From Picochlorum sp. SENEW3 (lineage: Eukaryota), in NCBI GenBank assembly GCA_034226945.1, contig CP120460.1, positions 558,001 through 622,000 of the forward strand: 64,000 bases of DNA. Reading direction: 5' to 3'. Positions 1-64,000 of the stretch are shown one piece after another. Under the pieces are notes generated by a model. The model saw nothing but the letters and a program-made list of their open reading frames with translations. It had not been told where the DNA came from and searched no databases. Made by a program: the position numbers and the translations under genes. How positions within the stretch are numbered: position 1 is the stretch's first letter; every line of letters starts with the position of its first letter.

Positions 1-912
1 CCAGTGCGATTGGATGGGTCAGAGGGATTGTTGTGTGGATCTGCTGGGATGATGACGTTGGTTGTGCATCATATTGCGTCTGATGGAGCATCGAGTATAC
101 CTGACAGTGTTGTATCTGGCGTGCTTGGTCCTCTGCAGCAGGGGCGGCAGGTGGATGGCGTGCGTGTGGGTGTCAAGGATGTGGTGGCCAAGTATATATA
201 TTATGATGGGGATGTATCGCCGCTTCTTGAGTGTACAGGGCAGAAGGGTGTGTGTCATTTGAATATGGAGCAGGCGTATGCGATGGGGTGGCCATTGTTC
301 CAAGGGGCATCTGAATATCCAGAGACCAAGAGGGTGTCTGGGATGTTGAGGAATCTCATCTTGGTTGATGTGTCTCAGATGTTGGATGAGAAGGAATCGA
401 CGTTGGGGTATCCTCGGGTGGGCGTCTTATCTGATACAGTGGCACTCGCGCTCACGCATGATGACGCTTTGAACGAGATGGGTGACAGTAGCAGTCTTGT
501 GGATGAAGTGGATGCGTGGTTGTACGGAGACGTATTCATGGATAGTTCTCATCTCATACAAGATATTGCAAAGGCGTGTCAGAAGAAGGCTGCTGTGGAG
601 CTGTCTCGGTCGTTGCATGTGTTTCATACTGCACGGCATGTTCGAATAGGACAGGGCATCCTCCATGATATAGATACAGCCTTGAACGCAGCAGACATGG
701 CTAATAATGATACAGGTAAAAATAGTACTGTTTTATTGCGAGATTCTTTTAAAGCGGAGCGTCTGGCATACACGGTATTACATCATCCAGACTATGGTGT
801 GGAACCTCGCATGCCAGATATGCATGTGATTGCCCTGATCCTTCCGTTTGCACTGCCTCTGACTCTTACATTTTCACAACGTATCAAATTCCTTGTAAAA
901 GAGACATCATAA
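1..912 (+). CDS. 3' part of a probable GPI transamidase subunit PIG-S-like protein (5' end outside window)
   Basis: Open frame from the window edge to TAA at 910-912. The C-terminus 'AYTVLHHPDYGVEPRMPDMHVIALILPFALPL...KFLVKETS' resembles the PIG-S end (DPxxxxxxYFPDEHxYAIYxPLFLP, TM, basic tail). Recognised by eye. Confidence 0.5.
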   Translation, partial: PVRLDGSEGLLCGSAGMMTLVVHHIASDGASSIPDSVVSGVLGPLQQGRQVDGVRVGVKDVVAKYIYYDGDVSPLLECTGQKGVCHLNMEQAYAMGWPLFQGASEYPETKRVSGMLRNLILVDVSQMLDEKESTLGYPRVGVLSDTVALALTHDDALNEMGDSSSLVDEVDAWLYGDVFMDSSHLIQDIAKACQKKAAVELSRSLHVFHTARHVRIGQGILHDIDTALNAADMANNDTGKNSTVLLRDSFKAERLAYTVLHHPDYGVEPRMPDMHVIALILPFALPLTLTFSQRIKFLVKETS

Positions 913-914
913 AT

Positions 915-1847
915 TTATGCATCATCTAATTCTTTATCGACCTGAGCCGCGGTATCAGCCCCCATATCTGCCGAGACACTTGGGGCTGCGTCATGCTGTT
1001 GCTGCTTCTTCATCTTGCGTTGCTCTTTGAAATTCGCTTCCAATACTTGCTCATTTTCCTTCAACATTTCTTCCAGTGCACCCATATCGACAGCCTCAAC
1101 CACACTCTTCATCTTATCCATACACTTCTGAAGCTTTTTATTCACGTCTGCATACACAGCCATTTGCCCTGCAAACTCGTACAAGACTTTTGGCAACAAA
1201 TAGCTGATACGAAGTGTCACCGCAGTCCCTGCATCGTCATCCTCTGAATGAAACAAGACTGCAGCGACAAGAGGAAATCCTTCCACTGGCTCCTCGACTA
1301 TGTATTTGTTCTCCTCCTCCTCGGTTCGATCCAATGTCACATACAATTCTAAAAACGGTGTTGTTGCCCACCGGTACCACATGTACATGGACATGTAGGA
1401 AGGCTCCTCCTCATGAAACCCAACCTCATCAATCATATCAAACCACTGCATCCAGTTCAATCTCGAGTCCCAGACTTTATAACAGTCAGATATCGGCCTA
1501 TCCACATGAACAGTCACCTCATGCTTCATGGCAATGTCAGTAAACTCGATAAACTCAAACGGGGTATACCCTCCGTCCTGAGAAGGATATTCATCTTCTT
1601 CTCCACTACTACTATTGATACTACTGCTCGCTAGATCCTCATCATCGCTCTTACTAAACTCCTGCTCCCGTTGAGCAGCATCGCCCGTCGCCCGGCATAA
1701 TGCGACCCCACGACTACTCAGCCTATTTGTTGTCATATGTAATTGTTGCTGTTGTATTCTTAATGCCCGTGGGTATGGTCGAGGTGCACCTTTGTTGCAT
1801 GCCGTCGTGGGGGACCCTACCACCACGTGCCGAGCATTCGCATGCAT
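915..1847 (-). CDS. SRPBCC/polyketide-cyclase-like (START superfamily) protein with probable plastid transit peptide
   Basis: Basic, Ala/Ser-rich N-terminus, then an acidic linker, then 'HEVTVHVDRPISDCYKVWD..LNWMQWF..I' and 'TAVTLRISY', typical of the cyclase/dehydrase fold. Confidence 0.65.
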   Translation of the reverse strand: MHANARHVVVGSPTTACNKGAPRPYPRALRIQQQQLHMTTNRLSSRGVALCRATGDAAQREQEFSKSDDEDLASSSINSSSGEEDEYPSQDGGYTPFEFIEFTDIAMKHEVTVHVDRPISDCYKVWDSRLNWMQWFDMIDEVGFHEEEPSYMSMYMWYRWATTPFLELYVTLDRTEEEENKYIVEEPVEGFPLVAAVLFHSEDDDAGTAVTLRISYLLPKVLYEFAGQMAVYADVNKKLQKCMDKMKSVVEAVDMGALEEMLKENEQVLEANFKEQRKMKKQQQHDAAPSVSADMGADTAAQVDKELDDA

Positions 1848-1996
1848 TGTGGAGTAGTGTATCGACGGTTATTTTGGTGTACTGATTGAAATTATTGTAT
1901 GACCTGGGGCACCCACATCTACGTGTATTTGTATACAAACGCACGAGACTCCGGACTGACCCTTAATTAAAAGTAAAAAAATACATTCACCATGCC

Positions 1997-4258
1997 ATGC
2001 ATATATCACGGGTTGTCCAGTCTCAACAGATAGAGCATCGGAAATTACATAGAATAGCGGTGCGAATGGGGGCAAACCGAGGTGGTGGTTGGTATGGGTG
2101 GTTGAAGGATAGGGTGACGAGACCCACCCAGAATGATTCTGGTGCTCCAAAGAAGAAGGGTGGTGGGCGATTGGTTGCTAAAATCCCATCTCGGTTTCTT
2201 GTTGATATTGATGGAGCGCAAGGTACTCTTTCTTGTGAGTGTCAGGTGATTCATTTGACAATTGCCCATGTCCTCATAGGGTCTCAAGCCCTGTTGCGCA
2301 AATCGAAGAATAAAGTATTCTGTACCATGTCTATTGGGAAGCAAACATTTGTGAGTAAGAATAAGGATGCTGGGAATAGAGGTAAGGGTGATGGTGAATC
2401 CATAGATGTAGAGTTTGATACTGGAGCCATGTTTGTGTTAAGCAAGGGAGGTGCAAGTGTGGTGCGAATTGCTCTCTTTCAGAGAGGTCGCATGGAAGGG
2501 GCATTTCATAATAGATTACTTGGATATGCTGAGACTGATGTGCGGCCGTTGGTGGAGTTGTGTAATAGTGCTCGGTCAGAGACGGATCAGGAGTCGGCAT
2601 TGTTTGAAAACACGTTGGATATCCTGTCTCCATCTGGGCAGGAGCAGGTGGGAGAGGTGGTGTTGCAGGCGAAGAGTGCGACTATTCAACATCTAGAAGA
2701 ACAAGTGTGGGAGCGGTTGCTTCTTCTGGGAGACTGGAATGAGAATAATAGATTGGATTATGAGGAATTCAGAACTGTGATGCAGACATTTGAGCAATCC
2801 TCAGAGGTGGATGAAGCTAGTTTACAGATTGTTTTTGAAAGGGCTCGATCCATATCTGGTGATCCTGAAAATCCTTCAGTGGATATGAAGAGCATAGCAA
2901 AGAGTATGGCGTATCAAGGAGACGGGAGTTCTCTCTCAAGATACGTGAAATCTTGTCCTATTGATGGAGCACAGTTGTCTTCTGATCCAAGCATGGGGGC
3001 ATCGAATGTGTTGTATGTGTGGCTCGCGCTCTCAGAAGGCTTTTCAATGGAAAGCATGAAGGCTGGATATGTAACTGATTTGGAAGCGTCGAGGGCTTGG
3101 GTCATGAAGCTATCGGAATGGGCATCGCATCCTGTTCGCACTGTTCGAGGAGCCAGGGGTGCAAGCAAACGATTGGGAGGGTTGAGGTCTGGTGCCCTGG
3201 CGCAGCATATTTTGGTGTTTGATCGATCTAAAAAGATGATTATAGAGGAAATTGTGAGTCCTGTGATCTTGATGGCCATGCGAACGTTGTATCAATCCAA
3301 AGTGGGGAGATCGTTTCTGGAAAATCCAAATTTTCTAAAGAAATTAACATCTCTGTCCCTATCTGAGGGTGCATATCGAGACTCGGAGGATTCCAAGAAA
3401 GAGATTGAAAAGTTTGTCAATTCGTTTCAGGGACAGTTAGATGTGTCATCTGCGGAAAAACCAATGCACGAGTACAGGACGTTTAATGAGTTTTTCTACA
3501 GACGATTAAAACCGGGATCCCGTCCAATCTTCCCAGGAGAGGACATTGTCACGTCTGCCGCCGACTGTCGCCTTCATGTTTTTGATTCCATAGATGCAGC
3601 GACTCGATTTTGGATTAAAGGCAGAAACTTCAGCGTGGCTGGATTGGTAGGAGACAAAGATGTAGCAGGTTTGTTTTTGAATGGATCCATGGCCATATTC
3701 CGCCTTGCGCCACAGGATTACCATCGTTTCCATAGCCCCGTCTCTGGGCGTATCGTATCCATCAGCAACATCCCAGGTCATTTACTTACGGTGAACCCGA
3801 TAGCAATCAACTCAAATTATGCGGATGTGTTCACGATAAACAAGAGATCACTCATGATTCTGGACACGGATACCTTTGGGCGTGTTGCCTTTGTTGCTAT
3901 TGGCGCCACATTGGTGGGGTCCATTATCTGGTCGGTGAAAGAGGATCAACAGATAAACAAGGGAGATGAGCTTGGGTACTTTGCCTTTGGTGGATCCACG
4001 TGCATTGCACTCTTCCAGCCAGGGCAAGTCATGTGGGACACTGATCTCCTGGCAAACAGCAGCAGGTCTCTTGAGACACTTGTTAAGGTAGGAGACCACA
4101 TTGGACGAAAGGAAGGAGCTCACATTCCAACTGTCGAGAGCGAAAGCATGCTGCAAGCAGCAAACAAGGCCGCAGACGATGCCGGTATCCTTCCACTGGA
4201 GGACAGGCCAGGCCACACAGACGCATCTCTAGTGTCCCCATTAGAAGCATTGTATTGA
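1997..4258 (+). CDS. PSD2: Type II phosphatidylserine decarboxylase (C2 domain + EF-hand-like + PSD catalytic domain); start may be Met at 2066
   Basis: Motifs 'TFNEFFYRRLKPGSRP', 'FRLAPQDYHRFHSPV', 'AIGATLVGSI' and the autocleavage motif 'FAFGGST'. EF-hand-like 'DWNENNRLDYEEF'. Confidence 0.92.
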   Translation: MHISRVVQSQQIEHRKLHRIAVRMGANRGGGWYGWLKDRVTRPTQNDSGAPKKKGGGRLVAKIPSRFLVDIDGAQGTLSCECQVIHLTIAHVLIGSQALLRKSKNKVFCTMSIGKQTFVSKNKDAGNRGKGDGESIDVEFDTGAMFVLSKGGASVVRIALFQRGRMEGAFHNRLLGYAETDVRPLVELCNSARSETDQESALFENTLDILSPSGQEQVGEVVLQAKSATIQHLEEQVWERLLLLGDWNENNRLDYEEFRTVMQTFEQSSEVDEASLQIVFERARSISGDPENPSVDMKSIAKSMAYQGDGSSLSRYVKSCPIDGAQLSSDPSMGASNVLYVWLALSEGFSMESMKAGYVTDLEASRAWVMKLSEWASHPVRTVRGARGASKRLGGLRSGALAQHILVFDRSKKMIIEEIVSPVILMAMRTLYQSKVGRSFLENPNFLKKLTSLSLSEGAYRDSEDSKKEIEKFVNSFQGQLDVSSAEKPMHEYRTFNEFFYRRLKPGSRPIFPGEDIVTSAADCRLHVFDSIDAATRFWIKGRNFSVAGLVGDKDVAGLFLNGSMAIFRLAPQDYHRFHSPVSGRIVSISNIPGHLLTVNPIAINSNYADVFTINKRSLMILDTDTFGRVAFVAIGATLVGSIIWSVKEDQQINKGDELGYFAFGGSTCIALFQPGQVMWDTDLLANSSRSLETLVKVGDHIGRKEGAHIPTVESESMLQAANKAADDAGILPLEDRPGHTDASLVSPLEALY

Positions 4259-4691
4259 AAAGTACTTGACACCATATTGCATTTTACTTTGCTAATTATG
4301 AAATAGCAATCAAAGCATATTTGAGAATGAGATCATCAGTCACGATGATTGTTCTCCATCCGACAGTACGCAGGGAGCCAACAAGTCAGCCTTGTCCTTG
4401 ACTCCAAGACAACGTCTCGCCAATCTATGCATTGATGTCTCGACAGCACGAGAGTGTCAAGGTCGTTGACTTTATCGAGCCAATTTTAACATGACGTGGG
4501 CCAATGGGTTGCTGCAGCTTCACCTTATCTCACCCCGTTAAAGACAGTTAGCGACCGCGGTCACAAATCCGCTCAAATTTCCATCAAGGAAATTCACTGC
4601 TCTTGATCTCCGAATCTGCGACTCAGCAGAGCAGAGTGTGTTGTAAATCTATAATTAGTGCCACTTACTGTTTTAATCTATCATCTAAAGA

Positions 4692-7600
4692 ATGATCAGG
4701 ACGTCACCTTTTGTTGTCTTGACGATCCTTCTCGGACTATGCTCAAGTTGCCTCGCGCAAAGGGACGCTGGTACGTGACTGATTCCCTTCCACGAAAGCA
4801 GAAAAGAAGCGATATTACACCATCATTCTTTTATATACGCGATTCAACCACTGATATCGCTAGCACATGCTTGTGCCACGTTCCCGCCAACCGTTGTTAC
4901 GACTCTTCCAGGCTGGTGTATTGCGTTCAATCCACCCTTCTGTCTGCACAAACCAACAATTGCATCTCCCAATTAATTAATCAGTATGTATGAATTTGCA
5001 GATGACGCAGGAGATCGTTTGCTCCTCAGTGTCAGAAGGCCCGCGATTGTGAACTCGACCTTTGAGAGCCTCAGTGTCGGTGCGTTTCCTTAACCAAGAT
5101 CTGAAGGGTGTGACTAATTCATGCGTGGGATAGCATGAAGCTTCATGGAAGCAGTTGATCGTATACATGTTTGCAAAACATTTGATGGAATTTATAATAT
5201 ACATGTAGGTTTTTATACCGGTCCAAACTTGCTCCCAGTTGACTACGAGGTCAAGTGTGTGGCCCCAGGATCAGACTGCCAGGCCGAGAGCTTGGTGGAG
5301 CCCGTGGGTGGCAGGTTGCCGAGCAAGGTGGCGTATATCACCGCAACCCTGTTTCCATTGGAGTCTAATACAACATATTGGTGCTATGCTTTGTCGTCAA
5401 GTGATAAAGTAACAAAATGCCAGGGGCCCTTGGTGGGAACAACTGCTCTTCCAGAGGGTGCTCTGGTGTCGTACACGTTGCAGTATCAGCAGATGTCGTC
5501 ATTTTTCGACCTCGAAAAGAGAGAACAAGTTTGTATCAATCTGCTTGAACTCGCTCCGAATGGGACATGTGCAATTCAGGATGTGCTTGATGGAGCAACA
5601 AGAGCTGTCAATACATCTCTGGTGTTTGGAATAGTGGATTACAATGAATATTCCGAGGGACTGTTGCTATTCGATCAATTATCAGACCCTACAAATGATA
5701 CTCTTGATGTATTGGCCAATGGGATTGTCAATGGATCGTCCAGAGTAGACGTGGTAGATGTGTCTATCGACTATGTGCCAAAATTTGACAGTCCTGGTGC
5801 GCCTGGGTTTGTGCGGGCGCCAACAGTTGGTGTGATGAATGCAACAGTAACATGGCTGGATGGGCGTGTGGGCATCCCTGTAGAAGATTACGCTGTAAAC
5901 TGTGTGGTTTCTTCTGCATCTGCTCTCTGCACTGATGCTGGGGTAAATGTGACTGGGCTTCCGCGAAGAAGCGAAAGTGCTTTTGTGACTGGGCTTGCGC
6001 CGAATACTACCTATGAATGCTGGGCTGTTGCATCTAATATTGCTGGCTCGGTTTGCTCCAAGGAGCCTGTCGCTTTTAGGACGTTGATTGAGCCTGGTCC
6101 ACCAACAAACCTGCAAGAGAACGCAGTCAGCAACACCAGCGTCACGATTGGATGGATGGATGGTCTTGAAGGTAACCCTATTGAGACATATGACGTCAAT
6201 TGTGTGAATGGAACAAGTACAAGCTGCTTGTCTGCGGGGGTATCGTCCTTGGATATTCCTCGAGGATCTGAACAGGGACGTGTCTCCAGCATGATACCAA
6301 ACACTACATATGAATGCTGGATAATTGCCAAAAATGAGGTGGGAAATGCGTGCAGCTCCTCTCCAGTAGAAATAAAGACATGGATTGAGGCTGGGCAGCC
6401 AACTAGCCTGACTGAACAAGCCATCACGAATTCAACTGTCACTATTGGATGGGTGGATGGTGATGGAGGAAATCCTGAGGAGAGATACAGTGTCAACTGC
6501 GTTACTGGCTCGAGCCCATGCACGTCATCTGGAACCTCTGTTTCAAATGTCACGAGGGGCGTTCAGTCTGCCACAGTGACGGGTTTAGCATTTAACTCAT
6601 CGTACATGTGCTATGTTCTGGCTATCAATGCTGTGGATACTATCTGCTCCTCTCCTTTGTCAATCACCACAACAATCAAGCCAGGCCCTCCGACAAATGT
6701 TCAGAATCCTGAAATTTCGACATCTTGGGCAGCTGTCACCTGGGATGATGGTGCTCTGGGAAATCCCCAAGAGAACTACACTGTCAACTGCCTCGATTCA
6801 TCAGGATCAACCAAGTGCACAGATTCTGGAATACAGGTCACCGATATATCTCGCGGAACAGAATTTGCCAATGTCACAGGACTTGATCCTAATACAACAT
6901 ACAGCTGCTGGGTAATCGCTGAAAATATCGTCGGAAATGTATGCAGTCCATTGCCTGTGACGAACAGAACATGGATTCAGGCTGGTGAACCGACATCTTT
7001 TGTTCAGGGGCAGATAGGTTCCACAAGTGTGGAGTTCTCGTGGGTGGATGGATTGGAAGGATATCCAAGCGAGACCTATTCAATTACATGTACCACAAAT
7101 ACCGCTGCAACAGATTGCACAAATCCTGGGGGCACAGTTGTTGAAGAGTCAGGGATAGATGCAGGCGTCGAAAATGGTGTGGTGACTGGCCTGTCGGCTG
7201 GTACTAGTTACAAATGCTGGGCCAAGGCTGTAAATGGTGCCGGAGAGGTGTGCTCAGATAGTATAACGTTGTCGACTACGTCCCAGTTGAATACGAAGGC
7301 TGTGATTGCATCTAATCAAAGTGTGTCCATCACCCCAGACACTTTTGCTCCTCCCAGTGGTGGATCAAATGTGACATATCGGGTTCAATGCCTAAACTCA
7401 TCAGCCACAGTATGTGACCCTCAGGCAACGGGAACGGGTGCCCTTCAGCCTGCTACTCCGTTGACAGATCCTGCAGCCATCAATGTGGCCGGGTTGACAA
7501 ATGATGTCTCTTACCAGTGCTTCTCCGTTATGAGCTACGCGGACACATCAAGTACTTTGAAGTATGCATGTGGCGGTCCAATCGAGGTCAAGCCATTTGC

Positions 7601-9536
7601 AAAGCCAGTTGTTGACAAAGTAATAGCTGGAGATCAAAAACTGACCATCAGCCCGATAGCGTATACGGCACCATCTGGAGGGTCTGACGTCAAGTACCAG
7701 GTGCAATGCTTGAATTCAACTGCTACCACGTGTGATCCGCTGGCAACTGGCATTGGAGCACTACAGCCTACAAGTGCACAGTCCTTTGTTTCCGGCATTC
7801 CCGTATCGGATTTGACAAATGATATACCATACACTTGCTTTGTGGTGGTGACATATACATTGAATTCGGAGACAAAGTACACATGCTCTGGTGGGGCAGC
7901 TGCAGCACCAACAGCTTCTGTGCCAACATTGGTACCAGGTCAAGTGATTGCTGGAACAAAAAAGATAACAATCACACCAGATGTGTTCACTTCGCCAGCA
8001 GGAACATCAAATGTGACGTATCAGGTCCAGTGCTTCGAAGTCACAACGAATGCGTGCAACCTCAATAGTGCATTGTCTCCAAGCGTGCCTTTGACATCAC
8101 CTGCTCCAATCGTCTTGACCAACCTGAAGGATAGGAGCACGTATTCATGCTTCTCAGTGGTATCGTATGTTTTGAATTCATCCCTGATATATGGATGCTC
8201 TGATGTTTACAATGCAGTGCCAAATACAGAGCCACAGGTACTGACAGCATCAGATGTGTCACCAGCATCAGCAACATCTGCAGATATACAAGTCGCAACC
8301 TACACGTCGTTTGCTGCAGCAAGCAATATCCAATATCAGACGCAGTGCTTACCTTCATCAGCGACGGTATGCAACCCTACAGTGACTAGTGGAACAGGAG
8401 CTGTACAACCATCAACTGCCTCTTCCACCTCTGGAACATTTACAGTGCCGGGCTTGACGAATGGGACGACGTATCAATGCTTCAGCGTCATTTCATACAC
8501 GTATTCAATTGATTCTCAGCTGAAATACACATGTTCAGCACCGTACGAGTATACATTCACCGAGCCACTATGCACCTGGAAAAGTCAGACCAGCCCTGCT
8601 GACAACAATTGGAGTTCAGTAACGTGGGGAGGCCCCGCTGGTAGCGAGCTCTTTGTCGCAGTGGCTAGCACAGGCACAGGAAACAGGGTCATGACCAGCC
8701 CGGATGGCATCACATGGACCATTCAGACCAGCGCTGCTGACAACGTTTGGAGTTCAGTAACGTGGGGAGGTCCCACTGGCAGCGAACTGTTTGTGGCAGT
8801 GGCTAATTCTGGCACAGGCAACCGAGTCATGACCAGTCCAGATGGCATCAACTGGACCATCCAAACCAGCGCTGCTGACAACGTTTGGAATTCAGTAACG
8901 TGGGGTGGCCCCACTGGCAATGAGCTCTTTGTGGCAGTGGCTAGGACAGGCACAGGCAACCGAGTCATGACCAGTCCGGATGGCATCAACTGGACCATTC
9001 AAAACAGCGCTGCTGACAACAAATGGACATCAGTAACCTGGGGTGGCCCCAGTGGCAACGAGCTCTTTGTGGCAGTGGCTTTTTCAGGCGTGGGCAACAG
9101 AGTCATGACCAGTCCAGATGGCATCACCTGGACCATTCAAAACAGCCCTGCTGACAACAATTGGATATCGGTAACGTGGGGAGGTCCCACTGGTAACGAG
9201 CTCTTTGTGGCAGTGGCTCTTACGGGCATAGGAAACAGGGTCATGACCAGTCCAGATGGCATCAACTGGACCATTCAAAACAGCGCTGCTGACAATGGTT
9301 GGTATTCAGTAACATGGGGTGGGCCCACTGGCAGCGGGCTGTTTGTGGCAGTGGCTTACTCAGGTGTGGGAAATAGAGTCATGACCAGTCCAGATGGCAT
9401 CAACTGGAGCATCCAAAACAGCGCTGCTGACAATGGTTGGTTATCAGTAACGTGGGGAGGTCCCACTGGTAACGAGCTCTTTGTGGCAGTGGCTTTTTCA
9501 GGCATGGGCAACAGGGTCATGACGAATTCGTGCTAG
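4692..9536 (+). CDS. Large secreted Cys-rich fibronectin type III repeat protein with C-terminal 7-repeat Asp-box (BNR-like) beta-propeller; model join(4692..4770,5002..5079,5209..9536)
   Basis: Exon 1 encodes a signal peptide (MIRTSPFVVLTILLGLCSSCLA-QRDA). Two phase-1 GT-AG introns (4771-5001, 5080-5208) splice in frame into ORF 5145..9536. About five FN3-like units (PGPPTN..W..G..G.P.E.Y.V.C...V.GL..NT.Y.C...A.N..G..CS), about four units of a second FN3-like type, then seven 46-aa repeats. No C-terminal TM seen. Confidence 0.8.
8577..9533 (+). repeat. Seven tandem 138-bp coding repeats (46 aa, last copy truncated), consensus WTIQ[TN]SAADNxWxSVTWGGPTGNELFVAVAxxGxGNRVMTSPDGI[TN]
   Basis: Visible in DNA (recurring 'gtcatgaccagtcc.gatggcatca' and 'tttgtggcagtggct' at 138-nt period) and in protein. 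Contains the Asp-box S-x-D-G-x-x-W. Confidence 0.95.
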
Positions 9537-9815
9537 AGGCTCTCTCATGACGCACATACTTTTTCTGGATGTCTATTAATGCGCTGGAGCCATATGTTGA
9601 CAATTACTTTACTGTCTTTGTTGATTGACCTGTCTGTGTTCTCTTCAGGGATGAACACAAACACCTCACAGTCATGTAACTGGCTGCCATATCATTCTCT
9701 AACTCGCAAGTCAACTGTGCAATCATATGATACACCTTGCATCGTCATCAAGGTGTATTAGACAAACACCATCTTATCTAGAGAAACATTACAATGAAAA
9801 AATAGTGACACGATA

Positions 9816-10346
9816 TTACTCTTTACTAGTCATCACAACAACTCCTAAAATAGCAATCAAAGCATACTTGACAATAGGATAATCATTCATGATGATTGTC
9901 GCCCGCCCCACATAGGGCAGGAAACCAACTACTCTGCCCATCACATGGGTCTTGTTCAACCACGACATACCCCTGGGGTACAGAGACACATCATCTCCAT
10001 AGTTATTATCCCCCTTTGTCAGAATATCCGCATCAGTTGTATTATCTAACGAATGATGATGCACCTTGATAATCCTATGAACAATGGGAATATCCCTATG
10101 ATTTGTATTGTACACAACAATATCCCCAGTGTGCACTGCTCCTCTAGGTTGGTTCAGAAACAAAATATCACCCCGAGCAAATCCAGGCTCCATACTCCCA
10201 CTCAACACTACAACAATCGGAGATTCGCTCTTTGTAATAACAATCAATCCCTTCCAAATCATGAGAGCTGACGTTATGATCATGGCCAAACTGATGGCCT
10301 GCTGGACCATCTGCCTTTTGGGCTGATTCCGTATCTCTGAAAACAT
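9816..10346 (-). CDS. SEC11: Signal peptidase complex catalytic subunit SEC11
   Basis: 'SALMIWKGL', 'SESPIVVVLSGSMEPGF.RGDILFL', 'IPIVHR', 'LTKGDNN', 'GFLPYVG'. Confidence 0.96.
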   Translation of the reverse strand: MFSEIRNQPKRQMVQQAISLAMIITSALMIWKGLIVITKSESPIVVVLSGSMEPGFARGDILFLNQPRGAVHTGDIVVYNTNHRDIPIVHRIIKVHHHSLDNTTDADILTKGDNNYGDDVSLYPRGMSWLNKTHVMGRVVGFLPYVGRATIIMNDYPIVKYALIAILGVVVMTSKE

Positions 10347-10556
10347 GACTGTACTACTATTATGTGCTTTACTAAATGTTTTTTATTTTCCAGTGGCCAT
10401 GGATGACGAGGAAACTACAAGAAGAGATGTTGGGCCAAATTTTCTAAATATTCAACTACGGAGAATCTCATGCGATCAGAAATACAGCCAGATCGGTGCA
10501 TGGCATGCACAACTGTTTTATTCAAATTTACCCATGCTATATAGAGTAGGGAAGTT

Positions 10557-13029
10557 ATGGGAATACCAGGCTTTTCGACGTGGCTGAGGCAGAGGTATCC
10601 AGAGGCATTTGAAGACCCAAAATCCTCTCGTCGCCATGATGCCGTGTATGTGTACTATCTTCACTCCGATAGCATCTGTTATGATTTGGATGTATCTCAT
10701 GAGTTATTTGCATCTGTATTGCAGGTATATTGACCTGGCCTCCACGCTGCATACTGTGACACGAAAAGCATACTCTCGGAATGCTTTTCATATGCTGCTT
10801 CATAAGCGTTTGGATGAGCTGATTGATTCATTGCAGCCTCAAAAGAGAGTTGTGATTGCTATGGATGGTCCAGCTCCGCTTGCAAAGTTGCTGGAACAGA
10901 GAAGAAGGAGGAAGAAGGAGGCTGATAAGACGTTTGAGGATGATGCTGATAATGCTGGGCCAATTAGGTTGAGTCATCAGCATAGAGGGGGGAGAAAGGA
11001 ATCTCCAAATAGAGTATCATCGTTATTCCTGACGACTGGGACATTGTTTATGCTTGAAGTGCACAATTCTTTGATGTGTTATATTATCAAGAGGTTGGGT
11101 GATCCCAAGTATGAGCATTTGGAGTATGAGTTTTCTGATTCGACTGTGAAAGGGGAAGGCGAATTGAAAATTGTGAGTCGTTTGATTCAAAGTGATGATG
11201 TGGATATGTCTCATGCGGTTGTTGGGGCAGATTCTGATTTGTTGCTGATGACCATGATTGCATTCAAGCCTCAGGTGTTTGTGGTTGATGATTTGCCAAA
11301 GAAAAAGCCGAGCAAGGGTAAGAAGGCTCCACGGCATAAAAAGCCTAAAATATTCAAATCGAATACGCTTGCGGAGATTTGGAAAAAGTCATTGTTGCCT
11401 GAAGATCCTGGGAGGGATGATGTGTCTGGTTTGGCTCGGGATTTGACACTTCTTGCTATTCTCTCGAGTGGGAATGATTATTTGCCGGGATGTCAGGGAC
11501 TCACGTTGAAAGATAACTCACGTCCCGGGATTTGGAATTTATACTTGGATATGAGACGTCAGCCAGAATGGATGGGGCAAAACTTGACCCGCCTGGTTCC
11601 TGTTGGAGATGCGCAAGGACCTGTGTTGAACAAGCATGGAAAGCTAGATTCGCTGCCGCCCCCAAGCGTTCAGGTGAAATTAAACGAAAATATGGTTGCT
11701 GCATTGTTGTCGCGCAGTCTGGAACAGAAGTATGCGTCGATTCCGGGTGATAGGAGGAAAAATTTTAGTGATATTAGTGGTAATTGGACGTTTGGTTTGA
11801 AGCATTTGGATAGAAAGAAGATGCAGGCAAGTTTGGACGCTCAACCTACTCCACAGTTATTGATGCGAAAACCTGCTGATTCTGCTGCGTATATCAAGGG
11901 GATAGAGTGGACGTTGACCATGTATTCTACAGGTGGTATTGATGATTATAGGTATTCGTATCCTGCAGCGCCACCGACAGTGACCAATCTTGTACACTAC
12001 CTTGAGAGTAAATCGACGGCTATCAATGATGACAAAGAAGAAAACCAAGGAGGCGTTTTCGTGTCTGGCACAAAGGGACTCAGTTTTCATGAACTAGCAG
12101 CGTTGCAGCCTCTTCTCCCGGCAGCATGTGCGTTAGCACTTCTTCCAGCACGCAGCAGAAATCAGGCTGCTTCAGCCCTTCGACACCTTATGGACGCTGA
12201 TTCCCCTGTGGCTGAAATTTATGCGGTGTGTAAGGAATGTCAGAGGTTAGCTCGGAGTATACGGGAAGCAAATGCAGAGCTTGAAGAAGTCAGAAAGGAA
12301 CTTGGGGATTTGCAACATAAGTTGAGTTCTGTTGGACTTGATTCGGAGAGTGCTATTGAGGCTGATAGTGATTTGGCGGCAGCATTGGAGAAGTGGGAGG
12401 CAGCAGGAGAGCCTTTGAGGGACCTTTTGCGTGATTTGTCGAGATCTCATCATAAGCATGTGATGGAATCCCACCCATACAAGCCTTTCCCAACAGAAGA
12501 ACTGGAGGAGGCTATGTTGGCCGTTCCTGTAAGCAAGTACCCGTATTGGGAGAGGCAGTTGACGAAATTTGGCAGGGAAATTGTGTACAAGAAAACAGAT
12601 GAGGATAGCTCACTTAATGACCAACACAATCAAAAATGGATGAAAGACTGTTTGCGGTTTGCAAAGGCATACCCCAAAGTAGCAGATGAAGAGCACATTT
12701 CCGAAATCGGAAAGACAATCGGCAGGCATGTTGTTCCGTTGCATCCCTACATGCAGCCAGGGGGATCCATGCGACTCCCACCCAAAAGGGCTTTTAGCAC
12801 GTCAACACCAGCAGCGCCCATGGGTGGTATCGATAGGGTCCCATTTGTCCAGCATAGCATCGTGCAACGCTCTACTAATGCTTCTCCCAGTATGTTGCTC
12901 CGCTCGGGTGGGATGCAGAGTTGCGAAAGGATGAGGGCACGGATTGCTTCAGGACCACGGCAACATCTTCTGCTGTCATGTGCTGCTGTGATTGCTCAAC
13001 GAATTTCATTCTTCAAAAGAATTGCTTAA
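10557..13029 (+). CDS. XRN-family 5'-3' exoribonuclease; model join(10557..10645,10725..13029)
   Basis: Rebuilt N-terminus MGIPGFSTWL matches the XRN start (MGVPxFFRWL). Intron 10646-10724 (GTATGT...TTGCAG) joins in frame to 'VYIDLASTLH'. Motifs 'IAMDGPAPLAKLLEQRRRR', 'GEGELKI', 'GADSDLL', 'GNDYLP'. Confidence 0.88.
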
Positions 13030-13110
13030 TACGTTACATAATATTGAGTATTCTTGTTTATTTGAACATACATATCATTGTCCGGGTAAATATTTGACTG
13101 GTACAATAGA

Positions 13111-15537
13111 TCACTCTGGAACTGAGAGGCCACTGCTCACAGAAGTTCTTGTAGCCAAACTCATTCGTGCGACACGAAGCGCGGCTTGTGCTGCCGGAGA
13201 GGGCCTTCCTTGATGCGAAGCATCCGTAGAACAGCTCGCCGCTGCAAGTGCCGCTGCCGCCGCTGCAGAGCCAGGTGCTGATGCTTGAGCCCAATCAACA
13301 AGCCTGCTAATCTCACCCACCATTCTCTTATACTTGGCAACAGAAGCCTTTTCTGCAGCCAACTTTTCTTCACAGCCCTCAACCTTTTTCATAGATTCTT
13401 CATACATTGATTTTAATCGGCTTGATTCTTCTTTGAGTTGAGCCTCCCTTTCAGAGGCATCCAGAGATTTCTGCTCCATTGCCACCTTTAGCCTCTCAAT
13501 CTCACCAAGATGCTCTTGCACTTGTTTGGACAATCTTTCTCGGGTTGACTTTTCCTGGAGCGCTTCATCCTCCATCACCTTTAGATTGAATTTGTACGTA
13601 TCCGCTTCTGATTTCCATTGCGATGATGTCTTTTCCAATTCTGCTATTTTATTCCCAAGCACAGCCACCTCAGCCTGTACATCACGCATGCCGTTTTTCA
13701 ACTGCTCTACCTTTTTCTTTTCTGATTCTAGATCACGTGCATGTGCTACCTCTGCTCGTCTCATCTGCTCTACCAAATCTGCATGCTCTTTCGCCGATTC
13801 TTCCTTCATCTTTTCCATTTCCTCAGCCATTGCATCTCTTTCACGTTCAACTGCATCCGAGTTCTCCAATCGTTCCAGCAAATTCCCAATCTCCTTTTGT
13901 AAAGACGAATTTTCTTCCTCCAGCGATTCAAACGCATTGCTGAGACTCACATTGCTCGCCCTCAAGGTGCTAGCTTCCTGTGTAGCCCGTGCTGCAGATG
14001 CCTTGCTTTCCACAAGCTCTCTCTGAATGATGGACTGCTCAGCCCTCAAAGCAGTAATGACCGAGCTATTCTGATCAAACAACATTTTAATCTGTTCTAA
14101 TTCACGTTCCAGCGATTCCACAGCACTTTCGGCCACCCCTTTACTATTCTTTGCCTCCAATGCAGCAACCAAGCGTGCATTTTCAGCCTGCAATGCCTTG
14201 ACATCTGTTCCCACATCCTCATTCACGACCGCTCGACACTTGATCTTTTTTGCTCCAGCTGCAAACGCCAATGTACAATATGTCTCTGCACTGGACTCTG
14301 CAGCTGGCGTCACCGTTGCAACTACTGCAGTTTTTGAATTCCCTCCCAGGCTTTCTTGCAACAAAAACGTCAACCTAGAATCTCTGTACGGCACATGAAC
14401 AGAACTCTTCCGTTGCCGCTCCACCAACGCCGATATCACTCTTCCCAACACGGTCAGACTCTTATTAATAGAACGAGCTTCTGTCAACTGCTCCCCAGTC
14501 ACGCCACTGCGTGTCACACGCTCACTCCCTGCCAAATCTATCAAATTCAACTTTGAAAACTTCACATTCGTCAACCCATTAGGAAGCCTTTGATGCGCCT
14601 CAATAGTAGCAGTAAATACAGAGTGAGATCTGGACGATCGATCATTCATCCTCGTTGCTGCAATGGATCTATTCTGGGAACCAGCCTGAATAAGCTTCAA
14701 CACATCATCTGCATTCAACACTTCATTCTCCGACAAACCCTGCACATACACCCCTCGCTTCTCATCTCCATCTCGAATCTGTAATCCTGTCAACGAAGGA
14801 TCAAGCAAATCAGTAATTTCCTCGTTATAAATCTCCAGAAAAGAGCATTTCACAGAATACCTCACACTCTCTCCTGCATCCTTTCCTTGAGATTTACACT
14901 CCCCCTCCCTCTCCTCAATAGCAGCAAACAACGCATCAAATACTCTAGGAATCAAACCAGCCTCTCTATCCAACTCTCCCGTCTCGGCATCCCAGCAACT
15001 ACTCCCCATCATGGTATGCGTTTTTCCACTCCCAGTCTGACCATAGGCAAATATCGTAGAATTAAACCCATCCATGCAGTGATCCACCATCGGCCACCCA
15101 ACCACATGAAACATATCTTCCTGACTCGCATCCATACCCATGGCATGATCCACCCGCACAGCATACGGCTCCCTTCCATTCAAATCATGCAGCACAACCC
15201 CAGCATGGTCCTCTTCACCAAACAACTCCACCACGTTATCACCGCGCCCCTCCCCTTCAATACGAGGCCTCACTCTCACCACAACCTTGACCGATGTACT
15301 AGCACTAGAATCAGAACTCGTATTCGAAGAATATGACACCCGTGGAGACGCATGACCAAGTGCCTTTTTCTGCCCCTGCCTCAGGGAGGAGACGACAACA
15401 TTCTCGTTCAAATTCTCCTTGACACTTTCACGAGGACTCCCATCGTGTCTTGGAATTTTACTACCCAGTCTATGTACATCACGAGATGCACACTGAGAAA
15501 GCCTGCTTGGCTTGGATACCTCGTCCTCTGTTCCCAT
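13111..15537 (-). CDS. Kinesin motor protein with C-terminal coiled coil (kinesin-12-like)
   Basis: P-loop 'FAYGQTGSGKT', switch I 'SSRSHSVF', switch II 'LIDLAGSER', 'HVPYRDSRLTFLLQESLGGNSKT'. First ATG (MGTED) at 15537. Subfamily is inferred. Confidence 0.93.
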   Translation of the reverse strand: MGTEDEVSKPSRLSQCASRDVHRLGSKIPRHDGSPRESVKENLNENVVVSSLRQGQKKALGHASPRVSYSSNTSSDSSASTSVKVVVRVRPRIEGEGRGDNVVELFGEEDHAGVVLHDLNGREPYAVRVDHAMGMDASQEDMFHVVGWPMVDHCMDGFNSTIFAYGQTGSGKTHTMMGSSCWDAETGELDREAGLIPRVFDALFAAIEEREGECKSQGKDAGESVRYSVKCSFLEIYNEEITDLLDPSLTGLQIRDGDEKRGVYVQGLSENEVLNADDVLKLIQAGSQNRSIAATRMNDRSSRSHSVFTATIEAHQRLPNGLTNVKFSKLNLIDLAGSERVTRSGVTGEQLTEARSINKSLTVLGRVISALVERQRKSSVHVPYRDSRLTFLLQESLGGNSKTAVVATVTPAAESSAETYCTLAFAAGAKKIKCRAVVNEDVGTDVKALQAENARLVAALEAKNSKGVAESAVESLERELEQIKMLFDQNSSVITALRAEQSIIQRELVESKASAARATQEASTLRASNVSLSNAFESLEEENSSLQKEIGNLLERLENSDAVERERDAMAEEMEKMKEESAKEHADLVEQMRRAEVAHARDLESEKKKVEQLKNGMRDVQAEVAVLGNKIAELEKTSSQWKSEADTYKFNLKVMEDEALQEKSTRERLSKQVQEHLGEIERLKVAMEQKSLDASEREAQLKEESSRLKSMYEESMKKVEGCEEKLAAEKASVAKYKRMVGEISRLVDWAQASAPGSAAAAAALAAASCSTDASHQGRPSPAAQAALRVARMSLATRTSVSSGLSVPE

Positions 15538-16536
15538 GGTTGTTGGCGAGTGAAATACAAACAGCCGGCTCTCGTTAGAAATGGATTGCGCACAGATCAC
15601 TATCGATTCAACCCTTTAGGTAGTATTATTAAAGATGAAAATACCCGTGATATTAGGATTCTGAGGCAACAACCGAATCCAAACAACAACGGCAACTGGA
15701 ACTAACAACAACAACAATATTCGCCGTCGATTCTCACGAGTCAGATACAAACATGGTTTACTTGATTTTTTGTTTTCATTCGAGTCGGTATAGCACACCA
15801 ATGGTATGCTGTGTAGGCTAAAGGGTGATTTGATCACATTTGGAGACGAACAGATTTTACTCGATCAACCACGTGGCTGGGTGGGTCATGACCTCCTTGA
15901 ATGAAAGGAGGCAAATTTGCCTGCATCACTCAAGTTGAGGCCAGAAGAAGCAGGATCGCATCGCATCTACGGTCAAGGGGCACTGTTTCTTACACAAGCA
16001 TAGTACATGAATGAGCATGAAATACACAAACAGACATTCATCGTGCACGTGTGCCCACACAAGCAAGCAGGCAGGGGCCCTCCATCACTTCCCTTTAGAC
16101 ATTATATGGAACAGCGCAGCATCCTCCTGGTATGGCGTCGTCGAAATAGTTGCGTACGCAGAGGCCCAATGCTCTTTATAGATAGTAAGAAAGCACAGAG
16201 AGATGTGACGATTTATGGCATCGATTACCACTTTTTTCAGGATGGCCATTGTCCTGCACCACTGGTGGTAGGAAGGAAGGAGAGGAATATAAATGTCCTC
16301 ATCTTCCATCAGTGTTGTACCTTGGGTACATACGCTGGTTTATAATGATCACACTTAATCACGCAAGTTGATGCAAAGTAGACTTACAAAAATCGGTATA
16401 TATTTTCTGTACTATGCATGAATGCATTGGCTGGTAGACTCTTCATTGATTGCTGTCACAAGAGACAGATCTGATCTAGATCAGGTTATGACGACGACGA
16501 CGACGAGTACAGGACAGATCCGCAAGCTATTATTGA

Positions 16537-16989
16537 CTAGAACATGAACATGGAAGCCATCATGATGACGATGAGCATCGTAATCTTCCCTATATCTACA
16601 CTCTTCTTGCCACCACTTTTTGCGGTGTCTGGTAGATCGGATGCCACCGCATCCCCTTCAAAAGTCTTTGATTTTGGGCAAAGCGTGGCTACACGACGTT
16701 GTGTTCCTCCGAAAAACTCAGCAAGACTAGTACTCTTCCCGTAGATATAGCAGCAGCTCCCATCATCTGAACGTATGTAGGAGTAATCCGTTGGTTTATT
16801 GCCATCATCAATCGACTCGTTATTATTCCAGCACTCCTCTGGAGTACACTCAAGTTGTGTGTTTCCATCGAAACCGGGTGCATTGCATGCCCCACGAACT
16901 GGCCCAACAAACGCGCAGAGCACCAGCAGCGCAGTGCAGCACCGGAAAAGATTCCAACCTTTCCAACCGTGAGACAGGGTGACATTCAT
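16537..16989 (-). CDS. Small Cys-rich secreted/surface protein with C-terminal hydrophobic tail (possible GPI or TM anchor)
   Basis: Signal-like 'CCTALLVLCAFVGPVRG-AC', six Cys in the mature region, hydrophobic end 'ITMLIVIMMASMFMF'. Confidence 0.6.
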   Translation of the reverse strand: MNVTLSHGWKGWNLFRCCTALLVLCAFVGPVRGACNAPGFDGNTQLECTPEECWNNNESIDDGNKPTDYSYIRSDDGSCCYIYGKSTSLAEFFGGTQRRVATLCPKSKTFEGDAVASDLPDTAKSGGKKSVDIGKITMLIVIMMASMFMF

Positions 16990-17289
16990 GTTGCTTCTGT
17001 TTATGCTGATAAAATTGTAATATAGGCTTGGTAAAATATGTTGTATCGATAGAAAGATTACCTCTTTATCAAAGTATTACGGGCATGCCGTTGCTAGATG
17101 TGCGTGAGCGTTTATGCAAACAAGATGACGCCGGCGTCCTCATCGCATATGCGATGCATCATGAATGGCCCCATGGCCATGGGATCCAATGGGCAGTGTA
17201 GCTGATAGCGGCACATTCCCGAGTTAATATGCAAAATTCTCCACCGCCTTGCATCTGTCAAAATTCATCTCCAAACTGTTGGCCACTCT

Positions 17290-18240
17290 GTAATAATGTC
17301 CTGTTGAAAAAGTGTACCCGGCCGAGCGGAAGGTATTGACTTCCATAAACCTTTCTTCATTCAGGCCTACTGAATGATAGAACTCGTATTTCTTCCTGAA
17401 GCTGTCGCACTGATCCTACAGCGCTCCGCCACTAAACTCATTCACATCCATTGCACAATCAATCAATAGATCTAATTCAGCAGCCTATGTGGCTCTGATT
17501 CTCAATTACCCATGGCTGAGGCCTAAATAATGCACACTGGATGCAGCCCTCTGGTTTGGGCAATGGAGCTGCTTGCACCGCATTCGCCTTGTGCAATGGG
17601 GATCCCTGAGGTACACAATGCAGTCTTTATCATACACCTTATCTTCCCAACGGTACCGCAGACCGCAGAGGCACTTTTTTTGTCGGAATACAATGCTGGA
17701 ATTCTCTGCCAAACCACAGTTCAGGTTCCTCAACTGGGTTTGGACCAAACCCATGCGTTGCCATCCTCACCACACCTTTTCTTATGTCTTCTGTGTATGA
17801 AAATGGTATTGAGTGCCGACTGGCAGGCTCCTGTAGCAGATGCTCTTTCTCCTCCCCCTCCTCCAGAGTGCCTTCATCTCCACTGTCAGAGTCATCAAGG
17901 GGCGATATACGATACTCAGCGCATATTTGATGCACACGTCTGCAGTGCAGTCCATTCCCGCCCTGAAGGCAGACAAAACAGCCATCTGCAGAATAGCCTG
18001 CAGTTTGCCCATCATTCCTACTGATCCTGTAAATACCGTCTGGATGCCCGAAGTCCATTTGGCGAAACCTCTCGATATTGACTTGAATATGTCGAATATG
18101 TATGCTGGTGGATATGCACCAGCTCTGCCGGAATTCATCGCAGGAGCATGCGTAGTCATGTAAACTCAACTAATATTCCATGGTGCACAGCAATCTTTGA
18201 GCATCCTGCTACGTCTTCAATCATCTGCATGACAACAGCC
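17290..18240 (-). pseudogene. Degenerate SWIM + CxC cysteine-cluster coding relic, resembling the N-terminal half of a KDZ/Zisupton-type transposase
   Basis: SWIM-like 'YACSCDEFRQSWC...IHIRHI'. After removing one base in the T7 run at 17675-17681 the frame reads 'CIPTKKCLCG..W.....DCIVY......R....LHCPN......HYLG...G*L....*..ELDLL.D...FMEVNTFRSA', with in-frame stops at 17508, 17487 and 17418. Family call is by pattern memory only. Confidence 0.5.
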
Positions 18241-18652
18241 ATTCACTCATGATGGCTGCCAAGCCATATGAAAGTTGGATATAGGAGATTGGGACAGAAG
18301 ATAGGAGTTTCTGCTGCTCCCTAGGATCCACACGACAGATACTCATTGTCACTGCAAGACACGTGATTGTTCAGAGGAATATCGAGGCCATTGCTTGGGA
18401 AATCTGATCTCGCGTATGACCAGCTCATACCATGGAAGGAATTTGAGCATTGTACAGGTAACTGTTTGTCAATCAGATTTGAGTAAAGAGATGCTCTCGT
18501 CGGCCTACAGAGGTGGTGAACAAGTACCAACAAGCCCCTCTGGCAGAGGTTGGTCTTTCTTGGATTTGAATCCCTTGAGATCAGTTTTTTTTGTAAAATC
18601 CGGATCGGTCACTTGCCATACATGGTCTCCCCACTCTTAATTAATTTTTTTA

Positions 18653-19678
18653 ATGCAATATATGCAGCCATCAGTCGATAGAAAAGAGACTCTTGAGATG
18701 GCATTCGGTTGTGGTCACACATGTTGGCGACATGGCATCATGTGCCATGCGAATACTTCTCGCATGACCGTTCTACAGCCACATCAGCGGGATCAACGAT
18801 CCCGAGTACATGTATCACATAGAGAAAATCATAGGGAGCCACAGGAGGGAACCACGTGTGACCACTATCAATTCATACACAGGAGGAACCTCCTGGTGAT
18901 GATGGCGTCTTTCGTGCCTGCTGCACAGTACGCAAAGCAGGCTCACAGTATGCCAGGGCTTCGATACATGACGGATGACGAGTATCGCATCGTGATGGAA
19001 GCGATGAATCGTTGTATACCACCGATTAAATGTCCATTGATGCTCAGGCTTGTCTTTCATGATTCTGCCACATACAGAGTCAGCACCAATGATGGTGGAC
19101 CTAATGGGTCTATTCAATTTGAGACGGATAGGCCAGAGAATTTTGGGTTGAAGAGAGGCGTGAATGTGATCCGCCAGCTGCAGGAAGAGGTGAAAGGGAC
19201 ACCATTGTCCTTTGCAGATTTGATTGCCCTTAGTGGGGCCTACGCTGTGTATCGCACAAAGGGTCCTGATATGATACGAAAGATACGTATTGGGAGGAAA
19301 GATGCGACTGCGCCGGATCCAGAGGGGCGTATGCCGGAGGAAACATTCTCAGCGCCAGAGCAGCTTGCTGCCTTTGAATCCATGGGATTTGGGCCAACAG
19401 ACATGGTGGCGCTGCTGGGATCCCATACGCTCGGAAATAAGGGGTTTGGAGAACCGCTATTGTTTGATAACACGTATTATACGTCTTTGTTAAAGAAGCC
19501 ATGGGAGAATAGCAAGGATCCCATGGCATCCATGATTGGTCTCCAGTCTGATAGAGTGCTTCCTGATGATGCAACATTGCGGCCTATTATACAACGGTTT
19601 GCGGACGACAACGACGCATTTTTACACAATTTTACACAATCATATATACATTTGACTGAATTAGGGTATTCAATGTAA
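18653..19678 (+). CDS. Ascorbate-peroxidase-related class I heme peroxidase (APx-R/APX6-like), probably plastid-targeted
   Basis: Distal motif 'LRLVFHD', 'GGPNGSI.FE..RPENFGLKRG', 'LSFADLIALSGA', proximal 'ALLGSHTLGNKGFG', 'FDNTYY..LLKKPW'. Confidence 0.88.
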   Translation: MQYMQPSVDRKETLEMAFGCGHTCWRHGIMCHANTSRMTVLQPHQRDQRSRVHVSHRENHREPQEGTTCDHYQFIHRRNLLVMMASFVPAAQYAKQAHSMPGLRYMTDDEYRIVMEAMNRCIPPIKCPLMLRLVFHDSATYRVSTNDGGPNGSIQFETDRPENFGLKRGVNVIRQLQEEVKGTPLSFADLIALSGAYAVYRTKGPDMIRKIRIGRKDATAPDPEGRMPEETFSAPEQLAAFESMGFGPTDMVALLGSHTLGNKGFGEPLLFDNTYYTSLLKKPWENSKDPMASMIGLQSDRVLPDDATLRPIIQRFADDNDAFLHNFTQSYIHLTELGYSM

Positions 19679-19728
19679 ATGTATACACCATGTGTGTGTA
19701 TGGTATTTTTCGGAGGGTCAAAAGAAGA

Positions 19729-20947
19729 TTATGCTTGTTGTTGGGGAAACGGAACACCCAATTCCATCAACTTGGAGAATGCCTTGGAGAAATCTTCACG
19801 GAACTTGTCCTCATCTTTTGCGTACAAATCGACATACTTTCTAAACTTTCTGTCCCAGATGAGAGCCATATCCGTGGGAAGCATCATCAGCGTGCCACTC
19901 TTATCTTCATATTGCTCTGGACCATCCCACTTTTTCTTTCTCCATTTATTCTCCTTTAATTCCACAAAGTATTGATTCGAAAACGTTGTCGGGGCATTCG
20001 TCCATGGCCCATCCCATCCAGACCTATCTGGATGGCATCTACCCAAAGCATGTGCTCCAACGAGAGCCACAATCTCCTGGTCATCGAATCCCATTCGGTA
20101 AAAGATATCCCTGATATGATCCGATCCTTTATCTCCATCTGGTAGTCGACCGTCAGGAAGAGGAACGTGCGTCGCCTCGTCCTTATCAGATCGCCCAGGC
20201 CTCCATGGAATCTCAGGTCCACCCATCTCCTCAATGGCAGTTGCTCCAGCAAGCGTCCACAAATCAGCATATGAAATCCAACCAAACTTCTTCTTCACTG
20301 GCTCAAGCAAGTCACGTGCAACCTTCAGACCAGCATTCGCCCCCCATGCCGATTCAGGTGCAAACCTCATGGTTGCTCCATTGGACCCCCCAGTCCCAGT
20401 TGCCTTGTCATATGTCCCAGATGTATGCCATGCAAGCCTCACCAACAGAGGACCATATGAACCATCATCATAGTCATCATGATCCAAAAGATCAGCAATC
20501 GCCTTCTTCACCTGTACATAATCCTCCGGAGTAATCTCCTTGGCAGATGGTGGCATCCCCAGCAAGCTGTCCAGATATCCCTGTTCCTTGGCAAAATACA
20601 ACCCAGCCCCGGCACCAAGCAGACCGATCAAAAAGGTTCCTCCTCCTCCTCCTCCCTGCAATATATTTGATAGTAACAGCGAAATCAACCATCAACAGTG
20701 ATTATGAGGCGGAATGGATTGTTCAATTGTTTTTTTTCATGTCGCGTCATTGGAAGAAAGAAATACCTCCTGCTGAGCCAATCTCCCACAGAGAGATGAA
20801 ACCCTAATTATGAATACAATATCGAATGAAACGTACCCCACTTGGCTTGGATGACCCAGCTTCCGTGGCATATCCACGAAGCACACGTGGCACCAACTGT
20901 GCGGAAGAGATCTTCTTCGACTGTTGTACAAGCAACGCACGAAACAT
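19729..20947 (-). CDS. CCP1: Mitochondrial cytochrome c peroxidase; model complement(join(19729..20655,20837..20947))
   Basis: '[22 protein letters not shown]', 'GAHALGRCH...SG.DGPWT', 'LMMLPTD'. The ORF track lacks the start. Exon 1 from ATG 20947 encodes a mitochondrial presequence ([30 protein letters not shown]). Phase-0 intron 20656-20836 (GTACGT...TTGCAG) joins it to the Gly-rich TM segment. Confidence 0.92.
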
Positions 20948-20949
20948 TA

Positions 20950-20954
20950 TTACA
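20950..20954 (-). promoter_or_regulatory. TGTAA chlorophyte-type polyadenylation signal overlapping the hydrolase stop codon
   Basis: Minus strand TTG-TAA. UGUAA is the established chlorophyte poly(A) signal; use at this site is inferred. Confidence 0.5.
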
Positions 20955-21981
20955 ATTTTAAAGTACCAGTACAGAATTGCACGATGATTCCTATAAACTC
21001 GTCAGCATGGGCGAAATTATGATTGCCTGGTGTGAGACAGCATGCTGATCCTGAGAGCTGGGCACAGAGTTTAGATTCTTCATAGCTAATCGTCTCATCA
21101 TCTTTTCCATGGATGCATAAAAGCTCAACCTTGCCATCGTCTTTAATCTTTTGGGCATACACAGTCATGGGAAGGTTTGCTCGTCCCAAAAAATCCGTCC
21201 ATCTCATGGTCCATTTCATACCCCAAGGTTCTGTCCGCTCTATACCCTCTGGGTGCGCCTTCTCCAACGCCTCCAAGATACCTTGTCCGAACCTCTTCTC
21301 CAATCCATTCATTGGTTGAAATCGTCCTGCGAGGTTGATCATTTTGGGGACGTCGCCAATCTCGGCGGCATATTTAAGAACATTTGTGCCACCTTTGCTG
21401 TGTCCAAGGACACAGATCACATTCATGCCCTTGTCGTGGCGGAGAAAGTCGACTGCGGATTTGATATCACGGACTTCTTCTTCATGATTTCCCATACGGA
21501 ACTCTCCATGGCGTTCACTCTCTCCATTCAGCGCACAGGGATGGTCAAACCGAAAGGAAGACAGACCAGCAACTGCTAATGCATCTGCAATCTCTGCAAA
21601 TCTGCAACTATTCTTGTTTGACATGTATCCATGACAAAGTACAACGACATCGTTACTCGTGTTCTTCTGCTCAGGTTTGACGAGTATGCCGACGAGCTGC
21701 TCCCCTGATGGGTTTGTGAACACGAGCCTGGTACCAGGCTCACCGGTGGGTGCTGTTGCCTCCTGGGAGTTTTCTTCGTGAGAAGAGGTTCCCTGTGCCA
21801 TAGTCACGGTTCTTCTTGGAATATTTACTATGGTATCTAAATATCTATTGTCAATACAGCCGTCTTTTGGGTGCCTCGGTTGTCTTCGTGATTGGAAGTT
21901 GGACTTCCTCTTCAACAAGAAACAGCAGCGCGGCGATTTCACGAGATACTCAGCACGAGTTCCCTGTCTCACCGTCTTCAT
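20950..21981 (-). CDS. Alpha/beta-hydrolase family protein (start 21981 with transit-like leader, or 21801)
   Basis: 'VVLCHGY', 'SFRFD', nucleophile elbow 'LGHSKGG', 'IHGKDDETI', 'GNHNF'. Confidence 0.9.
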   Translation of the reverse strand: MKTVRQGTRAEYLVKSPRCCFLLKRKSNFQSRRQPRHPKDGCIDNRYLDTIVNIPRRTVTMAQGTSSHEENSQEATAPTGEPGTRLVFTNPSGEQLVGILVKPEQKNTSNDVVVLCHGYMSNKNSCRFAEIADALAVAGLSSFRFDHPCALNGESERHGEFRMGNHEEEVRDIKSAVDFLRHDKGMNVICVLGHSKGGTNVLKYAAEIGDVPKMINLAGRFQPMNGLEKRFGQGILEALEKAHPEGIERTEPWGMKWTMRWTDFLGRANLPMTVYAQKIKDDGKVELLCIHGKDDETISYEESKLCAQLSGSACCLTPGNHNFAHADEFIGIIVQFCTGTLKL

Positions 21982-22019
21982 TACAAATTAAAAAATCATT
22001 CATACATATATAGTGCTGC

Positions 22020-23645
22020 TTAGGCAGATTTTTTGGTTTGGTTGATGAGATCATCCCTTCCAAGGGACCCAAATGAACTAAATATGATCATGGCACAGAT
22101 GGACAGGGCGCATGCTGTGGCACCACCGAAGAAGCATCCAATGTTACCGAGTCCTTGTTGGGCAGTCTTGTCTGCCAAGAATCCTGCCAAAGAGTTTGAA
22201 TAGGCGAGGATGACACCCAACACCATGTCAGTGAAAGACCATGCTGTTCCAGTAATCTTTCCCAGTCCTGGGATTGTCTTTTGCGGAATATAGGATGACA
22301 GCATTCCAATAGTGACTCCGTGAGTCATGGCCATGTGTACCCCGATACAAAAGGCTCCGAGCGCCATGCCTGTGAAGGAGGGGACAAAGGCAAAGGATGC
22401 ATTGGCCCCAATGAGCACAGCGATACCAGCAACAATCACCATGTTTCTGGATGCCACGCTTTCTTTCGCTTTCAATCCCATTGGTGTCGCCAAGACAGCC
22501 TGCGTCAACATGATGATGGATGTCAACACGGGGAGGGAGGCCTTGTCCATGACAGTCTTTGCCCTCAGGGTGACAAAGGATGCATCAAATCTGGCAAAGT
22601 ACAGGATCGAGACAATGATGAGCGCCTGCCAATACGCAGGTTGGAAGGCTCCCAAAAGAGCTTTTGCTTTTTGGAAGAATGTCAGTTGCACCTGTTCGTC
22701 TTCACCCTCCCCACCTGGGGATGCTGCGCTGGCAGCAGGGGCACTCCCATCCTTTGTTCCTCCAGTTCCAAATGCATACACGACCAACGTAAGCGCAACC
22801 AAGGCTGGTGCTCCAGCCATTGCAAACGTCACAACGTAATTTTGACCGGATACCTTGTACGCTGCAGCAGCCACAGCAGCACCAAACAGAGCACCAAATG
22901 TTGCCATGGACTGCCTCAGTGAAAAAGCAGCTGCCGCGCTCTCCCCAGACTGTGTCGCCAAATCCCCAATCAACGCTTTACTAGGAGCTTCACGAATACC
23001 CTTGGACATTCTATCGAAGATTTTACCAAAGGTAATCCAGTACAAGCATGCAATGGCCCCAAAGGTACTATACACAATACCAGACGCAGCAAACATGGGC
23101 TTGTTAATCGTCGTCAACAGTGTACCGAAAATAACCATACGAGCTGGTGACAAAATATCAGCAAAAATACCACTCACACTACCCGACGCCTTGCTTAAAA
23201 ACTGCGCAATAGCCTGAAGATTACCAATCTTACTATTGCTCATCTGCAACACATCACTCATATACACTGGCAGGTATGTGTCATGAATAAGAGTGGCCAC
23301 CGAACACAACATCTGAGCCATTGCCAAAGCCAGCATCTTTCTATTCGCCTCTGGGTTGCTGAACGGTGTGACCAATTGCTTCAGCTTTGACCCCACACCT
23401 TGCCCTTCCTGAGGGGCAGGCTGTGCCGTGCACACCGTCTTTGGGCAACCCATCACCCTATGCGACACACATTTCCTTTGTCTTACCAAAAGACTGCGGG
23501 ATCGCGTCACAGGCATCCTGGGTGCCACGAAAGGCTGGCCTGCTGTCGTGGCTCGTGAGATCATTGTGTTCGTTTCTTGGTTGTTCGCACTGATATTCTG
23601 CAATAGGAATTCATATATGAAACATATGTTCAAAAAAGCATACAA
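22020..23645 (-). CDS. Major facilitator superfamily transporter with probable plastid transit peptide (true start likely MISRAT, about 27 codons into the ORF)
   Basis: About 12 hydrophobic segments. 'SGIFADIL', 'KPMFA', 'DRMSKGIREAPSKALIGD', 'AFSLRQSMATFGA'. Confidence 0.88.
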   Translation of the reverse strand: MYAFLNICFIYEFLLQNISANNQETNTMISRATTAGQPFVAPRMPVTRSRSLLVRQRKCVSHRVMGCPKTVCTAQPAPQEGQGVGSKLKQLVTPFSNPEANRKMLALAMAQMLCSVATLIHDTYLPVYMSDVLQMSNSKIGNLQAIAQFLSKASGSVSGIFADILSPARMVIFGTLLTTINKPMFAASGIVYSTFGAIACLYWITFGKIFDRMSKGIREAPSKALIGDLATQSGESAAAAFSLRQSMATFGALFGAAVAAAAYKVSGQNYVVTFAMAGAPALVALTLVVYAFGTGGTKDGSAPAASAASPGGEGEDEQVQLTFFQKAKALLGAFQPAYWQALIIVSILYFARFDASFVTLRAKTVMDKASLPVLTSIIMLTQAVLATPMGLKAKESVASRNMVIVAGIAVLIGANASFAFVPSFTGMALGAFCIGVHMAMTHGVTIGMLSSYIPQKTIPGLGKITGTAWSFTDMVLGVILAYSNSLAGFLADKTAQQGLGNIGCFFGGATACALSICAMIIFSSFGSLGRDDLINQTKKSA

Positions 23646-24108
23646 AAAAGGGATGGATCATCCGTTTGGACTGTATTTCATACTGACAGTTGACGGGATC
23701 GTCCTCCCAACGTTCGCCCGAAATATCGGGTTGTGACACGTACCAGTGACACTAGGCGTCTAAATGGATACAAGATATGTAAAAATTACAGTAGTGCAGA
23801 TCATATGGACAGATTCTTGAGTCTATGGCTCTGTCTGTTCCATTCCCATTGGAAGCGATCTTCTCGCGACGAGGAAAAAAAGAAGAAGATCGCTATCGTC
23901 GTGCTCATCCATGCCATGGAGTATAGCACTGTCCACAGCACATCCCGTGTCTTCTACTGTTATTTTTAGCACTAATATATAATTGATACAACAGTACCGA
24001 CAGGAATTTCTGCAGTGAAACAGTGACATCTGTTGACTGATCGAACAGCCTTGATTCCAATTTTGAACAGAACAACCCCATGCATGGACCAAAGAGGGAT
24101 TGAATTGG

Positions 24109-27100
24109 ATGGCTGATGCAACAGAGATAGGAAATCAACCAGAGACAAAGAGAGTAAAGCGCGATACAATAATGTCGACGGACGTTCAGGCTGAGTTGGA
24201 TTCGTTGGACAGGATTCTTTCGAGACTTGCTTTTACGACGGATGGGACGGCGTTGGAGAATGTTTTGTCCAAACTGATTCCCATCATGATTGGGAAGATG
24301 GATGCGTCGGTGGAGTTGCCGAAAGGGGTGCAGCGTCAGGTGCAGCAAAAGGTTTTGGACATTTTGTCTCATGCAAATAAGAGGATGGATGGGTTGCCGA
24401 ATCTGAAATTGCCCATTGGATCTGTGTGGCGGGCGTATCGAGATAGTAAGAATTCTGTAGGACAGAACATAGGTTTGGTGTATTTGGGCAAGGCGTTTGA
24501 TCGATGTGGGTCGGATGGGCTAGATGTTGTGGGGGAAGTGGTGCAAGGGATTCATGCACGGCCTGGTGGGCATCAGAATGCGTTGATGATGCATGTGTTT
24601 CGTGTATTGCGATGGTATCCTGAATATTCGAGGAATTTAAGCAATAGCATAGATGCCAAGGCGATTGTAGAAGATGGGAAGGATTTGGATGTGTTCATGA
24701 GGCACGCTGTCATGTTGGCATTGTACATCCCTCCGAGTTCGCGGACAAGGGTTGCAGATGGTGCACGGGTTGTTCCTGGATTGAGCGAGTCGGATATGAA
24801 GATTATAGAAGGTCGAGGGGAACTGTCAGTAGATGATGTAGAGAAGATGATGGTGGGTGTGTTGGAATTTGTCTCGCGTGCTGAGCCGTCTCCAGAAGAT
24901 AGTATGATGTTTTTGTTGTGTGCCTCATCCAGCCCGTATGAGGCTGTGAAGAAGAAGAGTGAATTTATGTATGCGAAGACATGTGTTGTGGACACGGCGC
25001 ATCCGACGGTGGATGTCGAGAAGAGGGCAGTGGTGAAGCCTTTATTTGACATGTACCTGGGTAGCATGGAGGATCAAGTTCTGCCTGATCATCTGAAAAG
25101 AAGTCCAGTCAACCAGTCATTGAAAAGCAGAATACTTGGAATTTTGTGCAAGAGCACGGTGGCGTGTAATACGAATCCGGAGGCTATCATGGTGATTCAT
25201 GACTGTATTTTTGGGGAGACTTCGAATCTGTCACTGAAACAGCAAGGAATGCAGTTTGCTGTGCATGTGCTAAAGCATGCAGACACCTCGACGATACGCG
25301 TGTTTGCTCCATCGATCATTCGTCAATGCTTGGAAATATTAGAGGGCGGCTCTGGTATTGTATCGCTGAGAGGTTTTGCATATCAATGCTTGGGGCAGCT
25401 TGCCCAAAGAGACCCTGCATCGTTGCAAGAAATGAAGATGGAACTGATGAAGCGCTGCTTTGATGCTTTAGAGATTGAAGGTCCTGGAGTGCGGGCATCG
25501 GTACAGGAAACGATCAACTGCCTGGCGAATTGTTTCCACGGTGATGCCGATCAGTCTTCTGAAGTGTGGGAGGTGTTGGAGGGGTACTGTTATAGTGAGA
25601 ATAGTTCGGTGAGGCAGACGGCGTTGCAGTGGATTATATGGATTTTCAAGTTTAGTGATACACATGCTCGATATATGTGCTCTGTTCTATGCTCTGATGG
25701 AAACATTAATATATCAGGCCTTGCACGTGAAGGCCTTGATGTGGACAAGGTGGTACAGGCACAGGGCGCAAAGTTTGGCAAGGGGGAAAAAGATGTGAGA
25801 GCAATGCCCACGTTGAAGGATATGGTAAATGTCGTTTCAGAGAAACATCCAAAGATTTTTCACGGGTCTCATGATGGATTGTCGACCTTGTTTTTGCCAG
25901 CACCTTCTCTAGAAGCACTTTTGGGATTTTTGCATTCTCTCCCATTGGATCAGAGTGACACAGAGGCCATGAGGGGTTATTTCGGTACGTTGATGTGGTA
26001 TCCATAATATAGTATAATGTCATCTGTATAATGTTTGTGCGTCCTTGCAGCAATTGTATCCTCGTGTCTGATTAGGAATGCACCTGGGAGTCTCCAGAAT
26101 GCCTCTCTTGATTCGCTTTTGTATTCAGCTGCGTTGAGTAAGGGGGAGTTTTTGCAATATTTCGAATCAAAGACCATCATCTTTGAAGACATGTTGAACC
26201 ATGTAGATGACAGAGTTTCTTGCAAATCAGCAAGGTTGCTAGGGTTTTTGAGACAGTCCATGCCGTCCCAAAGGCTGGAACAGATTTGTGCACATTCAAG
26301 TGAGATCATCAAAGACGTATTAGCGAGCAAGCAGAGAAAACAGGAGGAGGTTATTGGCGCATTGTTTATCACTGGATTCTTAGATGCGTGGAAAGTCTCT
26401 CCTAGCCATACTTCTCCGTCTACAAGCAACCTGCAAGACCCCAAGGCAACATTGCTTGCATTGACTCTTTCTGATGAACTGAAAAATAAAGTCATTCGTG
26501 CGACTGCTCTGCTGTGCATTGCATACTCCAGTTTCGGCGATGAACTGCAAACAAGTGATCTCTCTAAGATTCTTGAAGAAGTCTTGCGGAAATTAAAGCC
26601 GTATAAAGATAGCAGCATTTCCATCATTGTTGCAGAGGCATTGGGACTGATTGGTATGAATGCACACGATGACTCATATATTGCCACTATCGTCGACGAA
26701 ATACTGGAGTTTCATATTTCAAAAGATGAGAAGTTGCTAGAACAGTGTGGTGATGCTCTTGTTTGCATATGGGGAGGTACGAATGCCACACGTGATCAGT
26801 ATCTGTTGCTGCATGCTGGGATGGCCGAGGACAATACTCATCCACGGCCTTCACATTCACACGGAGAGAAAGGAGCGATAAGGGAAAAGATCTTGAAATT
26901 TATTGCGAACAATTGTATTGCTAGTTCACGATCAGAATCGCGTATGGCTGGTGCAATCTGGCTGTTGAGGCTCATTGAGGGAGCCCCACAAACACCAGAG
27001 ATATCTGACAATGTGGCAGAGATTCAGAAAGCCTTCTGCTTGCTTCTAGGAGACAGCAACGAAAGAACTCGTGATCTTGCCAGCAAAGGAGTTACTTCTT

Positions 27101-29695
27101 GTTATCAAGCTGCCAAGGATGATGTGAGGGAAGATCTTGTGGCCTCCCTTGTCGGCATCCTCTCAGGGAGTGACTCTGGAAAGTGGATGAGGCCTGATCA
27201 TGTTGAGGGCAGCACTCAAATATTCGAGGAGGGATCTCTGGGCTCTTTACCCAATCAAAACGGGGGAATCTCAACATATAAAGAGATATGCTCCTTGGCG
27301 ACAGATCTAGGTCAACCTGATCTGATTTATCAGTTCATGAACTTGGCAGGGCACCAAGCAGCTGCAGATGCAACAAGAGGAGCAGCATATGGGATTGCAT
27401 CTGTGGCGTCGTTGGCAGGTGATACACTGAAGCCTCACATCGACGCATTGATACCCAGGCTATTTAGGAGCACGTTTGACCCAAATCCTGCTGTTCGAGA
27501 CTCTATGCGGCACATTTGGGTCGTTCTGGTGGACAATCCCAAAGATGCCCTTAAGGATCACTTGAAAGAAACCCTCTCTATCCTTACAAAGGATATGACA
27601 AAGCAACAGTGGCGTGTACGTGAATCAGCAGCTCTTGCAACTGCCGACATTTTACAAGGTCTACTGTGGGAAGACATCAAAGAATTCTTACCGACTATTC
27701 TCAATTGCTGTTTCCGCATCATCGATGATGTGAAGGAAAGCGTCAGGCTTGCTGGGCAGACACTTGTGAGGTCAATCACCTCATTATCCATCCGATTGAC
27801 GGATGCTGATAGCACAGCCTCATCTGATAGTAAAGAATTCCTATCAACGGTATTTCCAATATTGATTGGGACTGGGATGAGTTCCAGTTTGAGTGATATC
27901 AGAGCCATTAGCATAGGACTGATCACAAGATTGATCAAATCAGCTGGTCCTGATGTTCTAAATGACAAGATGCAGGATATTGTCCCACCTCTATTGGAGT
28001 CTTTAAGGTACGATGACTATTCTTCAAATGTATGAACATCTCGAATTCAACACAAATACACTGACTGTAGTGGATTGGAAGATGCTCGATTGAACTATTT
28101 GGAGCAACACATCAACAGGCTGGGGATGGATGCCGACAGGTTTGAAGAGGAACGAATTCGATTTTCACAGCAAAATCCAATAGGAGAGACCTTAGATTTG
28201 TGCTCAAAGTCTGTCGATGGAAAGTCGTTCTGTGATATGAGCAGCTCGTTGGTTTCCCTATTGCGCACTGCTGTTGGTTCATCAACAAAATCTGGGACTG
28301 CAAACTTCATTGTTGCATGCACTAGAAGAATAGGGAAAGATGTGTCCCCTGTAGCGTTTAATTTGATGAAAGTCTTGTACGATGCATTGTCGATAGAGAA
28401 AAGCGCTTCTGTACGCAAGTCATATGCAACAGCCTATGCGTGCTTGTCAAAATATGCACCGAGGTCCAAAATTGATGCCATCCTTGACTCTTGGCTCGAA
28501 TCATGCAAAAGTGAGAATGCTGAGAATGAGCTTATGATTCTCACAGGAACCATTTTGAAATCAATGTCATCGGAATCGACAGATCTCTTCATACGATATG
28601 CTGATGACATTGCTCCTGTAGCCTTCATGGCCAGATACAGCGATCCACCAGTAGCAACGGTGTGGACAAATGTTTGGGAAGAAATTACGACTGCCACTGG
28701 TTCTGGTATTCGAGGGCATGCAGTTTCAATCTCCAAAATGCTTTTAGAAGCACTGAATAGTAGCCATTGGGCCAGGAAAAAGGCTGCGGGTGATGGCATT
28801 GTCTGCCTTTATGAAAATGCTGGCGATCTTCTTGCAAATCAAACTGATCTCATCGCTTCAACCGTGCTCAAAGCTCTTTCAGGTAGACTATGGGATGGTA
28901 AGGAAGTACTTTTGAAATCTTTGGCTACAATAGTCATTGCATCTGATAAGAGTCAGCTTGGTACAGTCTGTGGAGGTGAGGCGAACATTGTGGCTGCCTT
29001 TTCCACAGCATGCCAGAAGCAAAAGCTTGCATATAGAACTGAAGCCCTTATTCAAACTGGAAGAGGTATGTCAATGTCATATGTATGGCACAAATAATTT
29101 TGGACCTCAATGTTTCATGCTTTGTGCAGTCTTACGTTATCTGAATGACAAAGATTTCTATGCCCAAATCTGGCCAACACTGAACGAACTGCTCAGCCAG
29201 CATTCTGAGAGATTGCAAGGGTCTCGTAAAGAAGAAGATGGTGAGTCCACAAGACTCCCAAGCATCAAAATTATCCTGGAATGCTTGTCTTCACTATGGT
29301 GCCAGGAGTCTGAATATCTTGCAAAAAGAGATGCATCATGGAACTCTGTCACAGCCACTGCACTGTTGCCAATACTAAAGTATTGTGAGAAAATAGAGGA
29401 TAGGAAAGCTGCTTTGCAGCTTTATGTATCTCTGATTCAATGCTCAGATTCAACTTCAATACCTGAAGACACAGTCACACAGGTCGCTGAGGAAGACATT
29501 GCAATGCTGTCATCAAGTAGAGTCGAAAGTATTCGATCAATAGGATCAGATCTTTTGCACGAAATAGTAAGGAAAAGAATGTGTATTAGTCATTCAATCA
29601 GCGACCTACGAAGCAGGTTGAAGGATATTGAATCTGCTGAGAAGTCAGCAGCTGTGAGGAGTAAAATAAATGCAATCATATCAGATTTGGAGTAG
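24109..29695 (+). CDS. ECM29: Proteasome adaptor ECM29 (HEAT repeats); model join(24109..25984,26051..28007,28071..29065,29130..29695)
   Basis: Four consecutive ORFs join in frame through GT-AG introns (25985-26050, 28008-28070, 29066-29129). Motifs 'STYKEICSLATDLGQPDLIYQFMNLA', 'LIPRLFR..FDPNP.VR.SM.HIW', 'WRVRESA', 'GRLWDGKE'. Confidence 0.9.
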
Positions 29696-29770
29696 ACATT
29701 TAATTTCCTGACGTTTTGATTATTACAGACTCTATTAATATATGATCCTCAGTTCTTTTCAAAAACTCAT

Positions 29771-30460
29771 TCAGTTCGATCCATATTGGTGCAATCTTCT
29801 TGCACCATTACTGCGCCTCAGCCGTCTGGAACTAAGTGGCCCTTCCATTTGACGCATTCTGCGACGTCCATAGACGCTTGGAGTTGGTGGAGTGCTTGAA
29901 ATAATAACTTCTGGTGAAGGGGTTGGTTCTGGAATTGGCTCTGGCGAAACTTCTGGAACAACTGGTTCTGGGACAACTGGCTCTGGGACGACTGGCTCTG
30001 GAACAGGTGAAGCGATTGGTTCTATAATTCGTCCATCGATTGTTTTCGCGACAGACATTCCATTTGCCATGTTGTATCTAACAATACATCCTTCCGTGCA
30101 CACATCAGAGAGCTCAAGATCTGGTTTGTCTGCATCCAGGTACACAACAGCACAGGAACCACTGTCAGGAGTCAGCTCAGCAGACTTGACCACACCGCAA
30201 TCATCACTTCCCTCTGCTCCTGCAACTCCTGTTGCTGCAATTGATACACTATCCAAGTTTTGGCAGATCATATTGTCACTACTGCACCCTGTGCTGCAAA
30301 CCTGCATGATGAATGTTGTTGAAGAGGCATCTCCCGTCTTGGTGTAGCTGACAGAATATGGAACTTCTCCACTCTCTGTCCCAGTGCAAGCGCCTCTAAC
30401 AGCGACAGCAACTGAGTACAGTGCAACAAAAAGCGCAAGCAACTTTTGTACGAGATACAT
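29771..30460 (-). CDS. Secreted Cys-containing domain + Pro/Glu/Val-rich linker + Arg-rich tail (possible pherophorin-like wall glycoprotein)
   Basis: Signal peptide MYLVQKLLALFVALYSVAVAVRG-AC, several Cys, (PEPVV)x3 15-bp repeats, tail 'SVYGRRRMRQ...RRLRR...RRLHQ'. Pherophorin resemblance is tentative. Confidence 0.65.
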   Translation of the reverse strand: MYLVQKLLALFVALYSVAVAVRGACTGTESGEVPYSVSYTKTGDASSTTFIMQVCSTGCSSDNMICQNLDSVSIAATGVAGAEGSDDCGVVKSAELTPDSGSCAVVYLDADKPDLELSDVCTEGCIVRYNMANGMSVAKTIDGRIIEPIASPVPEPVVPEPVVPEPVVPEVSPEPIPEPTPSPEVIISSTPPTPSVYGRRRMRQMEGPLSSRRLRRSNGARRLHQYGSN

Positions 30461-31235
30461 CCTCTCTGAATCAAAGAGAAATCCGCCTGCACAGCACAAG
30501 ACAGGATACTATCCAGTCAGCAACACGTCAAACACCACATTGGCCCGCTGACAATGAATCTAGCGGTACATTTATCAGATACAGAAGGATACCATGCGAT
30601 TATACCCCATCCCATGCTCTCAATATTCCCGGGGTCGCAACGCGCGCAGGGCCACGCGCCTGCAGCTTCACCAGTCTGCCGACTTGAGCAAAACCGACCC
30701 ACTGTCCCCCAAAGGCGCAGTTTGCCGCATTTATATCATCAAATGTGATAAACTATTGGCTATTAATGGCTCATATCACCGCGAGGACCCAGAATCCAGG
30801 AAACTGTCAGCAGACCCTCTAGATCTCACCAGGGGAATACGTACCTTGACGTCGTATACAAGTCTATTCAAGCAAAAGATGTCGCCTTTCTGCTAAAATA
30901 GATTATAAGGACTATCTATACACGCACACGGCGTCACTTAATGGCGTGGGAAGCTGGGAAAGTATTCGGATCCCGATAGATGAAGCTGAGTCGGGCCATC
31001 CGACGTCGGCGATTTCCTCCCATCAGCAAGCCATTCGGAACGGCCACTGGCAGCTACATAGTATGACTTTGAACATTGTCACGCTGGCGCAAAATTTGCC
31101 TTCTACTCTCTCTCCAGATCAACATCTACCCTAACAGATTTGCATGGAATTCATAACGAGACGAGCATGTGCTGAGAGCTACTGCCTGGGGCAAATTTGC
31201 CAGATGGCTCCACATGAACCCAAGTTTCCACACCC

Positions 31236-31346
31236 CCTTGACCGAGCAGTAATCAGCGATCACATCCAAGCTTTACAAGCACAGAAAACCATTTTGAAAG
31301 TTTTTTCCATTGTTACGTATGCATGCAAAAGTGAAATAACGGAATA
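31236..31346 (+). repeat. Diverged direct repeat, copy 1 (pairs with 32298..32408)
   Basis: Ungapped 111-bp alignment, 19 mismatches by manual count (about 83% identity). Confidence 0.85.
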
Positions 31347-31572
31347 AAATTGTGCCGATTCTTCTTTAAGAAACTGTATCACCAAGGGTACAATTTTGCA
31401 CAACCAGAAAACGCAAGTAAACAATTTTTCATCTCAGGCGTGACTAACAATACTCATTAGAGAAATCAGAGGAATTATTATTACGCACTCATTCAAAATA
31501 ACAGCAGCAACCATGTCTGCCATATTCAAGCAGCAGCTCCGTCGTCGCCCCACCGCGGCCTGTCTTCCTCTC

Positions 31573-31885
31573 ATGAGAGGTGATCACCTTGGTGGTTCTA
31601 CTCTTGATAGTCAATTCAGTCCACGCAGAGGATAGTAAAAGGCCATGCAAGACGAGGGAAGATTGTTTGCCAGAGGTAACATTTTGTGGTGATGACGGGT
31701 TCTGCATGGACTTGGACGCGATATCTCAACCATTGGTGAATGGAAAGCAAAATGAAGCCTTTGAGTCAGATGCAGCAAGTCCACCAACGGACTCAGCATC
31801 AAGGGGACGATTCAGTACTTATAGCAGTATCCTCTTGACATATGGTATGAGTATAGTAGTGATGTTATTTGCCTTGTGGCATTGA
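31573..31885 (+). CDS. Small 4-Cys secreted/membrane-anchored protein whose ATG is 1 nt out of frame (possible pseudogene or base-call error)
   Basis: ORF 31580..31885 has a signal-like 'VITLVVLLLIVNSVHA', the motif 'CKTREDCLPEVTFCGDDGFC' and a C-terminal TM. It has no in-frame ATG before the signal. Deleting one G from ATGAGAGGTG (31573) gives MRVITLVV. Confidence 0.45.
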
Positions 31886-32297
31886 ATCTAGAAGTAGAAT
31901 GTCGTGGTACTCTAGTAGAGCACAGAAGATGCATTGCATCTTGGGAAAGGTCTCTTTCGTCTTTTTTGTTTTTTTGAGAGAAGATCTCTCTCCCATGTGC
32001 CCTCATTAGTCTCTTTTCAAGATGTAAGTACTAGTAGTAGTAGTATATTGAACGGAGATTTACATGGATGCGTTCATCAGAGGAATTATTCCTGGGATGA
32101 GAGGTCATCACACACCACCTATGGAGATGAGTATTACGCAGTACGATTTAAACATCACATATGATGAAATCAATACTCCATGATCCTTTGCTGGATGAAT
32201 ACTGCCAGATTTGCCCCTGCTCCACACGTCTCATCATGGTGAGTGTATCAACCCAATAATAGTATTGGGTTGCAAGATTACAAGTATTTCTACCCCT

Positions 32298-32408
32298 CCT
32301 TGACCGAGCAGTGCTCGGCGATCACATGCGTGCTTTATAAACACACAACCCCATTTGCAAAGCTTTTTCCATTGTTCCATATGCATGTGAAAATGAAATA
32401 ACGGAATA
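32298..32408 (+). repeat. Diverged direct repeat, copy 2, ending just before the SNF2 gene start
   Basis: Aligns to 31236..31346. Confidence 0.85.
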
Positions 32409-32409
32409 C

Positions 32410-35400
32410 ATGGGCCGATTCCTCCATGTAGGCACAGTCTCTGTGTCACTCCCAAAAACTACTGTCGTGGAGACCAGTAGCAAAAGTATCCCCCCCAGCA
32501 CTGGATGCACTACGGGCGTGGATCTCGTCTCTGAACATGATTGTATTACGATACAGAGGAAGGACGATAGGTGCGCTGAACAGGCTTGGCGGTATTTGGG
32601 TTTTCGAGTCGAACGTCAAGGTTCAATGTCGTTTACTCGTGCATTCTGTCGCAGGAAAGCACTTCTGAGCATTGAAAATGATAGAGATGCTGGTTCAGAA
32701 TTGCATATTGTCGAACATTTGGGCAGGTTGGTGCAGAGGGGTATGGTTGTTTGCTCAGGGGAACTGAGTAGCAACAAGGGCTCTGTAGATTTCGATATTT
32801 CGATAGATTTTGATGCATGGAAACCATGTATCAGCGGCGCTGTCTTGCTGTTGCATTTGAAAGAACGTGGTGAAGGCGAGACGAGAGGAAGCGAGTACGA
32901 GAGGCTACAGGAAAGTACAGAAGAATTTCTGGGGAATAAAACAGGCGGGGAGTTGTTTAGTTTGAGGACCTGTGTCACCGCTCTACCTCCTCCATGCGAC
33001 GCAGATGGGACTTTGATGGCATCATCGTATATACAAGGGATGAATGCGACTTCCAGGGATGTGTTTCTGCTTCATTTGTTGCCTGAGGAGGTGATGTTTC
33101 GTATGTTGGGAGTTTTGGATACAAAATCATTACAGTGCTTGGCTAGTACATGTCGATTCTTTCGATCGATTGCGCGTGAAATAACCCCTGGTTTACTATT
33201 AAAATTGTATCCTCATCAGCGGGCCGCTATTCGGTGGATGATGGAAAGAGAGAGTCTTTCAGGGGAGTTGATTGATCATCCATGCTGGAAGTTTTTTGAT
33301 ACGGCAGAGGGGAGCTTTTGGGGCAATACGAGTACTGGAATGATAACTGAGGATCCACCAGATATAGTTGAAGATTTTCAAGGCGGGTTTTTGTGCGATG
33401 ACCCTGGGTTGGGGAAGACTGTAACCTGCATTGGGCTGATTGTCAGAACAAAAGGGCATGTACCAATGCCCAAGGAAGACAAAAGGGACGTGACATGGAT
33501 ATCATCAAATGATGTGAAACATAAATATGGATATCTATCCGTCTCTCCTCAATTATCAAGTCATGAAAGTGATCGACAACGATCAAAGAGAAGAAAGATT
33601 GCAGCAGCAAACAAGTTTTCTCCGTTCAAGCATGCAGCACAGACAGTGAGGTCTGGCCATCATTCGAGAGTGGCGGATGTGAACGATCGTGTCATCCGAG
33701 GTGATTTATTCGAGGAGAAGAGGCCGGATACAAATGAAACGTGTGCTTCTTCTGATACCTGGCTGCAGTGTGATTTGTGTGATAGATGGAGACGATGTCC
33801 TCCTCTGTACAAACCAGACAATGATGTATGGTGCTGTTACATACATCCTGTGCCACGAATGCGCAGTTGTAGTATTGTTGCTGAGGCCCTCGATGAGGAA
33901 GAAGAGGTGGTTGGAATGATGGGCTGGGTACAGGAGAATGAAGCAACCAGCAGAATGAATGTAGAATTTTACAAGGATACTCTGTCTTCTCACAGTGAAC
34001 TTTTTAGTGTATATGGAAGGTATAAGCACAAAGGTAGAACAATATTGCATTGGCTCATGAGCAAAGAGCCTGAATTTTTCAGGGGTGGCTTCACATTGCC
34101 TGGCTGGGCTGCAAATCCACCAGGGTATGGCCAATTTCTGCACAAACTAGGATTCGTACCTCATACGAACAATGAATATAGCGATTTGAAGAGGACTGAA
34201 AACAGAAGGCCATCTGGATACAGTCGTTCATCACTGACAGAGCATGATTGGCTCTCCTGGGCCAAGCCAAACTCATTTTTCAACATGCTCCCTGACATTG
34301 AGGCTCTGCGAGAAGCATTGAAATATGACCCAGCTGAATCGCGAATAAAAATATACATTAGCCCAGCAACATTGATAGTTGTTCCACCAGAACTTGTTCA
34401 GCATTGGAAACATCAGATATTTTTACACACTGCCCCAGGCTGCCTGAGAGTGACAGTGTATGACACTGGACAGACACGCAACACATTGCCCCAATACCTC
34501 GCATGGGAGTATGACGTGGTGATCACAACATTCTCCGTTCTATCAACAGAATGGAAGTCTAAAGATCCTTTGAAATGCAGTCCCTTGGCTCAGGTATACT
34601 GGTCCAGGATTGTTCTTGATGAGGGGCATGCGCTTGGGTCGCTAGGAGTCACAAGCAGATTGCAAATGGTGACATCCCTGAAAGCAGAAAGTAGATGGTG
34701 TCTCACTGGAACACCAGTGCAGTCGAATAAAAGCTCTACACTAGCAACAATGCGACAGATCCAACCCATTCTTGCATTCCTCCACGATGAGTTCTTGGGA
34801 TCCCTTCCATCTTGGCAGGAAGCTATCGAAAAGCCGATCAAAATCGCACCAGAAGTATCCATGTGGAGAATGTTTCTATATTTTTCACGAACAATGGCAC
34901 GATCGAGCAAATCAAGCTTACGGACCTTGCCAAAACTGCAGAAGAAAATGACACAGTTGGACTTTACAGCAACGCATGCAGCTTCGTACAGTTCTCTCAT
35001 TGATCTCGTACGATTCAATCTCATCACATCAGATTGGTTTGATCCAGATCATAAGGAAAGTCTCATGTCCAAATCTCAAGCGTCTCGCGCAACATCATTC
35101 CTCTCCAATATAGCATTAGCCTGCAATGTTGGGGGAGTATGTGATCTACAAGTGAGCAATGAAGATTTATGGGACACACTCGAGCTTTTGTGTGTCAGAC
35201 AAGGACTTCAGATGCCTCCAAAAGACATCCTAATATCTGGTCCACCATATTTGGACGAATCACATTCTCTGCGACGAATAGAAGACTCTTTATGCCATGG
35301 AGGCACATGCGACACATGCAGCCAATTTTACAGAATTTTATTTGTCACGCCATGCGCATGCATCACGTGTGTCGACTGCACTGCCACAGATAGATATAAA

Positions 35401-36225
35401 TGCTCACATTGCGGTACCCCCTACACCATGCACGCATCAACTGATCCCACACGTCTTCTGGACAACCCACATCCAAAATGGGACGTGCCCCAAGAGTTGA
35501 TTGAATGGCAAGCAGCATACGCGCAACGTGGAGCGGAAGGAAAGAGTGAAGGCGCGTGGCAGCCGATGTGGAAAGAAACAGACTCATCAAAATGCGTGTA
35601 TCTGATCAAACGCCTGAAAGGCCTGGGCATCATTCCACAGAACGCTGCCACATTCATGAATGCATTGATCAATGGTGATGATATCGGAGAACCAAACAAG
35701 GCCATCGTGTTCACCCAATTTTGGCATCATGCGCTGCTTATTGAACGTATACTACATCAGAATGCATCAAAGCGACACATCGCATTGTATCGAAAACAAA
35801 TGTCCCAGATTGAAAAAGCATCTGAGATCAACAGGTTTAGAAAAGATCTAGACTGCAGAGTTATGCTCATGGACGAAAGTGGCGCACTCGGACTCGATCT
35901 ATCCTTCGTCAACTACGTCTTTCTCATGGAACCCATACCAAACGCATCATTAGAAGACCAGGTGATCAGCAGAGCACATCGAATGGGAGCAACACGAGAG
36001 GTCCTTGTAGAGACCATCATCATGGCACGAAGCATTGAAGAACACATGGCCATCAACACCCCACACCAAGACGACCAGCCTCAAAAATGCTCATCATCTT
36101 GGAACCCAGACACGCTCATCAGATTAGACATGGCCACAAAGGAAAAAGAGCATGCAGAATCATACAAACGCCAACAAAGAAACATCCGCCTCATGTCTCT
36201 CCACAGACCATCGAACACTCTATAA
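32410..36225 (+). CDS. F-box + SNF2 helicase + CW zinc finger + RING-like protein (plant At3g54460-type architecture)
   Basis: F-box 'LPEEVMFRMLGVLD..SL..LASTCR'; 'LYPHQ..AI.WM'; Walker A 'DDPGLGKT'; CW finger 'WLQCDLCDRWR...WCC'; 'RIVLDEGH'; 'WCLTGTP'; RING-like 'CDTC...TPCACITCVDC...CSHC'; 'QVISRAHRMG'. Confidence 0.9.
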   Translation: MGRFLHVGTVSVSLPKTTVVETSSKSIPPSTGCTTGVDLVSEHDCITIQRKDDRCAEQAWRYLGFRVERQGSMSFTRAFCRRKALLSIENDRDAGSELHIVEHLGRLVQRGMVVCSGELSSNKGSVDFDISIDFDAWKPCISGAVLLLHLKERGEGETRGSEYERLQESTEEFLGNKTGGELFSLRTCVTALPPPCDADGTLMASSYIQGMNATSRDVFLLHLLPEEVMFRMLGVLDTKSLQCLASTCRFFRSIAREITPGLLLKLYPHQRAAIRWMMERESLSGELIDHPCWKFFDTAEGSFWGNTSTGMITEDPPDIVEDFQGGFLCDDPGLGKTVTCIGLIVRTKGHVPMPKEDKRDVTWISSNDVKHKYGYLSVSPQLSSHESDRQRSKRRKIAAANKFSPFKHAAQTVRSGHHSRVADVNDRVIRGDLFEEKRPDTNETCASSDTWLQCDLCDRWRRCPPLYKPDNDVWCCYIHPVPRMRSCSIVAEALDEEEEVVGMMGWVQENEATSRMNVEFYKDTLSSHSELFSVYGRYKHKGRTILHWLMSKEPEFFRGGFTLPGWAANPPGYGQFLHKLGFVPHTNNEYSDLKRTENRRPSGYSRSSLTEHDWLSWAKPNSFFNMLPDIEALREALKYDPAESRIKIYISPATLIVVPPELVQHWKHQIFLHTAPGCLRVTVYDTGQTRNTLPQYLAWEYDVVITTFSVLSTEWKSKDPLKCSPLAQVYWSRIVLDEGHALGSLGVTSRLQMVTSLKAESRWCLTGTPVQSNKSSTLATMRQIQPILAFLHDEFLGSLPSWQEAIEKPIKIAPEVSMWRMFLYFSRTMARSSKSSLRTLPKLQKKMTQLDFTATHAASYSSLIDLVRFNLITSDWFDPDHKESLMSKSQASRATSFLSNIALACNVGGVCDLQVSNEDLWDTLELLCVRQGLQMPPKDILISGPPYLDESHSLRRIEDSLCHGGTCDTCSQFYRILFVTPCACITCVDCTATDRYKCSHCGTPYTMHASTDPTRLLDNPHPKWDVPQELIEWQAAYAQRGAEGKSEGAWQPMWKETDSSKCVYLIKRLKGLGIIPQNAATFMNALINGDDIGEPNKAIVFTQFWHHALLIERILHQNASKRHIALYRKQMSQIEKASEINRFRKDLDCRVMLMDESGALGLDLSFVNYVFLMEPIPNASLEDQVISRAHRMGATREVLVETIIMARSIEEHMAINTPHQDDQPQKCSSSWNPDTLIRLDMATKEKEHAESYKRQQRNIRLMSLHRPSNTL

Positions 36226-36289
36226 GCCGTGTTACATAATTATATTATATTATGATGCTGTAATAAAAAAACACCACACCAGAATACAC

Positions 36290-36891
36290 TTAATTATTAC
36301 GCTGTGGAATGCTGATGTTGGAAGCACACTTTCCTGCCTCCTTTCCTTCGCACTCAATCTTGGTATCGTCAGCAATGTACTTGACATCACCAGCATATTC
36401 TCCCACATCGCATCCCAACACATTGGCTGGGAACTTGCATGTTCCGTCAGTCACAGTACGAGATCTGGCAAAGTTGGAGTATGAAGAAGCCAAGCGCTGC
36501 TTGTTGTGAAGCTCAGCATTGGCCTGAGACTTTGCCAAAAGATCCTCAACCAAATCAGCGTGAGCTGGCATAGCATTTCCAATCAAAAGAGCTCCAGCTG
36601 CGGCAGCAGCAACGAACTCCTTCTTGTTGTCAGCAACAGCACAGACACGAGTAGCCTTGTTGGTCCTGTTGCTCTTGGCAACAGCAGCCAACTTGGTTGG
36701 AGCTCTGCATAGCAACAGATGCACAGAGATTAGTAACAATAACAGATGGATGGATGCAGATTGCCCATGAGGAATCGGGATACTATCATTGATGGAAGAA
36801 GATTCTATCGACTAAAAATGCCCGATTCCGTGGAATAAAAAAACACGCCGTACCCAACAAAGGCAGAGGTAGAAGCAGCGACGAAAGCCAT
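36290..36891 (-). CDS. psaN: Photosystem I subunit N precursor; model complement(join(36290..36704,36854..36891))
   Basis: Mature 'DLVEDLLAKSQANAELHNKQRLASSYSNFARSRTVTDGTCKFP.N..GC'. Exon 1 MAFVAASTSAFVG joins through phase-2 intron 36705-36853. Lumenal signal ends AHA. Confidence 0.95.
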
Positions 36892-37211
36892 GATTCTCAA
36901 GATTGATAATATATGTGTGTGTGTGATGGAGCGGTTTTTACACCGGAATATCAAGCATCAGATATGCTGGTCCGCGATTTGGTCTGAAAAAGATAGGGTA
37001 AGATTCCGTTCGATCAACGATATATTTGATGGGATCAAGTGATCATTCAAGATGTGTGGCTACAGGATGAAGGCGCCCCCGTGGCATGGGCTCCGCTGTG
37101 AGCACGGGTGTCGACAACGACACCTCAAAACCACAGAATTATTGATTTGTGATTTATTTCGATACACATTTTGTTATAGTATTCGAACTGGCTGACTACT
37201 CGAGAAGAATC

Positions 37212-39649
37212 ATGGGCCATATTGCGGCCACTCTTTTCAGGCGCATGCAGAAGCCTCAAACGAGCTCTGCTATGCATGGTATGGGGTCGGTATCGACGCT
37301 TGTAACTCAGAAAAAATCATTTTCAAGCATAGTGACGCGCATTGGGGCACCAAAGTATGCTGGTGGGTTGATGAGGCAGAGGCATGTGCGAGCGCCTTTG
37401 TTGCATTCTCGCGTGGTAAGTTACTCGCATCATTGGATTGTTTTTTGGTTGCATCCTGATAGTTCATTAATATTCTATGTCATAATGTACAGGCATCGAC
37501 GATGAATACGTCTGTGGAGGATGAGAATGAGGCGGAGATTTCAACGCTTGGTTTTGAGTCTGTTGATTTTGCCTTGGAGGATGATGATATTCTCGAGGAG
37601 GATCTCGAATCAAGCGATGAGCAGGGGTCTTTTGCGAGTTTGTTTACGGATGGATCCGAGTCGGAGGATGATGCGATTGTGGACGAGAATTTGCTGGTGA
37701 GGAATTGTGGGCTGAAGGATGAAACTGTTCAGACATTGGAGTCACGTGGTATCAAATCCTTGTTTCCTATTCAAAAGATGGTGTTTGAGCCGATAAAAGA
37801 GGGGAAAGATGTGGTTGCGCGAGCCAAGACGGGAAGTGGAAAGACGCTTGCGTTTGCATTGCCTGTGATTGAGAGAATTGGTGATTCATATGGAAGTGAG
37901 AGGAAACCACGCGGGAGGGCGCCTCAATGTTTGGTGCTGGCGCCGACACGAGAGTTGGCCAAGCAGGTGGAGAGAGAGATTGCTTCTATTTCAGCGGATA
38001 CGTTTGTGGGATGCTTTTATGGTGGAGCATCTATTGTGGCACAGAAGAAGATGCTTGAAAAGGGAGTTGATGTGGCTGTTGGTACTCCTGGGAGAATCAT
38101 CGACTTGATCGAGCAACAGGCGTTGAATCTGTCTGAAATCAAATATGTTGTCTTGGATGAAGCAGATCAAATGTTGAATGTAGGATTTGAGCAGGATGTT
38201 GAAGATATTTTGAAAAATGTTCCAGAGGAGAGGCAAACTATGATGTTTTCTGCCACCATTCCTCATTGGGTCAAGAACTTGATCAAAACATACTTGAAAG
38301 ATCCTGTCAATATTGATAGTATTGGATCAGGACAGTCTGGGAAGCTGGCAGAGACGATCACTGCACATAGTATTCAGGTGACCAGTTCTTCCAGGCGTTC
38401 TATTCTTGTGGATCTCATCACGGTGCATGCTGATGGAGGAAAGACTATTGTGTTTACACAGACAAAGAGAGAAGCTGATGAGGTTGCTGCAGCTGTTGCA
38501 TTGCATATTCCATGCGAACCATTGCATGGTGATATGGCTCAAAATGAGCGCGAGAGAGTCTTGGCAAGCTTTAGAGCAGGAAGAACATCTGTGCTTGTTG
38601 CCACTGATGTTGCTGCCCGTGGTTTGGATATTCCAGATGTTGATTTGGTCGTACATTATGAACTTCCAAGGGAGTCAGAGTCATTCTTGCATCGTTCAGG
38701 TCGAACTGGTAGAGCAGGGAGGTCTGGAACAGCAATTGCCATGTACACTCGCAATGAATATGGTCTGTTTAGGCGCATCATGCGCGAAACCAAGGCCAGT
38801 ATCTCTCCTCTTCCACCGCCAACTCCAGAACAAGTTGTGGAAGCCGCGGCAAAGCAGGTGATGTATCGCTTGGATAATGTTGAAAAGGATGTCAGGGCAT
38901 ACTTTGCCCCAGTTGCCAAAATGGTCCTTGCATCCAGAGACCCACAAGAGGCATTGGAGGTTGCCCTGGCAGCTCTCTCAGGAATTAATGCTATTCCAGA
39001 ACCGAGATCTCTGTTGACTTTGCAAGAAGGCTTCACCACTCTTCAGATTATGAGTGCCCCTGGACGTATTACACGCATTGGACACATCCCAGCAATTGTG
39101 ACAAAACTTTTGGATTCAAGAGATAAAGGATCACATGTTGGACGCATTATGCTTATCAACGATGAGAAAACAGGCATGCAGGGTGGAGCATTTGATGTTC
39201 CAAAAGCTCTTGCTGAGGAGATTCTTGCAAAGGAAGAAGAATTGAGCAGCAAAGGCGTTATTCTCTCTGTCCCCACGAGTCTTCCTGAGGAAAACATGCG
39301 CAATGAGGACAGAAGAGGCGGAAGAGATGGATATGATAGGAGAGGTGGATCGAGAGGTGGATCGAGAGGTGGTTCCAGAGGTCGCAGAGACAGAAGGGAC
39401 AGTTATTCCAGGAGGGATGGGTATGACCGAAGAGACAGAGACAGCTGGGACGGACGCTCCTCGAAGTTTGGCTCAAGACGAGACTCAAGAGGTGATCGCG
39501 ATCGCGATAGCTACCGGAGCAAGCGCGACAACTATGGATCCAAGCGCTTCTCTGATGGTGGATCCCATGCCAAGAGAGATCAGGCATGGGATTTCAGTGG
39601 TGGCTCCGACTCTGCAAAGGGAAGAGTCTTTGGAAGCGACAATTGGTAA
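37212..39649 (+). CDS. RH3: DEAD-box RNA helicase, plastid RH3/DDX21-like with GUCT-like region and RGG/RD tail; model join(37212..37415,37493..39649)
   Basis: 'LFPIQ', 'AKTGSGKT', 'LAPTRELA', 'LDEAD', 'SAT', 'HRSGRTGRAG'. Transit-peptide exon joins through phase-0 intron 37416-37492 (GTAAGT...TACAG). Confidence 0.9.
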
Positions 39650-40134
39650 TGTTTCATTTCCATCTGAAGAAATAAAAACAATTATTTTCTGATAGTACAT
39701 TGGATTTGTGGAATCTTGTATTCAACCTGCTCTCTGATAAGCAGAGAGAAGAACCAATCCAACAATGTTAGCTGATTCAACCAAATGAAATATTTGTTAT
39801 TACATTTTACAGTAATTTGCTCTTTCTCAATATCATAGAGCTGTCCTTCTTTCGCGCTACATCCGGGAATGATGAGGAATATTGGCCTGCAGGCCACTGT
39901 CTGGGGCCATGTGTCGCCCATCTGGCCCATCCATGGGGAATCAGTCTCCAAGATGAATTTCCATCCCCTGACGTCCGCCATATATATATAATTTATTCTG
40001 TCGTATATTAATCCGATCTAATCGATGCAATAGTGCATCATTCTTTACGCAGCCTCCATAAAAAACAGCTGCTTCAAGTCCACCACTTTGGGTGACGAAT
40101 TTAAAGTTCATGCGCCAGTATTAACGACAGTGCC

Positions 40135-41679
40135 ATGCAAAATACATTAGATTTTACCTTAAAAAGTGCATCTTCGTGCGTAGCGACGAGGATGCCACTC
40201 CAGCACAGAAAACGCTGGTCTGGGAGACAGCATGTGACGTGTCGCTGTGCTGTGGCCTCGTCTGCGACGGCGAGACTCTCAAAGGAGGATCTCGTTCGAT
40301 ATCTATCATCAGGGTGTAAGCCAAGAGAAAAATGGAGGTACGTGGGACGTGCATTGTGACGGCAGAGTGATCTATACTGCTTGTGAAACTGTGTGTTGAA
40401 GCATGGGTGTATCATCATGGCCTTTGTATACAGGATTGGCACGGAGCACGAAAAGCTAGGTTATGATCTTACAACGAAGAAGAGGTTATCGTACGAGCAA
40501 ATAGAGATCATACTGGAAAGTGTGGCAGATAGATATGATTGGGAGCGCATTGTTGAGGATGGAAAGACAATTGGCCTCAAGCAGAATGGTCAGAGTGTGA
40601 CGCTCGAGCCAGGAGGTCAATTTGAAGCTAGCGGAGCGACGCTTGAGACTCTTCATCAGACTTGTGCTGAGGTCAACTCGCACTTGTACCAAGTCAAGTC
40701 CATTGCGGAGGAGATTGGTGTTGGCTTTCTGGGAACAGGCTTTGATCCCAAATGGAGGTATGAGGATGTTCCATGCATGCCAAAGGAACGATATAATATT
40801 ATGAAAAACTACATGCCAACCAAGGGCAGTCTTGGTCGTGATATGATGTTTCGATCGTGCACGATTCAAGTAAACCTTGATTTTGAAGACGAGGCAGATA
40901 TGATTGAAAAGTTCCGCATCGGCATTGCTCTTCAGCCAGTAGCAACAGCTCTTTTCGCAAACTCACCATTTAAAGAAGGAAAGCCAACTGGTTTCAAGTC
41001 CTGGCGCTCTCATGTGTGGGAGGATACAGATCCTGATAGATGTGGCACATTGCCATTTGTCTTTGACTCTGATTTCGGATTTGAACGATACGTGGACTAT
41101 GTGCTGGATGTGCCGATGTATTTTGTGTATAGAGAAGGTAAGTATATTAATGTAGCTGGGAAGTCATTCAGAGATTTCATGAATGGTACCCTGGAAGGCT
41201 TGGAGGGAGAGTACCCCACCATGGATGACTGGGAATCGCATCTCACAACAGTGTTCCCAGAAGTACGCTTGAAGAAATTCATAGAAATGAGGGGTGCTGA
41301 TGGTGGCCCATGGCGCCTTATTTGTGGCCTTCCAGCACTGTGGGTTGGCTTGCTCTATGACGAAGAAGCACAGAGGCAGGCAGCAGCCATCATGTCCAGC
41401 ATGACTGCAGAGGAGAGAGAGTACTTGAGGAGTGAGGTTCCTGTCCACGCCTTGCAGACTCCGTTCAGAGATGGCACCGTCCAAGATTTAGCGTTAGAAG
41501 TACTATCGATTGCTAGAGGCGGGTTGACGCGCAGAGGAAAGCAGGAGGAGAAATTCCTGAATCAGTTGGATGACATTGCTCAGAGTGGTCAGTGCCAAGC
41601 AGACCATGTCTTGGCCATGTACAATGGAGAGTGGAATCATAGCGTTGACCCATATTTTTCAGAAGAATATTCATTCTAG
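40135..41679 (+). CDS. GSH1: Glutamate-cysteine ligase (plant type), plastid-targeted; model join(40135..40337,40434..41679)
   Basis: Spliced '[20 protein letters not shown]' (intron 40338-40433), 'LEPGGQFE', '[14 protein letters not shown]', '[20 protein letters not shown]'. Confidence 0.96.
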
Positions 41680-41692
41680 AACCATCAATATT

Positions 41693-42781
41693 TTACAATG
41701 TGCCAGCAAACACAAATTCAGCAGGCCCAGTCATGTAAATTTTATTGCTCTTTTCGTCCCACTCAATAAACAATGGACCTCCAGGAAGATCCACACGACA
41801 TTTTCTAAGAATTTTACCCTCCAACACGCCCGCCACAACCGTTGCACACGCTCCAGTTCCGCATGCAAGAGTTCTACCAGCTCCTCGCTCCCACACCATC
41901 ATTTTCACATGCGATGGTGAGAGAATCTCCACAAACTCTGTGTTTGTTTTTGCCGGGAAAACCGGATGACTTTCAAATAGAGGGCCAACATGGAACAAAT
42001 TCACTGCATCAAGCTTGATAGGCGCTCCATCTACAGAATACACCAATGCATGGGGGTTCCCCATGGAGACACAGGACACTGTATATTCATGCCCATCCAC
42101 CTCGAGCGTCTGAGCAATCACAGCATTTCCATCCGCATTGGGCTGCAACGTCGTAGGAATCTGCGCTCCCTCCAATATCGGCGATCCCATATCCACTCGC
42201 ACCTGGCCATCCTCTTGCATCACAGGTTGAATAAGACCAGCAAGCGTGTCAATTTTGTACTCCTGCCCTGGAGACGCACCATCAACATCGGCGATAAACC
42301 TTGCAAGACATCTAATACCATTACCACACATTTCTGGCTCGCTCCCATCCGAATTATAAATCCTCATGGTAAGATCCGAGCCTGGCTGCTGAGGAGGCAA
42401 GGCAAAAATAACCCCATCTCCTCCAATACCAAAGTTTCTATCGCACAGCCTCTCAGACTGCTCAGGCGTGAGCACAGGCTCAGTCGTATGCCTATTATCA
42501 ATCAGAACAAAGTCATTTCCCAATCCATGGTATTTCGCAAACTGAATCTGACCGGTTTCCGCCTGCTGGGCAACTGCAGCAGCGACACCTTGCCACGACA
42601 ACGCATGACCTCTGGCACAATCGATACCGCGATAGCCTTTATGAGTGAATTTCTGCGTGTTCAAAACCCTCGCAACAGGCGATTGAGGCCGGCCTTGAGA
42701 AACGAGACGTCGGTTCTGCAAACCTGCCTCCAATCTCGACCCATTCTGGGCGATTTGGGCAGTCACACGACTACAAACCAT
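41693..42781 (-). CDS. dapF: Diaminopimelate epimerase, plastid-targeted
   Basis: '[11 protein letters not shown]', '[16 protein letters not shown]', 'SMGNPH', '[17 protein letters not shown]'. Confidence 0.97.
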
Positions 42782-43012
42782 ACTGATATGAATTTTAAAA
42801 TGAAATATTTAAATGGAAGTGCTAAAGTATGCAAAAACATGGACACTCATGCGTGTCTCAGAGCATGTGGGCCTGATGCAGTTCTAGTCCGTTCAAACAC
42901 ACGCTTTCATAGGACATGCACATCTATCAAAAAAGAACCACTCCATGGCCACCGAATCAAACCCAAACTCTCCCCATATCCCTCCACTTCGCAATACAAT
43001 ATTCTTATAAAC

Positions 43013-44158
43013 ATGTCCAGATACGAACTAGGTTGGAAACAGTGCGTTTGCGTGCTTGTATTGGTTCTCGCCGTGTCGGTACCAACCCTGGTTGCCGGAC
43101 GCGTTGAACAACGGCGTCGTACCAGCACACCCCTGCAGGTCTTGCATTCAAACGATATTATATCAGAAGATCAATGCGAAACATGTAAGAATGTGGTAGC
43201 GGACCTGGAAGGACGTTTGAACGATCCCCAACTTCAGGACTCTGTCGTTGTGTTTATCCAGACCAACGTTTGCCCGCTCTTGCCATCAGATGCCGCTACA
43301 ACCTGTGCCCAGGAAGCTCGAGTTGTCGTAGCTCAAATGGCAGCTTCGATTCAGCAGACCTTTGTTCCAGAAGATGTCTGCAGACAAATGGGCATGTGCC
43401 AGATGTCTCTTGCTGGGTATATGCACCACTTGGCAGACCGTGCCGAGTCCATGATTGCACGAATAGCGACGCACGCGTCGCAAGGAGATTTTGGCGACGT
43501 GAAAGATATGATTCGATCGATGACAGAGAAGAAGAAGAATGCAAACGATGTCGTCTGTGATGTGTGCGAGGTTGCGATGGAAAAGGTCAAGGATGTGATG
43601 CACGCATTATCCATTGATTCAGAAAAAGGCAACGACTTTTTCGATCGAATAGTCGACATGTGTGCTACAGGAGATGGGGTAGTACCATCATCATCAGTCG
43701 AGGCGTGCGAAAATTTCGCCAACGAACTTCGACAGCTCTTCCTTGCAGTTATCCAAGACATTGATCAGAACAAGGCATGCTCCATCATGAACCTATGCCC
43801 ATCTGAGACGGGACTATCTGCTACAAGAGGAGAAAAGCTTCACGAGATTATTCAGCAGCTCGTAGAGCAATTCAAACGGCTGGCAGCATTGCCGCCATTC
43901 CAACAGTCCCCAGAGTCCTGTGCAACATGTGAAGATGTGGTCAAACAAGCAGCAGATATTGTTCAGAACCCCCAGAATCAGCAGGAAGTGTTTGACTTTT
44001 TGAAACAAGGCTGCAGTGTGTTACAAACATTTGAGCAGACATGCGATGAGTTTGTGGACGAATTCGGTCCCATCTTGATCGTCTCCATCCTGAGCGTCCT
44101 TGTCCCAGAGGAACTGTGCTCTGAAATGGGATACTGCGAGTCTGTCCAGACATTCTAG
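43013..44158 (+). CDS. Prosaposin-like protein: signal peptide plus three saposin-B domains
   Basis: Start MSRYELGWKQCVCVLVLVLAVSVPTLVAG. Three six-Cys units (CETC..VC..C..VC..MGMC; CDVC..MC..C..AC..MNLC; CATC..GC..C..LC..MGYC). Confidence 0.88.
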   Translation: MSRYELGWKQCVCVLVLVLAVSVPTLVAGRVEQRRRTSTPLQVLHSNDIISEDQCETCKNVVADLEGRLNDPQLQDSVVVFIQTNVCPLLPSDAATTCAQEARVVVAQMAASIQQTFVPEDVCRQMGMCQMSLAGYMHHLADRAESMIARIATHASQGDFGDVKDMIRSMTEKKKNANDVVCDVCEVAMEKVKDVMHALSIDSEKGNDFFDRIVDMCATGDGVVPSSSVEACENFANELRQLFLAVIQDIDQNKACSIMNLCPSETGLSATRGEKLHEIIQQLVEQFKRLAALPPFQQSPESCATCEDVVKQAADIVQNPQNQQEVFDFLKQGCSVLQTFEQTCDEFVDEFGPILIVSILSVLVPEELCSEMGYCESVQTF

Positions 44159-44413
44159 GCATGACTCTGCATTATTATGACTACTGTAGCTCTTTATTTC
44201 TTTCTTTTTCCTCTTGCTTTTGTTTTCTGTATGTCTGTAAGTATATCAATTAATCACATAATGTGATTCACATTGTTGTGCACTGGTCAACAGGTCAGTT
44301 GACCACTTTTGGTGGTCCCATGAATACGGGCATTCTCCCTCATTACATGCAATTAAGAAACCACAGAAATAAATAGATATATCTAGTACATACATTAATG
44401 TAATAATAATACC

Positions 44414-45165
44414 ATGGAGTCTGAAACAGACTGGTTGCGAAAGTATAGTAATCTGAATGCAGAAACCTGCTCGACAAGCAGCGAGGATTCGTACGTTCCT
44501 TTCTTCTTCTGCCTTGATTTCCTATTATATTTATATAGTATTAAACATAATATATAGTCCTTACGAGCTGTACAAATACGCACAGGTATGACAGCGAAGA
44601 AGAACGAGTCAAAGAACGACTGTATACTCTGAAACAACACCATCGCATCCGCCAAGACGCTGCAGATCAGCTCAACCTTCTCCACGAGTACCGAGAGAGG
44701 AAGAAGCACATGCTGTATAGAAACCCTGATCTCTATACCAGTGCACCGTCTGGCATCCATGTGGACGCGTGTGAGAATGAGGCAACCATTCAGTATGATA
44801 CTGTCAAAGCCCACCAGTCAGCGTGGGCATTGTTCGAACAACTGTACAGAAATCTCCCCCATGACAGCAAAGAGAGCGTACAACTGACGTATGAAGATGT
44901 TCCGTGGATACCAGAGTCTGTATCAAAGATGCAGTATCTGCACTGCTTGGCTGCCATCTCCTCTGGGAAAAAGTATCATTCATCGATAGGAGGAGATGTT
45001 CCGCATGTGAAGAAAGCATACACTACAATGTGCTTATGCTGGCATCCAGACAAATTCCAAAGCAGATTTCAATCATATTTTAATCCCACCGACTGGGACA
45101 GGGTCATGGTGAAAGTCAAGGAAACATTTCAGGAATTTCATACCAGTTGGCAGATGCAGAGTTGA
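44414..45165 (+). CDS. NFKBIL1-like / J-domain-like (WHPDKF) protein; model join(44414..44490,44586..45165)
   Basis: Phase-2 intron 44491-44585 (GTACGT...CACAG) joins in frame. 'YEDVPW' and 'CWHPDKFQSRF...RVMVKVKETFQ' resemble the NFKBIL1 C-terminal domain. Confidence 0.6.
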
Positions 45166-45471
45166 ATTGTGCATATTGAAACAAAATATATTTATTTGGA
45201 TATATATTTATATAATCTGTGCTGGCGTCGATTTGTTGTGGTGCGTCTTGTTTCTTGTCGTGACGTCGAGCCGACAGGGTTTTGAGACCATGTTATTTCT
45301 CGCTCACGGTGGCGATTGATTGTACTGATATATTACTAGTATACGCATCAAGGATGGTTGGGAGGGTATCCGAGGCTGTAGAACTGACACTGTATTCTGG
45401 TGTCGTGAAATGGTGATCCACGTAAGCCAAAGTCTGACACGTGGGATTATATTGTGTAGATTGGGACAGAT

Positions 45472-47112
45472 ATGTTTTCTTCAACGCTTAAAAAGGTTGA
45501 TAGAGTAGCGCGCTCGGGTGTTCAGTCGCTGGTTGCGAGGTCCATTGGGAGTTGGGCAAAGTACAACCCTGAGACCTTGTCGGGGAGCAACCCAGCGATT
45601 CCTGAGAATCTCGTGTTTGGAGAATGGCAGTCGACGGAAAAGTATATTGATCTTCCAGATCCTATGAATGGAGAAATATTTCTGAAATGTCCGGATACGC
45701 AGGTGTATGAGATTGAGCCTTTTGTGTCGAGTTTAAAGTCTGTGCCTCCGAGTGGGTTGCACAACCCGCTGAAGAATCCCCATCGGTATCTCAAGCTTGG
45801 TGAGGTGACGACGAATGCCGTAGTTGAGATGAAGAAGGATGAAGTGGCGGATCATTTTGCTCGTTTGATTCAGCGGGTTGCACCAAAGAGCTATGCTCAG
45901 GCCATGGGGGAGGTGACAGTGACGAGAATATTCCTGGAGAATTTTTGCGGTGATCAGCCTCGTTGGCTGGGAAGGGGATTTACAAATCCAGGAGATCATG
46001 TGGGTCAACAGAGTACAGGGTATCGATGGCCGTTTGGGCCGGTTGCCTTGATTGCACCATTTAATTTTCCTCTGGAGATTCCAGTGTTGCAATTGATGGG
46101 TGCGCTGTACATGGGGAATAAGCCATTGGTGCATGTAGACCATCGAGTCTCCATTGTAGTGGAGGAGTTTATGAGATTGTTACATGCATGTGGACTTTCT
46201 CCGACTGATGTTGATATTTTGCATGGCAAGGGAGGCACCATGGGTGAGGTCATGGCTCAAGCAAAGCCACGGAGTACATTGTTCACTGGAAGCAGGAGGG
46301 TGGCAGAGAGATTAGCTAAAGAACATCATGGGAGAATGTTTCTGGAAGATGCTGGTTTTGACTGGAAAATCATGGGTCCTGATGTGCAGGACTTTGACTA
46401 TGTTGCGTGGCAGTGTGACCAGGATGCCTATGCCGCAACAGGTCAGAAATGCAGTGCGCAGAGTATTCTGTTCATGCATGAGAACTGGGCCAAGGCAGGA
46501 TTGGAACAAGCGATTATAGAAAAGGCCGCGAAGAGGAATTTGAAGGATTTGACTGTGGCTCCAATTTTGTCATGGACAACAGATGCCATCCTGGACCATG
46601 CTCAAAAGCTTCTCAAGTTGCCTGGTGCCAGGGTTATTTGTGGTGCAGAGCCCCTGACTGGACATACTATTCCCAAAGTATATGGTGCAGTCAAGCCAAC
46701 GGCTATTTTTGTCCCTCTGGATCAAATTTTGAAGTCTCAGGAAAATTTTGAACTTGTCACAACGGAAGTCTTTGGACCATTCCAGGTAATTACAGAATAC
46801 AAAGATTCAGAACTATCCCATGTGCTTGAAGCATGCGAAAGAATGGAGGCTCATTTGACTGCAGCTGTCGTGTCAAATGATATCCGTTTTGTGGAGCACA
46901 TTCTAGGCAACACTGTCAATGGAACAACCTATGTGGGAATGCGTGGCCGCACAACAGGAGCTCCTCAAAACCATTGGTTTGGTCCATGCGGTGACCCCAG
47001 AGCTGCTGGAATCGGAACACCCGAGGCAATTCGCCTGGTTTGGTCCACTCACAGGGAGATTATCAGAGATTGGGGTCCAGTGCCTCACAATTTTGAGGCA
47101 AAGCAAACATAA
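45472..47112 (+). CDS. P5CDH: Delta-1-pyrroline-5-carboxylate dehydrogenase (ALDH12), mitochondrial
   Basis: 'GLHNPLKNP.RY', 'PFNFPLEIP.LQLMGALYMGNKP', 'LEDAGFDWK', 'GQKCSAQS', 'TTGAPQNHWFGP.GDPR'. Confidence 0.96.
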   Translation: MFSSTLKKVDRVARSGVQSLVARSIGSWAKYNPETLSGSNPAIPENLVFGEWQSTEKYIDLPDPMNGEIFLKCPDTQVYEIEPFVSSLKSVPPSGLHNPLKNPHRYLKLGEVTTNAVVEMKKDEVADHFARLIQRVAPKSYAQAMGEVTVTRIFLENFCGDQPRWLGRGFTNPGDHVGQQSTGYRWPFGPVALIAPFNFPLEIPVLQLMGALYMGNKPLVHVDHRVSIVVEEFMRLLHACGLSPTDVDILHGKGGTMGEVMAQAKPRSTLFTGSRRVAERLAKEHHGRMFLEDAGFDWKIMGPDVQDFDYVAWQCDQDAYAATGQKCSAQSILFMHENWAKAGLEQAIIEKAAKRNLKDLTVAPILSWTTDAILDHAQKLLKLPGARVICGAEPLTGHTIPKVYGAVKPTAIFVPLDQILKSQENFELVTTEVFGPFQVITEYKDSELSHVLEACERMEAHLTAAVVSNDIRFVEHILGNTVNGTTYVGMRGRTTGAPQNHWFGPCGDPRAAGIGTPEAIRLVWSTHREIIRDWGPVPHNFEAKQT

Positions 47113-47241
47113 ATACCACAATAAAGTTTCACTGTGCATCTTCATCTTGTAATTGTCATGCATGTCGTTTCATGGTGTGCCCTTGTCAAGGGCGATAAAA
47201 TGTTGGCAGACCTCTGAGTTTCCTCAGAAACGGTATGTAAA

Positions 47242-47351
47242 GGGGCGAATCGAGAATCGAACTCGAGACCTCAACTATATTCAGTCTCCGTATACGTGTC
47301 CACGGAGGGGAATCTCCCGAAAGTTGAATCATACCACTAGACCATACGCCC
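47242..47351 (-). tRNA. tRNA-Pro(CGG) with 38-nt canonical-position intron (47278..47315)
   Basis: Reverse complement reads GGGCGTA-TG-GTCTAGTGGTATGATT-CAACT-TT-CGG-G-[intron]-T-AGTTG-AGGTC-TCGAG-TTCGATT-CTCGA-TTCGCCC-C. The mature tRNA is 72 nt with intact A and B boxes and paired anticodon and T stems. Anticodon at 47317-47319. Confidence 0.93.
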
Positions 47352-47674
47352 ATCCAACCAGTGCTTCCATCGGGCAAAGTCCGATTTGCCACTGATTTGC
47401 AAAGTCGGTGGGGCAATTCTCACCTCGCAACGTCAAGGTGGTCCTCGCGGTGAGACCCATGTGCCATACACAATTGCTTCATTCCTTCCAGGCAAAATCA
47501 TTCTTCAATGAAGATGACGTGTCCACAGAAACTTGGCAGCTACTAGACGTGCAAGAGATGCCTTCCAGAGGCCTTGTTCAACTCAAAAGGTGTACATTTG
47601 TTACAATGTCATAATACATATGTTTCGTCAACGACACATATCACATGGTAGTCAGCCTTTTGCAACGTTGATCA

Positions 47675-48292
47675 TCAGATACCCTGGGCTGCAAACCTAT
47701 GCCTGTGATGATGCAACAGGTAGACACACAATCCTGCTGCAACAGCAGCACCGGCAGTTACCATCAAATACGTTGTCGTCGTGCTCGACTCCTTCTGTTT
47801 TGTTTTCTGTACTTTTTTCTTTTTCATTGCAGGGGCTACACCATTTGCCTTTTGGTCTGGCTGTGCCTTGGCAGGTTTCTTCCCAGCCCAAAGTGCTGTA
47901 ATAGCCCCAGTTCTCTTCCCAGCAATCGCTGGCCCGTCGGGAGCAAACCGACCCTTTCGGAGCTTGTCAGCAACCTTCACATCTGATATCTGTAATCCTA
48001 CTAAGACATACTCGAACGAATGCGGTTCCTTCTTGTTTTTCTTTATGACCTTGGCATAGTGAATTCTGAAGGTGGATGGGTCAATCGCTTCTTCAGCCAA
48101 AATATCTTTGATATCAGCTGATAAATTGTTCTTGTTCTCTTTCACGCTTTGAGACGCATCGAAATGCGCCCTGCATCGAAGGATTTCTGCTTCTTGTTGT
48201 TCAACCATGATACCGCTGCTTGCGCTGGCTCCAACGTGTTCGAAACTCTTGTTTCTATTCGTTATTTTCCGATTATTTTTACGTTGATTCAT
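47675..48292 (-). CDS. Hypothetical basic protein with a single C-terminal TM (tail-anchored)
   Basis: 205-aa ATG-initiated ORF. 'YLMVTAGAAVAAGLCVYLL' followed by a short basic/His tail. No family recognised. Confidence 0.6.
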   Translation of the reverse strand: MNQRKNNRKITNRNKSFEHVGASASSGIMVEQQEAEILRCRAHFDASQSVKENKNNLSADIKDILAEEAIDPSTFRIHYAKVIKKNKKEPHSFEYVLVGLQISDVKVADKLRKGRFAPDGPAIAGKRTGAITALWAGKKPAKAQPDQKANGVAPAMKKKKVQKTKQKESSTTTTYLMVTAGAAVAAGLCVYLLHHHRHRFAAQGI

Positions 48293-48476
48293 TCTTGGGT
48301 CTGGGGGTGGGGGTAATTAGATTTTGAAATTTTAAATCGGACTGACTTGATCCAATGTCAAACCGCTTCGGCAACCTCTCCTGCAGGAGCTCCTGACCAT
48401 CAGCTGATGGTTTCGGCAATCCAATGCATTGATCAGTCGTATATTTACACATCAGGTATGTACATGATCATGATGT

Positions 48477-50096
48477 TTAGTTCCCGTCCAATGCATTCAA
48501 CTTTCTGCTAAAGGTTTGAGATCTACTGAGTGATAGTTGAGAGTAGAGACCGTCCCCCTTTTCCATACTCAATGCTGCTGATGACGATGATGGCCCGATT
48601 GATTTGGAGGACGTCCTTGCTAACTTTCGCCTATTCATTCTATCAACTTTTCGAGCGACTTTGGCCATGAGGGAGTACTGCCACACCCTGCTGGCCAGAA
48701 ACACCCCTACAATACACACCAAGAGCCCACTAAACAGTAAAGACGTTTTCACCCGCTTCAACTGTGCATGGTGCGTCATAGCGGGTATTGCATTCGCTCC
48801 CTCCACAAGAGCAGCTCCTAATGGCCACCCTGGGCTTTCGTATCCGAGCCTAACCTTGGCATCACTCAATCTGAGCCCATTCAACAAGAGTGCTTCAACA
48901 TACTCCCCTCTAAAACAATACGTTTCAACCGCCAATTCTCCCTCATGCCGCTCAACAACTTTATTCCATTCCAAACTGCAGAATGAATCAGTAGTTTCTC
49001 GTACATCATCGAGCAGAGCCTTTGGTGACAACCCATAAAAGTGGTTCACAACATAAAACCCTGACATTGCTGCAAAATTGCCATCAAATTTAGGATGTAT
49101 AGACGATATTGAACAACCTGTATCACCTTTGTGACAAGGATGCACGCTTTCCACCACCTGTTCTGCCAGAAGATCGCACTCTTCGCCATCAGGCGCTCCC
49201 AACACCTCCACCTCTTGAAACATGGGCTGCGCATCATCCAACGGCATTCTCTTCACAACACTTTTAAATCCTTTATGTATACACGGATGTCGAAGTTGAG
49301 CTTTATTTTCGACCAAAGAAACCCGTGAAGGGTTTTCCTCTAGAATCTGCAAGGATCTCTGGAACGCATCATCGAGACCAGCATGGCCATGTGAATACGT
49401 ATACAAGTGATACGTTCGCCCTCCAATACGCAATGGAATCATCCCTTTGTCATCATCTTTCACCTCAAAGGTAACCTCCAACGAAGAACCTCCCAGATCA
49501 AGCGCACCAAGAGTATCACCCCCAGAGAGTCTATCCTCCACAGCATTTAATGCTGCCCATCCATACACACCCTCGTCTGCCCCCCGTATCACCCGTGCCC
49601 AATCATCTCTAAACAAAAAGCCAGAAGAAGATAATATTCTCCTGCATTCAGCCAATATATCACCCTGCTCAGCGCTCGACAGCCTCCGCATCCCAGCAGT
49701 CCCAAACAAAAATACAGGTGTCTCCTTCCACCTTTCCTGAGGAATCACAGCCTTGACCCAATCAAATAGCGGGCGCATCACTTTCTCCTCTATCATATCT
49801 AAACTCTCACCAAAGGACGCCAAGCCTGGCTCCGTCTCGACCCTCTGGTACGCTCGACGCTGCTCAGTCTTCCTCTGGGGAATACGGTCCTTTGCCACCT
49901 CTGGCTTAATCTGCTCTATACGATAACTATATCCACCATCCTTACTCTGAATACGAATACCAACATCTCGTTTCCTCGAATACCGATCAAGATGCTCCAC
50001 ACGAGTGAGTTCAAAGGCATTTAATCGCGTGCCAGAGCTACCCGCGTCAATCACGATCACATTCGAGGAACCGCCCAGGCCAATAGATGCATCCAT
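48477..50096 (-). CDS. Apyrase / GDA1-CD39 nucleoside phosphatase with C-terminal TM
   Basis: Apyrase conserved regions 'IDAGSSGTR', 'GTAGMR', 'GADEGVYGW', 'DLGGSSLE', 'WPLGA'. First ATG at 50096. Confidence 0.93.
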   Translation of the reverse strand: MDASIGLGGSSNVIVIDAGSSGTRLNAFELTRVEHLDRYSRKRDVGIRIQSKDGGYSYRIEQIKPEVAKDRIPQRKTEQRRAYQRVETEPGLASFGESLDMIEEKVMRPLFDWVKAVIPQERWKETPVFLFGTAGMRRLSSAEQGDILAECRRILSSSGFLFRDDWARVIRGADEGVYGWAALNAVEDRLSGGDTLGALDLGGSSLEVTFEVKDDDKGMIPLRIGGRTYHLYTYSHGHAGLDDAFQRSLQILEENPSRVSLVENKAQLRHPCIHKGFKSVVKRMPLDDAQPMFQEVEVLGAPDGEECDLLAEQVVESVHPCHKGDTGCSISSIHPKFDGNFAAMSGFYVVNHFYGLSPKALLDDVRETTDSFCSLEWNKVVERHEGELAVETYCFRGEYVEALLLNGLRLSDAKVRLGYESPGWPLGAALVEGANAIPAMTHHAQLKRVKTSLLFSGLLVCIVGVFLASRVWQYSLMAKVARKVDRMNRRKLARTSSKSIGPSSSSAALSMEKGDGLYSQLSLSRSQTFSRKLNALDGN

Positions 50097-50424
50097 AATT
50101 TTACAATGCAAGTAAAAAATCAGATACAGATCCACTTGCACTGCTGTTGTAGAGATAAAGACGCCAACACTGATATTTTTTACCTATGGTTTTTTTGGAA
50201 TCAAATTCTCCTTCTTCTCACATACTAGGTAGTCACCGATCAAAGCAAGTTCCCTTCAAATTGGAAGAAGAGGTATAAACTCCTTCAAATTAATCCATCG
50301 TGGATTCAAAAGTTGGCCAGGTCTCTACAAGTACATGTATGTTTTTGGAATGAGATGTATCTATTTAAGGAACTCCTTCTTCTAAATTTTTTCCGTTCCT
50401 ATAGCAGATCAATTTTCACTCGGT

Positions 50425-50544
50425 ATGATTCGTTCATACCATCCAGAATACACCCGATCCCGTCCGATCTCGGAAGTTAAGCTGGATTGGGCCGGACCAG
50501 TACTGTGGACAGAGATGACACGGGAAGCCCCGGTGACGAATCTT
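50425..50544 (+). rRNA. 5S ribosomal RNA gene (single copy in window)
   Basis: ATGATTCGTTCATACC...CACCCGATCCCGTCCGATCTCGGAAGTTAAGC...GGGCC...AGTACT...GGGAA...GTGACGAATCTT. Helix I (GATTCGT/ACGAATC) and helix II (ATCCAG/CTGGAT) pair. T4 Pol III terminator at 50543-50546. Confidence 0.95.
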
Positions 50545-50975
50545 TTGTCCGGCAGAAGGCCATCCGTTTTTAAAATCACATTCGAATTTTGCCATCCCAT
50601 GACTGACTTTGATCTCCGATTTTTTTGCACTTGTAAATCGAGTTATATTCTTGAGGGTTAAAACGCATTGCTGTTGTGTCGTTTTTGCTTCAATTATACC
50701 TCCAACACACCCGCTTGCGTGTGTCGCTGAGACAGTGTTTGCTGGTGCTCTGTAAGGCGTTGTAGAGTGCCGCAGGGATTTTTTTTAAATTTATTGGGCA
50801 TATATTGCTATTCCTGTGTGCAATATCACCCTTTGATCTATATCCAGCGGTCCTGGGCTTGGAGAAGGATTTGTCGTTGTTGACTCGGTGAGAGCGCATT
50901 CAGTGATTCAGTCATTCAATCCCATTCCATACACAGCGTCACGGCTGATTTATTAGTAAAGATTTCTATTGACGG

Positions 50976-53417
50976 ATGTGTGATACGACGAGCCATGTGC
51001 CTCCCCCACGTGAGTTGGTGGGAGAGCAGCAAGGGGGTGCTGAAGAGGACGGGCAGACTGATCCCAGCTTGAAGGAGATGTTTCAGGAAGGCATGTCTAC
51101 GATTGCGATTCATAGGAAGGAGAATGTGTTTCAAGATTTGGATAAGAGAACGCTGACTGAGGAGGAGCAGGCTGTGATTCAGAGGAGGGTGGAGCACCAA
51201 CGTAAAATGTATGAATTGTTCGAGAAGAAGGAACGGGAGAGGAAGATCCAAGAGTTGAAAGAAGTTTGTCCTGATATTAGCGATGAAGAGGCGAGTAGGG
51301 CGCTTGAGTTGTGTCAAGGAGATGAAGAGCAGGCAGCTACACGTTTGGTGAGTGATTCAGGATTCCGTAGACATGTGATGGATCCGAATTCTCGTGAGCA
51401 GCGTGGTAGTAGCAGTCGTCAGACTCGAAGCAATGCGAAAAAGTCGGATCATTGGCATGCGAAGCCGGATGGACAGCGTCCCAAAGTTGTGGATCGTGCA
51501 AGCCTCGAGGGTACTATATTTGTTGGGGCTTTCAGAGGCAAGGGTTTTCAAGGTAAGAGTGGTCGAAAAGTAGTGATGAGAAAGTTGCAGAATACTAGGA
51601 ATGAAAATAATGAGAATGAGGCGAGGGAGGCGGAGGACGCCTCGGATGTGACTCCAGACCATCGCACTACGAGTGGAGCAGGAGAAGAAGCTGTGCCATT
51701 GTCCCAGAATGGAGAGACTCCAGTGAGTGTTCCAAAGGTGTATGCACTGGTGAAGGAGGATAGTGAAGGTAATATTCAAGAGCTTACTCAATCTGAACTG
51801 AAGCAGGTGCAGACAATCCCTGACTCTGACCCAGGAAAGACTGATTGTCTTTCTGGAGAGGCCTCTGCGGAGCAGACTGTCAAAGAGGAGGCACCTCCGT
51901 CTGCCACTCGGAGGTCATCTCGGCAGAGGACTGTGAGAGCAGTTGATCCAGAAATTGATCCGAAAACAGATGGGTATTTGGAAAAAGTGGCATGTGCGAA
52001 TGACAAGGATGCAGCTGCCATACTTGGTAAATTGTCCAAGAAAATGGTGGCATACATTCTGGAGTCGCTTGGAACTGTGAATCCAGAGAAGGCTGTGAGC
52101 ATTCGAGAGATTTTGGACTCGTCAGATAAAGAGCCTGTCCCAATTGCGGCATATGGCGATGAGCAAGACTGCAAAGTTGTTTCCCAGGCGTGCTCAAGCG
52201 AGGCAACGTTGAGCGATCATGACGGTATTTCAGCGACCCTGCGTTCGTCCAAAAGGAGGCAATGCTCTTCTGTATATAGAGCAAACTCTTCTGCTGATGA
52301 CGGGGACGTTGTGTCTGGGAGCAGGCAGACCAAGAAGACGTTGCGCAAGAAGAGCAGCCCAGATACTGGGGAGGGACTCATCAAAAGCGCCATCGACAAG
52401 GGAACAGCATCTTCCGTTATTTCTGCAAGAGGGCATACGAATAGAGGGAGAGTGAAGCAAAAGAGTCACAAATCTGCCGAACTTCTTGAAGTTGGTACGT
52501 TGAGGGCTCAAAAGGGGTGGTACAATGCTGGCTACATATTCCCAGAAGGATTTAAATCCCGAACACTGTTCCGATCTTCCGTGGCGATCGACTCATTATG
52601 TGTCCACGAGTGTGATGTTATTGGTCGAGGTGGGACTTTCTGGCCTGCACCAACATTCAGAGTAGTTGCTCTCGATAGGCCAGATGAACCATTGATTGCA
52701 AAGAGTTGCACAGGATGTTGGACAGCTGTGTTGAAGCGTATTAATGCAGAAATTGAGGCGAGAAGAGCTGCTGGTGAAGACTTGCCTCCTCCTCCTCGAA
52801 CTGCAATTGCTGGGCCAGAGTACTTTGGGTTCAACCAACCTGATATTGTTGTTGCTGTAGAAGCACTCGATCCCAATCAAGAATGCTTCGAGTACTGGAC
52901 GGGCAAGGCTGTGCGCCAACAAGCTGCAGCTGGACTTCCAGTCCCAGCAAATGCGTCAAAATCATCTCGACGCCAGCCAAGATCAATCACGGAGCGTTTC
53001 ACCAAATCAAAAAGGCAGAGGGGTGGCAGAGTTGCACGTCATCAGCAGGATCGAGACTCGGCACTCGAGTCAGGAGATGAAGAAGATGATGAAGCGCGCT
53101 TCATGTCTAGTAAATGGAGCTCCGTCAGTCGAACAGAAAGATACAGAAACAGACTGCAAGAGAATGGGGATGAAGAGGCAGCATTGAAGGTTGATTCCGA
53201 CAACCCTCTCCCAGATTTCATGGATCCAATCACCCTGGAACCTGTCATCAGGCCAGCAATATCACCGTATGGTCACGTGATGGGTGCAGCAACTTGGAAG
53301 GCTGTTCTTGCAGAGCAAGGTGTTTGCCCCTTTACTAAAAAGCCACTCAAGTGGGAGCAGTGCAGAATGCTGACAAAGGCCAATATTGACATCTACGAGG
53401 ATTCCATCATTCAGTAA
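50976..53417 (+). CDS. UBA/CUE-like + FYRN/FYRC + U-box protein (putative chromatin-associated E3 ligase)
   Basis: 'LKEVCPDISDEEASRALELCQGDEEQAATRL' (UBA-like); 'GWYNAGYIFPEGFKSR' (FYRN); 'SCTGCWTAVLKRI...AGPEYFGF' (FYRC); 'FMDPITLEPVIRPAISPYGHV...CPFTKKPL' (U-box). Confidence 0.82.
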   Translation: MCDTTSHVPPPRELVGEQQGGAEEDGQTDPSLKEMFQEGMSTIAIHRKENVFQDLDKRTLTEEEQAVIQRRVEHQRKMYELFEKKERERKIQELKEVCPDISDEEASRALELCQGDEEQAATRLVSDSGFRRHVMDPNSREQRGSSSRQTRSNAKKSDHWHAKPDGQRPKVVDRASLEGTIFVGAFRGKGFQGKSGRKVVMRKLQNTRNENNENEAREAEDASDVTPDHRTTSGAGEEAVPLSQNGETPVSVPKVYALVKEDSEGNIQELTQSELKQVQTIPDSDPGKTDCLSGEASAEQTVKEEAPPSATRRSSRQRTVRAVDPEIDPKTDGYLEKVACANDKDAAAILGKLSKKMVAYILESLGTVNPEKAVSIREILDSSDKEPVPIAAYGDEQDCKVVSQACSSEATLSDHDGISATLRSSKRRQCSSVYRANSSADDGDVVSGSRQTKKTLRKKSSPDTGEGLIKSAIDKGTASSVISARGHTNRGRVKQKSHKSAELLEVGTLRAQKGWYNAGYIFPEGFKSRTLFRSSVAIDSLCVHECDVIGRGGTFWPAPTFRVVALDRPDEPLIAKSCTGCWTAVLKRINAEIEARRAAGEDLPPPPRTAIAGPEYFGFNQPDIVVAVEALDPNQECFEYWTGKAVRQQAAAGLPVPANASKSSRRQPRSITERFTKSKRQRGGRVARHQQDRDSALESGDEEDDEARFMSSKWSSVSRTERYRNRLQENGDEEAALKVDSDNPLPDFMDPITLEPVIRPAISPYGHVMGAATWKAVLAEQGVCPFTKKPLKWEQCRMLTKANIDIYEDSIIQ

Positions 53418-53488
53418 TCATCACATGTTATATATCCAAATATAAATTACTGCTCTGTATTACAGGAATAGATACTATCATATGACAT

Positions 53489-53932
53489 TTACTGGGCAGC
53501 TCCACGTCCAAACCCACCACGGAACTCTGGACGGTACTCTCCTGGAGCTCCAGCCTTCTCAGAGCGGTATCCTCCACGAGGTCCGTCATCAAAGCGCCTT
53601 GGGCGATCTCCACGAGGTGGGCGAGTGTTACGCTCCAGTGGAAGGGCAGACTTTTTCAATGTAGCTGGCACAATCTCCTCTGGGAGGCACAAGTACTCTC
53701 TCAAGTACTCAATTCCTGCATCAGTGAGGAACCAATAGTAGTGACGCCAAGCATAACGCTCAGTCACAAGCTCTCTGCTCTTGAAACTCTGCATCAACTT
53801 GATAACCTCCAAGTTTGGCACACCCTCAATCTCTGGGTGGCTTGGAAGGTTGAAGTCCTTCTCAGCATACAAGACACCCTCCTTGAAGAGGTACTTGTAC
53901 ACCTCACGACGATTCTTCTTAGAAATCAACAT
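53489..53932 (-). CDS. RPS10: 40S ribosomal protein S10 (eS10)
   Basis: '[20 protein letters not shown]', '[15 protein letters not shown]', '[31 protein letters not shown]'. Confidence 0.98.
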
Positions 53933-54431
53933 ATTGAATAGTCTCTTATTACTCTAAAATAGAAGCAGCAGGTTCTGTTGTGTTTTCCGCGTCGGCTCTT
54001 GAACAGTGGCCAACTCGATTCCCCGGTCTGCACAAGGACAAAACAAGCACATCAACGTTAGATACACAAATTTATGATTTAATTAATCGATTTCATGCTT
54101 GCCTTCCAATCGTCGCAGAAAGGCTGCAGAATTTTCCCACTGGTCGGCGTCGCCAGGTGCGGCGTCTGTAAAACAAACAGAACACAATCACGGCAATCAC
54201 ACGTACATGACTCTTCTGAGAGTTCCGAAGAATAATAATAGTAATTTGTGGATGGAGGTCCGGCGATGGTGGTGCTGATATCAATCTGGGGAGTAGGCGA
54301 CGCCGGCGGGCGTCCTATATATACCATTTACGGAACTCGTCAATGGAAACCCAGCATACTACCATGATAATGGACAATGAAGCAAATTAAAATCATTTTG
54401 AAAGCATTAGTATCCCCAAATACCGCATACA

Positions 54432-55799
54432 ATGGCTCGAACACGCAGGGTATGTACATGGAGGTGCCATGCATGTAGACATGTCAATTGTGTCAACTGT
54501 AAAACAATGCAAAGCAATGCATACGACTCATAATACCAAAATCTAATCCATTTTATGTATATTCGCATGCAGAGGAAGAAGAGAACGCATATCAAAGAGT
54601 CAGAAGATCCTTCTAAAAAGGGACAGCCAAAGTCTTTTGTGCTGCGTCGGGGTCGACATGCCAGTCTTTTGAAAGATTTGGAGAAAGATTTGAGGAAATT
54701 GATGTCTCCAAACACAGCGACGAATCTCAAGCAGCATAAAAAGAATGTGCTCAAGGACTTTGTTCATGTTGCAGGTCCACTTGGGGTGACACATTTCCTG
54801 TTGCTTACTGCAACGCATAATGCGTCGTATCTTCGGATAGGAAAGTCTCCTAGAGGGCCTACAGTGACATTTAGAATTCATGAGTATTCATTGATGCGAG
54901 ATGTGTTGGCATCACTGCAGAGGCCGAGGTGTCCTCAGTCAATTTGGTTGACTCACCCATTGGTTGTGATGAACTCGTTTAATTCTGCGTCGTCGGAGGA
55001 TGCGGAGCATTTGAAACTTGTTTCTGTCATGTTTCAGAATCTTTTTCCGACGATTAATGTGACGACGACAAAGTTATCGACGTGTCAGAGAGTGTTGCTT
55101 TTGGAGTATAATGCAGAGAGCAAAAGGATTGTGTTGAGGCATTATTCCATTGCTGTCAAGGCGGCAGGGGTCGCGAAGAATTTGAAAAAACTTTTAGATA
55201 GAAAAAGAGAGACGCCAGATCTTGGGGCGTTAGAGGATATTTCGGAACTGATGACAAAGAGTGGGTATGGGTCTGAGAGTGAAGGTGAAGATGCAGAGGC
55301 TGGAAAGGTTGAGTTGGAGGATCGGAATAGAAAGGGCGAGTTTCGAGGGACGCGCCAATCTCGGATCAAGTTGACAGAAATAGGTCCACGTATGGAGCTG
55401 GAAGTGATCAAGGTGGAAGAGGGTTTGTGTGATGGCAAGGTTTTGTACCATAGGTTTGAATCACGGACAGCTGAGCAAATTGCTGAGAAAGATGTGGAGA
55501 TTGAGGAGAAGAGAAAGCTGAAAGAACAGAGAAAGAGAGAGCAAGAGGCGAATGTTAAGCGAAAGCAGGCTCTTAAGAAGATGAAGGAAGGGGCAAAGGA
55601 AAGCAAGAAGGAAAAGAGAAAGAAGCAGTGGTGGGAAGAACAGAATCAGACTGCAGACAATGTGCCACAAGCAGAGCATGACGTTGAGTGGTACGTCAAA
55701 GAGGTTGGAGAAAACCCTGACGAAGAATTCTTTGGATCTGATAAGATGAAAAGAAAGAAGACTACAGAAACAAAGAAGAAGAAGAAGACTAAAAAGTGA
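54432..55799 (+). CDS. PPAN: Peter Pan / Ssf1 Brix-domain ribosome biogenesis protein; model join(54432..54449,54573..55799)
   Basis: 18-nt exon 1 (MARTRR), phase-0 intron 54450-54572. 'LKDFVHVAGPLGVTHFL', 'PRGPT.TF', 'LRHYSI', 'LTEIGPRMELEVIKVEEG'. Confidence 0.95.
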
Positions 55800-55809
55800 T
55801 TAGGTATAG

Positions 55810-57447
55810 TTACACAAGAGGAATTGCTAGACGAGATGCAAAACCAGTCACCCATACTGTAACTGGTAAGATGGCCAAAGCATATAGCTTCAGGAGGAGC
55901 CGTGCTAGTTCTGGCGCAGCTCCTTGGGTGACTTGATTTAGCTGCAGCGCTATGAGAAGATTTTGCGCGGATGGCATCACTGATTGTACAGCGACAACAA
56001 ACAAGAAGATGGGATCAGAAAGCACAGTGCTGAACAGAGTCATCTGTGAAAGCATCCTGAACAGCAGGATCGCGGTCGTTGGAGCCAGGATGAATCTAAC
56101 AATACCTAGAACGCATAATGCGCGTGTCTCAGCCAAGGACTCACTCTTGAAGAAGCTTTTGATTTCCCCAAGAATACCAGGCGCACGCTTTGGTGGTGCA
56201 CCATCTGCAGGCTGTAGAAGAGATGCTGCTAGAACCAGTGTCTGTATCGCTAATGTACCACCACCAAGCATTTCAACGACTTCGTAAACATTCTGCAAAC
56301 CAAATGAAACTATTGAAAGCTCAAATGGTAACACAATCCCAGCTGTAGACATGCTCCCTGTCGAGAAAATACTCTGTCCAATAGGAGTCAGCCCCAAACA
56401 AACAGCCAATACAACTGCAATCACGGGTGGATTCATGGTACCTTTGAGCATCTGAGACCATGAAAACTTCTGCCCCATGCCCTGATCCCTTTGATACCCT
56501 CTCTGGATTGAATACAAGCCAAAACTCCACAAGCATGGTGACCAGGCCAACAAATAGAGACCCAGGTATGCCACAGCCCTATCTGCTATAGCCCCAGGAA
56601 GCAAACTCAGCAAAAACACTGCTGGTAAAGTAAAAGAATTCTGAAACGCGCATGCGGCCGCAATAAGACTTTTGTATCCAGCTGAAGCCTTCTCCGGCTT
56701 GGGCAGCAACGCTGCAGTCGCATGTGGAACACCCATGGCCTTTGATGTTGCTTCGGCAACAGTAGTACTCGCCTTTTTCTTCGCAAATGGTGCCCATCCT
56801 GCAATTTTAAAAGAACTCATGCTATCTTCATCTACCAGGGGAGACAACAGTCTTCCCCAAAAGGCCCCTACGCCAATCTGCGTCACAGCAGCAACTGCCA
56901 TGCCCACCAACAACCCTGGATCCGACTGCATCGCCAGGATCGACACTACTTTGACAAACAGCATGCATGGTATTAAAAGCTGAAAAGAAACCTGAACAGT
57001 AAAAAAAACACGGTGCATATGCAGTTGCTTCCTCGAGGAGTAACCAGACACAAACATCCATACCTGTGCCAGGACAACAGATGTGTTCACAGGAATCCTT
57101 CCACTCTCCGAAAGCCATCGCACAGCCATACAGATGATCAGAAGCTTTAAAGATGCTGACGTTGTCGATGTCAGTACCACTGGATCGATACTCTCACGCA
57201 CGAAAGAATACACCCCAGACCCAACAGCCTGTGCTGTCCCAAGAGCACTTGTTGTTCGCACAGAGACCAATCCAGCACTCCTTTTTTCTCCGGCACTACT
57301 ATAACCTATTTTTGAAGAATTCAATGGAACATGTCGAGGATCGATCAGCCGAGACGTGTCTTTCCTCGAAAGCCTGGCCACATGTCGTTGCCTACAAAGC
57401 TGGGTGCCCGCACAATGGCTGACTTTCGTAAGCTGCAAACTTTTCAT
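55810..57447 (-). CDS. Auxin efflux carrier family (PILS-like) membrane transporter with transit-like leader; probable intron 56992..57063
   Basis: 'FQLLIPCMLF', 'ACAFQNSFTLP', 'NPPVIAV', 'LGGGTLAIQTLVLAASL', 'IVRFILAP', 'DPIFLFVVAVQSVMPSAQNL'. The 72-nt GTATGG...TTCAG segment interrupts 'LAQ|VSF'. Confidence 0.85.
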   Translation of the reverse strand: MKSLQLTKVSHCAGTQLCRQRHVARLSRKDTSRLIDPRHVPLNSSKIGYSSAGEKRSAGLVSVRTTSALGTAQAVGSGVYSFVRESIDPVVLTSTTSASLKLLIICMAVRWLSESGRIPVNTSVVLAQVWMFVSGYSSRKQLHMHRVFFTVQVSFQLLIPCMLFVKVVSILAMQSDPGLLVGMAVAAVTQIGVGAFWGRLLSPLVDEDSMSSFKIAGWAPFAKKKASTTVAEATSKAMGVPHATAALLPKPEKASAGYKSLIAAACAFQNSFTLPAVFLLSLLPGAIADRAVAYLGLYLLAWSPCLWSFGLYSIQRGYQRDQGMGQKFSWSQMLKGTMNPPVIAVVLAVCLGLTPIGQSIFSTGSMSTAGIVLPFELSIVSFGLQNVYEVVEMLGGGTLAIQTLVLAASLLQPADGAPPKRAPGILGEIKSFFKSESLAETRALCVLGIVRFILAPTTAILLFRMLSQMTLFSTVLSDPIFLFVVAVQSVMPSAQNLLIALQLNQVTQGAAPELARLLLKLYALAILPVTVWVTGFASRLAIPLV

Positions 57448-57925
57448 ACCACTCTTGAGATACTTTTAATTGCAGCATCGCTGTCCAGATTGGCTCCATG
57501 AGGTTTTGAAGATTTCTCAGAATGGTGGGTTTCCTACTTTGAAACATGACCACATCCGTTGAGGTCCGTCTCAAGAAACACCCGCATTGTCACAGGCATT
57601 GGGTCACTAATAAATATCTGAAAGTATTCGACGAGAGATAAAATTCCCGAGTGGGTACAGGAAGCAGAACTACTATTCAAGTTTTGCTTCTGCTTGGTCT
57701 TACAGTGTCTTGTGCAAAAATATGTAGTCGTGACATGCACAAACCGGATCGTTTTTGCTAATATATTTTGAAATAGTTCAAGGAAATGCAAAAGAGCTCA
57801 CCAATACAGCCCCAAAGCTCGACAAGTCATCGACATGTGGCTGTCAGTCACATGTCACTCAAGGTATGCGCGTGCTTGGTCCCCAATCCTACCTACCCTT
57901 ATATATTATCACATTTGTTAATTAA

Positions 57926-59659
57926 ATGAATAATAATATCACGCAGGTTCTGTTTGCGCCCGTGGGAAATGGATACAGTCGACCGCCTGTCAGGGCCTCG
58001 CCTGTCCTGTGGGACACTCGAGCCAAGCGCTGTGAGCGCACTCGTCTCCATGCGCAGTCCGAGAATGGATCCTATACACCACTCTCATCTCCTTTATGTA
58101 AAGAGTGTGGGGGAAGGCGAATGATAAAATCATCTGCTGGGTACTTGCCCTGTCCTGTCTGTGTCCCTTGGAGCCAGAGGCCAGATTACACTCCACGAAA
58201 GCTTATTGATAGTAAAGACTTGAATCTGACGGATATGGAAGATGATGATGATTTAAATGAGAAACAAAGAAAGCCTACTGTGATGACAGAGGAGAGGCGT
58301 TTGGCAATTAAACAGGCAATGCAGAATAGAGGTCCTTTGGCTCAGGAACACCGACGGAAGATTTCTAATTCGGTTCGAGCGAGATATGCCAGCGATCCGT
58401 CGCTGCGGCAAGTAGGGAAGAGGAAACGGTGTAGTGTGTGTGGACAAGAAGGGCATAATAAGAAGACCTGCCCGCAGTTGAGTGGATCTCCTAGTGCTAG
58501 TACAGAGAAGAGGGTGACTGCAAAGAGCAAACGACGACCTCCTACATGCAGTGTGTGTGGAGAAATAGGGCATCGGAAAACAACGTGTCCACAGTTGAAC
58601 AAGGTGAAGCAGAATGTCACGTTGAAACCAGATATACCTGAGCCAGTGGAGGTTATTTTTGAGAATGAAAGTGTATTGGATCCTTTATCAGATCAGCCTC
58701 GCTCCAACGCATTCCCCTATCCCACGACACCTGCGAGTGATGCAAAATCAGTAGTAAGGACTGATCGTTTTTCCAAGTGGCCGATGAGGTCATTGCGGGG
58801 AGGGTCAGAGGTGGCAGTGTCCAAGGATGGCACAATCATTTTCCCCTTGCCGGTCCAACAGGATCAATGTGTTGCACAAGCGGCAGCCGCCGTCCAACGG
58901 GCCTGGGAGGACGGCATTCGACGACAGAATCTAGAGATTCTACTTCCTCAACAAAACTCTGCAATAGATGGGGGATGGCCCGGTGGTATCAAGCAACAGT
59001 TTAGAGTAGCCTTGCCAATTGTTGAATCTCTGCTTCTCATCCTAAAAGATGTGGATGGCCTGCAAGGTCGTATTACTGCTGAATTCCTGGATGAAACAGA
59101 TTGTGTCGGCGCATGGCAGAGCGAAAAGCTTGCAGCAGTGCTGTTCCCTACCGCCGAGACCATACCATCATTGCAGCGAATAGATAATGCGCTGAGTGGA
59201 GAACGCCTCAACCTCATCATCAACCCTCAGTGGCAGCTCAACGGCCAAGTCGTGTCAGATTTTGGATTTGGGAAGCAACGCGCGTTGTCAGAGAAATTTA
59301 TCAACAGCCTAGAGTATGTGTATTATTTACAACGCATTCGCATCATGGGGGATGAGGTTCGAGTCCTCCGTTGCTATCCTGGAAAATGGCAAGTGTATTG
59401 GATGGGGTCTAGTGCCAAGGATTCCAAATTACTCGCCGTAGAACAGCACAAACCATCATACGAAAGGCTTGTTGAGATTCTCAAAAGCGATAAAGATACT
59501 CGTGTTAATAAATCCTGGATTGATAGGTTTTTGGATCGGAGAACGTTTGATGAAATTGCCACCTGGGATTCAGAATCTGCCGTCCAAAATGGTGCCATTG
59601 ACATTGTGACTGGGGAGGTCTTATCCCGTGGAGAAGAGAATAATTCAAATAATTTGTAA
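57926..59659 (+). CDS. Plastid-like protein: CxxC..CxxC finger + NUMOD3-like motifs + two CCHC knuckles + DUF1995-like domain
   Basis: 'CKECGG...CPVC'; 'TEERRLAIKQAM...EHRRKISNSV'; 'CSVCGQEGHNKKTCP' and 'CSVCGEIGHRKTTCP'; 'AVQRAWEDGIRRQ.LE...WPGGIKQQFR...IINPQW...VLRCYPGKWQV'. Confidence 0.78.
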   Translation: MNNNITQVLFAPVGNGYSRPPVRASPVLWDTRAKRCERTRLHAQSENGSYTPLSSPLCKECGGRRMIKSSAGYLPCPVCVPWSQRPDYTPRKLIDSKDLNLTDMEDDDDLNEKQRKPTVMTEERRLAIKQAMQNRGPLAQEHRRKISNSVRARYASDPSLRQVGKRKRCSVCGQEGHNKKTCPQLSGSPSASTEKRVTAKSKRRPPTCSVCGEIGHRKTTCPQLNKVKQNVTLKPDIPEPVEVIFENESVLDPLSDQPRSNAFPYPTTPASDAKSVVRTDRFSKWPMRSLRGGSEVAVSKDGTIIFPLPVQQDQCVAQAAAAVQRAWEDGIRRQNLEILLPQQNSAIDGGWPGGIKQQFRVALPIVESLLLILKDVDGLQGRITAEFLDETDCVGAWQSEKLAAVLFPTAETIPSLQRIDNALSGERLNLIINPQWQLNGQVVSDFGFGKQRALSEKFINSLEYVYYLQRIRIMGDEVRVLRCYPGKWQVYWMGSSAKDSKLLAVEQHKPSYERLVEILKSDKDTRVNKSWIDRFLDRRTFDEIATWDSESAVQNGAIDIVTGEVLSRGEENNSNNL

Positions 59660-59675
59660 ATTAATAACAGATACT

Positions 59676-59828
59676 ATGGATTCTCGAGTAGCCATTGGCA
59701 TCATTTTCCTCTTTGGAAGTGGCATTTGGTATGCTGCGTTCCAGCGCATGATTTCCCAGACTCTGGCATTTTTCATTCTTTTGGTATTGACATTTGTCAT
59801 CAGAGTGATATTGTCAAAATCAGAGTAA
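59676..59828 (+). CDS. Candidate 50-aa two-TM microprotein
   Basis: MDSRVAIGIIFLFGSGIWYAAFQRMISQTLAFFILLVLTFVIRVILSKSE. Two hydrophobic stretches; starts 16 nt after the upstream stop. No family recognised. Confidence 0.4.
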   Translation: MDSRVAIGIIFLFGSGIWYAAFQRMISQTLAFFILLVLTFVIRVILSKSE

Positions 59829-60418
59829 ATACAATGCATACTATCCCAGAATGCGCGTCATTATTGCCCTGTGTTGATCTAGAACAACTAGTACCCTAAC
59901 CCTATTGGTAACATATTGGTATTTTTTGATGTACGTGGCCAGCAGTCAACCTGGGTACAATGCATCGTGACGGCCATGAATGCATTGTGAACTATTCGTG
60001 CCGCAAGTATCTTGATGGCTTGATCAAGGATTTGGGCATTGCAATATTAACTGCGGCGAAAACACAACAATTGTGTTGCTGTTGGAGATCTCTGTGTACT
60101 TACTAGCATTTACATTCGGTAGTATACACGTTTGTTCATGTAACAACAACCATATCCACAGTCTTTTAATATTTTCAATGAAAATGATATCCTTTATCTC
60201 CATTCGTTGCATGCGCACGGCCTGACGGATCAGTTGTGTTCTGCTGTGTGGAGTTGGTTGAGTAGCTGACGCAGTACTACTAGACAAGAATTCTGCACGC
60301 CTCCCTCATATAGGTATACTGGTCCATAGAACTACAAAAGATTACATTTTGATAGAATTTCTTCGAGTGCGGTGGAGAACCATTCGAGTGCCGAACATCT
60401 CTTGCACACCAGAACAAT

Positions 60419-61945
60419 ATGAGCGGCAAAGGTGTCGAGGTGCTCCGGAATGAATTTCGCACAAAATACACCATCAATATGATATTATGGATAGTTGTAG
60501 CGACATGGTACGGTACATTGGGTACATGGCATGGCGTGTGACGTGTGTGAAAAGAAGACTGGTTTGGTTGTGTAGGCTGGCTTTTCTGACCTTTACGAGC
60601 ATGGCTCCGATTCGAGTACAACCCGACAGTAAAGATACAGCAGGATTCTTGGCAAAACGTGTCAAAGAATTGCAGTCAAGAATAGACCAGTTGATGACAC
60701 AGAGTACAGTGGTCCGAGAGACCAAGCGCCATATTCAATCTCCAAGCACAGTGGACCAATCCTGGAGGTTTTGGCCAGGAGCTACATACCTTGAAGCACT
60801 TCCAAATTGTCAGACGCTCAAGTGCATTCGAGAAGCTCACAGACTGTTGCCCAAAAGAAATATATCATACAACTTTCCACACTTTTTTATTGCTGGGTAT
60901 TCAAAATCTGCCAGCACGAGTATCTACCAGTACGCTAGATAATGCAAGTATTTTCACTTGAATACACCATCATCATTATCATGAACTTGTGCAGGTTTTT
61001 GAACACCCATCCAGAGATTCTACCTCCACATGAAAAGGAACCAATCTTGTTTTCAGACATGTGTTCGTATGACAGGGGGAAAATGGACTGTCCTTATGGA
61101 AAGCAGCGAGAATATATTCATGATATTTTAAAAGTACAGCAATATGTGGATTCAGGTGGAACGCTGGCTGCATACCAAGCCACCCCAAGAATCATGGATG
61201 TACGTTGTTGTTGCAATGCAAAACTCATGGCATGACATTTCAGACATTGCGTCACTCTTGTGCAGTTGGGCGTCCATTTCGCAGAAATATTACGGGAATA
61301 CATGCCTTGGTTAAAGCTCATCTCAAGTATGAGAGAGCCAATTAGCAGAAGTATGTCAAAGTACATCATGGCCAAGGATAAGTTTGAGTCGGGATGTTTA
61401 ATGAATCATACCATGGTTTTTTGCCTTCGCCGCGACAGAGAAAAACTGTTCGGCAATCCAAAAAATGCCTATTACTCGCGGCCGCTCAAAGCGTGGCTCG
61501 ATAATTATCCATCAGATCAGCTTCTTCTTGTCCAATACGAAAAGGTAGGAATGAATGACTCTTCACACAATAAAAATAATAATGCAGTTCCTCATCGGCA
61601 CACGTAACATATCATGTGCAGGTCGTTGCTGAGGACACTCAACAAAAAGAACTCTCCCGCATCAAAAAATTCATCGGCATCAATCCCTCCTTGAATGAAG
61701 ACACCTTGGATTTTGGGCGAGTAAACTGCCGACATTGCACCATCAATCCAGATGGGTGGCCCATGAAAGAAAAAGTGTACAGAAAGCTCATCGAGCTCGT
61801 CATGCCAGATGTGCTAGAAATTGTGCGATTAATCGACCTGTTTGACTTGGGTAATGGAACGCAGTGGTTTGACACATGGGCCAAAGTCTGGGACGACAAT
61901 CTGAGCCGCTGTGTCAACGGATTCTGCAACATTACGCTATCATGA
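60419..61945 (+). CDS. Type II membrane PAPS-dependent sulfotransferase, copy 1; model join(60419..60507,60576..60929,60995..61199,61266..61544,61622..61945)
   Basis: Four GT-AG introns splice in frame. 5'-PSB motif 'PHFFIAGYSKSASTSIY..L.THP', 3'-PB motif 'KLISSMREPISRSMS', N-terminal TM. Resembles the heparan-sulfate 3-O-sulfotransferase fold. Confidence 0.85.
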
Positions 61946-62217
61946 GGAAATCAAAAGTACTTTTATACGCGAGAACGCCTGCGATGAATCATGAAACCTT
62001 CTTTGTACCCCTCAGACTCGCCTTTTATTTTATATATTAATAATTAATGTCTACTGTATCCAATATAATGGACATTGTCCGAGTTATGGTATTCAACGAA
62101 CATTGAGATCCCAGCGAGTAAACGATCCGTCCGGTACCCAGTTGATATTTCATGCAAAGTTTCCATCTTTCAGAACTTTATGCAAATAAAAAATAATAAT
62201 TAGGCATTAAGAGTACA

Positions 62218-63349
62218 ATGGATGGTAGAAGAAGAGAGTATAGAGCGGTGGGTGCTGAGTATCAGCCAGGGGCTGGCAGCTCCACCTGGCGGATAGGAAA
62301 CATTGCAGTATATCTTTTCATGGCCATTACACTTATCTGGTACGCGTTAATATCAATAGTACACGCCCTCCTTCTATGGCAGTATTCACTCAAGACGCAC
62401 GCATGGTGCTTGCAGGTTGTCAGTGCTCACAGTAGACAGGGCATCCTCTGTGCCACCTCTGGAGCATAATATCAACAATGCAGCGATCCACATTCCTGAA
62501 GAATCAAAAACCATCAAGAAAGAAGAAGAACGAGTACAAATTCCCGTCAAACAGCCGGAGGCCACCACTATGAAGAAGACGTTTATTCGATTCCAAGAGC
62601 CAGGAATGACATTTTTGGATGCCATCAAAACATGTGAGACATTCAATTGTCTTCGAGAGGCACATTTGCTACCAAAGGGAAATGCCACATATAACTTTCC
62701 GCATTTCATCATCGCTGGATATTCAAAATCAGCAACGACCAGTCTGTACAGGTACCTCAACACCCATCCAGCATTCATGAACCCAAAGAAGAAGGAGCCA
62801 GCCTTGTTTACAAATCGCTGCGATTTTACAGGGAAAAAGATGTTCTGTCCTCCATACAGGGTCAAAGAATACATAGAAACCATTTTGAAAAGGGACAAAT
62901 TTGTCAAAAGTGGAGGAAATGTCATCATGTTTGAAGCCACCCCACGCATCTTTGATCTAGGCCCTGATCTTGCAGAAATCCTATACGACCTCATGCCTTG
63001 GTTAAAATTAGTGGCCAGTCTCCGGGAACCCATCAGCAGATCCATCTCAAAGTATGTGATGTTTAAGGAGAAATTCAACAAGGGCTGTTTCGTAGATAAA
63101 CCACTAGATTGGTGCCTCAAACTATTAATATCTTCGATGGCAATCTCTTCACAACTGATGACCCATCATGCCAAGGTGATCCAATTATTCTGTTCATTAG
63201 TTTCATTATATAAATTACATTTCAACATTACATATTCGGTATATACAACCAGAGAAAACGATACCTGGGGTCCTCAGCGCAACGGAGATCTGACTATCAA
63301 GGTCACGTATCCGGGTGGCTTCTCTGGAGACTATACCACCAAGATATAG
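62218..63349 (+). CDS. Sulfotransferase copy 2, C-terminally truncated or chimeric; model join(62218..62339,62416..63349)
   Basis: Same phase-2 intron within the Trp codon of the TM as copy 1. 'PHFIIAGYSKSATTSLY', 'KLVASLREPISRSIS'. Similarity to copy 1 stops at 'WCLK' (about 63121). Confidence 0.75.
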
Positions 63350-63374
63350 TCTTTATTGTATATATACATAGTAC

Positions 63375-64000
63375 ATGGGGTCACCGACCAAATACGGGTC
63401 CCCATTGGGTGCTCAGTCTCCCAGTGGGGCGGGAACGGCTCGCTCAAGTATGGGCCAGTTCTTTTTCATGGCAATCATTGTGATATGGTGTGTATTTTTA
63501 ATTCATCATCAAACGATATAGAGCACAATGATAGGATGTGTATGCGTGCAGGTTGTCGGTGCTGACTCTGGAGAGGACAGAGGCGGTTGGGCGATACATG
63601 TCTACATCGTTTACTGAAGACACAGAGAGCAAGAGTCGCCTGGAGGATGCTCCAGCAAAGAATGCAAAGCCAACATTTGATACCTCTATACGAACAGTAC
63701 AGGAAGATGAGACAAAGTATATCACGCGAGGGAAGAATATGACATGGAGGTTTCCACGGGATTTGCCCTTTTTGGAAGCTTTACCAACATGTGAGACGTT
63801 GAAATGCGTTCGCGATGCTCACCTTCAGCCTCGCGGCGATGCGCGGTTCAACTTTCCTCACTTTATTATTGCTGGGTATTCAAAATCGGCGAGTACGAGT
63901 CTGTACAAATATCTGATCCACCACCCAGAGATAGTTGTGCCAAAGGTGAAGGAAGCCGGTCTATTTACTGACAGATGTTCCTTCGAGGGAAAGCGAATGG
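63375..64000 (+). CDS. Sulfotransferase copy 3, 5' part, runs off window and is missed by the ORF track; model join(63375..63487,63552..>64000)
   Basis: MGSPTKYG...FFFMAIIVIW|LSVLTLER...FLEALPTCETLKCVRDAHLQP...FNFPHFIIAGYSKSASTSLYKYLIHHPEI. Confidence 0.85.

Follow-up and report, generated by a model that had tools for sequence, protein, structure and literature searches.

How can two nuclear genes on the same strand both be expressed when no intergenic DNA is left between them? The question is raised by the junction of an alpha/beta-hydrolase gene with a cytochrome c peroxidase (CCP) gene on the minus strand of the window (the whole stretch of DNA analysed, 64,000 nt or 64 kb). The original prediction had claimed that an interlocked stop codon, poly(A) signal and start codon couples the two genes, with either a bicistronic mRNA or a CCP promoter and 5' UTR lying wholly inside the hydrolase coding sequence (CDS). 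These possibilities were followed up by sequence comparison and with RNA evidence in the form of assembled Logan contigs (X1, X6 and X15 below). The features needed to describe the junction are the following.

20950 to 21801, minus strand: alpha/beta-hydrolase CDS, 283 codons plus stop (ORF, assumed to begin with the ATG at 21801)
20947 to 20952, minus strand: tandem in-frame hydrolase stops TAA TAA (direct sequence reading)
20950 to 20954, minus strand: TGTAA, candidate hydrolase poly(A) signal, which includes the stop codon (sequence and window statistics)
20837 to 20947, minus strand: CCP exon 1, ATG plus 36 codons, phase 0, mitochondrial presequence (alignment and X1 RNA joint)
20656 to 20836, minus strand: CCP intron 1, 181 nt, GTACGT...TTGCAG, phase 0 (skipped exactly in X1)
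19729 to 20655, minus strand: CCP exon 2, with a Gly-rich hydrophobic segment, the haem peroxidase domain and the stop (Pfam PF00141)

The minus-strand letters of the junction are ...ACT GGT ACT TTA AAA TTG TAA TA ATG TTT CGT..., and they confirm the predicted interlock of stop, second stop, ATG and TGTAA with no intergenic space. The hydrolase ORF ends AAA TTG TAA TAA, its first stop being the TAA at 20952-20950 and the second in-frame TAA lying at 20949-20947, where the final A doubles as the A of the CCP ATG (20947-20945), with 2 bases between the first stop and this ATG. The hydrolase stop and the CCP start are in this way interlocked as UAAUAAUG, the second stop and the ATG overlapping as UAAUG, and the spacing at the junction reads TAATAATG. 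Contigs of X1 (RNA) and X5 (a probable DNA run, which holds the CCP intron, from a strain that differs by about 3%) span the junction without inserted or deleted letters, so that the 2-nt spacing is not an assembly slip. The sole other clear same-strand neighbour spacer near the junction, between the hydrolase and an upstream MFS transporter gene, measures 218 nt, which makes the 2 nt an extreme. Stop-codon read-through yielding a fusion protein is ruled out by the two in-frame TAAs and by the position of CCP in another frame. Elsewhere in the window, the in-frame TGA between the ORFs 26032-28035 and 28036-29097 was likewise rejected as a read-through candidate, since both ORFs belong to a single ECM29 gene, in which the TGA falls in a small GT..AG intron.

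Both genes were compared with Pfam and the PDB. The hydrolase matches Hydrolase_4 (E 9.3e-15) and Abhydrolase_1 (E 4.1e-9) in Pfam and has weak matches in the PDB to cinnamoyl esterases and an MHETase, and GHSKGG, D235 and H261 are invariant in its alignment with the syntenic genes of two relatives, L001 and L002. The CCP domain matches PF00141 with an E value of 4.5e-50, and its best PDB match is the yeast mitochondrial cytochrome c peroxidase (E 3.4e-81); the best 60 PDB matches are all yeast CCP entries, in which RLAWH, GAHALG and GPW align, and the named homologues are green-algal proteins called 'cytochrome c peroxidase, mitochondrial'. Judged by these matches and by its presequence, the gene belongs with the mitochondrial cytochrome c peroxidases, the CCP branch of the class I haem peroxidases. 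It shares with the yeast Ccp1 type the PF00141 domain and a basic N-terminal presequence followed by a hydrophobic segment, but it is the green-algal orthologue and its import is predicted from sequence.

A junction of this kind could be an artefact of the gene models, the CCP starting at the Met at 20556 or from another first exon, or the hydrolase ending earlier or having a 3' intron. The ORF of exon 2 has no ATG ahead of 20556, which is its first, and in gene models called on related DNA (P0001, P0003, P0005, P0009) the N-termini begin with translated intron. However, the X1 RNA contig of 3391 nt removes exactly 181 nt, appearing on the plus strand as CT..AC and on the minus strand as GT..AG (GT at 20836, AG at 20656), and joins 20837 to 20655, where exon 2 opens in the frame of the ORF 19729-20691; the same intron is present in X5. 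The first exon that the original prediction had proposed to encode a presequence can be aligned with the N-termini of six full-length green-algal CCPs and with two syntenic first exons, M1, R24, A27 and A30 being invariant; its peptide contains 6 K+R and 1 D+E and is followed by the Gly-rich hydrophobic stretch. Between 20836 and 22300 the X1 contig shows no other joint, in the hydrolase or elsewhere, from which it follows that the hydrolase ORF has no intron and that the stop read here is genuine; the hydrolase C-terminus also aligns to its end with those of L001 and L002. Neither a different first exon nor an unspliced intron, the two outcomes that the original prediction had set against itself, occurs in the X1 contig. 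As far as contigs can show, the artefact is rejected, and we give it next to no credence.

The interlock includes a TGTAA, and the weight to be given to this motif was evaluated by statistics which, like those on spacers, have the 64-kb window as their scope. Within 150 nt past the stop, a TGTAA is present for 15 of 25 long ORFs, whereas about 11% would be expected per 150 nt from the background of 102 TGTAA in 128,000 strand-bases; at least 4 of the 10 long ORFs without it are internal exons of one ECM29 gene. The stop codon itself lies inside a TGTAA in 4 of the 25, so the interlock of stop and signal appears as a habit of the genome. Three neighbouring features are needed to place the signals around the junction.

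22020 to 23564, minus strand: upstream MFS transporter CDS (start taken as the ORF's first ATG; same position in L001)
18653 to 19678, plus strand: convergent second haem peroxidase CDS (ORF and Pfam; stop inside the TGTAA at 19674-19678)
19622 to 19636, minus strand: two TGTAA, 95 and 105 nt past the CCP stop (antisense inside the convergent peroxidase CDS)

Between 22100 and 19400 the minus strand has only four TGTAA: one belonging to the MFS transporter (at 21985, 37 nt past its stop), one at the hydrolase stop and two beyond that of CCP. On this strand, no TGTAA but the one at the hydrolase stop lies between the 3' ends of MFS and CCP, and the four would amount to one 3'-end signal per gene. 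Signals within a neighbour's CDS are normal here, as illustrated by the CCP signals inside the convergent peroxidase, the stop of which is 50 nt from that of CCP. In Chlamydomonas, the mean distance from TGTAA to the poly(A) site downstream of it is reported as 14 nt (sections of PMC3439250). A 115-nt contig of X15, an oligo-dT metatranscriptome, matches 21054-20940 with 0 differences and ends 14 nt past the T of the junction TGTAA; at low depth and with no A tail, this end is a weak hint that agrees with a hydrolase 3' end at this place. Parts of CCP and exon 1 are uncovered in X15, which is meaningless at its depth, and X6 gave fragments only.

The history of the junction was approached through synteny and spacer conservation, as the original prediction had suggested, in two relatives with flanks out of 76 loci returned. 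In L001 (86% identity) the gene order is the same, but the hydrolase-CCP spacer is 82 nt, and in L002 (74% identity) it is 1160 nt and holds an opposite-strand gene; the zero-spacer junction is not conserved in either of these two relatives. On this comparison the junction is young. The hydrolase tail in the window is 4 residues longer than those of both relatives and the last 24 nt of the gene have 29% GC, versus 48% across the whole CDS, and this longer, AT-rich tail fits a deletion of the spacer as read from the alignment. The 82-nt spacer of L001 is without TGTAA and the first TGTAA sits in the L001 CCP intron, so that the hydrolase 3' end of this relative probably also runs into CCP; by sequence, the rule of one TGTAA per gene seems less tidy in that arrangement than in the window.

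RNA does cross the junction, as individual molecules or as overlapping RNAs, which is what a bicistron needs. The X1 contig (mean word depth 402) is unbroken from the spliced CCP through the hydrolase into the MFS gene. X1 contigs also merge MFS and hydrolase over their 218-nt spacer with its own TGTAA, and CCP with the convergent peroxidase; since all neighbours are merged in this way, the contigs cannot separate a bicistron from overlapping mRNAs, and an unbroken contig, at a depth of about 400, does not count as evidence for one mRNA. Some read-through RNA over both genes is probably made, though we expect CCP not to be translated from it.

For a bicistronic mRNA, one capped and polyadenylated transcript for both genes, to be functional, part of the 40S subunits would have to stay on the RNA after UAA(UAA) and start again 2 nt further on, at the CCP AUG (UAAUAAUG), the use or skipping of TGTAA selecting between a hydrolase-only and a two-gene mRNA. 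The geometry is suggestive, stop and start being 2 nt apart and the second stop overlapping the ATG as UAAUG: viral termination-reinitiation is described as working with stop and start within ~20 nt (parts of PMC10275272), the UAAUG of CHV1 is a precedent among such viral systems, nuclear polycistronic mRNAs are reported in green algae (excerpts of PMC7896298), and the ORF1 stop and ORF2 start overlap at some loci of Auxenochlorella protothecoides (excerpts of PMC11291117). The spliced X1 contig continuing through the hydrolase speaks for the same reading, as does the possibility that the CCP core promoter went with the spacer deletion. However, ORF1 has 283 codons, and reinitiation after a long ORF generally needs a structured element that pairs with 18S rRNA, according to the same sections of PMC10275272. 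No TURBS-like structure was found in the 140 nt around the junction, which fold no better than their shuffles (MFE z +1.23; 185 of 200 folding at least as well). The motif of the 18S-pairing reinitiation element is UGGGA, and TGGGA is absent from the last 123 nt before the junction.

Leaky scanning does not offer the bicistron another route. The hydrolase start has a strong context (ACTATGG, with A at -3 and G at +4) and 29 ATGs inside the hydrolase ORF precede that of CCP, so scanning ribosomes that leak past the first start cannot reach the CCP AUG. The presence of the candidate poly(A) signal at the junction also argues against a shared mRNA, and the spacers of 82 and 1160 nt in the relatives are unlike the conservation of algal polycistronic pairs. 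We consider a functional bicistron improbable. Its strictest form, in which the CCP promoter was lost with the spacer and CCP is made only from the bicistron, by reinitiation without a TURBS-like element and with the TGTAA choice as the switch, is likewise doubtful. The claim that the interlock couples the hydrolase to CCP is thus left unsupported by the 29 ATGs, the search for a TURBS-like motif or structure, the unconserved junction and the TGTAA at the hydrolase end. Among the two readings of the original prediction, the putative nested promoter and 5' UTR in the hydrolase CDS is the better supported, whereas the bicistron gained no positive support.

We propose, as the rather likely explanation, that the locus consists of two overlapping monocistronic transcription units with a nested CCP start site, which arose by spacer loss in a streamlined genome. 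The TGTAA statistics, the X15 contig end, the ATG-rich ORF1 and the young junction count for it, and the unbroken X1 contig from CCP through the hydrolase into the MFS gene counts against it. The hydrolase mRNA would be cleaved and polyadenylated about 10-20 nt past the stop-containing TGTAA, as suggested by the sequence statistics and the one weak RNA hint, and its 3' end would thereby come to lie among the opening codons of CCP exon 1. With no intergenic DNA left, the CCP promoter and leader are predicted to lie in the hydrolase coding sequence: the CCP mRNA would start in the last part of this CDS and have hydrolase coding sequence as its 5' UTR. From a start site downstream of 21008, the leader would be at most 60 nt and free of upstream ATGs, and the 43S complex would scan normally to the AUG at 20947. 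After removal of the 181-nt intron, a step visible in X1, the predicted product would be the mitochondrial CCP, with a basic presequence and then a hydrophobic sorting segment. The promoter inside the hydrolase CDS is putative, no promoter element having been identified there.

Comparison with the relatives suggests how such overlapping units could have formed. The ancestral spacer would have measured about 80 nt, and a deletion would have taken the greater part of it along with the original hydrolase stop; the hydrolase frame, 4 codons longer, would then have run through former CCP leader sequence and ended at the TAA TAA before the ATG. Overlapping transcripts in compacted eukaryotic genomes have been described (Williams et al. 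2005, as cited in a passage of PMC2367439). The spacer deletion may have cost CCP its old core promoter as well, and reliance on transcription from upstream is then more plausible here than it would be for an ordinary pair of genes.

In another reading the genes are coupled in transcription and not in translation: the nested CCP start would depend on hydrolase transcription and on the choice of the TGTAA poly(A) site, either by occlusion of its promoter by read-through, lowering CCP, or by shared open chromatin, and the two genes would be co- or anti-regulated. Zero spacing makes every polymerase that finishes the hydrolase pass the CCP start region, polymerases need some distance past a poly(A) site to terminate, and junction-crossing RNA exists. 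Contig depth, on the other hand, cannot rank genes by expression, no functional link is apparent between the esterase-like hydrolase and CCP from their Pfam and PDB matches, and in L002 another gene stands between the pair. We regard this coupling as unlikely.

Genome streamlining in a eukaryote of free-living type has here reached an extreme end-point: expressed same-strand nuclear genes have no intergenic DNA between them, and the candidate poly(A) signal of the first gene is built on its own stop codon. The two relatives and the window together offer a dated series of spacers (1160 nt, 82 nt and 2 nt), so that the locus lends itself to a natural test of how promoters and 3'-end signals persist once a spacer is gone. 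Whether recent zero-spacer pairs are a route to green-algal polycistronic genes could be learned from it as well. Were CCP translation truly dependent on the upstream ORF, it would be a rare cellular, and recent, case of reinitiation after a long ORF, and a real bicistron would be an exception to the rule that algal polycistrons are translated by leaky scanning.

Among known systems, the viral TURBS (calicivirus, influenza B) and the UAAUG of CHV1 resemble the junction in their UAAUG-type overlap of stop and start and their long upstream ORF, but the pair described here is cellular and nuclear, and no UGGGA motif was found in the 123 nt before the junction and no TURBS-like structure in the 140 nt around it. 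For the genus Picochlorum, the literature searched, as far as its accessible parts go, yielded no report of nuclear polycistrons, and a search within PMC11092101 gave nothing on overlap, intergenic or UTR sequence, GC content, gene density or polyadenylation. Green-algal bicistronic loci are likewise chlorophyte nuclear loci with two same-strand ORFs and a very short inter-ORF distance (2 nt here; a median of 40 nt, with some loci overlapping, in A. protothecoides, according to excerpts of PMC11291117). The algal bicistrons that have been demonstrated use leaky scanning past short, weak-context ORF1s with medians of 291-357 nt (excerpts of PMC11291117 and PMC7896298). The ORF1 of the window, in contrast, is 852 nt long with its stop, has a strong context and 29 downstream ATGs and carries a TGTAA at the junction; conservation of the pair stops at a close relative, and the pair is known from merged contigs. 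A further likeness is with the overlapping units of compacted genomes, although the overlaps of Ostreococcus are described as opposite-strand (in a passage of PMC2367439), and the present case, known from sequence and contigs, is a same-strand pair with the downstream ATG 2 nt past the upstream stop, in the nuclear genome of a green alga of free-living type, which has introns and a normal poly(A) signal. In both, intergenic DNA is almost nil and processing signals sit in the neighbour's CDS, and the RNA assemblies of the window merge neighbours on both strands.

The hydrolase ORF ends on the minus strand with ...TTA AAA TTG TAA TAA, and its two stops, a TGTAA and the start codon of the mitochondrial cytochrome c peroxidase gene (CCP) interlock at 20954–20945 without intergenic space, as the original prediction had described. 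Its coordinates for this junction and for the first exon and intron of CCP all proved correct on the minus-strand reading. The features concerned are as follows.

20954–20950, minus strand: TGTAA, containing the first hydrolase stop
20952–20950, minus strand: first hydrolase stop, TAA
20949–20947, minus strand: second in-frame hydrolase TAA
20947–20945, minus strand: CCP ATG, its A common to the second TAA
20836, minus strand: CCP intron donor GTACGT
ending at 20656, minus strand: CCP intron acceptor TTGCAG
starting at 20655, minus strand: CCP exon 2, in frame with the long ORF 19729–20691
18641–19678, plus strand: second peroxidase, convergent with CCP (Pfam)

With exon 2 in frame with ORF 19729–20691 from 20655 on, the intron is 181 nt long and in phase 0. 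Exon 1 comprises 37 codons from the ATG to the donor, with six K+R and one D+E. At the start of exon 2, a (GGA)6 run (20637–20655, minus strand), encoding Gly6, is length-polymorphic: the probable DNA run X5 has six extra letters there (two added Gly codons) and the close relative P0001 has GGA only.

Exon 2 matches the haem peroxidase family in Pfam (PF00141, E 4.5e-50), and among solved structures it is closest to those of yeast mitochondrial cytochrome c peroxidase (best E 3.4e-81), with which RLAWH, GAHALG and GPW align. Of 7999 candidates scored in the protein search, 5691 reached E <= 0.001; the closest named homologues are green-algal ('Cytochrome c peroxidase' of Parachlorella kessleri and Chlorella vulgaris, 74% identity), and a Tetraselmis 'Cytochrome c peroxidase, mitochondrial' shares 72% identity. 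The upstream ORF is an alpha/beta hydrolase in Pfam (Hydrolase_4, E 9.3e-15; Abhydrolase_1, E 4.1e-9), its solved relatives being weak only (cinnamoyl esterases and an MHETase, E 1e-10 to 1e-12), and an MFS transporter (Pfam) lies upstream of it on the same strand. The window, with 46.4% GC and a very high gene density, is taken to be nuclear genome of a streamlined chlorophyte, possibly one of the Picochlorum or Nannochloris type. Elsewhere in it, ORFs 26032–28035 and 28036–29097 (plus strand) share a frame with a single TGA between them, and the Pfam domains ECM29_N and HEAT_ECM29 are spread across the ORFs of 24067–29097 (plus strand); the TGA lies inside an intron of about 61 nt (GT..AG, 28009–28070), and 24067–29695 (plus strand) is one ordinary multi-exon ECM29 gene.

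The first exon of CCP, as originally predicted, is real. Six of the 15 close homologues fetched are full-length (P0002, P0007, P0012, P0016, P0019 and P0026), sharing the N-terminal pattern M[LF]R...R[GT][YF]A[TSA][EQ]A..., and the other nine either start internally or have a beginning translated from intron sequence. These six, together with the first exons of two syntenic relatives, can be aligned with the window exon; M1, R24, A27 and A30 are invariant throughout. An assembled contig of the RNA run X1 (3391 nt, mean word depth 402) maps to 20070–20654 and then to 20836–22300, skipping exactly 181 nt bordered by CT..AC on the plus strand, that is GT..AG on the CCP strand; the predicted intron 20656–20836, whose retention would have spoken against the model, is thus removed, and it is kept in X5, from a strain about 3% different. 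The X1 contig has no further joint between 20836 and 22300, so that the hydrolase ORF contains no intron and ends at its true stop, and the junction is free of insertions and deletions in both X1 and X5. A gene-model artefact as the source of the missing spacer is therefore rejected, and we consider its probability negligible.

Long ORFs (250 codons or more) number 25 in the window after two of 27 were dropped as nested shadows. A first TGTAA lies within 150 nt of the stop in 15 of them, against a chance of about 11% per 150 nt (102 in 128,000 strand-bases), and at least 4 of the 10 ORFs without it are internal exons of the ECM29 gene. In 4/25 the stop itself lies inside TGTAA, and this interlock is a habit of the genome:

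minus strand: hydrolase
plus strand: convergent peroxidase, TGTAA at 19674–19678
minus strand: gene 55810–57465
plus strand: gene 57926–59659

Only four TGTAA occur on the minus strand of 22100–19400: one lies 37 nt past the MFS stop, one on that of the hydrolase, and two follow that of CCP by 95 and 105 nt, which amounts to one 3'-end signal per gene. The last two (19636, 19626) are antisense inside the convergent peroxidase CDS, so embedding of a signal in a neighbouring CDS is normal here. In Chlamydomonas, the poly(A) site is reported on average 14 nt downstream of TGTAA (PMC3439250). A 115-nt contig of the oligo-dT metatranscriptome X15, identical to the window (21054–20940), ends 14 nt past the T of the TGTAA; given its low depth and lack of an A tail, it is a weak hint of the hydrolase 3' end.

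The X1 contigs prove splicing and transcription over the junction. The spliced contig continues through the hydrolase, as a bicistronic mRNA would require, and into the MFS gene over a 218-nt spacer that holds its own TGTAA, and a second contig connects the 3' end of CCP with the convergent peroxidase. RNA therefore crosses all gene boundaries here, even one at which a shared mRNA would be senseless, and at a depth of about 400 a minor share of read-through or overlapping ends suffices to join contigs; the contigs are thus no proof of bicistrony. By our reckoning, with 31-letter index words, continuity over the junction needs only a CCP leader of at least about 20 nt if the hydrolase mRNA ends near 20938. 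Such read-through, or occlusion, could also couple the two genes in transcription without coupling their translation, which we regard as unlikely.

Green-algal polycistronic nuclear mRNAs are described as translated by leaky scanning, with short first ORFs (Chlamydomonas, median 357 nt; Auxenochlorella, 291 nt), a weak first start context favoring the second ORF, loss of second-ORF expression when one AUG was restored in a first-ORF reporter, and overlapping stop and start codons at some Auxenochlorella loci (PMC7896298, PMC11291117). In contrast, the hydrolase ORF has 283 codons and a strong start context (ACTATGG, A at -3 and G at +4), and 29 ATGs precede that of CCP, which excludes leaky scanning and leaves termination-reinitiation after a long ORF. 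In viruses, this is reported to depend on a structured upstream element pairing with 18S rRNA, at an efficiency of 3–20% (PMC10275272). Folding of the 140-nt region around the junction is no more stable than that of shuffled sequences (z +1.23), 185 of 200 shuffles doing at least as well. The motif of the viral 18S-pairing element, UGGGA, does not occur in the last 123 nt before the junction. A true bicistron with reinitiation, to which the loss of a spacer that may have carried the old CCP core promoter would lend some weight, is improbable.

Among 76 loci found by scanning metagenome contigs, the two closest with flanks were examined, and the 2-nt junction is kept in neither. L001 (86% identity) has the same order (MFS > hydrolase > CCP < peroxidase), with an 82-nt spacer between the hydrolase stop (5648–5650) and the CCP ATG (5733); no TGTAA occurs in this spacer, the first downstream one being in the CCP intron. 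In L002 (74% identity), where the MFS gene is inverted, 1160 nt separate the stop (4053) from the ATG (5214) and hold an opposite-strand Lys/Ser/Arg-rich ORF of 201 residues. This low-complexity, also Glu-rich ORF (4105–4922, minus strand, at least 201 codons) is absent there in L001 and the window, and was either lost or relocated in these or gained in L002. The three hydrolases align to their ends, that of the window being four residues longer (...FCTGTLKL versus ...FATR and ...FVLS), and the last 24 nt of its CDS have 29% GC versus 48% for the whole. The sequence comparison points to a young, non-conserved junction. In the simplest history, a deletion would have taken most of the spacer and the old hydrolase stop, after which the hydrolase frame would have extended into the former CCP leader, up to the TAA TAA before the ATG. 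At the other end of the hydrolase, in the window (21981–21987) and in L001 (about 4700), the TGTAA after the MFS stop is immediately followed by an ATG (TGTAATGAA) opening the long hydrolase frame; as the peptide between this ATG and the conserved start lacks conservation, the ATG probably belongs to a leader or uORF and is not where the protein truly begins.

Convergent neighbors in the window also lie close together. The CCP stop (19731–19729) and that of the convergent peroxidase (19676–19678) have 50 nt between them, and as an X1 contig runs from one gene into the other, antisense overlap of their 3' ends is expected. The convergent ORFs 1–912 (plus strand) and 915–1868 (minus strand) both stop with TAA, 2 nt apart inside the palindromic CATAAATTTATG (905–920); the first TGTAA of the latter lies 47 nt into the former, which itself has none within 300 nt. 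At 55799–55812 and 41679–41695, convergent stops are 10 and 13 nt apart, the stop at 55810 being again inside TGTAA. Overlap between transcripts is probably a general feature of this genome.

We therefore favor, as the more probable reading, two overlapping monocistronic units. The hydrolase mRNA would end within the first few codons of CCP exon 1, and the CCP mRNA would start in the terminal portion of the hydrolase CDS. The last ATG upstream of that of CCP, at 21008, opens a 5-codon ORF only, and transcription starting beyond it would leave a leader of at most 60 nt free of upstream ATGs. Of the two readings originally proposed, the CCP start within the hydrolase CDS is thus retained as the likely one, and stop-start coupling on a bicistronic mRNA is considered improbable. 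The hydrolase/CCP junction is notable as an extreme case, with a dated origin, of two known kinds of arrangement: the overlapping expression of compacted genomes, and stop codons placed within the poly(A) signal of chlorophytes.
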